Below, in pieces: positions 1-64,000 of a stretch of DNA of 64,000 nucleotides. Under the pieces are notes generated by a model, which was not told the origin of the DNA, made no database searches, and saw nothing but the letters and a program-made list of their open reading frames with translations. A program made the translations under genes and the position numbers. The stretch comes from Malacoraja senta. Lineage: Eukaryota. The number at the start of each line of letters is the position of its first letter. Within the stretch, counting starts at the first letter, position 1. Location of the stretch: NCBI GenBank assembly GCA_038087875.1, contig CM075995.1, forward strand, positions 8,248,001-8,312,000, given 5' to 3'.

Positions 1-821
1 CTGAACTGTAAATCAACTGAACACACTGAATGTCTACTGAACTGTGAGTGTGGTGTTTTGTGTGGTTTTATCGTGGTTTCACTCGGCTTGAAATGGTATG
101 AAACTGCATTTGAATTTGGTGGCCTTGCATCCTCCTTGAAATGGTATGAAACTGCACTTGAATTTGGTTGCCTTGCACCCTGCTTGAAGTGGTATGAAAC
201 TGCATTTGAATTTGGTGGCCTTGCACCCTGCATGAAATGGTATGAAACTGCATTTGAATTTGGTGGCCTTGCACCCCCCTTGAAATGGTATGAAACTGCA
301 CTTGAATTTGGTGGCCTTGCACCCTGCTTGAAGTGGTATGAAACTGCACTTGAATTTGGTGGCCTTGCACCCTGCTTGAAGTGGTTGGAAACTGCACTTG
401 AATTCGGTGGCCTTGCACCCTGCTTGAAGTGGTAGGAAACTGAACCTGAATTTGGTGGCCTTGCACCCTGCTTGAAATGGTAGGAAAATAGATTTGAATT
501 TGATGGCCTTGCACTCTGCTTGAAATGGAATTTCAAGGAATAACCGCGAGTCAACTGCCAGCCCACCAGCCATGGGTGAGCTGCCAGCACATCAGGCTTG
601 AGGGACTGAGCAGCCACCCCAAGAATCCATTTGGCCCACAATGTCCATACTAGCCCTCTGGAGACCAGTAGTCCCTGCAGCCAACAACACCCATACCAGC
701 GCTCCAGAAAGCCCCCCCCCACTGGCCACCAATATTGGAATTGGAGGAGAGGTGGAATATTGCATCGGGGGACCAGCCCTCCCATGTGAACATGGGACCC
801 AACGGGTCCCACTTAGTCTAG
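1..821 (+). mobile_element. Non-autonomous Helitron-like element, 3' part (contains the minisatellite)
   Basis: Ends with hairpin TGGGACCC-AAC-GGGTCCCA (793-811), then CTAG (818-821) followed by T, the canonical Helitron 3' end; CR1 sequence begins immediately after. Confidence 0.7.
88..530. repeat. 48-bp minisatellite, about 9 copies
   Basis: Unit TTGAAATGGTATGAAACTGCA(C/T)TTGAATTTGGTGGCCTTGCACCCTGC in tandem; explains the 16-aa periodic ORFs in several frames. Confidence 0.95.
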
Positions 822-3800
822 TCTTTTCTGAAACCTTTCAAGCTTGACAATATCTTTCCTATAACACGGTGCCCTAAACTGAACACAATATTCTAAATGC
901 GGTCTCACCAACGTATAATACAACTGCAACATGACCTCCCAACTTCTATACTCAATACTCTGACTGATGAAGGCCAAAGAGCCAAAAGCCATTTTGACCA
1001 CCTTATCTACCTGCGACTCGACCTTCAAGGAACCATGCACTTGTACTCCTAGATCCCTCTGCTCCACAACACTACCCAGAGGCCTACCATTTACTGTGTA
1101 GGTCCTGCCCTTGTTCGACATCCCAAAATGCAACACCACACACTTCTCTGTATTAAATTCCATCAATCATTCATCCGCCCACCTGGCCAATCGATCCAGA
1201 TCCTGCTGCAATCGTTCACAACCATCTTCATATCTGCAAATCCACTAACTTTTGAATCATCAGCAAACTTGCTAATCTTGCCCTGTGTGTTCTCATCCAA
1301 ATCATTGATGTAGATGACAAACAGTAAAGTGGCCAACACCGAACCCCGAGGTACACCACTAGTCACAGGCCTCCAGTCCGAGAACCATTACCCTCTGCTT
1401 CCTTCCATGGAGCCAATTTGCTATCCATTCACCTATCTCTCCTTGGATCCCTTGCGATCTAACCTTACAGTGCAGCCTACCATGCGGAACCTTGTTGAAC
1501 GCCTCACTAGAGTCCATGTACACAACATCTACAGCTTTCCCCTCATCAACCTTTTTGGTCACGTCCTCAAAAAAAAATCTATCAGATTTGTGAGACACGA
1601 CCTCCCATGTACAAAACCATGCTGACTGTCCCTAATCAGCCCTTGCCCATCCACATGCCTGTATAACCTATCCCTTAGAATACTCTCCAGTAAATTACCA
1701 ACTACAGATGTTAAGCTTACCGGCCTATAGTTCCCAGCATTTTCCCTGCAGCCCTTCTTGAAAAGAGGCACAACATTTGCCACCCTCCAGCACCTCTCCT
1801 GTATTTAAGGACGACTCGTAAATTTCAACCAGGGCTCCCGCAATTTCTTCTCTAGTTTCCCACAATGTCCTTGGATATATCTGATCAGACCCTGGAGATT
1901 TGTCTACCTTCAAACATGACAGTACCTTCAGTACTTCTTCGAAGGTACTGTCACAGGCCCTCTCCCACCTCGACAACAGAGACACTTACGTAAGAATGCT
2001 GTTCACCGATTACAGCTCAGCATTCAACACCATCATACCCTCTAAACTGATCACCAAACTCGGTGACCTGGGCTTCGACCCCTCCCTCTGCAACTGGATA
2101 CTGGACTTTCTAACCAACAGACCCCAGTCTGTTAGGTTAGACAAGCACACCTCTTCAACCCTCACCCTGAACACCGGCGTTCCACAGGGCTGTGTGCTGA
2201 GCCCCCTCCTCTCCTCCCTCTTCACCTACGACTGCACACCTGTACATGGTACTAACACCATCATCAAGTATGCAGATGATACAACGGTGATTGGCCTCAT
2301 CAGCAACAACGATGAGTCGGCCTATAGGGAGGAGGTCCAGCTCCTAGCAGCATGGTGCGCTGACAACAACCTGGCCCTTAACTCCAAGAAGACCAAGGAG
2401 CTCATTGTAGACTTCAGGAAGTCTAGGGGCGGCATGCACACCCCCATCCACATTAACGGGAGGGAGGTGGAACGTGTTTCCAGCTTCAGGTTCCTGGGGG
2501 TCAACATCTCCGATGACCTCTCTTGGACCAACAATACCTCAACTCTGGTCAAGAAGGCTCACCAGCGTCTCTTCTTCCTGAGGAGACTAAAGAAGGTCCA
2601 TCTGTCTCCTCGGATTCTGGTGAACTTCTACCGCTGCACCATCGAGAGCATCCTTACCAACTGCATCACAGTATGGTATGGCAACTGCTCTGTCTCCGAC
2701 CGGAAAGCACTGCAGAGGGTGGTGAAAATTGCCCAACGCATCACCGGTTCCTCACTCCCCACCATTGAGTCTGTCCAAAGCAAGCGTTGTCTGCGAAGGG
2801 CGCTCAGCATCGCCAAGGACTGCTCTCACCCCAACCACAGACTGTTTACCCTGCTACCATCCGGGAGGCGCTACAGGTCTCTCCGTTGCCGGACCAGCAG
2901 GTCCAGGAACAGCTTCTTCCCTGCGGCGGTTACACTACTCAACACTGTACCTCGGTGACTGCCAATCACACCCCCCCCCCACCCCGGACACTCCTCCCAC
3001 CAGGATTTATTAGATTAGATTTATTTATTTACTGCTCATATTTATGTCGCTCTTCTAGGGAGATGCTAACTGCATTTCGTTGTCTCTGTACTGTACACTG
3101 CACAATGACAATAAAGTTGAATCTGAATCTGAGGGGATCTGTAACACTGACTGCTCTCAAGACACTTCCAGCGACTGCTCCAATTTCCTCCGTCCTACTG
3201 TCTTTCTCCTCGGTAAATAAAGAGGAGAAATACTCATTTGGGATCTTGCCCATCTCCTGTGGCCCCACACAGAGATTCCGGAGAGGTCCCACTCTCTCTC
3301 TGGTTACCTTTTTTCCCCCTTATGTATTTATAAAATCTTTTGGGATTGTCCTTAATGCTACCCGCCAAGGCTATCTCCTGGCCCCTTTTTGCCCTTCTGA
3401 TTTCCTTTTTCAGTTTACTCTTTAGTTTCCGAAACTCCTCCAGGGATGTACTTGATCCCAGCTGCCTATACCTGTCCCATGCATCCTTCTTGTTTTTGAC
3501 TAACTTTCGCTCGTTAGCCAAGCTTCCTTACGTTTGCCTGCTTTGCCCTTCACTCTAACGGGGACGTACACATCCTGAGCTTTCGTCAGCACACTTCTAA
3601 AAACATCCCACTTGGCCGATGTTCCTTTCCCCTCAAATTGAGCGAGACCTTCTCTCATACTCTCAAAGTTGGCCTTACCCCAGTTGAGCATTTTAACAGG
3701 TGGACCCTCTCCGTCCCTATCCATAACTATCTTAAACCTAATCGAACTGTGGTCACTGGTCCCACAAGGCTCCTCCACAAACACTTCATTAACTTGCCCT

Positions 3801-4490
3801 TCCCAATTTCCCAATACCAGATCAAGCATTGCCTTCTCACGTGTGGGGGTCTCTACATACTGCTTAAGAAAACTCTCCTGAACACTTTTGAGGAATTGCA
3901 CCCCATCTAAACCCTTCACACTATGGTTTTCCCAGTCTATATTGGGAAAGTTAAAATCCCCTACTACAACAACCTTACTTGACCTGCAGCTGTCTGCAAT
4001 CTCCCGGCACATCTGTTCTTCTAATTCCCGTTGACTATTCGGGGGTCTGTAGTACACCCCCAACACGATGATCAACCTTTTCTTGTTCCTCAGCTCCACC
4101 CATATAGCCTCACTAGACGAACCATCTGTAATGTCACCTCTGAACACAGTCGTGACATCCTCCTTAACAACAATGCAACCCCTCCCCTCCTCTTTTTCCC
4201 TCACCCCTGTCTCTCCTGAAGCTCCTGTACATTGAGCTGCCAGTCCTGCCCTTCCCTTAACCAGGTTTCAGTCATGGCTACAACGTCCCAGTCGCTCGTA
4301 CCTATCCATGCCCTAAGCTCATCTGCCTTACCCGTCAGGCCCCTTGCATTAAAATACGTGCAGTTTAAACCAACCCTCCTTCCTCGCTCTCCGCCTTTCA
4401 CCTGCCTATTCTGTCCACTAACCTTTCCCACACCACCCTCCATACCAACTTCTAGCTTCTCATGTGCCTCTGTCCTGCACGAGATCCCAC
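822..4490 (-). mobile_element. CR1-clade LINE, degenerate ORF2 (endonuclease + RT), interrupted by a Rex/Babar insertion
   Basis: Minus-strand fragments [69 protein letters not shown]; many frameshifts. Confidence 0.93.
1954..3132 (+). mobile_element. Rex1/Babar-type non-LTR retrotransposon, 5'-truncated, open RT C-terminal frame to 2958
   Basis: [46 protein letters not shown]; 3' UTR ends AATGACAATAAA plus (TGAATC)n tail. Confidence 0.92.
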
Positions 4491-4502
4491 CCATTTGAAC
4501 TG

Positions 4503-5016
4503 GGGCTGCTTCACAGCTTGGTTTGGGAACAGCTCCATCCAAGACCCCAAGAAATTACAGAGAATTGTGGACGCAGCCCAGACCATCACACAAACCAACC
4601 TCCCTTCCATTGACTCCATCTACATTTCACGCTGCCTCGGCAAGGCCAGCAGCATAATCAAGGACGAATCTCACCCTGGACTCTCCCTCTTCTCCCATCG
4701 GGCATGAAGTACAGAAGCGTGAAATCGCACACCTCCAGATTCAGGGACAGTTTCTTCCCAGCTGTTATCAGGCAATTGAACCATCCTATCAACAACCAGA
4801 GAGCAGTCCTGACCTACCGTCTCCTTCATTGGAGACCCTTGGACTATCTTTCCTCGGGCTTTACCTTGCATTAAACGTTATTCCCTTTATCCTGCATCTG
4901 TACATTGTGGACGGCTTGATTGTAATCATGATTAGTCTTTCCACTAACTGGATAGCATGCAACAAAAAAGTTTTGCACTGTATCTCAGTACACGTGACAG
5001 TAAAATAAACGAAACT
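4503..5016 (+). mobile_element. Rex/Babar-type LINE 3' fragment
   Basis: CFTAWFGNSS..KKLQRIVDAAQTI..LPSIDSIY..IIKDESHPG is homologous to the C-terminus of the 1954-2958 ORF. Confidence 0.8.
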
Positions 5017-5099
5017 ATTAGAGATAGTCCCTGTATCTAATTATTCCTTCCACATTCCCTTGCTCCCACTGAAAACTAACTTGATTTATTTCCTTTTGA

Positions 5100-5353
5100 C
5101 TTTAGAGATGCAGCACGGAAACAAGCCCTCAGGCCCACCGAGTCCGCGCCGACCAGTGATCCCCGTACACTAGCACTATTCTACACACTAGGGACGATGT
5201 ACAATTTTACTGAAGCTATTTAACCAACAAACCTGTACGTCTCCGGAGGAAACCCACGCGGTCACAGGGAGAACGTACAAACTCCGTACAGACAGCACCT
5301 GTAGTCAGGATCAAACCCGGGTCTCTGGTTCTGTAAGGCAGCAACTCTACCGC
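5100..5353 (-). mobile_element. HE1/V-SINE-like tRNA-derived SINE
   Basis: Reverse complement has a tRNA-like head, the central GCTGTCTGTACGGAGTTTGTACGTTCTCCC domain and a CR1-like 3' end; many sister copies in the window. Confidence 0.85.
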
Positions 5354-5435
5354 CCTTTTTCTCATCTGCAATTATATTGTAAGGTCCCGTATCAGAATTG
5401 TTTCTCATTCCGCAGATGCTACCTGCTGACTATTT

Positions 5436-5570
5436 GTCTGAAGAAAGGTCCTGACCCGAAACGTCACCCGTTCATGTTTTCCAGAGATGCAGCCTGACCT
5501 GCCGAGTTACTCCAGCACTTTGTGTCCTTTAAAAAAACAAAAAAACAGCATCTGCAGTTCCTTGTTTCTA
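5436..5570 (+). mobile_element. Short Penelope terminal-repeat fragment with hammerhead-like core
   Basis: CTGAAGA..GACCCGAAACGTC followed by GAGTTACTCCAGCA..CAGCATCTGCAGTTCC; homologous to the end of the Penelope at 52131-52261. Confidence 0.7.
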
Positions 5571-5804
5571 CTGATTATTTCCATCATATTCTCATCTATT
5601 TCAGAGCTGTGGCCTCACAGCGCCAGTGACCCGGGTTCGATCCCGACTACGAGTGCTGTCTGTACGAAGTTTATGCGTTCTCTCTGTTGCCGTGTGTTTT
5701 TTTTTCCCCAGGATTTACAATTTCCTCCCACATCCTAGAAACATGCAGATTTATGAATTGTTTGCGGGTGAAAATTCACGGTTGTCTGCAATACTAATTA
5801 GGTC

Positions 5805-6285
5805 ATAAGTAATAGGAGCAGAATTAGGCCATTCGGCCCATCAAGTCTACTCCGCCATTCAACCATGGGTGGCCTATCTCTCCCTCCTGACCCCATTCTC
5901 CTGCCTTCTTCCCATAACTTCTGACACCTGTACTAATCAAGAATCTATCTATCTCAGCCTTAAATACATCCACTGACTTTGACTCCACAGCCTTCTGTGG
6001 CAAAGAATTCCACAGATTCACCACCCTCTGACTACAGAAATTTCTCCTCATCTTCTTCCGAAAAGAACGTCCTTTAATTTGAAGACTAGTCCTAGACTCT
6101 CCCACTAGTGGAAACACCCTCTCCACATCCACCAAGCCTTTCACTATTCTGTATGTTCCAATGAGGTGCCCCCTCATTCTTTTAACTCCAGCGAGTACAG
6201 GCCCAGTGCCGACAAACGCTCATCATAGGTTAACCCAACTCATCAACTGACCAGCACCTCAGCATTTCATGGCTGTTTTTGTATT
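5805..6285 (-). mobile_element. CR1 3' fragment
   Basis: RMRGHLIGTYRIVKG..FCSQRVVNLWNSLPQKAV; CR1 3' UTR. Confidence 0.85.
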
Positions 6286-6308
6286 CTGCGCCATCATGTC
6301 TCACCGAC

Positions 6309-6445
6309 CTCGAGAAATATTGATCAGAGTAGCGGAGAGCTTCATTTGGCTAAGTTATTTCCCCCCCCCCCCCTCGAAGAGTTTGCAGGTTTGAGGAGTC
6401 AGATTTACCACCACCATCATGAAGTCAGACTCCTGGAGAAGATCG
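6309..6445 (-). pseudogene. Degenerate partial duplicate of the dehydrogenase exon at 8692-8870
   Basis: Closely matches 8692-8818 (CTCGAGAAATATTGATCAGAGTAGCGGAG..AGTCAGACTCCTGGAG), with a poly-C expansion and no 5' part or acceptor; the GT donor is kept. Confidence 0.9.
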
Positions 6446-6817
6446 TTGACTTGGCTGCACACGTCCAGCAGGAGACGGACAAGGTCAAGAAGATTGGGAG
6501 GGAACTACACCAAAGCCCTTCTTTACCCTGGGGACACTTTAGCCGACTTCAATCCCCGCTGGGTGTCGGGGCAGCTCTATCATACAGTGGGCATTGGGGG
6601 CTTTGTCCCAACTGGTTGTCGCATTATTTTTAATCTCATGCTTAAAACCCCTCTGTGGAGTGGTAGCTCAGAGAACAACCCTTTCCATCATGATCCAACA
6701 ACCGGCCACCAGCCCTGACATCATCGCCACTGAGCTCCAGAAAGTCTATGCTATCGAACTCTAGCAAATCCTTATGTTGTCCTTAGCAGGACAAAAGGGG
6801 GGGAGGGGGGGTGTAAG
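6437..6817 (+). mobile_element. Probable retroviral env (TM) C-terminal remnant plus polypurine tract
   Basis: Heptad-like IVDLAAHVQQETDKVKKIGRELHQ; in another frame a hydrophobic stretch IIQWALGALSQLVVALFLISCLKPLC with short tail and stop; then AAAAGGGGGGGAGGGGGGG-TGTAAG. Confidence 0.55.
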
Positions 6818-6825
6818 TGTTCAGA

Positions 6826-7516
6826 AAGGGTTCAGAAAAGATTTACGAGGATTTTGCCAGGACTAGAGGGTGTAAGCTATAAGGAGAGGTTGAGTAGGCT
6901 GGGTCTGTGGAATTCTCTGCCTCAGAGGGCAGTGGAGGCAGGTTCTCTGGATGCTTTCAAGAGAGAGCTAGATAGGGCTCTTAAAGATAGCGGAGTCAGG
7001 GGATATGGGGAGAAGGCAGGAACGGGGTACAGATTGGGGATGATCAGCCATGATCACATTGAATGGCGGTGCTGGTTCGAAGGGCCGAATGGCCTACTCC
7101 TGCACCTATTGTCTATTGCCTCCATTCCATGGAGCGTAGGAGGATGAGGGGTGATCTTATAGAGGTATACAAAATCATAAGAGGAATAGATCGGGTAGAT
7201 GCACAGAGTCTCTTTCCCAGAGTAGGGGAATCGAGGACCAGGGGACATAGGTTCAAGGTGAAGGGGAAAAGATTTAATAGGAATTTCACACAGAGGGTGG
7301 TGGGTGTATGGAACAAGCTGCCGGAGGAGGTAGTTGAGGCTGGGACTATCCCATCGTTTAAGAAACAGTTGGACAGGTACATGGATAGGACAGGTTTGGA
7401 GGGTTATGGACCAAGCGCGGGCAAGTGGGACTAGTGTAGCTGGGACATTGTTGGCCGGTGTGGGCGAGTTGGGCCGAAGGGCCTGTTTCCACACTGTATC
7501 ACGCTATGACTCTATG
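6826..7516 (+). mobile_element. Two tandem CR1 3' fragments
   Basis: GLWNSLPQRAVEAGSLDAFKRELD and RRMRGDLIEVYKI..FTQRVVGVWNKLPEEVV, each with its own 3' tail. Confidence 0.85.
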
Positions 7517-8691
7517 TGTAGAAACTTCAGTCTGATAACGGTTGGGACAGCTGTACAGCACAACAACCTTTAGGCATTCATTGACGCACATCTATGTCCC
7601 TGATGCGTATTCATTGACGTACCCCAATGTTTTGAGAAGGGTCTTCCTTGGCGCACATGAAAATGAAATAAAGGATTAAATAGCATGTAGGTTCACTTGT
7701 ATTAGTGTTGTTACATTTGTATATTATTGTTTTGGGAACGTATTGTTATTGATGATAAAAAAATTAGAAAGTGCACACAATTTCAAGGGTCAAAGGGTGG
7801 GCGGTGTGGGGGGGGGGACGAGGGGCAGGTATATCTCCACTTTCCTTTTTTCTTTTTTTTTCTCTTCTATTTCTACTCACATTTCGGCCACACTACTTTG
7901 GTAGTCTAGGGGTCTTTTCTATGTGCTTTTTCGAGCTATCTTTTCACTTCCCACTTTTTCCCTCTCTTGTTCTCTCTCTCTTTTCAGATCATAAGGTTAA
8001 AATTGGAAAAAAAAATTCTGTACAAAAAGTTGACTGTTCTGCTTGGAATTTCTGATTAGTACAGGAACTGGGACTATGATCTCTCCTAGTGCACAAGTAA
8101 ATAAAGTGTGTCTGGAAAATGAATGGAAGTTGTCAGAGTCCAGTTGATCAGTGCCGACACCAGTGCTGACAAAAGCTCATCATATGTTAACCCGCTCATT
8201 TCCTGGGATCGTTCTTGTAAACCTCCTCTGGACCCTCTCCAGCGCCAGCACATCCTTCCTGAGATATGGGGCCCAAAATTGCTCACAATACTCCTAATGG
8301 GGCCTGACCAGTGCCTGATAGAGCCTCAGCATTTCATGGCTGTTTTTGTATTCTGGAGGTCAGGTCGGGGGTAGTTCACCCCCGCCACGGGTACCATGTA
8401 ATCCCGTGCTACCCGCTCCACGGTCAGATAGTCGGCGACTAAACCGTCTCCCGCACCTGGTTTGCCGGGTGAGGAGGGGGCTGTGGACCCCCAGCAGGAC
8501 CAAAACAAGACCTGTCAAAGGGCGGATGAGCTCCTAGCGAGCCAACGGCCATCCACACTTCAGTAGAAGTTGCGATCACTGTCGTACATAGCATTGTAAG
8601 CAGTGAAGAGAAACATGAAATGTACTTCTTCCCTCTCCTTGCTTCTCAAAAGAGAAGGTGTTGATTAATTAATTTTGTATTCTACACCTAC

Positions 8692-8870
8692 CTCGAGAAA
8701 TATTGATCAGAGTAGCGGAGGGCTTCATTTGGCAAAGTTCTTTTTCCCCGATAAGTTTGCAGGTTTGAGGAGTCAGATTTACCACCACCATCACAAAGTC
8801 AGACTCCTGGAGGAGATCACCAATCTTCACACAGTAGCGTGCACCGACCAACTTCTCCTCCTCCTCTGGT
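8692..8870 (-). CDS. Glyoxylate/hydroxypyruvate reductase-like D-2-hydroxyacid dehydrogenase, coding exon 3
   Basis: PEEEEKLVGARYCVKIGDLLQESDFVMVVVNLTPQTCKLIGEKELCQMKPSATLINISRG (catalytic Arg in NISRG); acceptor tgtttag, donor gtaggt; 179 nt, in phase with exon 2. Confidence 0.93.
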
Positions 8871-8887
8871 CTAAACACAGATAAAAA

Positions 8888-9285
8888 CACTGGAATTCAG
8901 AAGGATGAGAGGATATCTTATAGAAACATTATAAAATTCTTAAAGGATCGCTCAGGCTAGGTGCAGGAAATTTTTTCTCTATGTTGGGGAGTCCAGAACC
9001 AGGGGTCACACAGTTCAAGAATAAGGGGTAGGCCATTTAGGACAGAGATGAGGAAAAACTTTTTCACCCAGAGAGTTGCGAATCTGTGGAATTCTCTGCC
9101 ACAGAAGGCAGTGGAGGCCAATTCATTGGATGTTTTCAAGAGAGTTAGATTTAGCTCTTAGGGCTAAAGGAATCAAGGGATATGGGGAGAATGCAGGAAC
9201 TCGGTACTGATTTCGGATGATCAGCCATGATCATATTGAATGGCGGTGCTGGCTCGAAGGGCCGAATGGCCTACTCTGGCACCTG
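8888..9285 (+). mobile_element. CR1 3' fragment (intronic)
   Basis: EFRRMRGYLIET..MRKNFFTQRVANLWNSLPQKAVEA plus 3' UTR. Confidence 0.85.
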
Positions 9286-9741
9286 TTTTTTTGTTGCTAA
9301 GTGTGTCTGATACATAGAGTAACCAAACAAAGAGAATAAAAAAGGCAAAAAGTGCTGGAGTAGCACAGTGGCGCAGTGTTGATGGGACTTGTTGGTTGGC
9401 ATGGGCAAGTTGGGCCGAAGGGCCTGTTTCCACACTGTACGACTATGAGTTCTTGGCAATCTTATTGGAACATATAAGATTATGTGTCAAACTAGCCATC
9501 CTCCTTGATACCACAATGGCATCAGTTATGTGTCTTATCAGACCAACCTAGTCTGGGATATCTCTGGGAAAGCAAAGCTTATCTCACAGACCTCGCAAGT
9601 GGCCTCATGATCCACTGGATCTTTGCAATTAGCCTGAGCATTGTTCCAAAACATCTACTTGTTTTCCTAAACAGGGTTCGAGATGCAGTGCTGCTAATTT
9701 AACCGACAACTCCATTTTAGCTCACAGTCTGTTTAACCCTT

Positions 9742-10140
9742 ATGATACGATAGAACTTTTATTTATCCCAGGAGGGATATTGATCTGCCAACAGTCATAA
9801 AACACAACATACATGAAACATGACAAATGGAAAGTATTGGGGACATGCAAAGTTTAGGGAAGGGAGGGGGAGGGAAGTCAGTCTCAGTCTACCCCACGAC
9901 AGAAGGGGGGGGAGTTGTACATTTTGATAGCCACAGGAAGAAGGATCTCTGTGGTGTTCTGTGCTGCATCTTGGTGGAACCAGTCTGTTGCTGAAGGTGC
10001 TCCTCAGGTTGACCAGTGTGTCATGGAGCGGGTGAGCTGTACTGTCCAGGATGCTCCGCAGTTTGAGGAGCATCCTCCCCTGTAAGACCACCTCCCATGA
10101 ATCCAACTCCACCCCCAGGACGGAGCCAGACTTCCTGATG
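9742..10140 (-). mobile_element. Rex/Babar-type LINE 3' fragment
   Basis: MLLKLRSILDSTAHPLHDTL..RLVPPRCSTEHHR; AATAAA plus short-repeat tail. Confidence 0.7.
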
Positions 10141-10247
10141 GGTTACATTGCAGCAAGTGAACCTCGGCCCAACGTGAAAGGACTGTCGGGGTCCCTGGTC
10201 AGTGTCAAGGGAGGGGGTGTTGGGACAAAACTACTCAGTAATCCTAC

Positions 10248-10419
10248 CTCCTATTCCTGTTGTGGTACAGGATTTTCATATCAAATCCTCTGGCTCTCTG
10301 AGCAACTTTGTAACCGATCCTTCCCATTCCAATGATGCCAAGAGTCGCTCCGGTCACTTCCACTCCATTCACGTTGATCGGAAAGACTGTAATATTTGGT
10401 AACGTTGCAATCCTGTAAC
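10248..10419 (-). CDS. Glyoxylate/hydroxypyruvate reductase-like dehydrogenase, coding exon 2
   Basis: Manual translation [56 protein letters not shown] contains the Rossmann GxGxxG; acceptor ctgttag, donor gtagga; 172 nt, phases match both neighbours. This frame is not in the ORF track. Confidence 0.93.
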
Positions 10420-10442
10420 CTAACAGTTAAAATAAAACCATC

Positions 10443-10710
10443 AAGGCGAAGGGGAAAAAATTTAATAGGAATCTGATGGGTAACTTTTTCCACACAAAGG
10501 GTGGTGGGTGTATGGAACAAGCAGCCAGAGGAGGTAGTTGAGGCTGGGACTATCCCAACATTTAAGAAGCAATTAGACAGGTACATGGATAGGACATGTT
10601 TGGAGGGATATGGACCAAACGCTGGCAGGTGGGACTAGTGTAGCTGGGACATGTGTGGGCAAGTTGGGCCAAAGGGCCTGTTTCCACACTCCATGAGTCT
10701 ATGGCTCTAT
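10443..10710 (+). mobile_element. CR1 3' fragment
   Basis: Homologous to 7255-7516 and 16960-17222. Confidence 0.8.
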
Positions 10711-11154
10711 GGGGAAAGTTGAATCCTGTCTCAGAGCGTCTAGTGAGTGCAAGGGAGAAATATCATAATTTCTCTCTTTGAAATTTCGAGAGTGGGATTA
10801 TGAGTATTGTGTCTGGTTTTGGGCACTATGTTCAAAGAGTCATAGTGCATGGAAACTGGCCCTTCAGCCCAAATTGCCCACACCAACCAACATGTCCTAC
10901 CGACACTAGTCCCACTTGCCTGCCGATAACTCACTAAACCCGTCCTATCCATGTCAATGTCCAAATTCTTCTTGAATGTTGCGATTGTACCTGCAGATAG
11001 TTCTCTGTCAGAAGAAATTTCAGCATCAAATCACTTCTGTAAGGTCTCCCCTCATCCTCCTGCGCTCTAAGGAATAGAGTCCAAGCCTGTTCAACCTCTC
11101 CCTATAGCTCAGGCCTTTGAAGCTTGGCAACATCCTCGTAAGTCTTCTCTACAT

Positions 11155-11515
11155 CTGTGTTTATACAAAGCCCCCCCCCCCCCCCCCCATTTCAGGGCAC
11201 CATAATGTTTGGGACACATTTTTGGCCAAGAAGTACTTAAAAGAGCAACCACAGTTCTGGAAAAAGGTCTTGTGGACAGATGAGATGAAGATAAACTTAT
11301 ATCAGAGTGATGGCAAGAGCAAAGTATGGAGGAGAGAAGGAACTGCTCAAGATCCAAAGCATACCACCTCATCTGTGAAACACGGTGGTGGGAGTGTTAT
11401 GGCCTGGGCATGTTTGGCCGCTGAAGGTACTGGCTCACTTATCTTCATTGATGATACAACTTGTGTAGTGTTTAAACATATCCTATCTGCTCAAGTTCAA
11501 ACAAATGCCTCAAAA
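11155..11515 (+). mobile_element. Tc1-like transposon fragment (part of DDE domain)
   Basis: FWKKVLWTDEMKINLY..SSVKHGGGSVMAWAC; preceded by the inner repeat CATAATGTTTGGGACA shared with 13324-14099. Confidence 0.85.
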
Positions 11516-11546
11516 CCATCCATCCATCCCTCCCTCCCTCCCTCCA

Positions 11547-12391
11547 TCTTATGTTAAAACTCTGTCTTGGATGTTTATGTATTTGTTTGTTTGCTTGTGT
11601 CTTTTTCTGTGATTCACATCTCCTCGACAACTCTGCTCCTCGCGGCCAGCTGCGCGTAGTCTTCAACTATCAGCTTGCTGGGTACTGTTTTCCACGAGCT
11701 GCGAGTTACGTAACGCCACCCCTCACCCCCCCCCCCCCCCCCCCGGCGTAACTCACACTCGGCCGGCCGTCCATAGCGCCCCGCCCTCCTCCCCCCAGGT
11801 CTCTGGATTGAAGCCGCTGAACACGCAGTAATTTGGTTGGGCTTCCGAGGGCTTCAGAGATCCCGCGAGGTCCAGAGAGGTCACGACAGCTGCCCTAGCC
11901 CACCGCCTGCTTACTGAATTCAATTCCGCCCTCTCCCTCTCATCTCCCCCCTCCACTACCCCCTTCTCTCCCCTTCCCCCTCTGTCTCTCCTGCCACTCC
12001 CCCTCCCTCCTCCCTCTCTCCCTCCACCCCTCTCCCTCCCCCTCCCCTTCTCCCCCACCCCATCTCCCCCCTCTCCACCTCCCTCCCCCTCTCCTCTCCC
12101 CCCTCTCCACCTCCCTCCCCCTCTCCTCTCCCCATCTCCTCAAATGCATTTTTTTTTAAAGTTTAAAAATGAGGGAATCTGAATAAGGCGAAATAAGCAG
12201 CCCCTGCGCAGTTGTCAGCTATGGGTGAGTGCTGGAATATTGCATTGGGGGAACGGGTTGTGTTGGAGAAAGGGGAACAGGTTGTGTTGGGGGACCAGGC
12301 CTCCCGTGGGGGCTATGGGTGAGGGGTGGAATATTGCGTTGGGGAACGGTTTGCATTGGGGGACCAGGCCTCCCGTGTGACAGGGACCCAA
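11547..12391 (+). mobile_element. Helitron-like non-autonomous element, 3'-truncated at the hairpin
   Basis: Starts A|TC followed by a (GTTT)n-like tract; 3' part GGAATATTGC..GGGGGACCAG..CTCCC.TGTGA..GGGACCCAA is homologous to 750-802. Confidence 0.55.
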
Positions 12392-12579
12392 ACCGGAGCA
12401 CCCAGAGAAAACCCAGGCAGGTCACGGGGGAAACGTACAAACTCCGTACGGACAACTCCCATAGTCGGGATGGAACCCGGGTCTCTGGCGCAGTGAGGCA
12501 GCAACTCTACCGCTGCACCACCGTGCTGCCCTCCAGGTTATCGCACATTCGGCAGAAACACGGTGAATCGCCCACCTAC

Positions 12580-12955
12580 CTTCCAATACATTCCTGGCGG
12601 ATGCCAACAGCAGAGCCATGCCCATGTTTGCAGTGGCAGCATCCACCACAGAAGGAGTCTTGGCCACCTTCACCCCAAAACTGAAGATCAAAGGCAGGTC
12701 ATAGTGGTCCACACCAACGCCATTGTTCACGATCACCTTCAGGGCAGGGAGCGAGCGGAGAAGCTTCTCATCTACGATGGGATAAAACTCCCACATGAAA
12801 ATAACCTGGATTTTATTTTCAAGCTGCTCCTTGTTCTTCAGGAATTCTTCCATGGTGGCGACTTCGAAATGCTCCCTGATAACGTCTGCACATCTTCGTG
12901 GAACGCCCTGCGTCTCGCTGAGTGCGGAGACCAGAACACAGGCACGATCACTCAT
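12580..12955 (-). CDS. Glyoxylate/hydroxypyruvate reductase-like dehydrogenase, coding exon 1
   Basis: MSDRACVLVS..VDEKLLRSLPALKVIVNNGVGVDHYDL..GVKVAKTPSVVDAATANMGMALLLASARNVLEG; donor gtaggt at 12579; a polypyrimidine/AG acceptor lies 3 nt before the ATG. Confidence 0.93.
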
Positions 12956-13075
12956 CGTCTGTCGGCGCAGGGAAAAGAAAGGGTAGCTGTTTACAGTTTA
13001 GTTTATTGTCACGTGTACCGAGTTACAGTGAAATGCTTTTTGTCGCATGCTATCCAGTCAGCAGAAAAACAAAGC

Positions 13076-13320
13076 GGGCCTGTCCCACTTGGCGAATTTT
13101 TCGGCGGCTGCCGGAGTCATATCAGGGTCACAAAAAGATTGCGAACATTTCAAAATCCAGCAGCGACAGAAAAAATGTTGCGACACTTGAAAAAACACCG
13201 CGCGTCAATACGTCATCACGCCGCGTCACCGTCATGTCACGCTGCGACTTTTTCGTTGACCTGATACATCAGTCAATGATGCCGGCAGTCGACGAAAAAA
13301 TCGCCAAGTGGGACAAGCCC
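13076..13320. mobile_element. PIF/Harbinger-like MITE
   Basis: TIRs GGGCCTGTCCCACTTGGCGA / TCGCCAAGTGGGACAAGCCC, followed by TTA. Confidence 0.75.
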
Positions 13321-13323
13321 TTA

Positions 13324-14099
13324 CAGTGCCCTCCATAATGTTTGGGACAAAGACCCATCATTTATTTATTTGCCTCTGTACTCCACAATTAGAGATTTGT
13401 AATAGAAAGAAAATCACATGTCTATCGACCATTTTTATACATTTTCGTTTCACCATGTAGAAATTACAGCTGTGTTTATACATAGTCCCCCCATTTCATG
13501 GCACCATAATGTTTGGGACACATGGCTTCACAGGTGTTTGTAATTGCTCAGGTGTGTTTAAATGCCTCCTTAATGCAGGTATAAGAGAGCTCTCAGCACC
13601 TAGTCTTTCCTCCAGTCTTTCCATCACCTTTGAAAACTTTTATTGCTGTTTATCAACATGAGGACCAAAGTTGTGCCAATGAAAGTCAAAGAAGCCATTA
13701 TGAGACTGAGAAACAAGAATAGAACTGTTAGAGACATCAGCCAAACCTTAGGCTTAGCAAAATCAACTGTTTGGAACATCATTAAGAAGAAAGAGAACAC
13801 TGCTGAGTTTACTAATTGCAAAGGGACTGGCAGGCCAAGGAAGACCTCCACAGCTGATGACAGAAGAATTCTCTCCACAATAAAGAAAAATCCCCAAACA
13901 CCTGTCTGACAGATCAGAAACATTCTTCAGGGGACAGGTGTGGATTTGTCAATGACCATTGTCCGCAGAAGACTTTATTAAAATCTGACTGTGCACTTAA
14001 ACCACATGTGATTTTTCCTATTACAAATCTCAAATTGTGGAGTACACAGGCAAATAAATAAATGATGTGTCTTCGCCCCAAACATTATGGAGGGCACTG
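13324..14099 (+). mobile_element. Tc1-like internally deleted transposon
   Basis: TA then CAGTGCCCTCCATAATGTTTGGG..., inverted at 14033-14099; N-terminal HTH remnant TVRDISQTLGLAKSTVWNIIKK..GRPRKTS. Confidence 0.92.
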
Positions 14100-14331
14100 T
14101 TCATGATTACAATCGAGCCATTTACAGTGAATAGAATAATACATGATAAGGGAATAACGTTTAATGCCAGGTAAAGCCAGCAATGTCCGATCAAGGATAG
14201 TCCGAGGGACACCAGCGAGTAAATCATCACAAGGAACTGCAGATGCTAGTTTGCAAAGAAAAGACACAAAGTGCTGGAGTAACTCAACGGGTCGGGCAGC
14301 ATCCCTGGAGAAAATGTGGGGATCTCTGATG

Positions 14332-14540
14332 GGCGGCACGGTGGCGCAGCGATAGAGTTACTGCCTTACAGTACCAGAGACCCAGGTTCGATCCTGACTA
14401 CGGGCGCTGTCTGTACGGAGTTTGTACGTTCTCCCCATGACCCGTGTGGGTTTTCTCCGGGATCAACGGTTTCCTCCCACACTCCAAAGACGTACAGTTT
14501 TTTTGGTTAATTGGCTTGATATAAATGTAGGATGGTGTTA
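14332..14540 (+). mobile_element. HE1/V-SINE-like SINE
   Basis: A box TGGCGCAGCGA, B box GGTTCGATCC, central V-type domain. Confidence 0.85.
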
Positions 14541-15539
14541 GTTCATAAGTGATAGGAGCAGAATTAGGCCTTTCGGCCCATCAAGTCTACTCCGCCATTC
14601 AACCATGACTGTTCTATCTTTCCCTCTCAACCCCATTCTCCTGCCTTCTCCCCATAACCCCCGACACCCGTAATAATCAAGAATCTATCGAAACGAATGA
14701 GTGCAGTGAGGTTGAGAACATGAGCCTGATTGGGTTGAAATATATTGACATGATTAGCAATTTCCCCAATGAATGAGATCACAATATTTCATCGCTGATG
14801 AGAGAGACCACATTGTAACAGTAATGGTTTCTGTTGTGAAAATTATCCGTGATAATTTTCCATAAAGCTTTTCAATCCTCATCTATTTCCCTACTCAGTT
14901 AATGATGAACTAAAAGCTCTTGCAGCTCACAGGCATGTGGCCATCAAGAACAAGCCTTCCTTGATAGATATTAACTTGGTTCCTGGAATCAGAGGGGAAA
15001 CTATTTCTCACACACAGGGTGGGTGGGTGCATGTAGGCCCTGCCCATGTTAGACTTCCCAAAATGCAACACCTCACATTTCTCTGTATTAAATTCCATCA
15101 ACCATTCCCCAGCCCACCTGCCCAACCGATCAAGATCCTGCTGCAATTTTTCACATCCATCTTAACTATTCCTCCTGCAATTTTTCACAACCATCTTCAC
15201 TATACATCACAATATTCCATCGCTGATGCGAGACATCACATTGTAACAGTAATGGTTTCTGATGTCAATATTATACCTGATAATTTTCCATAAAACCTTT
15301 CAAATATTTACCTGCTACGTTTCTGATGAACTGAACTCACGGGCATGTGACCTTCCTTGATAGTTGTTAACTTTGTTCCCAGAATTTAATAGGAACCCGA
15401 GGAGCAATTTTAAAGAAACATTTAGATAGGTACATGGATAGGATAGGTTTAGAGGTATATGGGCCAAAACGCAGGCAGGTGGGACTAGTGTAGATGGGAC
15501 ATGTTGGCCGGTGTGGGCAAGTTCATGTTCATAATTAGG

Positions 15540-15950
15540 CCATTCAGCCCATCAAGTCTACTCCGCCATTCAATCATGGCTGATCTATCTTTCCCTCCTA
15601 ACCCCATTCTCCTGCCTTCTCCCCATAACCCCCGACACCCGTGCTAATCCACCTTAAAAATATCCATTGGCAGCCGCCAGCCTTCTGTGGCAATGAATTC
15701 CACAGATTCACCACCCTCTGACTAAAAAAAATTCTGCTCATCTCCTTCCTAAAGGAACGGCCTGTAATTCTGAGCCTAAGCCCTCTGGTCCCAGACTCTC
15801 CCACCAGTAGAATCATCCTCTCCACATCCACTCTATCCAGGCCTTTCACTATTCTGTATGTTTCAATGAGGTCCCCCCTCAACCTTCTAAACTCCAGCGA
15901 GTACAGGCCCAGCGCCTTCTAACGCTCATCATATATTAACCCACTCATTC
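15540..15950 (-). mobile_element. CR1 3' fragment
   Basis: RGDLIETYRIVKGLDRVDVE..FSQRVVNLWNSLPQKA. Confidence 0.85.
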
Positions 15951-16581
15951 CCTGGTTCGTTCGGCCGAAGGGTCTGTTTCCACGCTGAAAGACTCTAATA
16001 AAGTGACACCCAAACTAACTGCTGCCTTTCCAAATCTCTAGCTGCTGTTCAGACACTGAAGTAGGAGTGACCAGGGTGTTTTGGGCAGCTTACAGCCCAG
16101 TGGGATAAATATTGATCTCTCTAACTTCAGATAGCCCCGGCATTCCCTCTCTCTCTATCCCTCCCCCACCCAAGTCGCAGCAGCTTCTCGTTTTCACCCA
16201 ACAAACAGCTAACAATGGCCTGTTCCTTTATCATCGTTACTTTTTTACATATCTTTCATTCATTTGTTCTTTATCTCTCCACTGGTTATTATCCCTAATC
16301 TCGACCCAAAACGTCACCCATTTCTTCTCTCCAGAGATGCTGCCCGTCCCGCTGAGTTACTCCAGCTTTTTGTGTCTACATTAAGTGGAAACTATAGGCT
16401 GGTTAGCCTGACTTCAGTGGTTGGTAGGATTTTAGAGACCAGTATAAAGGATGAGGTTTATGAGTATTTAGAAACACACAATAAAATAGGCTGAAGTCCA
16501 ATAACAAAGTTATGTGTAGGAAGCAACTGCAGATGCTGGTTTACACCTAAGATGGACACCAATAGCTACTATTGAATGCAT

Positions 16582-16882
16582 AGTTTAGTTTAAAGAGATA
16601 CAGTGCGGAAACAGGCCCTTCAGCCCACCAAGTCGACGCCGACCAGAAATCCCCGCACATTAGCACTATCCTACACACGCACTAGGGACAATTTACAATG
16701 ACACCAAGCCAATTAACGTACAAGTGTATACGTCTTTGGAGTGTGGGAGGAAACCGAAGCACCTGGGGAAATCCCAAGCCGGTCACGGGGAGAACGTACA
16801 AACTCCATACAGACAGCAACCGTGGTCGGGATCGAACCTGGGTCTCCGGTGCTGTGAGGCAGCAACTCCACCGCTGCACCAC
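16582..16882 (-). mobile_element. HE1/V-SINE-like SINE
   Basis: Near full-length reverse-strand copy of the SINE family. Confidence 0.85.
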
Positions 16883-17307
16883 CCTAAGACGCATAGACAC
16901 TGAGCATGACGTACAAAAAGTGTTTTTGCACAATTTTCTGTTTTGTTCTGAATAAAAGCTTAAGGTGAAATAGGGAAAGATTTAATGGGAACCTGAGGGG
17001 TGACTTTTTCCACACAATAGGTGGTGGGTGTATGGAACAAGCTGCCAGAGGAGGTAGTTGAGGCAGGTGCTATCACAACGTTTAAGAAACATTTAGACAG
17101 GTACAGGTTTAGTGGGATAGGGGCGAAACGCAGGCAGGTGCGACTAGTGTAGATGGGAAATGTTGGTGGGTGTGGGCAAGTTGGGCTGAAGGGCCTGTTT
17201 CCACACTGTAAGACTCTGTGACTATTAATAAGCACACACTCAATGTGCGCTGCTGAAATGCCGTCGCTTGCACAAGTCTGCACCGATAGGTTAGGAGCGC
17301 TACTCAC

Positions 17308-17470
17308 CCCGTCGCAAACACACACTGACCTCAGCCCTCTCGGTCTCTGCACAGGGTAGTTTGTCGCAGACTCTGGCCCAACTGTGCAGAAGGGAAACTT
17401 GTGCAGTTTGGGGGGACGAGCCTCTCTGTCTTGGACGTTGCTGTCGACGCTCGGTGCAATGAAGTCTCAG
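17308..17470 (-). promoter_or_regulatory. Candidate non-coding first exon / promoter of the dehydrogenase gene
   Basis: Unique CpG-containing sequence ending in a strong donor GGG|GTGAGT at 17307; the ATG exon has an acceptor and so needs an upstream exon. The upstream boundary is a guess. Confidence 0.35.
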
Positions 17471-17721
17471 TCCCCTCCCCTTCCTTTCTCCGTTAACAGC
17501 AATCCCAGCATTTCAATGACTTCTGGAGCAAACGCACCCAGTTGCTAACCTCGCCCCGAACATATCGGGACGGCCATGCTCCTGAAACGTAAACCTGCCT
17601 TATACAAAGTCACATCAGAAACGAAACAATTGTGCCGACAAGGAGAGCAGAGCTAGAGAATTTCATGCTGGCAATAACAAAGTTATATTCAGAGATATTC
17701 AGACAAACTATTATTGATTAT

Positions 17722-18108
17722 TTTTGTGACATATTCACAAATACACACATATATATGTATCATACACACATATGTATCACATATATATATAGATACATAT
17801 ATACCATATATACATATAATGATATATATGTGTGTATATGATATATATATATATATATGTGTATTTGAGTGTATTTTTACACACACTGAACTTTGTTTCT
17901 CGTTTACTAAACTGTTTGTGACATATTCACAAATACACACATATATATGTATCATACACACATATGTATCACATATATATATATAGATACATATATACCA
18001 TATATACATATAATGATATATATGTGTGTATATGATATATATATATATATGTGTATTTGTGAGTGTATTTTTACACACACTGAACTGTTTCTCATTTACT
18101 AAACTGTT
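17722..18108. repeat. Tandem duplicate of an about 190-bp (AT)/(AC)-rich unit; third copy at 25089-25250
   Basis: GTGACATATTCACAAATACACAC...TTTACTAAACTGTTT occurs twice in tandem. Confidence 0.9.
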
Positions 18109-21100
18109 TACAGAGTACTATGTTTACATGTTCACTCTTGACTCTTAGTGATACAGTGTGGAAATAGACCATTCGGCCCAACTTGCCCACACGGGCCAAC
18201 ATGTCCCAGCTACACTAGTCCCACCTGCCTGCGTTTGGTCCATATCCCTCCAAACCTGTCCTATCCATATGTACGTGTCTCACTGTTTCTTGAATGTTGT
18301 GATAGTACCTGCCTCAAAATAAAGATAATTTTAGCAGCCACAAATTTATCTAGTTGAGTTACTGTGAGGCAGACAGAAACCGCTGCTGAGTCACGGTGAC
18401 AGCGGTCATGGTGGCGCAGCGGTAGAGTTGCTGTCTTACAATGCTGGCAGCGTCGGAGACCCGGGTCCAATCCCGACTGCGGGTGCTTGTCTGTGCGGAG
18501 TTTGTATGTTCTCCCCGTGACCCGCGTGGGTTTTCTCCGAGATCTTCGGTTTCCTCCCACACTCCAAAGACGTACATGTTTGTAGGTTAATTGGCTTGGT
18601 AAATGTAAAAATTGGTCCTAGTGGGTGTAGGATAATTCCAGTATAGTCCCTGGTGGACTCTTCGGGAGTGATGACCACAAGACAAGACAAGTCCACAGTA
18701 TCCCAGTGAAATAAAGGAATAGAGATTTCAAATTCCACAGACATGTCACTGGAGTTTAGTTTAGTTTCGTGATACAGTACGGAAACAGGACCTTTGGCCC
18801 ACCGAGTCCGCGCCGACCAGCGATCCCCGCACACTAACACTATCCTACACACACTCGGGACAATTTACAATTTTTTGACCAAAGCCAATCAGCCTACTAA
18901 CCTGTAGGTCTTTGGAGTGTGGGAGGAAACTGGAGCAACTGGAGAAAACCCACGCAGTCACAGGGGGAATGTACAAACTCTGTACAGACAGCATGCATGG
19001 TCAGGATGGAACCCGGGTCGCTGGCGCTGTGAGGCAGCAACTCTACCGCTGCGCCACCGTGCAAAGTAAAACCTTGCTAGTTGAAGAAAGTTGTGTGAGA
19101 AACTAAAGAACTGTGCCTACGGGGAAATCAGGGCTTGAGAATTTCTGGCTGGCAATAACAAAGTTATGGGTAGGAAGCAATTGCAGATGCTGGTTTACAC
19201 CGAAGATAGACACAAAATGCTGGAGTTACTCAGTGGGACAGGCAGCATCTCTGGAGAGAAGGGTCTTGACCATAAAAGTCACTCATTCCTTCTCTCCAGG
19301 GATGCTGCCTGTCCCGCTGAGTTACACCAGCATTTTGTGTCTATCTTTTATGGTGTTCAGTACTGTGTTTACAGAGCTGTTATACTTCTGCAAGAAAGGA
19401 TTTCATTGTTCTGTGTCCACACATATTAAACACTGAAGATTGACAAAAAAATGCTGGAGTAACTCAGCGGGACAGGCAAAATTTCTGGAGGGAAAGAATG
19501 GGTGACTTTTCCAGTCGATATTCTTCTTTAGACTGAGAGTCAGGGGAGAGGGAGACACAGAGATATGGAAGTGTTTCAGAGAGAACTGCAGATGCTGGAA
19601 AAATATGATATGAAAGGTGAGGTGTGAAAACGAGAGATCAAAGGGGATGGTGTTTAAGGAAAATCATTCACACACTCTCTTTTTCACACAGAGAATTGTG
19701 AGTGTGGAATTCTCTGCCTCAGAGGGCAGTGCAGGCAGGTTCTCTGGACACTTTCAAGAGAGAGCTAGATAGGGCTCTTAAAGATAGTGGAGTGAAGGGA
19801 TATGGGGAGAAGGCAGGAACGGGGTAATGATTGTGGATGATCAGCCATGATCACATTGAATGGCGGTGCTGGCTCAAAGGGCCGAATGGCCTAGGCCTGC
19901 ACCTATTGTCTATTGTCTATCATTGTTATTTGGGGGAAGGTGACAACGAAGCATACAAAGTCAAAGTCAGGAGGACTGTCAGACTGGTCGGAGAACAAGG
20001 ATGGGGGAGGGATGGAGTTGCAATGCAAGGGTTACTTGTAGTCATTCATACCACTGGGGTGTAAGCTGCCCAAGTGAAATACGAGGTGCTGTTCCTCCAA
20101 TTTGCGTTGGGCCTCACTCTGACATTCTTTGGTGTAAACCAGCATCTGCAGTTCCTTCCTACATAATTCAGCCATATTGATGTTTTCAACTAATTACCCC
20201 GATATTTACAAAAATACAGATTTAATTGAATGTATCACGTTGTGTAATCAAATATATTGAAATTTAAAATGCAAAGTAAGGTGCCTCTGACTAAAAGGAA
20301 TGCAAATATGACCCACTGATTACAAATATAACTCTACAAGGGAGAAAACATTGAGACATTGTGTCTGGAATTTAGAGTAGTAATCAATACCAATGTTAAT
20401 CCCTAAAATTAGAAAGTCTGAAGAATGTCGCCCATTCCTTCTCTCCAGAGATGCTGCCTGTCTCGCTGAGTTACTCTGGCATTTTGTGTCTATCTTCGTT
20501 TTAAACCAGTGTCAGCAGTTCCTTCCTACACATTTCGTCAACTCCTGAAACTTCTTTTGCATGTTGCCAAAAGTTCAGTTTAAATGGTTTATGAAACGTC
20601 TAATAATTAGGGCGGCACGGTGGTGCAGCGGCAGAGTTGCTGCCTTGCAGCGCTGGACACCCGGGTTTGATCGTGACCACGGGTGCTGTCTGTACGGAGT
20701 TTGTACGTTCTCCCTGTGACCTGCTGGGGTTTTTTTCGGTTGCTCCAGTTTCTTCCCACACTGCAAAGACGTAGGTTAATTGGCTTTGGGAAAATTGTAA
20801 AATAGTCCTTAGTGTGTGCAGGATAGTGCTAGTGTCCAGAGATCGCTGGCTGGCTCGGGGTCAGTGGGCCAAAGTGCCTGTTTCTGTGCTGTTTCTCTAA
20901 ACTAAACTAATGCAGAAATCAGAGCAAGAGGCTGGGCTCCAGAAACAGACACATGCACAGTGTTGTTCTGTGTTATGTAGAGGGAGACACAGGGATATGG
21001 AAGGGTAAAGTGTGAAAGGTCAATGAAACACTCGTGACTCTGGGATAATGGTGCCTAATTACTACAGGATGACCCCCCCCCCTCCCCCTTAAATACAGGC

Positions 21101-21170
21101 TGATCCATGGGTTTGTGTGATGGGAGATCATGTCTCACGAATTTGATTGAGTTTTTGAAGAAGTAACTAA

Positions 21171-22001
21171 GTCCGCCTAGTCTGGTTGTCTTTTTATCTT
21201 TTTTATTTTTAGTCTGTTTAAAGTATGGTTTTTTTTGTATTTTATGTGGGGGAGGAGGGGAGGGTAATAGGGAATCCGTCCTTCAGTCACTTCCTGGCGA
21301 GGATGCGACTATTATCCGAGGCGCGCCTTCGCCCACCTCCTCGCGGCCTACCTACTGGATTGGCGCGGCCTTTCCTGCTGGGGCTAGACCATAGCTTCAG
21401 CAGCAGCGGCGCAGCGCTGGATATATCCCGGAGCGGGCGATGCCTTACCTGGGATCGCCGTTTGAAGTTCCGGAGTGTTGAGCCTGCTGCATCAACATCG
21501 CAGAGCTGTGGTTTGCGGAGTTCCCAGCGCGGGCGGTGCTGACCAACATCGCAGAGTCCTGGAACCCTTTGCCGGGGGCCGCCAGAGTTGAATCTCCGCC
21601 AGCTCTGCCTGTGGACTTCGGGAGCCGCAGACTCCGGTGGGAGGTGGCCGATTCAGAGGTCCAGGCCGCTGAGGGCATTCTTCCGTTCGACGTCGGAGTT
21701 CCATCGTTCCCGGCGAGAGGGCCTGAACACCGGGCCGCCCGTAACGGCGACTGCGGGAGGCTCGGGAGGCCACGACCATGGGTGAACATCGGGGAACATC
21801 AGCGAGGAGGTTGACTGGACTTTCGTTCCTTCCCTCACAATGGGGAACTTTGGTGCCGCTGTTGGGATGTTTGTGTTGTGGACTATTGTTTTGTTCTGTG
21901 TTTTAGTCTTTACATTTTTTAAATTCTTTTGACTGTATGGGAAATAGCATTTCGTTGTCTCTTACTTGAAGACAATGACAATAAATTGAATCAAATCAAA
22001 T
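21171..22001 (+). mobile_element. GC-rich non-autonomous retroelement with Rex/Babar-like 3' end
   Basis: Ends ATTTCGTTGTC..GACAATGACAATAAA plus (TCAAA)n; the empty site is visible in the inverted copy at about 24430. Confidence 0.75.
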
Positions 22002-22447
22002 CAAGAAGGTTGACAAGGGTAAGACCATCTTCTTCTTAGGCCCCCCGGTGTATGGGCCATGGGTGTCTCCAGGGTTGGAGGACGCCAGTCCGTGACTTTG
22101 TTTAACGTGGGGAGACTGGTGCACAGACAGCCACCACACGGTCCTTGACAGATCTGGGTCAGGATTTAGTGGTATGGAGTCCAACACGACTGGAGAACCG
22201 TTTCTGCTGCAGCCTTCATCCGCCTTCCCAGCTGTTGTGACGCTCCACTAAGGTCAGCCATCGTCGTCCGCCTGTTCCACCGTTGAGGTCTTGGTTGGAT
22301 TGCTCTTTGTCAGAGACCTCCCCCTCGAAACATTGTCTATTTCCTTCGCTCCATAGATGCTGCCTCATCCGCTGAGTTTCTCCAGCATTTTTGTCTATCC
22401 ATATGTACGTGTCTCACAGTTTCTTGAATGTTGTGATAGTACCTGCC

Positions 22448-22491
22448 CTGGGGCAGATCGACTATTAAACTAATGAAGCTTAAGCTTCAGG
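22448..22491 (+). mobile_element. hAT-like element end A (second copy at 28725-28770)
   Basis: TACCTGCC then CTGGGGCAGATC(G/T)AC..AAGCTTAAGCTTCAGG; the other end with the same 8-mer is at 34072-34120. Confidence 0.65.
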
Positions 22492-22594
22492 AAACCTAAT
22501 CCCAGAAGCGACTTTAGTCCAGATATTCTTCGGATTTAAATCGGAATTCCGATTTTGTTTGTTTTCCTAGAAATGAATCTGATTTTTCACCTGG

Positions 22595-23100
22595 ACTAAA
22601 CCCCTCGCCTCTTGTCTCGAATAAACTTCACCTCACACTTAAACCTCAACTCACTAAACCTTGTCTCGACTAAACCTCCCACCTCACACCTAATCCCCGC
22701 CTCGACTAATGGCCGCCTCCCTCCCTCCCTCCCTCCCTCCCGCTCGCTCCCACGGGGAGGGGCTGCAGCCGCCACGGGCGGGACTCGGTCTCGACGTCAA
22801 CGTCTGCGCGCGTGCGCCCCTCCCACCCCCACCGCCTCTCTCGGGCAGTGCGCCTGCGCCGCTCTCCGCGCTCGGCCCCGCCCCCCCTGGTTGGAGCCGT
22901 TGGTTCCGCTGAGCGCGAGCGGGAGAGAGGCGGCGATTATTCGAGGCGCGGATTAGGTGTCAGGTGTCGTCGTGAGGTGTCGTAGAGGTGAGGGGATTAG
23001 TCGAGGTGTAAGTGTGTAGGTGAGGGGATTAGTCGAGGTGTAAGTGTGTACGTGAGGGGATTAGTCGAGGTGTAAGTGTAGGTGAGGGGAAGTGAGTGTA
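22595..23100. promoter_or_regulatory. CpG-rich promoter-like module flanked by inverted repeats, copy 1
   Basis: GACGTCA, GCGCGTGCGC/GCGCCTGCGC, GCCCCGCCC and CCGTTG motifs; inverted arms about 22680-22726 and 22921-22966; 32-bp minisatellite at 22988-23090. Confidence 0.5.
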
Positions 23101-23949
23101 GGTGAGGTGAGGAGAAGTGGGTGTCTGAGCTCAGGAAGGGAGACCAAGGTGCTGCTGAAGGAGATGAGACCACTGCCTTCTGTGGCAGAGAATTCCACAC
23201 ATTCACAACTCTGGGTGAAAACGTTTTTTCTCATCTCAGTGCTAGGTAAAGAGACATTTCGGGTAACATTTTTTGTAAAGATTTTTTTAGCTGTATGAGG
23301 CCATTTATTGAAACATATAAGATTATTAAGGGTTTGAACACGCTAGAGGCGGGAAACTCGTTTCCAATGTTGGGGGAGTCCAGAACCAGGGGCCACAGTT
23401 TAAGAATAAGGGGGAGGCCATTTAACGGAGATGAGGAAATACTTTTTCACACAGAGAGTTGTGAACCTGTGGAATTCTCTGCCTCAGGGCAGTGGAAGCC
23501 AATTCTACACAGGTTCAGTTTCAACTTTCTTTAAAGCACAGAATTATGTATGACACAAGAAGAGGACTTTACACATGTTTAAGCACTCCACCTGTCCCTA
23601 TCCCCTGCTGTCTTCTTGCAGCTTTGCGATGTATTTCTGACACAATGGTCCATTCTACATTTGCTTAGCAACATCTGTTTTGATCTCTCGTTTTCACACC
23701 TTATCCTTCCATATCTCTGTCTCCCTTTCTCCTGACTCTCAGTCTGAAGAAAGGTCTCTACTGGAAAGGTCACGCATTCCTTCTCTCAAGAGACGCTGCC
23801 TGTCCCGTTGGGTTACTCCGGCATTTTGTGTCTGTCTTCGGCATAAACCAGCATCTGCAGTTGTTTCCTACACACTGTATCGAACTAGCTCGCTCTTCTT
23901 GGACGCCATGCAATCTGACCTTCCGGAGCAGCTTACTATGTTGAATGTT

Positions 23950-24405
23950 ATGGAAGGCCGTCCTGAAGTCCGTATGGACAATGCATATGGTCTCCGTGGA
24001 TTGTCACCTTGTCGTGGTGGAGAAGCTTGTCTCCTGAGATCCTGAGAGCGATGCCGCTTGGAGCTATGCTCCTGGTAGGGCCACCCATGGCAGTAAGGTC
24101 GAGGGGGAGGACTCTGAAAAAGAGCAATCCAACCAAGACCTCAACGGTGGAACAGGCAGAGGACGATGGCTGACCTTAGTGGAGAGTCACAACGGCTGGG
24201 AAGGCGGATGAAGGCTGCAGCAGAAAAGGGTCCCCGGTCGTCTTGGACTCCATGCCACTGGATCCTGACCCGGATCTGTCAAGGACCGTGTGGTGGCTGT
24301 TTGTGTACCAGTCTCCCCACGTTAAACAAAGTCACGTACTGGTGTCCTCAAACCCTGGAGACACCCATGGTCAGCCCTGACCGAGGGGGGCCTAAAAAGA
24401 AGATG
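23950..24405 (+). mobile_element. RTE (Expander/Rex3-like) non-autonomous element; partial inverted copies at 22025-22325 and 28300-28602
   Basis: CACCTTGTCGTGGTGGAG..GCTCCTGGTAGGG.CACCCATGGC resembles RTE 5' UTRs; (AAG)n tail. Confidence 0.55.
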
Positions 24406-25073
24406 GTCTTACCCTTGTCAACCTTCTTGGTTACTTCCTCAAAAACTCAATCAAATTCGTGAGACATGATCTCCCATCACACAAACCCATGGATCAGCCT
24501 CTATCTAAGGGGGGAGAATTCTTCCTGTAGTAATCAGACACCATTGTCCCAGAGTCAAGAGTGTTTCATTGACCCTTCACACTTTACCCTTCCATATCCC
24601 TGCGTCTCACTCTGTACATAACACAGAGCATGAGCAGATAACTGTGCATATGCCTGTTTTCGGAGCCCAGCCTCTTGCTACGATTTCTGCATTAGTTCAG
24701 TTTAGTTTAGTTTAGAGAAACAGCGCGGAAACAGGCACTTCCGCCCACTCAGCCCGCGCCGGCGAGCGATCACTGCACACGAACGCTATCCTGCACACAC
24801 TAGGGACTATTTTACAATTTTACCAAAGCCAATTAACCTACGTCTTTGGAGTGTGGGAGGAAACTGGAGCAACCGGAGAAACCCCACGCAGGTCACGGGG
24901 AGAACGTACAAGCTCCGTACAGATCGAACCCGGGTCTCCGGCGCTGCAAGGCAGCAACTCTGCCGCTGCACCACCATGCCGCCCTAATTATTAGACATGT
25001 TCCATAAAGAATTTAAACTGAACTTTCGCCAAAGTGCAAAAGAAGTTACAGGAGTTGACAAAATGTGTAGGAA
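24100..25073 (-). repeat. Inverted copy of the duplicated segment, left part
   Basis: Reverse complement of 20520-21170 joined directly to 22002-22325. Confidence 0.9.
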
Positions 25074-25088
25074 ACATAGAAACATAGA

Positions 25089-28000
25089 GAGATATTCACA
25101 AATACACACATATATATGTATCATACACACATATGTATCATATACCAGATATATATACATATAATGATATATATGTGTGTATATGATATATATATATGTG
25201 TATTTGTGAGTATTTTTACACAAACAACTTTTTTTCTCGTTTACTAAACTTTACAGAGTACTATGTTTACATGTTCACTCTTGACTCTTGAGTGATACAG
25301 TGTGGAAACAGGCCCTTCGGCCCAACTTGCCCACACGGGCCAACATGTCCCAGCTACACTAGTCCCACTTGCCTGCGTTTGCTCCATATCCCTCCAAACC
25401 TGTCCTATCCATATGTACGTGTCTCACTGTTTCTTGAATGTTGTGATAGTACCTGCCTCAAAATAAAGATAATTTTAGCAGCCACAAATTGATCTAGTTG
25501 AGTTAACTATAGCGTTACTGTGAGGCAGTCAGGAACCGCTGCTGAGTCACGGTGACAACGGTCACGGTGGCGCAGCGGTAGAGTTGCTGCCTTATAGCGC
25601 TGGCAGCGTCGGAGACGGGTTCGATCCCGACTACGGGTGCTGTCTACGGAGTTCGTACGTTCTCCCCGTGACCCGCGTGTGTTTTCTCCGAGATCTTCGG
25701 TTTCCTCCCACACGCCAAAGACGTACAGGTTTATAGGTTAATTGGCTTGGTAAATGTAAACATTGGCCCTAGTGGGTGTAGGATTATTCCAGTATAGTCC
25801 CTGGTGGACTCTTGATGACCACAAGACAAGACAAGTCCACAGTGTCCCAGTGAAATAAAGGGATAGAGATTTCAAATTCCACAGACATGTCACTAGAGTT
25901 TAGTTTAGTTTCGTGATACAGTACGGAAACAGGACCTTTGGCCCACCGAGTCCGCGCCGACCAGCGATCCCCGCACACTAACACTATCCTACACACACGA
26001 GGGACAATTACATTTTTTTTTACCAAAGCCAATTAGCCTACTAACCTGTACGTCTTCCAAGTGTGGGAGGAAACTGGTGCACCCTGAGAAAACCCATGCG
26101 GTCACAGGGAGAATGTACAAACTCTGTACAGACAGCATGCATGGTCAGGATTGAACCCGGGTTTCTGGCTCTGTGAAAGTAGGGCTTGAGAATTTCATGC
26201 TGGCAATAACAAAGTTATGGGTCGGAAGCAACTGCAGATGCTGGTTTACACCGAAGATAGACACAAAATGCTGGAGTAACTCAGTGGGACAGGCAGCATC
26301 TCTGGAGAGAAGGGTCTCGACCAAAAAAAGTCACTCATTCCTTCACTCCAGGGATGCTGCCTGTCCCGCTGAGTTACTCCAGCATTTTGTTTCTATCTTT
26401 TATTGTGTTCAGTACTGCTTTATCAGACCTGTTACACTGCTGCAAGAAAGGATTTCATTGTTCTGTGTACACACATATTAAACACTGAAGATTGACAAAA
26501 AAAATGCTGGAGGAAAGAAAGAACTGCAGATGCTGGAAAAATATGGAAGGTGAGGTGTGAAAACGAGAGATCAAAGGGGATGATGTTTAAGGAAAATCAT
26601 TCACACACTCTCTTTTTCACACAGAGAGTTGTGAGTTTGTGGAATTCTCTGCCCCAGAGGGCAGTGGAGGCCGGTTCGCTGGATACTTTCAAGAGAGAGC
26701 TAGATAGGGCTCTTAAAGATAGCGGAGTGAAGAGATATAGGGAGAAGGCAGGAACGGGGTACTAATTGTGGATGATCAGCCATGATCACATTGAATGGCG
26801 GTGCTGGCTCGAAGGGCCAAATGGCCGAGGCCTGCACCTATTGTCTATTGTCTATCATTGTTATTTGGGGGAAGGTGACAACGAAGCATACAAAGTCAAA
26901 TTTAGTCAGGAGGACTGTCAGACTGGTCGGAGAACGAGGATGCATGGTGGGATGGAGTTGCAATGCTCAGTCGGCCAAAGTCCCTGATTCTGCGCTGTTT
27001 CTCTAAACTAAACTAATGCAGAAATCAGAGCAAGAGGCCGGACTCCAGAAACAGACACATGCACCATATTGTTCTGTGTTATGTACAGAGGGAGACACAG
27101 TGTATTGAAGGGTAAAGTGTGAAAGGTCAATGAAACACTCTTGATTCTTGATTCTTGACTCTGGAACAATGGTGCCTGATTACTACAGGAAGGTTTCCCC
27201 CCGATACGGGCTGGTCCATGGATTTGTGTGATGGGAGATCATGTCTCACGAATTTGATTGAGTTTTTGAAGAAGTAACCAAGTCTGCCTACAGTCTGTTT
27301 GTCTTTTTTATTTTAGTCTGTTTAAAGTATGTTTTTTTTCCTTTCTATTTTATGTGGGGGAGGGGGTAGGGTAAGGGGGAAACCATCCTTTAGTCACTTC
27401 CTGGCGAGGATGCAACTATTATTCGAGTCGCGCCCTCGCCCCCCTCCTTGCGGCTTACCTACTGGATTGGACCAGAGCATCAGCAGCGGCAGCGCAGCGC
27501 TGGATACTCTCTTTTTCACTTTTGTGAGTTTGTGGAATTCTCTGCCCCAGAGGGCAGTGGAGGCCGGTTCGCTGGATACTTTCAAGAGAGAGCTAGATAG
27601 GGCTCTTAAAGATAGCGGAGTGAAGAGATATAGGGAGAAGGCAGGAACGGGGTACTAATTGTGGATGATCAGCCATGATCACATTGAATGGCGGTGCTGG
27701 CTCGAAGGGCCAAATGGCCTAGTGTCTCACTTGGGATCGCCGTTTGAAGCTCCGGAGTGTTGAGCCTGCTGCATCAACATCGCGGAGCTGTGTTTTGCAG
27801 AGCTCCCAGCACGGGCGGTGCTGACCAACATTGCGGAGTCCTGGGACTCTTTGCCGGGGGCCGCCAGCGTTGAATCTCCGCCAGCTCGGCCTGTGGACTT
27901 CGGGAGCCGCAGACTCCGGAGGGAGGTGGCCGATTCAGAGGTCCAGGCCACTGAGGACGTTCTTCTGTTCGACGTCGGGGTTCCATCGTTCCCGGCGAGA

Positions 28001-29260
28001 GGGCCTGAACATCGGGCCGCCCATAGTGGCGACTGCGGGGGCCTCGGGAGGCCACGACCACGGGTGAACATCGGGGAACATCAGCAAGGAAGTTGACTGG
28101 ACATTCGTTCCTTCCCTCACAGTGGGGAACTTTGGTGCTGCTGTGGGGATGTTTGTGTTGTGGACTATTGTTCTGTGTTTTCGTTTTTTAAATTTTTTTA
28201 TTCGTATGACTGTATGGGAAATAGCAATTTGTTGCCTCTTACTTGAAGACAATGACAATAAATTGAATCAAATCAAATCTAGAAGGTTGACAAGGGTAAG
28301 ACCATCTTCTTCTTAGGCCCCCCTTGGTCATGGCCATGGGTGTCTACAGGGTTGGAGGACGCCAGTCCGTGACTTTGTTTAACGTGGGGAGACTGGTGCA
28401 CAGACAGCCACCCCACGGTCCTTGACAGATCTGGGTCAGGATCCAGTGGTATGGAGTCCAAGACGACCGGAGAACCGTTTCTGCTGCAGCCTTCATCCGC
28501 CTTCCCAGCCGTTGTGACGCTCCACTAAGGTCAGCCATCGTCCTCCGCCTGTTCCACCGTTGAGGTCTTGGTTGGATTGCTCTTTGTCAGAGACCTCCCC
28601 CTCGAAACATTGTCTATTTCCTTCGCTCCATAGATGCTGCCTCACCCGCTGAGTTTCTCCAGCATTTTTGTCTATCCATATGTACGTGTCTCACAGTTTC
28701 TTGAATGTTGTGATAGTACCTGCCCTGGGGCAGATCTACTATGAAACTAATGAAGCTTAAGCTTCAGGGAACCAAATCCCAGAAGCAACTTTAGTCCAGA
28801 TATTCTTCCGATTTAAATCGGAATTCCGATTTTGTTTGTTTTCCTAGGAATCTGATTTTTCACCTGGACTCAACCCCTCGCCTCTTGTCTCAACTAAACT
28901 TCACCTCACACTTAAACCTCAATTCACTAAACCTTGTCTCGACTAAACCTCCCACCTCACACCTAATCCCCGCCTCGATTAATGGCCGCCTCCCTCCCGC
29001 TCGCGCTCCCGCGGGGAGGGGCTGCAGCCGCCACAAGCGGGGTGGGCGGGGCTCGGGCTCGACGTCAACGTCACTGCGCGCATGCGCCCCCCGCAACCGA
29101 CTCTCTCGGGCAGTGCACCTGCGCCGCGCTCGGCCCCGCCCCCCTGGTTGGAGCCGTTGGTTCCGCTGAGCGCGAGCGGGAGAGAGGCGGCGATTAGTCG
29201 AGGCACGGATTAGGTGTCAGGTGTCGTCGTGAGGTATCGTAGAGGTGAGGGGATTATTCG
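25089..29260 (+). repeat. Segmental duplication, copy 2 (with internal deletions)
   Basis: Direct copy of 17920-22998, including the GC-rich element (27282-28278), hAT end A and the CpG module. Confidence 0.92.
28865..29260. promoter_or_regulatory. CpG-rich promoter-like module, copy 2
   Basis: GACGTCAACGTCA, GCGCATGCGC (NRF1-type), GC box; inverted arms 28952-29008 and 29168-29223. Confidence 0.5.
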
Positions 29261-29261
29261 A

Positions 29262-31384
29262 AATCCATATTTGAAATCCACATGTTTATAGTTGGTATTG
29301 GAGCGTTTTTCCAGAATTTTAGGATTAACTTTTTTCCAGTTATTAACCCATATTCATTTCTTTTGGAACACATTTAGTTCTGGACTATCTTCCGTTGTTC
29401 CAAAGAAAATCCATTCTGCTTTGGGTATCAGTTTTATTTTAAATAATATTGTAAAGATTTCAAAAATTTCAATCCAAAATTTTTGAATTTTTGTACAGAA
29501 AACAAATGAGTGCGCTATAGTAGCTTCTTGAGATTGACATTTATCACAAATGGATGATACATTTGGGAACATTTTATTAATTTTTGTTTTGGAATAATAT
29601 AATCTATGTAAAATTTTAAATTGTATTAAAGTGTGTCTTACATTAATCGAACATTTATGCACGTTTAATAAATGTTCATTCCACCTTTCCTTTGAGATTT
29701 TAATAGCTAATTCTTGTTCCCAGTCTCTTCTAATACCTTCCGTAGATGGTATTTCTACATTTAAGATAATATTATACAAATATGATATTATGTTTGCTGA
29801 TTCAGCTTTTATCTGCATTGCTTCATCCAATACATCTGCTGGGCTATTATAATGATGTTTTGTATATTTTTTCAAATAGTCACATATTTGAAAATATTTA
29901 AAATATTGATTATTTCCCAGTTTATATTTTATTTGTAATTGTTGGAATGATAGTAATTTTCCAGTTTCATACAAGTCACCGAACATTTTAATTCATAGTC
30001 TATCCCATTGTATAAAAGATTTGTCTGTAATAGAGGGATTAAACGAAGGGTTATTAACTATTGGAGATAAAAGCGATAGATTTCTTAATTTTAAATTTTG
30101 TTTTATTTGTTTCCAAATTCTGATTGTACTATGTATAATTGGGTTTTTGTTATAATTTATGTTATTCAGTTTCATTGGTGAGAGGAGGATCACTCCAATG
30201 TTTCCAGAGGAGCAGTCCTCTCTCTCCATTACAATCCAGTCCACTTGCTGGGCAGAGTTGTCCATCAGTTGAATCATATTTTTAATATTTACTGACCAAT
30301 AATAATACATGAAGTTAGGGAGTGCTAAGCCCCCTAATACTTTAGCTTTGTTCAAGTGTGTTCTTTGTATTCTATGTGATTTATAGTCCCATATCAAATT
30401 AGTAATGTCTGAATCCAGTTTAAAAAAAAACTTCTTTGGTAGGTATATAGGAATCGATTGAAATAGGTATAAAATTTGTGGTAAGAAGATCATTTTTATT
30501 GCATTTATTCGGCCTATTAAAGACATCGGGAGGGTTTTCCAAAATTTAATTCGTGTATTTAATTTATTAAGTAAAGGATCAAAATTTGCTTTAAACATGC
30601 CTTGATATGTTCTAGTGATTTCAATACCCAAGTATTTAAATTTTTCTGCAGCTATTTTAAAAGGGAATTTTAAAAGATGTGTTGAGTCTTTCGGTTTTAT
30701 TGACATAATTTCACTTTTATTCCAATTTATTCTGTATCCAGAAAAAGATCCAAAGTCCTCAATTAAATTTAATATATTTGGTATAGTAATTTGAGGTTTT
30801 GTAATGTATAATAATATATCATCCGCGTATAAAGATATTTTATTATTTGAATATTTAGTATTATACCCATGGATATGTGGATGTGTTCTAATTTTTTCTG
30901 CTAACGGTTCAATTATGAGAGCAAACAACTGTGGTGATAATGAGCATCCTTGTCTATTTCCCCTTGATAGTTGAAATTTCGAGGATAATATGTTATTAGT
31001 TAATATTCTAGCTGTAGGTTTATTATATAATAGTTTAATCCATAAAATAAAATTCTCTCCCAGTTGGAATTTTTGTAATACTTTATCCATATAATTCCAT
31101 TCTACTTGGTCAAATGCTTTTTCAGCGTCCAGTGAAATAATTGATAATTCTTGTTCTTCAAATTTATGTGAGTGCATTATATTGAGTAGACGTCTCATAT
31201 TATTAGATTAATATCTCTTAGGGATAAACCCCATCTGATCTGGGTTTATTAGTTTACTAATATATTTACTTAATCTTCTAGCTAATGTTTTCGCTAATAT
31301 TTTTTGATCTGTATTTAACAATGCTATAGCTCTATATGAACCCGGTTCTTCTAAAGCTTTGTCTTTTTTAAGTATTAGTGTGAT
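29262..31384 (-). mobile_element. L1-clade LINE fragment (RT and C-terminal region), truncated at both ends
   Basis: SLDAEKAFD, RQGCSLSP, LYADD, CDKC..HSFVFC; frameshifted; paralogous to 59575-63366. Confidence 0.95.
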
Positions 31385-34079
31385 CATAAAGAATTTAAAC
31401 TGAACTTTTGCCAAAGTGCAAAAGAAGTTACAGGAGTTGACAAAATGTGTAGGAAGGAACTGCAGACGCTGGATTAAAATGAAGGTAGACACAAAATGCT
31501 GGAGTAACTCAGCGGGACAGGCAGCATCTCTGGAGAGAAGGAATGGGTGATGTTTCGGGTCGAGACCCTTCTTCAGACTTTCTAATTTTAGAGGTTAACA
31601 TTGATATTGATTATTACTCAAAATTCCAGACACAATGTCTCAATGTTTTCTCCCTTGTAGAGTTTTATTTGCAATCAGTGGGTCCTATTTGCATTCCTTT
31701 TAGTCAGAGACACCTTCCTTTGCATTTTAAATTTCAATATATTTGGTTACACAACTTGATACATTCAATTAAATCTGTATTTTTTTATAAATATCGAGGT
31801 AATTAGTTGAAAACACCAATATGGCTGAATTATGTAGGAAGGAACTGCAGATGCTGGTTTACACCAAAGAATGTCAGTGAGGCCCAACGCAAATTGGAGG
31901 ATCAGCACCTCATATTTCTCTTTGAGCAGCTTACACCCTAGCAGTATGAATGACTTCAAGTAACCCTTGCATTGCAAATCCATCCCTCCCCCATCCTTGT
32001 TCTCTGACCAGTCTGACAGTCCTCCTGACTAAATTTGACTTTGTATGCTTCGTTGTCACCTTCCCCCAGATAACAATGATAGACAATAGATAATAGACAA
32101 TACGTGCAGGCCCATGCCATTCGGCCCTTTGGGCCAGCATCGCCCTCTGAGGCAGAGAATTCCACAGACTCACAACTCTGTGTAAAATAGAGAGTGTGTG
32201 AATGATTTTCCTTAAATATCGTCCCCTTTGATCTCTCGTTTTCACACCTCACCTTCCATATCATATGTTTCCAGCATCTGCAGTTCTTTCTGAAACACTT
32301 CCATATCTCTGTCTCCCTCTCCCCTGTCTCAGTCTGAAGAAGGGTCTCGACTGGAAAAGTCACCCATTCCTTCTCTCCAGAAATGCTGCCTGTCCCGCTG
32401 AGTTACTCCAGCATTTTTTTGTCAAACTTCAGTGTTTAATATGTGTGGACACAGAACAATAAAATCCTTTCTTGCAGCAGAATAACAGGTCTGTAAACGC
32501 AGTACTGAACACAATAAAAGATAGACACAAAATGCTGGTGTAACTCAGCGGGACAGGCAGCATCCCTGGAGAGAAGGAATGAGTAACTTTTATGGTCAAG
32601 ACCCTTCTCTCCAGAGATGCTGCCTGTCCCACTGAGTTACTGCAGCATTTTGTGTCTATCTTCGGTGTAAACCAGCATCTGCAGTTGCTTCCTACACATA
32701 ACTTTGTTATTGCCAGCCTGAAATTCTCAAACCCTGATTTCCCTGTAGGCACAGTTGTTTAGTTTCTCACATAACTTTCTTCAATATGGCAAGGTTTTAC
32801 TTTGCACGGTGGCGCAGCGGTAGAGATGTTGCCTCACAGCGCCAGAGACCCTGCTTCCATCCTGACCATGCGTGCTGTCTGTACAGAGTTTGTACGTTCT
32901 CCCTGTGAGCTGCGAGAGTTTCTTCGGGTGCTCTGGTTTCCTCCCGCACTCCAAAGACGTACAGGTTAGTAGGTTAATTGGCTTCGGTAAAAAAGTGTAA
33001 ATTGTCCCTAGTGTGTGTGGGATAGTGTTAGTGTGCGGGGATCGCTGGTCGGCGCGGACTGGGTGGGCCTAAGGGCCTGTTTCCGTACTGTATCTCGAAA
33101 CTAAACTAAAGTAATATAAACTCCAGTGACATGTCTGTGGAATTTGAATTCTCTATCCCTTTATTTCTCTGGGATACTGTGGACTCAGCACCGGTTTCTG
33201 TCTGCCTCACTGTAATCCAACAGTCAACAATTAACTCAACAAGATAATAGACAATAGGTGCAGGAGTAGGCCATTTGGCCCTTCGAGCCAGCACCGCCAT
33301 TCAACGTGATCATGGCTGATCATCCCCAATCTACCCCGTTCCTGCCTTCGCCCCATATCCCTGACTACGCTATTTTAAAGAGCCCTATCTAGCTCTCTCT
33401 TGAAAGCATCCAGAGAACCTGCCTCCACCACCCTCTGAGGCAGAGAATTCCACAGACTCACCATTCTCTGTGAGAAAAAGTGGTTTCCTCGTCTCCTTCC
33501 AAAATGGCTTACCCCTTATTCTTAAACTGTGGCCCCTGGTTCTGGACTCCCCCAACATCAGGAACATGTTTCCTGCCTCTAGCGTGTCCAAACCCTTAAC
33601 AATCTTACATGTCTCAATGAGATCTCCTCTCATCCTTCTAAACTCCAGAGTGTACAAGCCCACTGCTCCATTCTCTCAGCATATGACAGTCCCGCCATCC
33701 CGGGAATTAACCTTGTAAACCTAAGCTGCTCTCCCTCAATACCAAGAATGTCCTTCCTCAAATTAGGGGACCCAAAACTGCACACAATACTCCAGGTGTG
33801 GTCTCACTCGGGCTCTGTACAATTGCAGAAGGACCTCTTTGCTCCTATATTTGATTCCTCTTGTTGTAAAGGCCAACATGCCATTTGCTTTCCTCACTGC
33901 CTGCTGTACCTGCATGCTTACTTTCATAGACTGATGTACAAGGACCCCCAGATCCCGTTGTACTTCCCCTTTGCCCAACTTCACGCCATTTAGATAGTAA
34001 TCTTGCCTTCCTGTTTTTGCTACCAAAGTGGAAAGAAAATTTGTGGCTGCTAAAATTATTTTTAATCTTGAGGCAGGTA
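31385..34079 (-). repeat. Inverted copy of the duplicated segment, right part (interrupted by CR1 at 33245-34030)
   Basis: Reverse complement of 18306-20592, lacking the SINE at about 18393-18692. Confidence 0.9.
33245..34030 (-). mobile_element. CR1 3' fragment
   Basis: QRDLGVLVH..RPHLEYCVQFW..EFRRMRGDLIE. Confidence 0.9.
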
Positions 34080-34513
34080 CAGTGGTGGACCTACATTTTT
34101 GGGGCCCTGAAGCTTGAACTGTTATGGGGCCCTTCGCAACCAGCACCGAGGTCCTGGGTAACCACTGTTATCTTCTGCAATGGGGTTGTTCCACGACAGA
34201 TCACCACAAAATTTTAATTTCTGTCATAAATGTTAATAGTGTTTTAAATTATTTATAATTATTTTTATATTAAATATATTTAGAATGAAACATCCTTAAT
34301 TTGAATATTTTTTTGTTTACGGCTACTTTAATAACCTTTTAATTTTTATCTGAACTATTATTTTGTATTGACTATCATACAGTAGTCCCAACATTTTTAA
34401 GCAATGTGGACTAAGCATTGAAAAAAAGTAGGAAGTATTGGCCGGGGGTCCAGGAGGCTGACTAGGCCCTCGGCAGGGTCCAGGGGCAGCGCCCCCGGTG
34501 GGGGTTCAGGGGA
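34080..34513. mobile_element. hAT-like element end B
   Basis: GGCAGGTA (reverse complement TACCTGCC) then CAGTGGTGGACCTAC..GGGGCCCTGAAGCTT. The inner boundary is approximate. Confidence 0.65.
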
Positions 34514-36337
34514 AATGCCTGCCACAGTCGGTTCGTATTGGTGGAAATGTGTCAGACTCGATAACAATCAGCATGGGAGCACCTCAAGGCTGCGTGCTCA
34601 GCCCCCTGCTGTACTCACTCTATACTCATGACTGCGTAGCCGGTCATAGTGCGAACTCCATCATCAAGTTCGCTGACGACACCACTGTTGTGGGATGTAT
34701 CACTGATGGGGATGAGTCAGAGTATAGAAGAGAGATCGAGCAACTGTCCATATGGTGCCAGCACAATAACCTAGCCCTCAACACCAGCAAAACCAAGGAA
34801 CTGATTGTGACTTGGAAGGAGTAGGATGGGGACCCACAGTCCCATTTATATCAACGATCGATGGTTGAAAGAGTCAAGAGCTTCAAATTCCTGGGCGTGC
34901 ACATCTCTGAAGATCTTTCCTGGTCCGAAAACACTGATGCAATTATTAAGAAAGCACATCAGCGCCTCTACTTCCTGAGAAGATTACGGGAGAGTCGGTT
35001 TGTCAAGGAGGACTCTCTCTAACTTCTACAGGTGCACAGTAGAGACATGCTGACTGGTTGCATCGTGGCTTGGTTCGGCAACTTGAACACCCTGGAGAGG
35101 AAAAGACTACAAAAAGTGGTAAACACTGCCCAGTCCATCATCGGCTCTGACCTCCCTTCCATCGAGGGGATCTATCGCTTTCACTGCCTCAAAAAGGCTG
35201 GCAGTATCATCAAGGACGCACACCATCCTGGCCACCCACTCATCTCCCTGCTACCTTCAGGTAGAATGACAGGAGCCTGAAGACTGCAACGACCAGGTTC
35301 AGGAATAGCTGCTTCCCCACATCTATCAGGCTAATTAAACTTGGCTCGGACATAACTCTGAACATTAATAGCCCATTTTACTTCGGAGTCACGTGAGTGA
35401 CTACGTGAAGAAGGGCCGTCAGCCCGCATGCGCGTCATTACGTCTACCGAATTGCGCTACGACTGGCTGGCGGCGCGTCGCTCCACCAGCGGTAAGTTTC
35501 AATTCCTACAGGTAAGTTTTCAAACTTACTTTTCAGTTTGTCCTTTTGTTGCAGGAATCTCTCTTCGCAGAGTTTTCCTGTTGGATATAGTAATACGCAG
35601 CAAAACCCGGACGGACCGCGTGGAAACCTATTATGGACTGCGGGATGCCGGCTACGGACCGTGGAAGTGCGGGGTAGCGGGTGGCTATCGGGTTTGCTGC
35701 CTGAGTCGCTGACAGTGCGGTCAGCGACTCCCAAGGGCTTTTTAAATTCGGGCGATATCCGGACGGGCCGCGGGGATATTACAGTCCGCGGGAATGCCGG
35801 GCACAGACCGCGGGAGAGCGGGTAGCCGGTGGCCGTCGGGTTCGCTACCCGAGTCGCTGACAGTGCGGTCAGTGACTCCGACTTCGGCAGCCCAAAAGGT
35901 AGGCAACCATACGGAGTCGGAGAGGCCTGGGCTGGAGCCCAGCCAGGAGGGTTCCCCTCCGACTACAAGGGTACGTCCACGGATGTTTAACACATCCTGA
36001 TATGGTGGACCATATCAGCGCAGGTCCACGGGGGCCTATGGCAGCGCCTGTGCACAGGGCTGCTCACTAATCTCCCTCTCTGTGGAGAGGAGTACGAAAG
36101 GTCAATGTGTGACTGTCTCCTACCCCGGAAGTATGTCCATGGCACATACTGCAATTCATCAGAGTTCCCCTCACGTTACAAGATAAACACCCTATGCCTC
36201 CAATGGCAGTAGCAGGAATAGTGTATTCTTTTAAAAGTATGGCTATACAGGGTGGGCACCATTATGCTGGTATCCTCTGACTAATTTATCAGATCAGGAG
36301 TTTGTTCTTGGTATCATAATGTTCTTGGTATCATAAT

Positions 36338-37338
36338 GGAAGTGGCGGCGCTGGCGGCGCTGTTAATCGGCTGCGGCTCGCCTGCAGTCCGTCTGTTTTT
36401 ACTTTTTCTGTTGGTTTTTTTTGTCCTGTTTTGTTAAGTTTTAGTTTGTTGGGTTGTGTTAGGGGGGGGAGAAACATGTCCTCTGTCTCCTCCTTCGGGG
36501 GAATGCGACTTTTTTCGTGTCGTATCCCCCTTCCCTGCCTCCGTCTGCGGTGAGGCCTAATGGCGGAGCTGGCCGCCTCCATCCTGCGACCGACCCCGAG
36601 GCTACGGAGGCAGAGCCAGCCAGGAGTTACCAACGAGATGCTGGCCGTCTTCGGGCTGAGGCAGCGGTGGCCCGACTTGCTGGTGCGGCGTTCTGGCTTT
36701 CGGCGGCGGCCTGGAGCTGATGCAGCGGTGTCCGGAGCGGAGACTGCGGGACCTGGAGCTGATACAGCGGGGTCCGGAGCGGAGACTGCGGGACCTGGAG
36801 CTGATACAGCGGGGTCCAGAGCGGAGACTGCGGGACCTGGAGCTGGTGCGGCGGGGTCCGGAGTGGAGACTGCGGGACCTGGAGCTGATACAGCGGGGTC
36901 CGGAGTGGAGACTGCGGGACCTGGAGCTGATGCAGCGGGGTCCGGAGCGGAGACTGCGGGGCCTGGAGCTGGGGCGGTGGCCCGGAGCGGAGACTGCGGG
37001 ACCCGGGGCTGATGCTGTGGCTGGCCGTCTCAGAGCGGAGACGGCGTTCTGGCTTTCGACGGCGGCGACATCACCACGGAGGTCCGCTGGACTGGAGGGC
37101 GGCATCTTCGGCCTGGATCGATCGCCTCAGCGCAGAGGGAGAACAAGGAGGGAAGAGATGGAGACTAAGACTTTGCCTCCATCACAGTGAGGGTGTGCTT
37201 GGTGAACTCACTGTGGTGGATGTTTAATTTGTGTTTATTGTATGTTTTGTTATTATTGGTTCTGTGTATGACTGCAGGCATCACAATTTCGTTCAGACCG
37301 AAAGGTCTGAATGACAATAAAGGAAACTTAACTTGAAT
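36338..37338 (+). mobile_element. GC-rich non-autonomous retroelement nested in DIRS
   Basis: 5' GGAAGTGGCGGCG; 3' TTTCGTTCAGACCGAAAGGTCTGAATGACAATAAA; homologous to 56086-57043. Confidence 0.8.
36708..37020. repeat. 42-bp GC-rich minisatellite, about 7 copies
   Basis: Unit GGACCTGGAGCTGATACAGCGGGGTCCGGAGCGGAGACTGCG. Confidence 0.95.
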
Positions 37339-38893
37339 ATGTATCATCATGCTAATTTAGTTATGTTAATAGAGAGAAATTACAAGCTATATTATTTATC
37401 ACTTACACCAATAAATTGTGTAATGGAATCGGACCTGCCATGGCGTTATAGATCCCTGACTTGGAAAGCCTTGTTCAGCAATACCTATCAGTCACCTGTG
37501 CGAGCACACATGGTGGCGTCATGGTAATTCCGCTCATTAAAGGGACTATGGAAGATTCTTCCCCCAGACGCCGACTTTTTTCACATGAATAAAGTGATCA
37601 AATCTCTGATTTAACTGGGATGGGCGTCTTCATTCATGTAAACATCTTCGCCCATGACAAATAACTGGCAGGTTTTTTTCCAGCATTTCTCTCTCTATGT
37701 CTGGCGTATGGGGGCCAGAGGCGCTCCAATCCTTCCCTGTAGACTGCATTGGCATCGGAAAGGTGCAGGACTCGGAGTCACTAGCACGTGCAGCCTGTTT
37801 GGTTATGAATATACCAACAGAGCATCGATTTGCACAGCTAGTCCTGGCAGCTGCTGAAGGAAGCAATCTGACAACCCCAACTCAGAGTGAGTGCCAAGTC
37901 TTGGGCATCTATGTCAGATAAGATTGCGACTCGTCGCAGTCAAAGAACGCTCCATCCTAAGGCATGTCAGCAGCAGCTCCTGGTTCAGGGTTGCAAATTT
38001 CCTCCCACTCAAATGAGGAGTGGTAGAGGGTGCTACAGAAGAGTGCACATGTGCCTGAAGTGACACCTGTTTCAGGGTTGCAATTCCTCCCACTCGGTTG
38101 AACGTAGTGATGGAGATGGTGCTAAAATACATGCACACATGCCTGAGACAGCTCCTGGGTCAGGTTGCATAAGTCCTCCCATTCGGATGTATGAAGGATG
38201 AAGATGGTCGAGGCAGCTCCTGGTTAAGGTTGCATAAGTCCTCCCATTCGGACGGATGAAGATGGAGCCATATATATTATGCCTCCTGTCACGGATGCAT
38301 ACACAGGCAGTTCAAGTCACATGCCTGCAGCTGCCTTGGTTCAAGGTTTGCATTACCTCCCATCCAAAAGACTATGGGAGATGGTGTCGCAAAACATGCT
38401 TGGTACAGAAGCATGCACAGACAATTTGAGGATACGGATGGTACACCTGGTTCAGGTGCAATTACTCCCACCGTAAAAGAGTGTCAACGGTTAGTATGGA
38501 TTACCTCCAAACAGGAACCCGAATATGACTATGTGCCGGGATCCCATGCTTAATGCATAATGTACGACGATCGCATGAGGGGAAGCGGTGTGCTTTGCCT
38601 CTAAAATTGCTGCTCCGTCGGGGACGGACTAGCCACTACAAGAGAAGTTGGCGCAGCATCAGTGATCTAAAGGAAATGACGAACATGTGGGCAGAGTCTG
38701 CGAATGAAACTTTGCTGAAACTCCAGCAAAGGTAAGGGACCTGGAGTTAGAGACACTGGTAAGTAGGTCTCGTTATTTACCTCCATAAATTAAAACCGAA
38801 AAGGTAAGCTTCACCCCGTGACTGGAGGACCATCCACTGCATGGTCGAATCAAATCTTTGATTCAGAGTCTGAGAAGACCTTACCTAGGGTTC

Positions 38894-39760
38894 GGACTGT
38901 CTGGTCGTACGTTGATCATGATCACTGAGGCCTGGAGAGATAGTACCAAGAAATTGTGCATCCCCCATATCATTAGTGGGAAGTGTTCTGTTTACAGTCC
39001 AACATACGTATGACACGGCACGTATAACATGTTTTTGTAATTCCTCTCTAAACTAAATTTACGAGGGATAGAGTTTGTGCCAGTAGTGCCTTGTCGTCAT
39101 ACTTGTTGCTGGGATCGGGACATCACTCTTGTCGGATCTCACCCACTGATAGCCAGATTTATGAAACGTATCTTCAACTCAGAATCTCTCAGGCACAGGG
39201 ACTCAGAGATATGGGATGTTGACATTGTGCTGACGCTGTTTCGCCAATGGGCTCCAACTACATCCCTGTCCTTGGTTAAACTCACTTACAAAGAGGTTAT
39301 GCTCATGGCGCTGGTTACAGCGCAACAGATCCAGTCGTTGCATAAGCTATGACTGGACAAGATGGTTACATCTGTAGACTATAACATTTTATGTTATGAC
39401 TTAGCAAGCAGAGCAGACCAGGGGCATCAGGTTTCAAACTAGAGGTTGGCATACCCTATGGACCTTCGGTTGTGTGGTGTCACACATCTACAACAGTTTG
39501 TTAAGGTCACCAAGAGCCTTAGAGGCTCTGAACTAGCTTGGTTTGTTAGTTACATAAAACCTCATAAAAAGGTATCAGTACAGACCACCTCCAGGTGATT
39601 AAAACGGGGTCTGGCTTGTGCAGGAGTGATCACTGGCAGTCTCAATCTCACTCCACCAGGGCTGCAACAACATCAGCAGCTAGGGTTATGGACGTTCCGC
39701 TGGACCACATCCTAGCGGCTGCAGGATGGTCTAACGAACAAACCTTTCCCATCATTTGAC
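38894..39760 (+). pseudogene. DIRS tyrosine recombinase pseudogene
   Basis: ITEAWRDSTKK, HPLIARFMKRIF..WDVDIVL..LMALVTAQ, HSTRAATTS..ILAAAGWS; stops and frameshifts. Confidence 0.85.
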
Positions 39761-42139
39761 AACTAACCCATTGCCAGACCGAGGGTATTTGCCACCCTAT
39801 TTTAGGTTCTGTTTTATAGTTTCCTCCTGGATGAAAGGGGTTACTATTATTATTATTTGTACATTTAAAAACATCAGCATGTTTCAATCTATGTCATGTC
39901 TGAATGTTTTTTTAATGTTCAATCATCTGTGGTCAACTGATGCAGTTATGTTGTGTGGACTCGTGTTCACGGCATGAAATCACAGAGCTTTAAAATCTTC
40001 ACGTAGTCACTCACGTGACTCCGAAGTAAAATAGTAAGATTTAAACGAGAACTTACCAGTTTGAGTTTGATCTTTATTTTATGAGGAGTTACGATGAGCG
40101 ATTACGTGCTCTCCCGACCCTCGTATCATAAAGATCATCTGGTACTTCTAGTCTTCTCTAAATCTTACTATGTTCAGTTCAACAACTGTTATCTGTGATT
40201 TCACACCGCTGCTTTGAAGATTGACGCGCATGCGGCCTGACGGCCTTCTTCACGTAATCGCTCATCGTAACTCCTCATAAAATAAAGATCAAACTTCAAA
40301 CTGGTAAGTTCTCGTTTAATCTTACTATTATCTGTTATTTGCACTTGATCAGTTTATTTATTCATGTGTGTATATATTTATATAATGGTATATGGAGTCA
40401 TGCCTACTATGTTCTGTTGTGCTGAAGCAAAGCAAGAATTTCATTGTCCTATCAGGGACACATGACAATAAACTCACTTGAAGCTCCTGCATTTTCAATA
40501 AATTGAAAGTGATTTTCAAGTTTTCTGCTAGTAGTTTACATAACAGAAGCTTAGAATTTTTCTTTAGAATAAGCAGTAAAATAACCCCCAAAAGATATAT
40601 ATTTCATGGAAGACAATAGGTGCAGGAGTATGCCATTCGGCCCTTCGAGCCAGCACCGCCATTCACTGTGATCATGGCTAATTTTCCACAATCAGTACCC
40701 CTATCCTGCCTTCTCCCCGGTTCCCTTGACTCTGCTATCTTTAAGAGCTCTATCTAACAGCAGTCTACTTTGAAGTCTGAAGAAGGGTCTCGACCCAAAA
40801 TGTCACCCATCCCTTCTCTCCAGAGATGCTGCCTGTCCCGCTGAGTTACTCCGGCATTTTGTGTCCATCTGCAGTCTACTTTAGTCAGATTCTGTTCTCT
40901 GTTGTGAAAGGACAAATGGAAATCGTAAAACAATCAAATCAGGTGGAAAGGAGGAGCAGGACATTTGTTTATCTGCAATGGGGTGGAATTGGGCAGCGTT
41001 TCCTCTTCTGTGTCTTTCCGAGGGGCATGATTTATAATTGTTATTAGACCATTTGGAGGAGAAGGAAAAATGCTAAAGTGCCTGCTGCAGTAAACACACA
41101 CTGTCACTGTATGTCATGCTGTCACTTGCGAGCGGAGCACCAAGGCAAATTCCTTGTATGTGAATACTTGGCCAATAAACTTATTCATTCATTCACATCA
41201 AAGGAAAATCCTGTATATAAGGAGTAGATGAACCTTTGTTCGCTGGGCAATCTCCAGTGATCATAGTAGTTGGCGCTCTGAAATAGTCTTGATTGTCTTG
41301 CCCGATCTTTGTGTTATGTTTTAAAGTTTTCTCCGACAAGTGTTGGCTGAGGGGAAGGTGACAACGAGGATCCGGGGAGCAGGAGGAAACACAGAGGGGG
41401 AGCAGCAAGAGGGTGTCGCAGAACTCTCGTCGGAGAGAGGAGGAGAACTTCTTCAAAGTCGGCATACCTCAAGGAGATTTCGCAGTGAAGCGGACGAAAT
41501 GGGTCGGAGGGAACTGCAGATGCTGGTTTACACCGAAGTTGGACATAAAATGCTGGAGTAACTCAGCGGGACAGGCAGCATCTCCGGAGAGAAGGAATGG
41601 GGGCGAGACACTTCTTCAGACTGAGAGTCAGGGGGGAGGGAGACTGGAGATATGGAAGGATAATTGGCTTCATGTAACAAGGCACAAGGCAGTGGTGGAA
41701 GTTTGTTTCAGACTGGAGGCCTGTGACTAGTGGTGTGCCTCAGGGAACGTGAGCCCATTGCTGTTTGTTGTTGATATTGACAATTTAGATGAGGATGCAC
41801 ATGGCATAATTACTAAGTTTGCAGATGACATTAAAGTAGGCGGTTTGTTTAACGTAGATAAGTGTGAGATGTTCACAGCAGGACCTTCACAGTGAATGGT
41901 TGAAGGTGAGGGGTGAAAGATTTAATAGGAACCTGAGGGGCAACTTTTTCACTCAGAGGGTGGTAGGTGTGTGGAACGAGCTGCCGGAGGAGGTAGTTGA
42001 GGCGGATGCAATGACTACGTGGGTTTCTTCCGGGTTCTCCCCTCTCCTCCCATATCTGAAAAACATGTGCAGCCCCTGTTCCAATACCGAAAGCAAAGGG
42101 GCTGCTCCTCACCTTCTGGCTCCTCTTCACACCCACCAT

Positions 42140-42455
42140 AGAAACATTCGGCCCTTTGAGCCAGCGCCACCATTCAAAATTATCATGGCTGATCATCCAA
42201 AATCAGTACCCCGTTCCTGCTTTTTCCCCATATCCCTTGATTCCGTTAGCCCTAAGAGCTAAATCTAACTCTCTCTTGAAAACATCCAGTAAATCGGCAT
42301 CCTCTGCCTTCTGTGACAGAGAATTCCACAGATTCACAACTCTCTGGGTGAAAAGGGTTTTCCTCATCTCAGTCCTAAATGGCCTACCCTTTATTCTTAA
42401 ACTGCGACCCCCTGGTTCTGGACTCCCCCCAACATGGGGAACATCTTTCCTGGCA
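42140..42455 (-). mobile_element. CR1 3' fragment
   Basis: RTEMRKTLFTQRVVNLWNSLSQKA..FKRELDLAL. Confidence 0.85.
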
Positions 42456-42464
42456 TCCTCATCT

Positions 42465-42852
42465 TTGGACACCCTGTGCGTAGGGGAGAGAGTAGGGCTG
42501 AAGATGTTCTGGTTTGGGTTGCCCCTGGGCCTGACCAAGCTGGGTAGCTGCGAGTCACGGCGCCAGGAGGAAGAGGGCTTTGCCCGAGCCGGCTGCCTGC
42601 CCCTTTTCCGGGGTTACGTCCGCGCCCGGGTGGTACTAGAGAGGGACTACGCGCTGGCCACGGGCACCCTGGGGGATTTCTGGGACCGCTGGGCACCGCA
42701 GGGGGGGGGGAGGGGATATATCCTCAATAAGGATTGTATTATAGTTATATGAAAATTTAGTGTCTTCGATAATTTGGTGATTTTGTACTATGGTGATGGA
42801 TGTGTTTGCACGGTTTTGTTTTGTAAGTATTATTTTGTATTGTAAATGAAAA
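42465..42852 (+). mobile_element. Tx1-like LINE 3' fragment
   Basis: CLPLFRGYVRARVVLERDYALATGTLGDFWDRWAP resembles Tx1-type ORF2 C-termini; T-rich 3' UTR. Confidence 0.6.
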
Positions 42853-43126
42853 GTCCCTAGGGTCTAGGGAGTGAATGCGAAAAGGGAATACAGGGCTCAA
42901 AATTAGCGGTTGCCCGGGTGCCACTGGCCACTCAAAGCACCGCCGGGCAACCTAAACACCGAGTCATTTTGCCCGGCTTGGCAACTAGATACTGGTTTGT
43001 ACCGAAGATAGACACAAAAAACTGGAGTAACTCCACGGGTCAGGCAGCATCTCTGGAGAAAAGGAACGAGACGTTTCGTGTCGACGGCGGCTGTCGTGCG
43101 GGCAAATATACTAGGTGCGGGATGAG

Positions 43127-43470
43127 GAAGGGTCGGAGCGAATGACGGGCCCCGAACAGCGGCAGCAGTGGCCGCGAACAGCGGCTCCATCTCCTCCTCC
43201 CGCCCCCCGCCCGCCCTGATAAGGGCCTCTGCTTGTAAATCCTCTAACAGCGATAACCGCTTTCCAAACAAACCCTCCAGCACTCCGAGGCCGGGTGGAA
43301 GGAGTGAAGGAGGGGGAGGCCTCGGAGTGCGGGAGGGTTTGTTTTGAAAGCCCGTTAGTGGGTTTACAAGCAGAGGCCCTTATCAGGGCGGGCGGGAGGA
43401 GGAGGAGATGGAGCTGCTGTCGCGGCCGCTGCTGCCGCTGTGCAGGGCCCGTCATTCGCTCCGACCCTTC
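43127..43470. repeat. About 344-bp imperfect GC-rich palindrome
   Basis: GAAGGGTCGGAGCGAATGACGGGCCC.. pairs with ..GGGCCCGTCATTCGCTCCGACCCTTC; purine loop at about 43292-43317. Confidence 0.92.
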
Positions 43471-43765
43471 TGAAGCAGCTGCATCAAAGATCTTATAGCT
43501 ATAGGATCTCTGAACTGCACCGCCCGGCCGCGCATCTTGCTGTTGGCTGGTGGAGGAAAGAGGCGGTGGCGAGGAGTTCCCAACGGCCAAGGCAGCGGGG
43601 TGATGTTGTCCGAGGAGCGCTGACCTTCCTTCCTCCCCACCTCACCCCCCCCTCTCTCTCTTGTACGCCCCCTCCACCCCTCTTATCCTGAGACCCCTCC
43701 ACTCCATCCCACTCTGATCCCCATTCCCGCCTCTATTCAGTCCTCACTGACATCCCCTGTGCTCC

Positions 43766-44318
43766 TGTCGTGGTTTTAAGACTCAAAGTTTGGATAAGAT
43801 GACACAGACACGGAGAATTCTTCAAGAAGACGAAAAGCCTTTATTTGCAAATATTCGGCTGGAACATTCAGAGATGACACCACCTGTCCACTCTCTAATT
43901 GCTCTGATCCACAGAAACAAGCAGGTTTTTATTACACTCTTTCAGCCTTATCTCTGCTACATTATTTTTCATGCTGTACTCCTTTGCATCAATCTGTCTT
44001 TGATTCTAGTATTCTCTGTCTCGCCACCATTAGCTTCCGACCTTGGTTCAATCTTATTAAAATTTACATTTCCTCTCATATCTCGTCCTTCACTCGCCAC
44101 CCTTAAAATTAACTTCTAATGTCCCATCTATGTCCTTGTCCTGCCACCATTATGTTTCAGCTAAAGCAACTTTAATCTTTCAGCTATGTCTGCCAAGGTT
44201 AGACGACACCATTTTGTACTGTTACATATTAGCTTATGTTTAATTCAAGGATATAAATGTATTTATTAAGAATACAAAGTGCAAAAGTAGAAATAAGTAA
44301 CTTGTTTATAACTTCCAT
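43766..44318 (-). repeat. ERV 3' LTR
   Basis: Near-identical to 53132-53665; preceded on the minus strand by PPT AGAGGAGGGAG; AATAAA about 75 nt from the end. Confidence 0.95.
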
Positions 44319-44999
44319 ATAACTCCCTCCTCTGAGACTCCACCGATTGTCAAAAGACAAAGAAAACCACACACACATCCCCCAGGTCAAATTATCCATA
44401 GAGCCCTAAAATGCAGGCTCTTTTAATTAAGTTTGCTTAATGCTGTGTAGCGTTCTTTCTCCGGCTCCCTGAGAAACTGGCCAAAAACCCACCCCCATTA
44501 CGTGAGGCAGGAAAAAAGGATCCAGTTTCCCTTACAGACTTCGATTAACATTTTCCTAACACTTCTACTCCATTGTAGTAGTATTCTATCACCGAGGTCC
44601 ACTTTCCTTGAGGGCCAGATTCGTCTTCACCCGTTGGCAGTTGCTTCACAGTAGCTTTCACCAGGAGAGACTTAATACAGGGGAAAACACAGCACAACAT
44701 GATTGCCACTGCAAGTAGTACAACCCCAATGGTCAAACCAATTTTAATCAGCCATGCTCCCCAAACCCCCCAACATGCTCTCCAGCCACCCAAACAATTG
44801 ATGTTTTAACCCTACGTTTCTTTTAACCTCACTCCTTATCCATGGCTTTAGTGAAAGACCCCTCTGGGCTAGTATTATTACGTATGAAGATGAAGCGTTG
44901 TTCCCCAAACAAGACACATAAACCCCTTTATTCTGACCTTATTTACACCAGTCTCATAGTCACTAATGTCTCCAAAAACCTCATATTACCTTAACCATA

Positions 45000-47345
45000 T
45001 AACAATTACAGCAATGAAAGGCCATCTCGGCCCTTCGAATCTGTGCCGAACACTTACTCTCACCTAGTCCCATCTACCTGCACTCAGACCATAACCCTCC
45101 ATTCCTTTCCTGTCCATATACCTATCCAATTTAATTTTAAATGATAAAATCGAACCTGCCTCCACCACTCCACTTATTCCACACAGCTACCACTCTGAGT
45201 AAAGAAGTTCCCCTTCATGTTACCCCTAAACTTCTGTCCCTTAATTCTCAATTCATGTCCTCTTATTTGAATCTTTCCTACTCTCAATTGAAAAAGCTTA
45301 TCCACGTCAACTCTGTCTATCCCTCTCATCATAACCTGCGCTCCAAACAATAAAGACCTAACTTGTTCAACCTTTCTCTGTAACTTAGGTGCTGAAACCC
45401 AGGCAACATTCTAGTAAATCTCATCTGTACTCCTCTATTTTGTTGACATCTTTCCTATAATTTGGTGACCAAAATTATACACCATACTCCATAATTGGCC
45501 TCACCAATGCCTTGTACAATTTTAACATTACATCCCAACTTCTATACTCAATGCTCTGATTTATAAAATTTTGAGATTTTAAAAATAAAGTCTGCAATTT
45601 ATCCCATCAGATAAAGCATAAAAAGAAGTTTAATTTGACACCTAATTCACTTTCATATCTTCAGTATTAAAGAAGTTATGGCCATTTTCATACTCGGAAA
45701 TTAGCATCTTCTCTTTTGCTTTTCCATTGACTTAACACGAAAGCTGTGATCGAGGACAGTTAAAAGCCTATAACTTTCTTAAAAATTAAGATAACTGAAA
45801 TAAATTTTCAGTTATTATAGATTGAAGCATTCTGAAACAAATATGAAACAATCTTACTTAGAAGACATGAAAGTAAAGCATATAATTAGTTAGTTACGTA
45901 ATTGTAGCTAATTACAAAATTCAATTACTAGATCTAAACATCTATCAATTTCTTAAGAATAGATTAACATTTTTAAATAGCCTAAGTGTCCAAATAACAT
46001 TCACACAATAATTCACAATATAACATAATTTTTAAATCTCATTTTCATGAAGTTACAGGCCAAATGGAAGGAATTGAATGTTTAATACCTGTAAATTAAT
46101 GGGCATTTAAATCATCTTGCGAGTGAGGATTTCTGGAACGCGATCTTTTGGAACGTTCATTTGCGGTAAATTTAACCCCGTATTGGCATGAAAAATACTG
46201 CCGTTAGTTCGGGGAATAAAATCACCGTGTCGCATGAAAAATTGTGAATTAAAGGCTTCTTAAGCACTTTTATACATTTAAAGAAACCACTTTCGTTTAC
46301 CTGTCCCGTGTGTGAAATCCGTCCCCGTTATCGGCGTTGACGCTTCAGGAGCTGCTTTTAAAATTACTCCAGCGCTGACATTGACGATTTAATAAAAATA
46401 AAAAATTCACAAAACGCCGCTAGGAACGATTTGTCAGCCAACGCTTGTACTCCAACGAAATATAATTCAGGACAAGGGAGGAGAAACCGCGGTTTAACCC
46501 CGCCCCCCCCCCCCTAAAAAGCACCAAAATCGCGCACACGGCCAGTGGCAGAATTACAGCGCGACTGAAGGTAAGTTTTGTAACATACCTAATAAAGGCC
46601 AGCACACCAAAAGCTTTCTTTACCACCCTATCTACATGAGATTCCACCTTCAGGGAACTATGCACAGTTATTCTTAGATCCCTCTGTTCAACTGCATTCC
46701 TCAATTCACTACCATTTACCATGTACGTCCTATTTTGATTTGTCCTTCCAAGATGCAGCACCTCACACTTATCAGCATTAAACCCATCTGCCATCTTTCA
46801 GCCCACTCTTCCAAATGGCCTAAATCTCTCTGTAGACTTTCAAAAGCTACTTCATTATTCACAACACCACCTATCTTAGTATCATCTACATACTTACTTA
46901 TCCAATTTACCACACCATCATCCAGATCATTGATGTATATGACAAACAACAGTGGACCCAACACAGATCCCTGAGGCACCCCTCTAGTTACTGGCCTCCA
47001 ACCTAACAAACAGCCATCCACCATTACTCTCTGGTATCTCCCATTCAGCCACTGTTGAATCCATCTTGCCACTCCACCATTAATACCCAACAATTGAACC
47101 TTCTTAACAAACCTTCCATGTGGAACCTGGTCAAAGGCCTTACTGAAGTCCATATAGACAACATCCACCGCTTTACCCTCATCAATTTCCCTAGTAACCT
47201 CTTCAGAAATTCAAGAAGATTAGTCTAACATGACCTTCCAGGCACAAATCCATGTTGACTGTTCCTAATCAGACCCTGTTTATCCAGATGCTTATATACA
47301 TAATCTTTAAGTATCCTTTCCATTAATTTGCCCACCACTGACGTC
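45000..47345 (-). mobile_element. CR1 LINE nested in the ERV (split at 45568-46591)
   Basis: MDFSKAFD, GVPQGSVLGP, KYVDD, QRDLRITVH. Confidence 0.9.
45568..46591. mobile_element. Unclassified AT-rich insertion without TIRs or tail
   Basis: Interrupts the CR1 sequence TGATTTATAAAGGCCAGC with ATAAA on both sides. Confidence 0.65.
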
Positions 47346-50300
47346 AAACAACGTTCTTGTTAGAACTCTGCTCTTCTCTCACTTCTTTGTCCTCTTGTTC
47401 ACTTACCTCAGGGCTATTATCTAGTCGTACCTGCGGGACAGCCCTCATGTAAGGATTGAAATGGTACCAGGTAGATCAACCTACCTGAACAGCGGTGGGT
47501 GGTTTGGAAAGCTCATACATACACCTTGTCTCCAGGTTTAAAGGGTCCTTCCTCCTGGTCCACCTCCAACTGCTTTTACTTTGCCTGTGTATAAATAGAC
47601 TTGTATATCATAATTAACTGTTGCATATACTTCTTAAATTCTACCTCTAACTGTTCCAAACTCGGCCCCTTGTAGGGACCTCTCCATTGTGCCACCTGCA
47701 TAGGTCGGCCAGTAAGCATCTCTTGTGGTGTTATGTGGGTTATTCGGTTAGTTTGCATGCAACATCTCTTCAGTGCCAATGGCAGGGCATCGATCCAATT
47801 CAACTTTGTAGTTACACAAATCTTATTTATCTTAGCCTTCAATGTTCCATTTATTCTTTACACCATGCCCTGTGACTGCAGGTGTTACACACCCAAATCT
47901 GTGTTTTACTCTAAGGGCCTGTAGCACCAGCTTGACTGCTCTCTGAATGAAAACAATCCGTTGTCAAAGCTGATTTCTGTAGGTCTACCAAACCTCTCAA
48001 TTACCTCATTCATCAGAAACTTCACTACAGTCCTTGCACCTAAATAGATCCAAGTTTACCTTAGACGTAATAACAGCTGATCATCCTCCAGATGCTGTTC
48101 TGACTGCTTCGTCTGCACTTTGATTCCCCTTCATATGTGCTTGGCATTTAATGACAGCTAGTGCCCCTGGCTTCATTATTGCCCTCAACAGATCTGTACT
48201 TTACTGCTAACTTTTCATTGGGTCTCCATTGCTTTTCTCAAAGCCTTTCTGTGTCCCTACTGCTCCAACCATGTGACAGACCCCATGTACATATGCTTAG
48301 TCGGTATAAACTTCAGCTTTCTCACCTTCCCTCATGTCACATGCTGCTCTTAAAGCCTTAATTTCTGCCAACTGAGCTAAGCAAGATTGCAGGCTTCCAA
48401 TTTAATTACCTTAAAGTCTAATTCATCCTGATGCACCACTTCAAACCCTGCATACTTGCTATTATGATCCCTTTAACAAGAAACATCCACAAGCAAAACC
48501 TTTTTGTCCCCTTCATTCAAAGCTCTGACTGTAAAACATTTCTCAGACTTGTGTGTCCTTCCTTCATTATTTTCCATAATGACATCACAATTTCAACATA
48601 CTTTCCAATCTAGTCTAAACTATATCCTGCCATTCCCAAGATCATCATCATCTGTCCTACTGTCTGAGGTTTGGAAACTTCAATTATCTCTTCAATTTGA
48701 TCCTGCGCTATAGCTTTTACTTTAGATATTATTCGTCCTGAATATTCTACCTGCAGCTGACAAAACAGCAACTTTTTCCTGGATACTTTATGACTTCCTG
48801 TGCCATCTTTTCCAAGAAAATTAAAATGTCTCTCTCACATTGCTTCTCACTTGTGGAACAAACCAACAAATCATCCACATACTGTATCAAATACTTTCTA
48901 AGGGTACACCTTCCAAATCTGCCTTTAACATCTGATTAAAAACATGGGGCTAGTATTTAAAACCCTGCCGCATCCTAGCCTAGGTGTATTTAATACCTCT
49001 TCTTAATGTTCTTACCATAGCTATGTTCACCACTATCTTAATATAATTATTATTATATCCTGATTACCATACCTGTTCACATCCCCAACACACCTTATGC
49101 ATTACCTGTCTCCTTACTAGCCTTTCTTGACCTCCTTGAGATCCCTCCCTCCCTTGGGGACCCCAGTCCTGTCTGAGCTTATATCCAGATTTATTTCACT
49201 CCTGATAGGGCATTTGAGGAAACACTCCCTCAAAGACATTTATTATTGGCATGGGATTCTCTGGTCCCTGTTTGGCTCTGTCATAGGACTCACTCTGTGT
49301 CGGTGCATCACTTATTTCAGTCTTTTCAACCAGGTCTATTGTTATTAACAACATTGTCTTTCCTTTTTTCACGCTCTTTCTTTTTGAGCTCTTCAAGTTA
49401 CATTTGCATCATTTTTCTCTGCACCTCTTCCTGCAGGTCTGCAAGTCTTTTTCCTATCTTTGTGATATTTCTCGACCTCATTGACCAAATGATCGCTGAA
49501 TCGGGGGTGGGAAATAGATGACAATCCCACCACCTCCTCCAATCTAGACTTGACTTTAGGAGGAATGACATCCACCACAGTGGTTCAGAATATAGTGTTC
49601 ATTAACTGGTTGCCTTCTATTTCTTGTTCATTTTCAAGTCTCCACCTTTTCAGCTGGTTCTCCAGATAGGCTGCTGGATTATTTGCCTCTCCCAGTGGAT
49701 CTCCCCTTTATTCCTTGGGGTCCACCTTAAGTGGGTAACATTGTCTGAGGGCCTGCCATACACTCTGCCTGACTGTGTCAAACAGCATGCCATTGTTTAT
49801 TGCATTGTTCACAGCATTTTTATACCAGCCATCTTCAGTAGTTCTGTCAGTTTGGTGGTTCCTATCACTTTCACCAACAGTGCCTTCAAATCTCCCATAG
49901 CCAATAATCGTCCCATGTTCTCCTCCTCCAAAGCCCTAATCCATTTCCTGCCCCATCAGTAATATTGGGTACGGTATTTTTAGCCCTCTCAGTTTATGGG
50001 TGCCCCAAAGGATAATCTGTGTCTGTCCTACTCTTTTCTGTTTAAAGTAGTCTCATCAATTTATCCCTCTGCTTCCCACTTTAATCCTTTCTGGTATGCC
50101 TTCTTTCTTATTCTAAACTCAATTTCTTGCTTCTCAGATATTCTAGCCTCCTTTGCAAATGCATTCACCTTTCTTTTAAAATCTTCCACTGACTCCTCCT
50201 GATTTATTACTTTCACACCTGTCGTTTCCTACTGCTGTTACCTCCTCACTGCCTCTCTCTCCTTTCTTTCTAAACGGCCTAAGTGCATCTAATTCCTTTC

Positions 50301-51087
50301 CTCTCCACTTTTCCCACCTTTCCAACTTATCTGTGGTCATATAATTCATAATTAACACTTCCATCTTGTCACACATTTATCTTGAAAGTGCCTTCCTTGG
50401 GCCACTTCCTCACAACTGTTTCTGAAAATCTCAGCAAACAATCATTACCCTTCTCCAACCAGAATGTTTATCTAAACGAACCACAAAAGCTGGTCATGTT
50501 TCAGCAATTAACTTATTTCCAATTATTTCAATCCATTCTCACCACTATTTTAAATTTCCAATTCCTAGTACTAGTAACAATTTTCCAAATTAACTTTACT
50601 GAAAAGAAATGTAAAAGAAACATCAGAAAAACCAAGCAACCTACATTTTCCAACTTTCCCCTTTTTAGTTGCGAGGATACAAAGTGTTAAACGTTACCTT
50701 ACAACTGTTCGTAACCTCCCCCATTGCTTACAATTTCTTAAAGAAACACACACCTACCCTTACAGCATGTAGTCTACAACAAACAAAAGACTTATCACAT
50801 ATATGAACTTCCTCATTCATTCAAAACCGGTTTTTACACACAAATCACATTCGTTCCATTCTTACTTCAAAGAAATTATGCAATTTTCTACACAGATTAA
50901 AGTTTCAAAATTAACATTTATATAATTCTAATCTCCCTTTTAAGTTAAAGTAGGATGGTCTAATCCCCTATCAGTCAGGTTCCTGAGCGCTGTGATTGGA
51001 CATTGATTCAGATCGTGATTAGTCATACTCACCGTCACTCAAATTCTAACCACACCCCACTAAGATCACAACCAATCAAAATCCTAG

Positions 51088-52261
51088 GTACACAAAAATG
51101 CTGGAGAAACTTAGCGGGTGCAGCAGCATCTATGGAGCGAAGGAAATAGGTAACGTTTCGGGCCGAAACCCTTCTTCAGACTGATAGGGGGTGGGGAGAA
51201 GAAAGGAAAAAAGGAAAAAGGCGGAGGAGGAGCCCGAGGGCTGGGGGAGGGGAGGAGACAACCAGATAGCTGATGAAGGGGAGGGGACAGCAAGGGCTAG
51301 CAGAATTGGGAGAATTCAATGTTCAAGCCCCCAGGATGCAGACTGCCCAAGCGGAATATGAGGTGCATTTCCTCCAATTTACGGTGTTGCTCGCTGTGGC
51401 CATGGAGGAGACCCAGGACAGAGAGGTCAGATACGGAATGGGAGGGGGAGTTGAAGTGCTGAGCCACCGGGAGTTCAGGTTGGTTATTGCGGACCGACCG
51501 GAGGTGTTCGGCGAAACGATCGCCAAGCCTCCGCTTGGTCTCACCGATGTAGATCAGCTGGCATCTAGAGCAGCGAATGCAATAGATGAGGTTGGAGGAG
51601 ATGCAGGTGAACCTCTGTCGCACCTGGAACGACTGCTTGGGTCCTTGAATGGAGTAGAGGGGGGAGGTGAAGGGACAAGTGTTGCATCTCTTGCGGTTGC
51701 AAGGGAAAGTACCAGGGGAGGGGGTGGTATGGGAGGGAAGGGAAGAATTGACAAGGGAGTTACGGAGGGAGCGGTCTTTGCGGAAGGCAGACATGGGGGG
51801 AGATGGGAAGATGTGGTCGGTCCGCAATAACCAACCTGAACTCCCGGTGGCTCAGCACTTCAACTCCCCCTCCCATTCCGTATCTGACCTCTCTGTCCTG
51901 GGTCTCCTCCATGGCCACAGCGAGCAACACCGTAAATTGGAGGAAATGCACCTCATATTCCGCTTGGGCAGTCTACATCCTGGGGGCTTGAACATTGAAT
52001 TCTCCCAATTCTGCTAGCCCTTGCTGTCCCCTCCCCTTCATCAGCCCTCTGGTTGTCTCCTCCCCTCCCCCAGCCCTCGGGCTCCTCTTCCGCCTTTTTC
52101 CTTTTTTCCTTTCTTCTCCCCACCCCCTATCAGTCTGAAGAAGGGTTTCGGCCCGAAACGTTACCTATTTCCTTCGCTCCATAGATGGTGCTGCACCCGC
52201 TGAGTTTCTCCAGCATTTTTGTGTACCTTCGATTTTCCAGCATCTGCAGTTCCTTCTTTAA
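51088..52261. mobile_element. Penelope-like element, truncated, with inverted arms and 15-bp TSD
   Basis: Arms 51088-51499 and 51815-52226 are reverse complements; CAATCAAAATCCTAG at 51073-51087 and 52262-52276. Confidence 0.95.
51297..51814 (-). pseudogene. Penelope GIY-YIG endonuclease domain (open frame, N-terminally truncated)
   Basis: CNRKRCNTC..NLIYCIRCSRCQLIYIGETKRRLGDRFAEH..VAQHF..RKLEE..GLN. Confidence 0.92.
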
Positions 52262-52644
52262 CAATCAAAATCCTAGTCACTCAACATCTGACCACACCCC
52301 ACTCCCATTACTCTCCAAAAAAGGAAGCACATTTCATCTTGATCTCTCAGCAGAGAGAATGCTGAGAGACCAAGCAGCAGAAAGAATGCAGCAAATTTAT
52401 CTCCACAAACAGTTAAGAAATTCAGTCCTTACACCTCCTCCGTCCTTGTAGTCACTATATTACCTTAATATATTCTTATTGCTATATAACCTTACACTAT
52501 TCTTATTGCTATTCTACTTACTGCTATTCTACAATATTTTATCACTGTGTACACTTTCTGTTACCCACTTACCTTAAATTCGTATTTTGCCCGTACAGCC
52601 CTCAGTTACCCAAGGTGTTATCCACAAAATACTTTATTCTGCCC

Positions 52645-52784
52645 GTACAAACCCCTGACCTCTCAGGGTGGTATCCACAGAATGCCTTATTCTGCCCATT
52701 ACAAACCCCTGACCTCTCAGGGTGGTATCCACAGAATACTTGCCTCGTCCGTGCAACCCCTGACCTCTCAGGATGGTATCCACG
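52645..52784. repeat. Three degenerate tandem repeats (about 53 bp) in the ERV leader
   Basis: AACCCCTGACCTCTCAGG(G/A)TGGTATCCAC three times. Confidence 0.9.
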
Positions 52785-53109
52785 AGGTCTAATAAACTCT
52801 TAATACTATCACATAATGCAATGCTGTACTTTCTTATTACTCACCACACAGCGCAGCCTTCTCGGACAATCCTTCGGGCCTCCTTTTTAGAACAATTTAG
52901 AGCCAGATTCTTGGATCGGAGAGACCTTCTAACTACCTAGGCATTTCTGTGCCCCAATGGCCACCCATGTTCAACAGGTTATTAGTCCAAATGAAGCGGA
53001 AAACCGCATAATTTTTTAGGTGGCCGCCCTTTTCCTGTTGTCCCTAGGAGCCAAGAGGGGCTGGGAAGTGCCCTGGGCTGTTTGTCTTTTAATTATCGGT
53101 CTCTTACCG

Positions 53110-53127
53110 ACCTTGCTCGCTGCGCCA
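53110..53127 (-). promoter_or_regulatory. ERV primer-binding site, tRNA-Ser(UGA)-type
   Basis: Plus strand ACCTTGCTCGCTGCGCCA resembles the 3' end of vertebrate tRNA-Ser(UGA) (ACCCTGCTCGCTGCGCCA, recalled from memory); 4 nt from the 5' LTR. Confidence 0.8.
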
Positions 53128-53131
53128 ATTT

Positions 53132-53665
53132 TGTCGTGGTTTTAAGACTCAAAGTTTGGATAAGATGACACAGACACGGAGAATTCTTCAAGAAGACGAA
53201 AAGCCTTTATTTGCAAATATTCGGCTGGAACATTCAGAGATGACACCACCTGTCCGCTCTCTAATTGCTCTCTGATCCACAGAAACAAGCAGCTTTTTAT
53301 TACACTCTTTCAGCCTTAACTCTGCTACATTATCTTTCATGCTGTACTCCTTTGCATCAATCTGTCTTTGATTCTAGTATTCTCTGTCTCGCCACCATTA
53401 GCTTCCGACCTTGGTTCAATCTTATTAAACTTTACATTTCCTCTCATATCTCGTCCTTCACTCACCACCCTTAAAATTAACTTCTAATGTCCCAGCTATG
53501 TCCTGCCACCATTATGTTTCAGCTAAAGCAACTTTAATCTCTCAGCTATGTCTGCCAAGGTTAGACGACACCATTTTAGTGTATGTTTAATACAAGGATA
53601 TAAATGTATTTATTAAGAATACAAAGGTGCAAAAGTAGAAATAAGTAACTTGTTTATCTTCCATA
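53132..53665 (-). repeat. ERV 5' LTR
   Basis: Direct repeat of 43766-44318. Confidence 0.95.
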
Positions 53666-55162
53666 CTCCCCTCCCCATCTACCCCCCCCCCATCTATTCA
53701 TCCTGCGCTGATCACCCTGTCCACCTAGCATTGATTCTCCTGCCCCCCCCATCCATCCTACACTGGTTCCCTAATTCACCCTGTACTTACCCCTTTCCCA
53801 TCCATCCTGCACTTCTCCTTCATCCATCCTGTACTAATCCACGCATTCATCCCATACTGACCCACCCTCCATTTACCCTGCACCTTCCCCCCTTCCCCTC
53901 ATTCATCCTGTAGTGATCCCCCATTCATCCTGCACAGACCCTCCGATCCACACTGTACTGACCCCCCCCCCATTCATCCTGTGCTGATCTCCCCCCCCCC
54001 ATCCATCCTGTACTGATCCTCCCATTGAAGAAGAATGGGGGGAACAGTCTGAAGAAGGGTCTCGACCTGAAACGTTGCCTATTTCCTTCGCTCCATAGAT
54101 GCTGCCTCACCCGCTGACCTTCTCCAGCACTTTTGTCTACCCCCATCCATCCCGTACTGAACCCCCCCATTCAACACCACTGACATCCTCGGTGCTCTCC
54201 CCTCACAATTTTACCTACTCCAACCAACACGTACTAATTCACCTGCCTCAATCCATCCATTCTGCACCGACTGCCTTCTAACCCCCCCACTCCCGCCATC
54301 TATCCATCCCGCACTGATTCACACACACACCCCTCCCTGACCCTATTGTGCTGGAAATGTCTTCAGAGCGAGCATTGACTATGTTTGATAACGGAATGCA
54401 ATCAAATGTGTTTTAATTCCCAATGTTATTATTTGTTTTAATCCATAAAGATGGATTAATTATATTGTGAACACGTGAAACATTAAAACCGCAGTGTTCG
54501 ATTGTCACTGCTGCCGTTGACACGTTATTACAGAATTCATTTTAACGGCAAATCAATGCTCTTAATATGGAGTATCAGTACTGTAGTTATTTAATGAGCA
54601 ACATCCACAACTATACGTACGCATATATGTTACCATGGTCTAGGATTTATTGACACAGGTTGATCATACGCTGAATAATCCAACCACATTTTTGTTTGGA
54701 AGTGGAAAGAACTAATAGAAATTGCATTAATTGCTATGTGTAAAAAGAGTTGAGATACTGTCTTATAATTTTGCTGCATGTCATTGTGGGATATATCATG
54801 TCTTGATTGGTGAATATGTTTAGTTTGTGACTTTATTTGAAGCAGAAATAATATGTGAATGGTTCATTGACCATAATTCCGACTGGTAACTACACACTTC
54901 GTCCGAGCACATTATCGCACGCGTCATTCAAGCCATCTTAAATGACCACCTAAACTGCCATTTGGCAACCTAAAAAGCTGCCAAGGTTGCCCGGCTGGCA
55001 ACAGGGAAAAAAAGTTAAGCAAGAGCCCTGGAATATGATAAAAAAAACGAGTGTGAATGGGTTATCAATGGTCTGCATGGACTCGGTGGGCCGAAGGGCC
55101 TGTTTCCATGCGGTATGTTTCTTGTTTTTCAATCGACCGACCGACCAATCAATCAATCAGGC

Positions 55163-55458
55163 TGCACAGTGGCGATGGGTAGAGTCGCTGCATTACACTG
55201 TTAGAGACCCGGGTTCGATCCTGACTACGTATGCTGTCTGTATGGTGTTTACACGTTCACCCCATGACCTGCGTGGGTTTTCTCCGGGTGCTCCGGTTTC
55301 CTCTCACACTCCAAAGACATACAGGTACAGGTTAATTGGGTTAGTAAAATTGTAAATTGTCGTTAGTGTGTGTAGGTTAGTGTTAATGCGTGGGGATCGT
55401 TGGTCGGCACGGACTCGGTGGGCCGAAGGACCTCTTTCCGCGCTGTATCTCTAAAACG
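55163..55458 (+). mobile_element. HE1/V-SINE-like SINE
   Basis: B box GGTTCGATCC, V-type core, CR1-like tail. Confidence 0.85.
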
Positions 55459-55700
55459 AATAGATACTCAGCAGGTCAGGCAGCGCGTGTGAAGGGAGAA
55501 TATGTTTCTTTTCATGCTCTCCAAAAGGCGGCAAATATGTCACCTGTACAACTTTGTTCTCTAATCCCGCACTGACATTTCCTTTTGTTCCTTCCACCTC
55601 TCCCTCTCTCTGCCACTTAAAGCACATTTGTTTTCTAACTTTTCCAGTCCTGATGAAAGATTATATTGACCTAAAACTTTAACTCTCTTTATCTCCCCAG

Positions 55701-56003
55701 GACGGCACGGTGGCGCAGCGGTAGAGTTGCTGCCTTACAGCGCCAGAGACCCGGTTTTGATCCCAACCATGGGTGCTGTCTGTACGGAGTTTGTATGTTC
55801 TCCCAGTGACCTGCGTGGGTTTTCTCCGAGATCTCCGGTTTCCTCCCACGCTCCAAAGATGTACAGGTTTGTAGGTTAATTGGCTTGGTATCAATGTAAA
55901 ATTGTCCCTAGTATGGGTAGGATAGTGTTAGTGTGCGGGCATCGCTGTTCGGAGCGGACTCGGTGGGCCGAAGGGCCTGTTTCCACGCTGTATCTCCAAA
56001 CTA
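55701..56003 (+). mobile_element. HE1/V-SINE-like SINE, full length
   Basis: GGCACGGTGGCGCAGCGGTAGAG head to CTCCAAACTAA tail. Further copies at about 5605, 12392, 18400, 18752, 20610, 24695, 25560, 25897 and 32804. Confidence 0.88.
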
Positions 56004-56085
56004 AGTTGCTGCTTGGCCCGCCCAGTATTTCTAGCATTTTCTGTTTTATTTTAATTTCAGATTTCCTCCTTGTATGAACCCTTGT

Positions 56086-57043
56086 GGGAGTGGCGGCGCC
56101 TAACGGCAGCGGCTCAACTACAGTCGTCCGTCTTTTCTTTAAATTTTTGTCTTGTTAAATGTATGTCTTGAGCTTAGTTTTTATTATTTTTTAGCTGTGT
56201 ATATGTGGGGGGTGGAGGGGGGGGATGTTGGGGAAACCGTTAATCTCTTCCCTGTACGGGGACCCGACTTTTTCCCTGTCGGATCTCCGATGTCGTTGGG
56301 CCTAACATTGTGGAGCCGGCGGCGGCCTCCGGCCGGGACTAACCAGAAGGCTCCACTCGCGGAGCCTGGGACCTGACATCGCGGAGCTGGCCGGCTTTGG
56401 AGCGGGGAGAGCTGTGGTGGCGCTCGGCTGCGACCCGACTTTGGAGTTTCAGAAGCTCCGGCTGCGGGCCCGGTGGACAGGAACATCGGGAGCTCCAGGT
56501 CCCTGGTGGGAGACATATTTTCGGAGCTCCTGCAACGGCAACTTCTCCCGCTGGAATCGCGAGGTTTGGAGGACACGGAGCGAGGCCTAACATCGCCCGG
56601 CACGGGTTGGCGGCCACGGGACTTACCATCGTCCGCCGGGGGCTCTAACATCGGAGCCCCAGTTCGCCTAGACGCTGCAGTTGGACGGCAGGTTGGACTG
56701 CTTGAACCGCAGGGTTTGAAGGACACGGAGCCGGGGCCTGGCATCGCCCGGCGTGGCTAAATGGCCACAGGACTTACCATCGTCCGCCGGGGGCTTTAAC
56801 ACCGGAGCCCCAGTTCGCCTAGACGCTGCAGTTGGACTGCTGGACCGCGGGTGAAGAATAAAGGGAAGATATAAGACTTTGCCTTCCATCACAGTGAGGA
56901 GGTGTTGGAGACTCACTGTGATGGATGTTTATGTAAACTGTGTTAAGTGTGGGTCTTGGCTTTTTTTGTAATGTAAAAAACTGTAGTAATGATATTTCGT
57001 TCAAGCCTAGGTTTGAATGACAATAAATAGCATTCTATTCTAT
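56086..57043 (+). mobile_element. GC-rich non-autonomous retroelement
   Basis: 5' GGGAGTGGCGGCG; 14-bp stem TCCATCACAGTGAG/CTCACTGTGATGGA; 3' TTTCGTTCAAGCCTAGGTTTGAATGACAATAAA plus (ATTCT)n. Confidence 0.8.
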
Positions 57044-57058
57044 GGCTCTGGGCTTTTT

Positions 57059-59157
57059 AACATAGAACATAAACTAACATAGAAAATAAGTGCAGGAGGA
57101 GGTCATTTGGCCCTTCGAACCAACACCGCCATTCATGTGATAATGGTTAATCGTCCCCAATCAATAACCCGTGCCTGCCTTCTCCCCATATCCCTTGATT
57201 CCACTAGCCCCTAGAGCTCTATCTAACTCTCTCTTAAATCCATCCAGTGATTTGGCCTCCACTGCCCTCTGTGGCAGGGAATTCCACAAATTCAACAATT
57301 CTCTGGGTGAAAATGTTTTTTCTCACCTCAGTCTTCAATGGCCTCCCCTTTATTCTAAGAATGTGGCCCCTTGATCTGGACCCGCCCAACATTGGGAACA
57401 TTTTTCCTGCATTTAGCTTGTCCAGTCCTTTTATAGTTTTATATGTTTCTATAAGATACCCCCTCATCCTTCTAAACTCCAGTGAATACAAGCCTAGTCT
57501 TTTCAATCTTTCCTCATATGACAGTCCCGCCATCGCAGGGATCATTCTCGTGAACCTACGCTGCACTGCCTCAATCACAAGGATGTCCTACCTCAAATTA
57601 GGAGACCAAAACTATACACAATACTCCAGATGTGGTTTTACCAGAGCCCTATTCAACTGCAGAAGAACCTCTTTACTCCTATACTGAAATCCTCTTGTTA
57701 TGAAGGCCAACATTCCATTAGCTTTCTTCACTGCCTGCTGTACCTGCACGCCAACTTTCAATGACTGGTGTACAAGGACACCCAGGTCTCTCTGTACCTC
57801 CCCCTTACCTAACCTAACCCCATTGAGAATAATCTGCCCCCTTGTTTTTGCCGCCAAAGTGGATAACCTCACATTTATCTATATTATACTGTGTCTGCCA
57901 CGCATCTGCCCACTGACTCAACCTGTCCAGGTCACCCTGCAACCTCCTAACATCCTCTTCACAGTTCACACTGCCACCCAGCTTTGTGTCATCCGCAAAC
58001 TTGCTAGTGTTGCTCCTAATTCCCTCTTCCAAATCATTAATATATATGGTAAACAGTTGCGGCCCCAACACCGAGCCTTGCGGCACTCCACTCGCCACTG
58101 CCTGACATTCTGAAAAGGACCCGTTCACTCTTACACTTTGCTTCCAGTCTGCCAACCAATTTTCTATCCACGTCAACACCCTACCTCCAATATCATGTGC
58201 TCTAATTTTAGTCACCAGTCTCCCATGCGGGACCTTATCAAAGGCTTTCTGAAAGTCTAGATACACTACATCCACTGGCTCCCCTTCATTCATTTTACTT
58301 GTCACATCCTCAAAAAATTCCAGAAGATTAGTCAAGCATGATTTTCCTTTCATAAATCCATGCTGGCTTGGACTAATCCTTTTAATCCTAATAATAGGGG
58401 CATCCAAATGCCCCATTATTACCTCTTTAATAATTGACTCCAGCATCTTTCCCACCACCGAAGTCAGGCTAACTGGTCTGTAATTCCCCGTTTTCTCTCT
58501 CACTCCTTTCTTGAAAAGTGGGATAACATTAGTTATCCTCCAATCCATAGGAACTGATCCTGAATCTATTGAACATTGGAAAATGATCACCAATGCGTCC
58601 ACTATTTCTAGAGCCACTTCCCTGAGGACCCTGGGATGCAGACCATCAGGCCCAGGAGATTTATCATCCTTCAGTCCCATTAACCTACCCAATACTATTT
58701 ATCGCCTAATGAAAATTTCTTTCAGTTCCTCTACCCCCTTAGATCCTCTGTCCTCCAGTACATCTGGGAGATTGTTTGTGTCTTCCTTAGTGAAGACAGA
58801 TCCGAAGTACCTGTTCAACTCCTCTGCCATTTCCTTGTTCCCCATAATAATTTCACCCGTGTCTGCCTTCATGGGACCTACATTTGACTTTGCTATTCTT
58901 TTTCCCTTAACATATCTAAAGAAGCTTTTCCTGTCCTTTATATTCCTGGCCAGCTTCCCCTCGTACTTCATCTTTTCAGCCCGTATTGCCCGTTTTATTT
59001 CCTTCTGTTGTCCTATGAAAGTTTCCCAAACCTCTGGCTACTGGCTATTCTTTGCTGTGTTTTACATCTTTTCTTTAAGTTTTATTCTATCCCTAACTTC
59101 TATTGTCAGCCACAGTTGCCTCCTACTCCTCTTAGAATCTTTCTTCCTTTTTGGAAT
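57059..59157 (-). mobile_element. CR1 LINE (RT region, frameshifted), cut by the L1 insertion
   Basis: KSPGPDGLHP, NYRPVSLTS, LDFQKAFD, GVPQGSVLGP, KFADD; (TTCTATG)n-type tail. Confidence 0.95.
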
Positions 59158-62100
59158 TATTTTTTTTTTTTTATTTTTTTTATTTTTTTTATTTTTTAGA
59201 AGTACGGTAGATTACAGTAATGTACAACACGTATATATTAATACATTTTTTGTACCGCTTCACTTTTTTAATCTTTAAGAAAGAAAAAGAAAGAAGTAAG
59301 AAAAGTGAAGAAAGTGCACAAAGGTTGTGAAGTGCAAAAGAGTGTTGGGAAAAGAAAGCCCCTTAGAAAAGAAGTTAGAGAAGGAAGTAAAGTTAGAAAA
59401 TAGACCCTAGAAAAAAAAAGAGAAAGAAAGAAGGAACAATCGCTCTATTATAATTCTTATACCATACTTCATAGAGAAGGAACTACCAACCAAGTCTGTT
59501 TTTATTTTACCTCCCATTACCAGGTCCAGATACCTTTTATTTATTTATTTGTTTTTCTAAATTACTATTGCACCTCATGCTTGTAATAGGTCCAAAAACG
59601 TAGACCACGTCTTTTGAAATTGATCTACTTTGCCTACTAGGAGGAATCTCATCTCTTCCAGATGTAATGTTTCCAACATATTTGATGTCCACATTTTTAT
59701 TGTTGGTGTGGGCGCATTTTTCCAGAATTTAAGTATAAGCTTTTTTCCCATTATTAGCCCATAATTGAGTAAATTCTTCTGATACACGTTTAATTCAGGA
59801 ATACCTTCCGATATTCCAAAAATAATCCATTCTGGTTTTGGTACCAGTTTTATTTTGATTAATTTTGAAAAAATATCAAATATTTCAAACCAGAATTTTT
59901 GGATTTTTGTACAAAAAACAAAAGAATGTGCTATGGTAGCTTCTTGACATATACATTTATCACAGATTGGTGAGACGTTAGGAAAGATTTTATTTAGTTT
60001 GGTTTTTGAATAATATAATCTATGTAATGTTTTAAATTGGATAAGCGTATGTCGTACGTTGATCGAGCATTTATGCACCTGTAATAAATGATTATCCCAA
60101 CTCTCTTTTGAAATTTTTATACCTAGATCTTGTTCCCAATCTCTTCTAATTCCATCTGTTGTGGGTATTTCTATATTTAAGATGATATTATATAAGTATG
60201 ATATTAAATTAACTGATTCCGCCTTTGTCTTCATTGCTTCATCTAGTAAGTCGGAAGGCATATTATAATAATCTTTTGTGTGTGTTTTCAAATAGTCACA
60301 GATTTGTAGATATTTAAAATATTGATTATTTTTCAAATTATATTTCAGTTGTAGTTGTTGGAATGATAGTAATTTTTCTAATTCATACAGATCTTCGAGC
60401 GTTTTAATTCCCATTCTTTCCCATTGTATAAATGCTTTATCTATGATTGAAGGTTTAAACGATGGGTTATTGACTATTGGTATTAAGAGAGATAGGTTTC
60501 TTAATTTTAGATTCTGTTTTATTTGCTTCCATGTTCTAATAGTGCTATATATAATTGGATTTTTATTATAATTTTTATTATTCAAATTTATTGGAGAGAG
60601 AATAATCGCTCCTATATTATTCGGGGAGCAATCCCCTTTTTCCATTATAATCCAGTCCACCTGCTGGGCAGAATTGTCCAGCAGGTGAATCATATTTTTA
60701 ATATTTACTGCCCAGTTATAATACATAAAGTTAGGGAGCGCTAGACCCCCCAACTCTTTTCGTTTGTTAAGGTGTGTTCTTTGTATTCTGTGGGATTTGT
60801 AATCCCATATAAAATTTGTAATGTCTGAGTCCAGTTTTTTGAAAAACTTTTTTGGGAGATATATAGGTATTGATTGAAATAGGTAAAGGATTTGTGGCAA
60901 GAAAATCATTTTTATAGCATTTATCCTACCTATTAAGGACATCGGAAGTGTTTTCCAAAATTTAATCAGATTATTTAATTTCTTAAGTAGGGGATTATAA
61001 TTAGCTTTAAACATATCATGGTAATTTCTAGTAATCTCAATTCCTAAATATTTGAATTTTTCCATAGCTATTTTAAAAGGGAATTTCCTGAGATGTGTTG
61101 AGTCTTTTGGTTTAATCGACATAATTTCACTTTTGTTCCAATTTATTCTATATCCTGAAAAGGATCCAAAGTCCTCAATTAAGTTTAATATATTTGGTAT
61201 ACTAATTTGTGGTTTTGTGATGTACAGTAGTACATCATCAGCATATAGGGATAGTTTGTTGTTTGAATATTTTGTGTTATAACCGTGAATATTCGAGTGT
61301 GTTCTTATTTTTTCAGCAAGGGGTTCAATTACCAAAGCAAATAACAGCGGTGATAGTGAACATCCTTGTCTGTTGCCCCTAGATAATTCGAATTTTGAAG
61401 ATAATATATTATTAGTTAGTATTCTAGCCGTAGGTTTGTTATATAGTAGTTTTATCCATGCAATAAAGTTTTCTCCCAATTGGAATTTTTGCAATACTTT
61501 GATCATATAGTCCCATTCTACTTGATCAAACGCTTTTTCTGCGTCCAGTGAGATGATAGCTAACTCTTGGTCATCAGATTTATGTGAATGCATTATGTTA
61601 AGCAAACGTCTCAAATTATTAAATGAGTGTCTCTTAGGTATAAATCCTGTTTGATCCTCATGTATTAGTCTACTAACATACTTGCTTAATCTATTGGCTA
61701 ATGTTTTTGCTATTATTTTCTGATCCGTATTTAACAAAGCAATAGCTCTATATGATCCTGGTTCTTCTATATTTTTATCTTTTTTAAGTATTAATATGAT
61801 CGTTGATTCCGCTAGTGTTTCAGGTAGGTTTTGCTCTTTATAAGCATATGTATACATTTTTTGTAATCGTGGAGTAACTATATCATAAAAAGATTTATAA
61901 AATTCATTACTGAATCCGTCTGGTCCTGGTGTTTTTCCATTTTTTAGTGTTTTTATTGTGTCTTCTATCTCCTTAGAAGTAATTTGTGCTCCCAGTTCCT
62001 CTTGTTCCCTGCGTTCTAATTGTGGTAGATTACAATTATCTAAAAATTCTGAGATTTTATTATTGTCTATTGATGTTTTAGATGTGTATAGATTCTGGTA

Positions 62101-64000
62101 AAATTGAGCAAATCTTTTATTAATATCCTTGGGTAGTGTTAATACTTCCCCTCTATCTGATTTAATCTTTAATATTGCATTCTCTTTTTCCCATTTTTTA
62201 AGTTGTCGTGCTAGAAGTTTGTGGGGTTTGTCCCCGAATTCGAAGTGTTCTTGTTTTGTGATTTGAAATAATGTTATAACTTTCTCTGACAGTAATTTAT
62301 TTAACTGAAATTTCAGTAGTAGTATTTTATTATGTTTATCCATAGTTGGGTCTTTAGCATTATCTATATCTAACTGTTTTATTTGATCTTCTAAGTGTCT
62401 TTGTTCATTCTTATTCTTTTTATTTTGATAAGCTTGAAATGAAATAATGACTCCTCTTATAAATGCTTTGAAGGATTCCCATAATAACGTGGGGGATATC
62501 TCTGGTGTATCATTTAACTCAAAAAATAGATCCATCTGTTTTTTTAGATAGATACTCCCTTGAGGGTCTTTTAAAATTTGTGAGTTAAACCTCCAGAACG
62601 GTTTATTCATAGACATTCCTTCTAGTTTTAGAACAAAAGTTAACGGAGAATGATCTGAGATCGCATTAATATGATATTTAGGATTCAGAGATTGCGAAAT
62701 TAATTTTGTATCCACAAGAAAATAGTCTATCCGTGAATATGTTTTATGCACCATTGAATAAAACGAGTAATCCCTTCCCGTCGGGTTTGCAATCCTCCAT
62801 ACATCTGTTATATTTGTGTTTTCCATATATGTGTGTAAGAGTTCACTGGTTTTAGATTTCGTCTGACCTTTTTGTTTTTGCATCGATTTATCTAAATAAG
62901 GATCTAAAACACAATTAAAATCTCCTCCGATTATAACATTTTGATAATTAGATTCTGCAATTATATTCAGAATTTTATTAAAAAATTGAGGGTTATCAAA
63001 GTTAGGCGCATATATGTTTACCAGCGTAATTGGCATATTATTGATCTCCCCTGCTACTATAAGATATCTCCCTTCCTTATCTAAAATAGTGTTCTTTGAT
63101 TTAAATGGAATTCCTTTACGAATAATAATTGCAGTACCTCTAGATTTGGAGGTAAATGAAGAGTGAAATGTTTGGCCTATCCAGTTCGCCCTCAGTCTTG
63201 TCTGATCTTGCTGTTTAAGATGTGTTTCCTGTAGAAACGCAATGTCCGTGTTGTATGATTTCAACTGAGCTAGTATCTTGCCCCTTTTAATAGGTTCATT
63301 AATCCCCCTTATATTCCAACTACATAATGTGATTCCTCCTATTTTCTTTTGATTGTCGTCATGCATTTTTACCAGTTTTAATGACCTTAATTATTGTGGT
63401 GCGTTCATACCTCCGGACTCTGGTTATTTTGGGAGTATTTCTATTATAGACTTCCTTGGTAGTTCTCCTGCGCGATTGTCCTTGAAGAAAAAACACACAG
63501 ATGTGACATATTGTGATTAAAAAAAATATATATAAATCAAATAAATTTACGGTGTCTAAAATTTCAACACCGTAGTGAGTGGCCCACTCGTCTGTGGGGT
63601 ACGACATCCATAACGCTTCCGGCGTAGTTGGTATAAAGTTAGCCCCGCTGTATTTATTACCCAAAATCTATGGGGTCATTACCGTTTCCAATTCAGTTCT
63701 GTTTCACCCAGTTACAATTTATATATGTGTCAAATGTATTCGATTCCATATCCTACTCACTCTTTATCTCTTAACTATTTTAAAATGAATTTAGTATTGT
63801 TAAAGTGAGCGGTTTACTGAGTGGATTAATCGGAGTCAGGTTCCTGGAATTGTGCCAGGTGCCTGATCTCCTCTCCTCTCCACGAGCTGCGAACATAGGT
63901 GATAACTGCTGTCTGCGTTATGACGCAGGCACCACAGTTTTATCAGTTTCAAATATTATTTCTATATTAGTATTGTTAATTATTAATTATGATTAATTCT
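59158..64000 (-). mobile_element. L1-clade LINE, apparently young; 5' part beyond the window
   Basis: Poly-A tail at 59158-59197, 3' UTR, intact ORF2 and a long upstream spacer. Confidence 0.95.
59575..63366 (-). CDS. L1 ORF2 polyprotein (APE endonuclease, RT, Cys-rich C-terminus), 1263 aa, uninterrupted
   Basis: SWNIRG, FLQETH, GGDFN, SRIDY, SDH; SLDAEKAFD, RQGCSLSP, YADD; CDKC..HSFVFC. Confidence 0.96.
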   Translation of the reverse strand: MHDDNQKKIGGITLCSWNIRGINEPIKRGKILAQLKSYNTDIAFLQETHLKQQDQTRLRANWIGQTFHSSFTSKSRGTAIIIRKGIPFKSKNTILDKEGRYLIVAGEINNMPITLVNIYAPNFDNPQFFNKILNIIAESNYQNVIIGGDFNCVLDPYLDKSMQKQKGQTKSKTSELLHTYMENTNITDVWRIANPTGRDYSFYSMVHKTYSRIDYFLVDTKLISQSLNPKYHINAISDHSPLTFVLKLEGMSMNKPFWRFNSQILKDPQGSIYLKKQMDLFFELNDTPEISPTLLWESFKAFIRGVIISFQAYQNKKNKNEQRHLEDQIKQLDIDNAKDPTMDKHNKILLLKFQLNKLLSEKVITLFQITKQEHFEFGDKPHKLLARQLKKWEKENAILKIKSDRGEVLTLPKDINKRFAQFYQNLYTSKTSIDNNKISEFLDNCNLPQLERREQEELGAQITSKEIEDTIKTLKNGKTPGPDGFSNEFYKSFYDIVTPRLQKMYTYAYKEQNLPETLAESTIILILKKDKNIEEPGSYRAIALLNTDQKIIAKTLANRLSKYVSRLIHEDQTGFIPKRHSFNNLRRLLNIMHSHKSDDQELAIISLDAEKAFDQVEWDYMIKVLQKFQLGENFIAWIKLLYNKPTARILTNNILSSKFELSRGNRQGCSLSPLLFALVIEPLAEKIRTHSNIHGYNTKYSNNKLSLYADDVLLYITKPQISIPNILNLIEDFGSFSGYRINWNKSEIMSIKPKDSTHLRKFPFKIAMEKFKYLGIEITRNYHDMFKANYNPLLKKLNNLIKFWKTLPMSLIGRINAIKMIFLPQILYLFQSIPIYLPKKFFKKLDSDITNFIWDYKSHRIQRTHLNKRKELGGLALPNFMYYNWAVNIKNMIHLLDNSAQQVDWIIMEKGDCSPNNIGAIILSPINLNNKNYNKNPIIYSTIRTWKQIKQNLKLRNLSLLIPIVNNPSFKPSIIDKAFIQWERMGIKTLEDLYELEKLLSFQQLQLKYNLKNNQYFKYLQICDYLKTHTKDYYNMPSDLLDEAMKTKAESVNLISYLYNIILNIEIPTTDGIRRDWEQDLGIKISKESWDNHLLQVHKCSINVRHTLIQFKTLHRLYYSKTKLNKIFPNVSPICDKCICQEATIAHSFVFCTKIQKFWFEIFDIFSKLIKIKLVPKPEWIIFGISEGIPELNVYQKNLLNYGLIMGKKLILKFWKNAPTPTIKMWTSNMLETLHLEEMRFLLVGKVDQFQKTWSTFLDLLQA

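Follow-up and report, generated by a model that had tools for sequence, protein, structure and literature searches.

The window, the whole 64-kb stretch of Malacoraja senta DNA analysed here, holds two ends of a hAT-like transposon, A and B, that carry the same octamer and lie apart, B being inverted together with its flank, which raises the question of whether the element drove the inversion or was merely split by it. As the original prediction had it, the octamer TACCTGCC was found by self-BLAST of the window in two empty sites of the form GATAG-TACCTGCC-TCAAAATAAAG (octamers from 18306 and 25450), and the coordinates also proved correct for the two places where a left flank and TACCTGCC precede end A (A from 22448 and 28725) and for the inverted end B, which starts at 34080, reads inward on the plus strand and is followed by TACCTGCC and the right flank on the minus strand. 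End B is separated by 11,632 bp from A1 and by 5,355 bp from A2.

With six occurrences in the window against about 1.5 expected, TACCTGCC is uninformative by itself, and the target lies inside a repeat, a 3' tail that we take to be of CR1 type and that is present in multiple copies in the window. The 45-bp left flank of A (the A2 copy was aligned, and A1 has the identical 45 bases) agrees at 44 of 45 positions with each empty site, against 29-37 of 37-45 aligned bases for five other copies of this tail. Similarity to the left of A is limited to these 45 bp, a limit that had gone unnoticed in the original prediction. The B-side flank passes into the non-repetitive sequence that lies behind the empty site; beyond a CR1 insertion it remains collinear with the empty-site copy for about 2 kb at 89-92%. 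Judged by these alignments, the flanks of A and B are site-specific despite the repeat target, and TACCTGCC is a true 8-bp target site duplication (TSD). A 9-bp duplication was dismissed, since the extra common G is part of the terminal repeat.

Aligned without gaps from the first base, the termini of A and B agree at 10 of 15 positions, a decayed terminal inverted repeat (TIR) that bears out the resemblance claimed earlier; two of the five mismatches would be compatible with CpG decay on opposite strands. The interiors do not overlap and, the terminal motif aside, have nothing in common; neither terminus occurs a second time in the 64-kb window. End B probably does not stop at 34513 but extends beyond a nested LINE/DIRS insertion as far as 40610, a continuation suggested by one joint and one motif. 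The frames over A, B and the B continuation gave no Pfam match, and Rfam gave no match at gathering thresholds. Like non-autonomous hAT elements and MITEs, this element has an 8-bp TSD, a short imperfect TIR and a non-coding body; unlike them, the copy is split and decayed, with no transposase tied to it. Its ends may be Arthur1-like and its group Tip100. Its TSD and TIR agree with the 8-bp TSDs and the 10-25-bp TIR class given for hAT elements in PMC3942097. The best explanation of these features is an old, non-coding, non-autonomous hAT-like element.

That A and B belong to a single hAT-like family as its opposite termini, in line with the original proposal, was supported by eight short elements (L001-L008) in unrelated metagenome contigs from organisms other than that of the window. 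Over the terminal 43-45 bases they share 88-93% identity with the window element, whose interior matched none of the eight. Both A-type and B-type ends are present in four of the eight loci, which represent two independent sites in those other organisms; the remaining four, from one site, are without a clear 3' end. An 8-bp duplication surrounds L007 and L008 (8/8 matching positions) and L006 (7/8), these three being one site, as well as L002 (6/8). Because in these relatives an 8-bp duplication encloses an A-type end joined to a B-type one, A and B are the two termini of one family. L002 also holds a candidate remnant that may resemble a transposase C-terminus, and it showed no Pfam match and no transposase relative. 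A presumed transposase match, P0001, was false and due to repetitive sequence, and P0002 is a further piece of the same sort of decayed element. The A and B end patterns had no match in viral contigs or prokaryote genomes.

Contig mapping on 28400-34600 drew about 0.9-1.0 million contigs in each run, most of them LINEs and SINEs. In all four runs a variant of the family was recovered, by 19-50 contigs per run at 34177 and by 6-10 at 28771, and at least two X21 contigs stop at 34080 and continue into other sequence. The family is dispersed and multi-copy, with varying flanks, in related genomes. All contigs counted at 28771 differ from the window letter in three of the four runs, so that the A2 junction is unconfirmed by contigs. 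Neither an A-to-B joint nor an empty-site joint was among the 15 joints listed, of about 18,900, which carries no weight either way, and gaps in X21 coverage were likewise given none.

The empty sites are, on alignment, paralogues of the filled site within a duplicated block (Table 1). C4 (24099-25073, minus strand) is homologous to C1 20523-21171 and 22005-22328, and in clean alignment blocks C3 and C4 show one difference in about 70 shared bases, as against seven to C1; they are one paralogue. C1 and C2 are sisters, because a SINE-bearing segment and insertion X are common to both and they have the fewest differences (97 in 1598 columns, compared with 119 and 137 to C3/C4). An old duplication, 7-9% diverged, left two copies, one of them empty and the other filled; the second empty site and the second end A came from a later tandem duplication of 7.1 kb, 6% diverged. 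No transposon end was found at the other joints of the duplications supplying the empty sites. A single hybrid-element event duplicating the empty site was rejected by reasoning: it would place only one terminus next to the target on the duplicated chromatid. Mixed letters were observed in the mapped contigs, at 31665 in both X3 and X19 and also at 31685 in X3, part of the depth having the C1 letter and part lacking it, a faint hint that both paralogues may be present in relatives.

Table 1. Positions in the window of the target sites, transposon ends, block copies and nested insertions
Feature	Positions	Strand	Remarks
5'-truncated CR1-type 3' tail holding target site	18148..18317	-	multi-copy in window
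Empty target TACCTGCC, paralogue U1, copy C1	18306..18313	+	
Empty target TACCTGCC, copy C2	25450..25457	+	
45-bp left flank remnant and TSD before A1	22395..22447	+	TSD 22440-22447
45-bp left flank remnant and TSD before A2	28672..28724	+	TSD 28717-28724
Second TSD copy TACCTGCC, adjoining B	34072..34079	-	
End A1, 5'-type terminus	22448..23169	+	interior of about 720 bp, non-coding and CpG-rich in part; inner boundary approximate
End A2	28725..29265	+	truncated by L1 fragment
End B, 3'-type terminus at 34080	34080..34520	-	441 bp non-coding interior; contigs from other family copies end at 34080
Probable B continuation past nested insertion	40482..40610	-	suggested by joint
Copy C1: empty site between its left and right flanks, followed by 45-bp left flank, TSD and A1	17723..23169	+	self-BLAST, alignments
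Copy C2: later tandem duplicate of C1	25089..29265	+	7.1-kb offset, internal deletions
C3: inverted right flank of filled site	31385..34071	-	homologous to C1 18314-20594; CR1 insertion 33247-34032
Inverted distal right flank of filled paralogue	23507..25073	-	contains C4; non-C4 part putative
Insertion X, common to C1 and C2	21172..22004	+	absent from C4; groups C1 with C2
L1-type LINE fragment, truncated at both ends	29266..31384	-	81% to 59677-61801; RVT_1
Later nested insertions: Rex1-type LINE holding DIRS-like element	34521..40481	+	LINE 34521-35374 and 40330-40481; DIRS-like 35375-40329
CR1 piece P5, broken on 3' side	23305..23506	+	reference positions 413-619; candidate left breakpoint 23506
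CR1 piece P3, 3' tail intact	40611..40758	-	reference positions 640-784; candidate right breakpoint 40758

The locus is probably best read as one ordinary insertion followed by an inversion of about 4 kb through host repair. The non-autonomous element would have entered paralogue U2 by cut-and-paste, doubling TACCTGCC and leaving U1 empty, after which a deletion would have joined U1 to the final 45 bp of the U2 left flank. The dead element would next have acquired a CR1 piece, and host break repair, by end joining or template switching and without transposase, may then have inverted about 4 kb between one break in this nested CR1 and one in the distal right flank of U2, so that the right flank was flipped together with the second TSD and end B. 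The empty site and end A would afterwards have been doubled by the 7.1-kb tandem duplication, and insertions of L1, CR1, Rex1-type and DIRS-like elements would have stretched the span to 17 kb. The names Rex1-type and DIRS-like are presumptive; the nested insertions gave RVT_1 and ALKBH8_N matches and were delimited by terminal repeats and joints.

The original prediction had placed an inversion breakpoint inside the element, and this part was supported, since the inversion separates A and B with one break between the two termini. If the inversion did follow an ordinary insertion, the breaks are somewhat more likely than not to lie at about 23506 and 40758, within a CR1 that is nested in the element, at a distance from the element's termini. 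P5 stops at reference position 619 and P3 begins at 640 on the opposite strand, making near-complementary CR1 halves, and they lie where the breaks must fall, P5 between A1 and C4 and P3 just past the B continuation. Against this fit, loosely complementary CR1 pairs are common (six, three of them on opposite strands, among the 17 pieces tested), and subfamily agreement is mixed, at 9 versus 13 diagnostic sites for P5 and 10 versus 2 for P3.

The further proposal that the element may have driven the inversion was not supported: the candidate breaks split a nested CR1 hundreds of bases from either terminus, and neither side has the second terminus predicted by two-copy mechanisms. Such a drive would be alternative transposition, in which a 5' and a 3' end were inserted together at TACCTGCC, the two ends coming from copies next to each other (reversed ends) or on sister chromatids (hybrid element insertion), and the inversion itself created the TSD; we consider it unlikely here. 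In PMC8225341, maize Ac/fAc reversed-ends inversions likewise have 5' and 3' hAT ends apart with the same 8-bp duplication and the flank between them inverted, the order left flank-TSD-A ... inverted right flank-TSD-B being that of this locus, and a span of about 4 kb is favourable, as frequency drops with distance. Insertion and inversion both fall in the short interval between the two duplications (7-9% versus 6% divergence), which also counts in its favour. The matching TSD inverted between the two termini is expected equally from one element split later, and this geometry without a progenitor is not diagnostic. The maize cases have a known two-element progenitor and an element at each breakpoint, as would be expected here too from PMC8225341 and PMC2775673, whereas the window holds no second terminus and the candidate break lies in nested CR1. 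Alternative transposition would therefore need two further losses or two pre-fractured donors, and would leave the fit of P5 and P3 as coincidence. Loss of the second termini is not far-fetched, as large deletions are frequent among the block copies. The locus has only a small chance of being a fossil of reversed-ends or hybrid-element transposition driven by the transposase of an endogenous vertebrate hAT; that reading would set the event in a block under duplication, a few kb upstream of the dehydrogenase gene at 12.4-13.0 kb.

Less probable again is ectopic recombination with an oppositely oriented copy about 4 kb away, with TSD exchange and loss of both distal termini. The Galileo inversions of Drosophila buzzatii, with transposon ends on both sides and a target duplication inverted across the inversion, yield the same arrangement of A, B and shared TSD, and the family is multi-copy in related genomes. 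In PMC2775673 these inversions involve a pair of homologous chimeric copies together with two exchanged TSDs; this locus has a single TSD pair, the A and B sides are two non-overlapping halves without common sequence past the terminal motif, and second termini are absent from the window. An assembly artefact or chance juxtaposition of repeats is very improbable: the region is repeat-dense, the target itself lies in a repeat, and none of the contigs or reads listed crosses the A or B junction of the locus, but the block copies differ by 5-10% and each carries insertions and deletions of its own, the flanks are site-specific, and a 148-base contig from X19, which may not be independent of the assembly, matches C3-specific 33119-33266 with one difference.

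Alternative transposition is documented, according to PMC8225341, in maize, Drosophila, Fusarium and mouse transgenes; no natural vertebrate case of an inversion of this kind was found in the open-access literature, and the transposase-driven reading, if true, would make this locus one for a known mechanism. An inverted TSD common to two separated ends does not, alone, prove alternative transposition, and the empty paralogue and the nested repeats make this a neat case in which the events can be ordered. On the preferred reading of insertion followed by host repair, the arrangement matters little, a dead transposon having been split by one of many local rearrangements, and the locus is a clear fossil, though an ordinary one, of local genome shuffling.

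The two empty sites, the left flank with its target site duplication (TSD) and end A, and the inverted end B with its TSD were all found as the original prediction had described them. The octamer TACCTGCC occurs singly in each empty site (18306 and 25450), precedes the two copies of end A, the 5'-type terminus of a hAT-like element, at 22440 and 28717, and lies as an inverted copy before end B, the 3'-type terminus, at 34072-34079. By itself the octamer could have arisen by chance; it is present six times in the window versus about 1.5 expected. The target site sits within a CR1-type 3' tail, further copies of which occur elsewhere in the window, and the 45-base stretch on the left side of A agrees with the empty sites at 44 of 45 positions but with five other tails at only 29-37 of 37-45. 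The flank of B extends into the non-repeat DNA that follows the empty site, keeping collinear with that DNA over about 2 kb (89-92%). These flank matches, rather than the octamer alone, settle the same-site origin of the A and B flanks. The termini of A and B are identical at 10 of 15 positions.

To find relatives of the element, a 25-base pattern taken from A was used, and it yielded eight metagenome loci (L001-L008) representing three insertion sites, with 88-93% identity to the first 43-45 bases of A. At one site (L006-L008) there is an element of 200 bp with a B-type terminus as its 3' end, surrounded by an 8-bp duplication (8/8 in L007 and L008, 7/8 in L006), and the 0.9-kb element of L002 likewise ends B-type, with a flanking 8-bp duplication agreeing at 6/8. 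Alignment of B with these 3' ends gave scores of 34-47, exceeding in each case the best of 200 shuffles (29-36); a clear 3' end was looked for in L001 and L003-L005, and none was seen. The terminal motif of A (first 45 bases) is strongly conserved across distant hosts, the interiors of the eight loci are unrelated to that of A, and their AT-rich contigs are probably host animal DNA. In four sequencing runs of related animals, the A and B interiors are each covered by many differing contigs, and two X21 contigs, among those listed, stop exactly at 34080 and continue into other sequence. No A-to-B joint of the host genome appeared in these contig tables, most of whose entries came from other repeats. 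No transposase was found in the A and B pieces of the window or tied to the L001-L008 relatives. PMC3942097 defines hAT elements by terminal repeats of 10-25 bp and TSDs of 8 bp, and separates their Tip group by transposase phylogeny; the name Arthur does not appear there. Judged by TSD and terminal repeats, the element appears to behave as a non-autonomous hAT. In the A interior (22585-23075 and 28953-29223), a CpG-rich core (CpG observed/expected ~1.0-1.1, GC 74-76%) is enclosed by an internal inverted repeat that matches imperfectly (~70%); this part could be the element's promoter region, and the copy at 22448 additionally holds a 32-bp tandem.

Coordinates of genes, repeats and duplicated blocks
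Feature	Position	Strand	Remarks
48-bp tandem array	86-528		9 copies; two minus-strand frames open
D-2-hydroxyacid dehydrogenase gene exon	12425-12997	-	Pfam 2-Hacid_dh; sole clear gene piece; start codon near 12955
Block copy C1	17723-23169	+	empty site; ~3-4 kb on, 45-bp flank, TSD, end A
CR1 piece P5	23305-23506	+	between end A at 22448 and C4; breaks off at reference position 619
Block copy C4	24099-25073	-	inverted; continuous with C3
Block copy C2	25089-29265	+	direct copy of C1, 7.1 kb away; empty site, then 45-bp flank, TSD, end A
Block copy C3	31385-34071	-	inverted; continuous with C4
DIRS-like element	35375-40329		complementary repeats at its termini and inside; sits within Rex1-type LINE
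CR1 piece P3	40611-40758	-	tail intact; begins at reference-copy position 640
Palindromic GC-rich stretch	43127-43470		344 bp; 80% self-complementary
Two 550-bp copies	43766-44319 and 53132-53665		93% identity; sharp TG..-type starts; 9.4 kb apart
Inverted repeat, 422 bp	51078-52236		98% identity; encloses GIY-YIG frame (just under cut-off)
L1-type ORF2	59575-63390	-	uninterrupted, 1271 aa; endonuclease and reverse transcriptase

The window (GC 45%) is animal DNA dense in repeats, with reverse-transcriptase frames of LINE type, and its repeat types would suit a cartilaginous fish; the labels CR1, L1, Rex1, DIRS, Tip100 and Arthur1 are our presumed assignments unless Pfam-backed. Upstream of the dehydrogenase exon, at a distance of 5-28 kb, is the rearranged block. 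The L1-type ORF2, accompanied by a T-rich run (59156-59197), is possibly a young copy, and the 550-bp pair possibly represents LTRs or a dispersed repeat. The 422-bp inverted repeat and the frame it encloses resemble a Penelope-like element whose terminal repeats are inverted. A short repeat of very high abundance with a CTGAAGA...GAAAC motif and a small hairpin (5438, 31576, 51179, 52135, 54049 and many decayed copies) presumably resembles the hammerhead ribozyme core of such elements; an Rfam search gave no match, and one copy folded no better than shuffles.

Two duplications account for the block copies. An older one produced two paralogues, one empty (now C1 and C2) and the other filled (45-bp flank, A, B, C3 and C4), and through a younger tandem duplication the empty site and end A each gained a second copy. 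This order follows from the segments common to C1 and C2 (a SINE-bearing segment missing in C3 and an 830-bp insertion missing in C4) and from the differing sites in six clean blocks (1598 columns): 97 for C1-C2, 119 for C1-C3/C4 and 137 for C2-C3/C4, with one block of 336 columns failing to show the C1-C2 grouping. Over about 70 common bases (31385-31457, 25003-25088), C3 shows one difference from C4 versus seven from C1, a divergence below the 6% expected from C1-C2; this match may stem from a conversion at a later time or from a long target duplication, and not mark the edge of the tandem duplication. The C4-C2 joint bears a 15-base microsatellite filler, and the start of C1 (17723-18109) a 192-bp tandem duplicate.

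End B does not seem to stop at 34513 but to run on past a Rex1-type LINE insertion that starts at 34521 (RVT_1), ends at ~40481 and is split by the DIRS-like element. The latter contains a 42-bp tandem array (36710-37013), and three plus-strand frames of 37300-39900 had no Pfam match. Judging by the joint and by a sequence motif, what follows the LINE would be B continued. Re-inverting 23507-40758 would reunite P5 and P3, with 20 bases missing, and restore the order flank-TSD-A...CR1...B-TSD-flank; the restored element is computed at ~1.35 kb without inserts, and the original inversion at ~4.1 kb. The complementarity of P5 and P3 suggests a breakpoint signature. A loose test of 17 CR1 pieces gave six complementary pairs, three of them opposite-strand, and the other two opposite-strand pairs consist of pieces with their own continuation adjoining them. 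At diagnostic subfamily sites P5 scored 9 versus 13 and P3 10 versus 2, which speaks neither for nor against the pairing.

Taken together, a single hAT-like copy was probably inserted once and split later by inversion. Such a history would leave two non-overlapping halves and no extra termini; the CR1, being nested in the element, would have arrived after the insertion, and the inversion would have broken within it. This reading is favoured because no second A or B terminus occurs within the 64-kb window, the A and B sides have no interior sequence in common, and the candidate break lies in the nested CR1. Against it, deletions are frequent in the block, so second termini could have been lost; the interval between the duplications, into which both insertion and inversion fall, is short; and a progenitor was looked for in vain. 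The original prediction that the element may have driven the inversion would correspond to alternative transposition, which yields the observed geometry. In reversed-ends or hybrid-element transposition, as described in PMC8225341 and PMC2775673, the TSD is made during the inversion and an element is left at each breakpoint, but second termini are absent from the window, and we regard this origin as unlikely. Ectopic recombination between two copies would give the same geometry and, according to PMC2775673, two chimeric copies with exchanged TSDs; the lack of a common interior and of second termini makes it quite improbable. That the arrangement is an artefact is hardly credible, since the copies differ by 5-10% and one contig from run X19 fits a C3-specific stretch at 147/148.

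The open-access literature searched yielded neither a description of this locus nor any natural case, in a vertebrate, of a hAT inversion made through alternative transposition. The split hAT-like element is a new instance of a type of event already known.

Follow-up and report, generated by a model that had tools for sequence, protein, structure and literature searches.

Organization of the locus

The window, by which we mean the whole stretch analyzed (64,000 nucleotides of Malacoraja senta contig CM075995.1, positions 8,248,001 to 8,312,000 of assembly GCA_038087875.1), carries on its minus strand a 2-ketogluconate reductase-like (2-hydroxyacid dehydrogenase) gene whose product is 90% identical to a thorny skate protein. 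To its right lies a mirror-symmetric, CpG-rich module that is present twice (copy A, 22585-23130; copy B, 28860-29261), with 95.6% identity over 385 aligned columns. The features are as follows.

10426-10247 and 8872-8663, minus strand: further exons of the 2-ketogluconate reductase-like gene
12578..12958 (coding 12955-12578), minus strand: first coding exon of this gene, with an acceptor before the ATG
17224..17590, minus strand: candidate non-coding first exon; unique in the window, GC 0.55, CpG o/e 0.78, donor GGG/GTGAGT at 17307
17920..23004, plus strand: duplicated segment with its second copy at 25089-29261; pieces 84-93% identical; created the second module copy
18306..18313, plus strand: empty (pre-insertion) site 1; downstream sequence matches the outer flank of hAT end B over ~35 bp
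22440..22447, plus strand: target-site duplication TACCTGCC of copy A, before hAT end A
22448..22584, plus strand: hAT end A of copy A; imperfect 15-bp terminal inverted repeat, 9/15 to end B
22474-22489 and 22538-22555: subterminal short palindromes in end A of copy A
22585..22679, minus strand: left degenerate repeat tract of copy A; ~70% related to the right minisatellite, with a different unit
22680..22725, minus strand: left inverted arm of copy A; 41/46 to the right arm
22716-22741: (CCTC)n expansion in copy A
22726..22920: CpG-rich core of copy A; GACGTCA at 22793, NRF1-like words at 22808 and 22850, GC boxes
22902, minus strand: CAACGG in the core of copy A
22921..22966, plus strand: right inverted arm of copy A
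22986..23112, plus strand: 32-bp minisatellite, 3.3-4.3 copies, with several donor-like GT words
23113..23240, plus strand: repeat-family continuation; some contigs of relatives bridge to the repeat fragment 23170-23240 (X6 record 32, X1 record 3)
25450..25457, plus strand: empty site 2, paralogous to site 1
28717..28859, plus strand: target duplication (28717-28724) and hAT end A of copy B; 10/15 to end B
28860..29261: module copy B, with left tract, left arm 28953-29008, core 29009-29167 and right arm 29168-29223, cut at 29261
29262..31385, minus strand: internal L1/Tx1-type ORF2 fragment, truncated at both ends, replacing the right side of copy B
34072..34560, plus strand: inverted target duplication (34072-34079) and hAT end B (34080) with ~480 bp of interior, inverted relative to end A

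The inverted arms of copy A (22680-22725/22921-22966) are identical at 41 of 46 positions and those of copy B (28953-29008/29168-29223) at 50 of 56; their local scores of 88 and 82 compare with maxima of 38 and 29 in 500 dinucleotide shuffles each, and DNA folding of copy B gave z=-9.5. The cores measure 195 bp in copy A and 159 bp in copy B, with a GC content of 0.76-0.77 and a CpG o/e of 0.96-0.98. GC is about 0.70 for the module, and over 311 bp it is 0.71 with a CpG o/e of 1.0. The left arm of copy A (22680..22725) contains a word that we take to be YY1-like, and the repeat fragment at 23170-23240 is presumably CR1-like. The sequence-only reading of this DNA had the arms continuing outward as the same minisatellite in both directions. 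This was overstated: the exact 25-mer unit occurs three times only, always on the right-hand side of copy A, the closest sequence on the left differs at 5 positions in A and at 6 in B, and the outward homology amounts to 70.7% over 157 bp. Copy B is interrupted at 29261, ahead of its right array.

Motif content and CpG retention

GACGTCA, which is CRE-like, is found in both cores (P 0.01-0.016, 2000 shuffles), as are NRF1-like GCGCNTGCGC words (P<=0.001 for the observed count), and all four motifs occurred together in none of the 2000 shuffles made per core; because the motifs were chosen after inspection, these P values err on the optimistic side. The exact GCGCATGCGC, in contrast, is confined to copy B (at 29078), and both the GC box (probability of at least one, about 0.5) and CAACGG (one per core, P 0.09-0.14) are at chance level. 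The description of a duplicated, mirror-symmetric, promoter-like module was borne out by the arms, the CpG o/e of about 1.0, and the CRE-like and NRF1-like words. With its CpG-island composition and NRF1-, SP1- and YY1-type words (the GC box at chance), the module resembles bidirectional CpG-island promoters. There is, however, no head-to-head gene pair within about 1 kb, and no coding exon was found to the right among the 149 of 203 ORFs scanned.

The claim that CpGs are kept in both copies came out as borderline. Between the copies, 5 of 43 CpGs had decayed in the module; the corresponding counts were 12 of 40 for the GC-rich repeat next to it (p=0.056) and 37 of 146 for the duplication's other segments (p=0.063). 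The same CpG o/e is reached by other repeat pieces in the window (0.93, 1.11). The module is also slightly better conserved, with 17 differences between A and B in 385 positions versus 47 in 595 in the flanking GC-rich repeat (p=0.034). This conservation, together with about half the CpG decay of the flank (p about 0.06), would fit low methylation or function.

We rejected a coding role for the module: there was no Pfam match in its ORFs, and the 71-aa ATG-started ORF of copy B (28982-29197), the one frame searched, had 0 matches among 1.84 billion representatives. Exact pattern scans returned 0 loci in metagenomes, viral contigs and prokaryote genomes. Rfam gave nothing at gathering over the window and one chance match near the module (E 4.5), and the sole tRNA call (18993) is inside a SINE.

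hAT ends around the module and the origin of copy B

Both module copies are set ~140 bp inward from a hAT end that has an 8-bp target duplication, in agreement with the earlier placement of the module just inside hAT end A. TACCTGCC stands at 22440, 28717 and 34072 and occurs singly at the empty sites 18306 and 25450; these end and empty sites make up 5 of its 6 occurrences in the window. It precedes end A in both copies and also flanks end B. Terminal inverted repeats of 10-25 bp and 8-bp target-site duplications are what defines hAT elements (PMC3942097). The 8-bp duplication is present here and the 15-bp terminal repeats, although imperfect, are within that range, but the two ends do not enclose an interior in inward orientation, since end B is inverted together with its flank. 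We infer that a later inversion caused this arrangement and that the present copy is a broken member. As the ends are out of transposon orientation, the intact element is a reconstruction, and it is only in this reconstructed state, before the inversion, that transposon sequence flanks the cargo on either side. For Ac/Ds-type alternative transposition as the cause of the inversion, no new target duplication was identified at a breakpoint. The ends may resemble those of Tip100-type elements; setting the hAT subgroup requires a transposase. Among the 149 of 203 ORFs scanned to the right of 13 kb, which include all those listed over modules A and B, no transposase or gene domain was found; the exceptions were remnants of Tc1, reverse-transcriptase and GIY-YIG type and a single weak DUF hit.

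A MITE in the strict sense has a short, AT-rich interior (PMC3942097); here, the known interior exceeds 1.2 kb and the module GC is about 0.70. The high copy number of MITEs is matched, at roughly tens to hundreds in relatives, with depth as a rough guide only. In a foldback element, the repeat-built arms would be the element ends at the target duplication, whereas the arm homology of this module has its limits at 22585/23075, 137 bp inward of the target duplication, with unrelated outer flanks.

The upstream flank is common to copies A and B over 1.1 kb, as is the target site, and the alignments show that a local segmental duplication, not a second jump, produced copy B. The L1/Tx1-type fragment at 29262..31385 aligns to 59677-61801, within an ORF at 59575-63390. 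A clean L1 insertion or 3' transduction was rejected as the source of copy B, because the 3' end and the tail are missing from the L1 piece and the flanking repeat measures ~72 bp; an assembly artifact was rejected because the copies differ by 4-9%.

Copy number in public runs of relatives

The module was followed in two public runs, X4 and X6, which come from two studies and carry two organism labels (run kind not on record, taken as DNA). The numbers of distinct contigs with the same non-window letter (X4/X6) were 41/36 at 22532, 32/25 at 22593, 21/27 at 22662, 17/3 at 22789, 35/21 at 22835 and 21/28 at 23097. One or two diploid loci are expected to give only a few such contigs; the module sequence is multi-copy in two related organisms. 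Relative to the 8 listed long pieces per run, the summed depth had a median of 206x (12-1044x) in X4 and 66x (2-391x) in X6, over 19 of 21 element bins with 2 masked bins left out, a rough measure in that depth is not copy number. The SINE flank reached about 600,000x. The sequence-only reading had itself named, as the case that would refute it, a module that is simply the interior of a high-copy element. The 3 to 41 distinct contigs per position, with a summed depth that usually exceeds that of single contigs by a factor of tens to hundreds, indicate just such a repeat-family interior. Its favored proposal, a locus-specific lncRNA or piRNA-cluster-like promoter, was not supported, given the multiple copies in two relatives, the local duplication, and a gene within 10 kb.

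Contigs of the relatives contain internal skips and one strand-switch joint at 22790/22917 (among the joints listed, 15 of 49), which suggest that deletion variants and the mirror exist in other copies, although joints at 85% likeness can be repeat artifacts. SINE flanks dominated the listings of loose ends and pieces (906 and 82,698 rows beyond those listed), and among the rows listed no distinct target sites of other copies were seen. Depth troughs did not track the private changes of copy A (rho -0.03), and the uneven depth profile possibly reflects GC dropout or subfamilies. No RNA run is listed for 22560-23140. In runs X1 and X2, which contributed small shares and are only guessed to be RNA (X2 "probably DNA"), core cover was low or missing and no GT..AG appeared among the joints listed, which is evidence neither way.

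A probable hAT family interior and its alternatives

We consider it probable that the module represents promoter-like internal sequence of a non-autonomous hAT DNA transposon family that occurs in skates in tens to a few hundred copies. The earlier idea of promoter cargo in a hAT element fits the target duplication, the two ends, the two empty sites and the promoter-like motifs. An old head-to-head duplication of a promoter, a short first exon and the start of an intron would have created the mirror, with a TATA-less CpG core at its center; this may have happened in a host locus before its capture or in the element's own promoter. The mirror would be older than the spread, as its arms are 11% and its outer tracts 30% diverged. 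The unit between the hAT ends would then have inserted with an 8-bp target duplication, a step shown in part, with transposase presumably supplied in trans. Local segmental duplication next yielded copy B, whose right side an L1 fragment then replaced, two steps that the window displays. Finally, an inversion may have turned end B and its flank, so that this copy could no longer move as a unit. The core probably began as a working bidirectional promoter; at this locus, it is most likely carried along as a passenger, and any divergent transcription into repeats would be weak at most.

Alternatively, the module may belong to a multi-copy family of host genes or lncRNAs (e.g., head-to-head paralogues), as their promoter and first exon, or be another repeat, joined to hAT end A at this locus only, by capture or by the rearrangement that inverted end B. 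We regard this as unlikely. Support comes from the left boundary: X6 record 25 (520 nt, at single-copy depth) is matched at 22501-22690 only, X4 record 17 begins at 22501, the remainder of such contigs is unmatched, and the depth rises four- to six-fold at 22522, so that some copies may have other left flanks. In addition, none of the contigs listed joined the terminal repeat (22448-22490) to the module in a relative, the arms resemble paired first exons, the old repeat fragment at 23170-23240 is included as in an intron, and NRF1, SP1 and YY1 motifs are enriched in human bidirectional promoters (PMC10887517). However, the terminal repeat is only about 50-75 bp from 22501 and 22522. The two end-A bins are level (89/97x in X4, 62/65x in X6), and in X6 they equal the baseline at the start of the left tract (66x), as expected if end A and the left tract are linked. 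Furthermore, at 12 positions the letters of the relatives share a single majority type, from which copy A departs by about 2%, a pattern that a burst would leave, and no host gene of such a family was found in the window among the 149 of 203 ORFs scanned.

The neighboring gene raises another alternative. Contrary to the earlier statement that there is no adjacent gene, the coding start of the 2-ketogluconate reductase-like gene is 9.6 kb to the left of the module, and an upstream exon is expected, since an acceptor precedes the first coding exon at 12958. Copy A, regardless of its origin, could have been co-opted as an (alternative) promoter, its left arm starting a minus-strand RNA spliced to that exon. 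The gene sits on the strand that the left arm would drive, a donor-like CAG/GTGAAA (7/9) is present at 22590, and the CpG retention is borderline. Nonetheless, we consider co-option quite improbable: donor-like words are common, with four others at 8/9 on the minus strand in 12960-29300, and the module is a young insertion, whereas the gene is also found in sharks. Moreover, the nearer, unique, CpG-enriched stretch at 17224..17590, with its GTGAGT donor at 17307, is a simpler candidate, and we infer that it would be the first exon of this gene.

A bidirectional germ-line promoter that drives a lncRNA or piRNA-cluster-like locus built from inverted repeats and repeat debris is very improbable. 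In its favor, the surroundings are repeat-rich with kilobase inverted duplications, CAACGG is present, and among mouse pachytene clusters some have a central bidirectional A-MYB promoter and 18 of 100 have high-CG promoters (PMC7782496). Against it, repeats are no less abundant in the remainder of the window, CAACGG occurs no more often than expected by chance, and the module sequence is that of a dispersed repeat. In the same source, 82 of 100 mouse pachytene cluster promoters have a CpG o/e of <0.5, typically with long first exons (a low or intermediate CG content being typical of the class, not absolute), against a module o/e of about 1.0 and donor-like sites <100 bp from the arms.

Comparison with known systems

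Under the hAT family reading, the lesson is an ordinary one: what looks like a conspicuous orphan CpG promoter in this cartilaginous fish would be internal sequence of a DNA transposon with many copies, which a local duplication has doubled. Like the non-autonomous hATs and hAT-derived MITEs of the BuT2 type (PMC3942097), the element has an 8-bp target duplication, short imperfect terminal repeats, no coding capacity, multiple copies and internal-deletion variants. It is longer than a typical MITE, with at least ~790 bp beside end A and ~480 bp beside end B, and differs from hAT MITEs in its GC-rich interior with a second inverted-arm pair of its own and in being broken by inversion.

The module shares with bidirectional CpG-island promoters (PMC10887517) the absence of a TATA box, an o/e of about 1, NRF1-, SP1- and YY1-like words and about 160-195 bp between the halves; unlike those promoters, it has mutually homologous halves, many copies, no gene pair within 1 kb, and putative start sites. 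A possible divergent layout and a MYB-type word are common to it and to the promoters of pachytene piRNA clusters, a class described in mammals (PMC7782496), whereas the skate module is high-CG, repeat-borne, and probably endowed with short first exons.

Pack-hAT-N8_XT, with 291 bp of the CAPSL 5' UTR (PMC8277862), likewise contains host-like 5' regulatory sequence in a hAT element, spread by transposition. Only four multicopy Pack-TIRs, each with a few copies, emerged from the reference genomes in a survey of 100 animal genomes (PMC8277862); these have a known parental locus and 3-5 copies, whereas the skate module has a far higher apparent copy number and mirror-symmetric cargo, and no parental copy turned up in the collections scanned. 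We entertain, as a speculative extension, that a skate-specific Pack-hAT family took up a mirror-symmetric CpG-island promoter of head-to-head layout and carried it to tens or hundreds of sites, where the copies would resist methylation via NRF1/CRE-type sites and fire both ways with the same 5' leader, a portable promoter seeding lncRNAs and alternative first exons, possibly that of the 2-ketogluconate reductase-like gene. If true, a Pack-hAT family of this kind, at high copy number and with its symmetric promoter active, would offer a natural experiment on CpG-island promoter spread and escape from silencing.

A variable-length minisatellite within a non-autonomous DNA element is also a property of Xmix/Xstir, miDNA4 and the Tetris foldback elements (PMC9659126). 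In those elements, the repeats build the long terminal repeats, whereas in the skate module they lie outside the internal arms and the short hAT termini are separate.

Mirror-symmetric structure of the module

The module, a CpG-rich promoter-like unit with a core between inverted arms and repeat tracts beyond, is present at 22585–23130 (copy A) and 28860–29261 (copy B). As the sequence-only reading had proposed, it is duplicated and mirror-symmetric: the arms agree at 41/46 positions in copy A and 50/56 in copy B, and their alignment scores of 88 and 82 far exceed the maxima of 38 and 29 in 500 shuffles. The same minisatellite had been claimed on both sides; arm homology in copy A does extend outward (70.7% over 157 bp), but the exact 25-mer unit (n = 3) occurs only to the right of copy A. 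Copy B ends at 29261, cut by an L1/Tx1-type ORF2 piece lacking either end. Among the promoter motifs described, GACGTCA and NRF1-like words exceeded dinucleotide shuffles and were found in none of seven other CpG-rich stretches within the window, whereas the GC box and CAACGG stayed at chance level in such shuffles; the transcription-factor names are presumptive on our part. Between copies A and B, 5/43 CpGs have decayed in the module, compared to 37/146 across the rest of the duplicated segment (P = 0.063) and 12/40 in the adjoining GC-rich repeat (P = 0.056), so that preferential CpG retention, also claimed earlier, is suggestive only.

A second CpG-rich palindrome, unrelated to the module, lies at 43127–43470 (80.6% self-complementary over about 340 bp) and is probably a palindromic MITE-like element. 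Mirror-symmetric GC-rich repeats are not unique to the module in this window. At 23590–23622 (+), in a window-unique stretch about 630 bp right of copy A, a strong acceptor-like pyrimidine tract with CAG may either belong to the cargo's second exon or have arisen by chance.

hAT frame and local duplication

The module starts 137 bp inside hAT end A, confirming its reported placement, and an 8-bp target duplication adjoins that end. TACCTGCC immediately precedes end A in both copies (22440 and 28717) and, in inverted form, abuts the outer side of end B (34072). Only one occurrence is present at each of 18306 and 25450, where it is followed by the sequence that adjoins end B externally. Ends A and B share 9 to 10 of their first 15 bases. 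An 8-bp duplication with 10- to 25-bp terminal repeats is the hAT signature in the accessible text of PMC3942097. Of the 203 ORFs with at least 70 aa at 13–59.5 kb, 149 were scanned and none held a transposase domain, the others being mostly duplicates or obvious retroelement frames.

The segment 17920–23004 is duplicated at 25089–29261; within this duplication, 21441–23004 aligns to 27723–29261 with 91.4% identity. Since both modules have the upstream flank and target site in common, copy B is a segmental duplicate rather than an independent insertion. A third copy of the flank, inverted and fragmented, extends from about 24100 to 34070. Across 1,614 three-way columns, private changes numbered 38 in the first, 56 in the second, and 81 in the inverted copy, which, given an even rate, therefore split first. 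Within the inverted copy, a pair of direct repeats encloses the second copy together with the L1 piece:

25002–25073 and 31385–31455: about 72 bp each, enclosing a block of 6.3 kb

Template switching possibly produced this arrangement. In the simplest order, a roughly 4-kb unit would have been duplicated in tandem, the hAT would have inserted into one tandem copy, an inversion would have flipped end B and its flank, and a later duplication would have yielded copy B.

Copy number in relatives

Words of copy A were found in nine public sequencing runs from four studies. Four runs were aligned to 22250–23250 at 85% likeness, of which X4 and X6 (two organism labels, two studies) were read as DNA. 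In both, many distinct contigs overlap at single positions across the element, sharing a letter that differs from that of the window.

Distinct contigs with a non-window letter (position: X4/X6)
22532: 41/36
22557: 23/24
22593: 32/25
22621: 20/11
22662: 21/27
22789: 17/3
22805: 23/6
22835: 35/21
23097: 21/28
23146: 22/28

For 19 bins of the element, two masked ones being set aside, summed depth had a median of 206-fold (12 to 1,044) in X4 and 66-fold (2 to 391) in X6, relative to the median depth of the eight long pieces listed; as depth is not copy number, only the order of magnitude, tens to hundreds, was taken. The element is therefore multi-copy in relatives and the module is not locus-specific, an outcome that the sequence-only reading had itself set against its proposal. 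At 12 positions, one alternative letter carries 73 to 100% of depth in both runs. Copy B, but not copy A, holds the majority letter at three of these, and both copies depart from it at 22557, 22593, 22662, 22664, and 22835. This pattern would fit a family dominated by a single type, the present locus having diverged from that type before it was duplicated. Internal skips and one strand switch (22790/22917) were seen among the 15 of 49 joints listed, where artifacts are possible at 85% likeness. The core is far shallower in X6 than in X4.

Origin of the module

The module is a real feature and is mostly explained: mirror arms, promoter-type motifs, a hAT target duplication with ends, local duplication, and multiple copies in relatives were all observed. 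On balance, we favor a promoter-like passenger in a multi-copy hAT family. Divergence is 11% between arms, 30% between outer tracts, and about 4% between copies A and B, which suggests that the mirror is old and would have arisen when a promoter with its first exon was duplicated head to head; the family would then have spread through transposase supplied in trans, leaving the module as a passenger. A less probable alternative is a multi-copy host unit joined to a hAT end only here. Consistent with it, X6 record 25 (520 nt) matches only at 22501–22690, depth rises abruptly at 22522, and none of the pieces listed connects the module with the terminal repeat; across the family, end A and the module are likely linked. 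That a high-copy Pack-hAT family spreads active symmetric promoters is a bolder and rather improbable extension of the passenger reading.

Neighboring gene

Contrary to the earlier claim, a gene lies nearby. An ORF at 12.4–13.0 kb matches Pfam 2-Hacid_dh, its best relative being the Amblyraja radiata "probable 2-ketogluconate reductase" (90% identity), which points to a skate as the most likely source, and tblastn placed three exons.

12955–12578 (−): reductase-like coding exon
10426–10247 (−): reductase-like coding exon
8872–8663 (−): reductase-like coding exon
17224–17590 (−): candidate non-coding first exon (GC 0.55, o/e 0.78; donor GGG/GTGAGT at 17307)

A pyrimidine tract and AG precede the ATG, so a further exon is expected upstream, towards the module. 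At 13–22 kb, only 17224–17590 is window-unique, >300 bp, and CpG-enriched, and this stretch, rather than the module, is probably the first exon. A donor-like site at 22590, on the module's left side (7/9 match), would suit local co-option of copy A as an alternative start, which is compatible with a hAT passenger; given the candidate exon with its donor at 17307, we consider it unlikely.

Next to this candidate lies 17591–17686, whose paralogues (about 80%) at 19098, 26175, and 32698 hint at an older duplication. Frames and splice sites of the gene are intact. Exon 12578–12955 (−) carries N99K and D110N, where homologues have N in 14/14 and D/E in 14/14, possibly reflecting relaxed selection or a duplicate gene copy. 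A degraded duplicate of exon 8872–8663, with a stop codon, lies at 6307–6459 (−), and the last exons (aa 253–326) are absent from the window.

Comparison with known systems and other repeats

The module would work like a multicopy Pack-TIR, although membership in that class requires a parental locus. The accessible text of PMC8277862 reports only four multicopy cases, and a frog hAT with 291 bp of 5′ UTR as cargo, present at three sites. The element differs from a strict MITE in length and GC (criteria in the available part of PMC3942097) and from a foldback element in its ends. Human bidirectional promoters are alike in motif content, but the module has no gene pair (PMC10887517, as far as accessible). 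A piRNA-cluster-like promoter is highly improbable, with CAACGG at chance level and the module unlike most mouse pachytene piRNA promoters, 82/100 of which have o/e <0.5 in the available text of PMC7782496. Repeats carried within MITEs are already known (PMC9659126, accessible part); the accessible portions of PMC7168160, PMC11979771, and PMC8903248 hold nothing specific to this element. Our literature search listed no paper on the element, which may already be catalogued in a repeat library such as Repbase or Dfam.

The window is repeat-rich vertebrate DNA, including the following:

86–528: minisatellite, 48-bp unit, 9.2 copies
35377–40320: element that we take to be DIRS-like from its anatomy, with its ends inverted and a complementary stretch inside
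36710–37013: minisatellite, 42-bp unit, 7.3 copies
43766–44319 and 53132–53665: LTR-like pair in direct orientation, 93% identical; the interior is degraded and holds further insertions
51078–52236: Penelope-like, GIY-YIG ORF (51300–51851) between 422-bp inverted repeats, 98% identical
59575–63390 (−): uninterrupted L1/Tx1-type ORF2 frame, 1,271 aa
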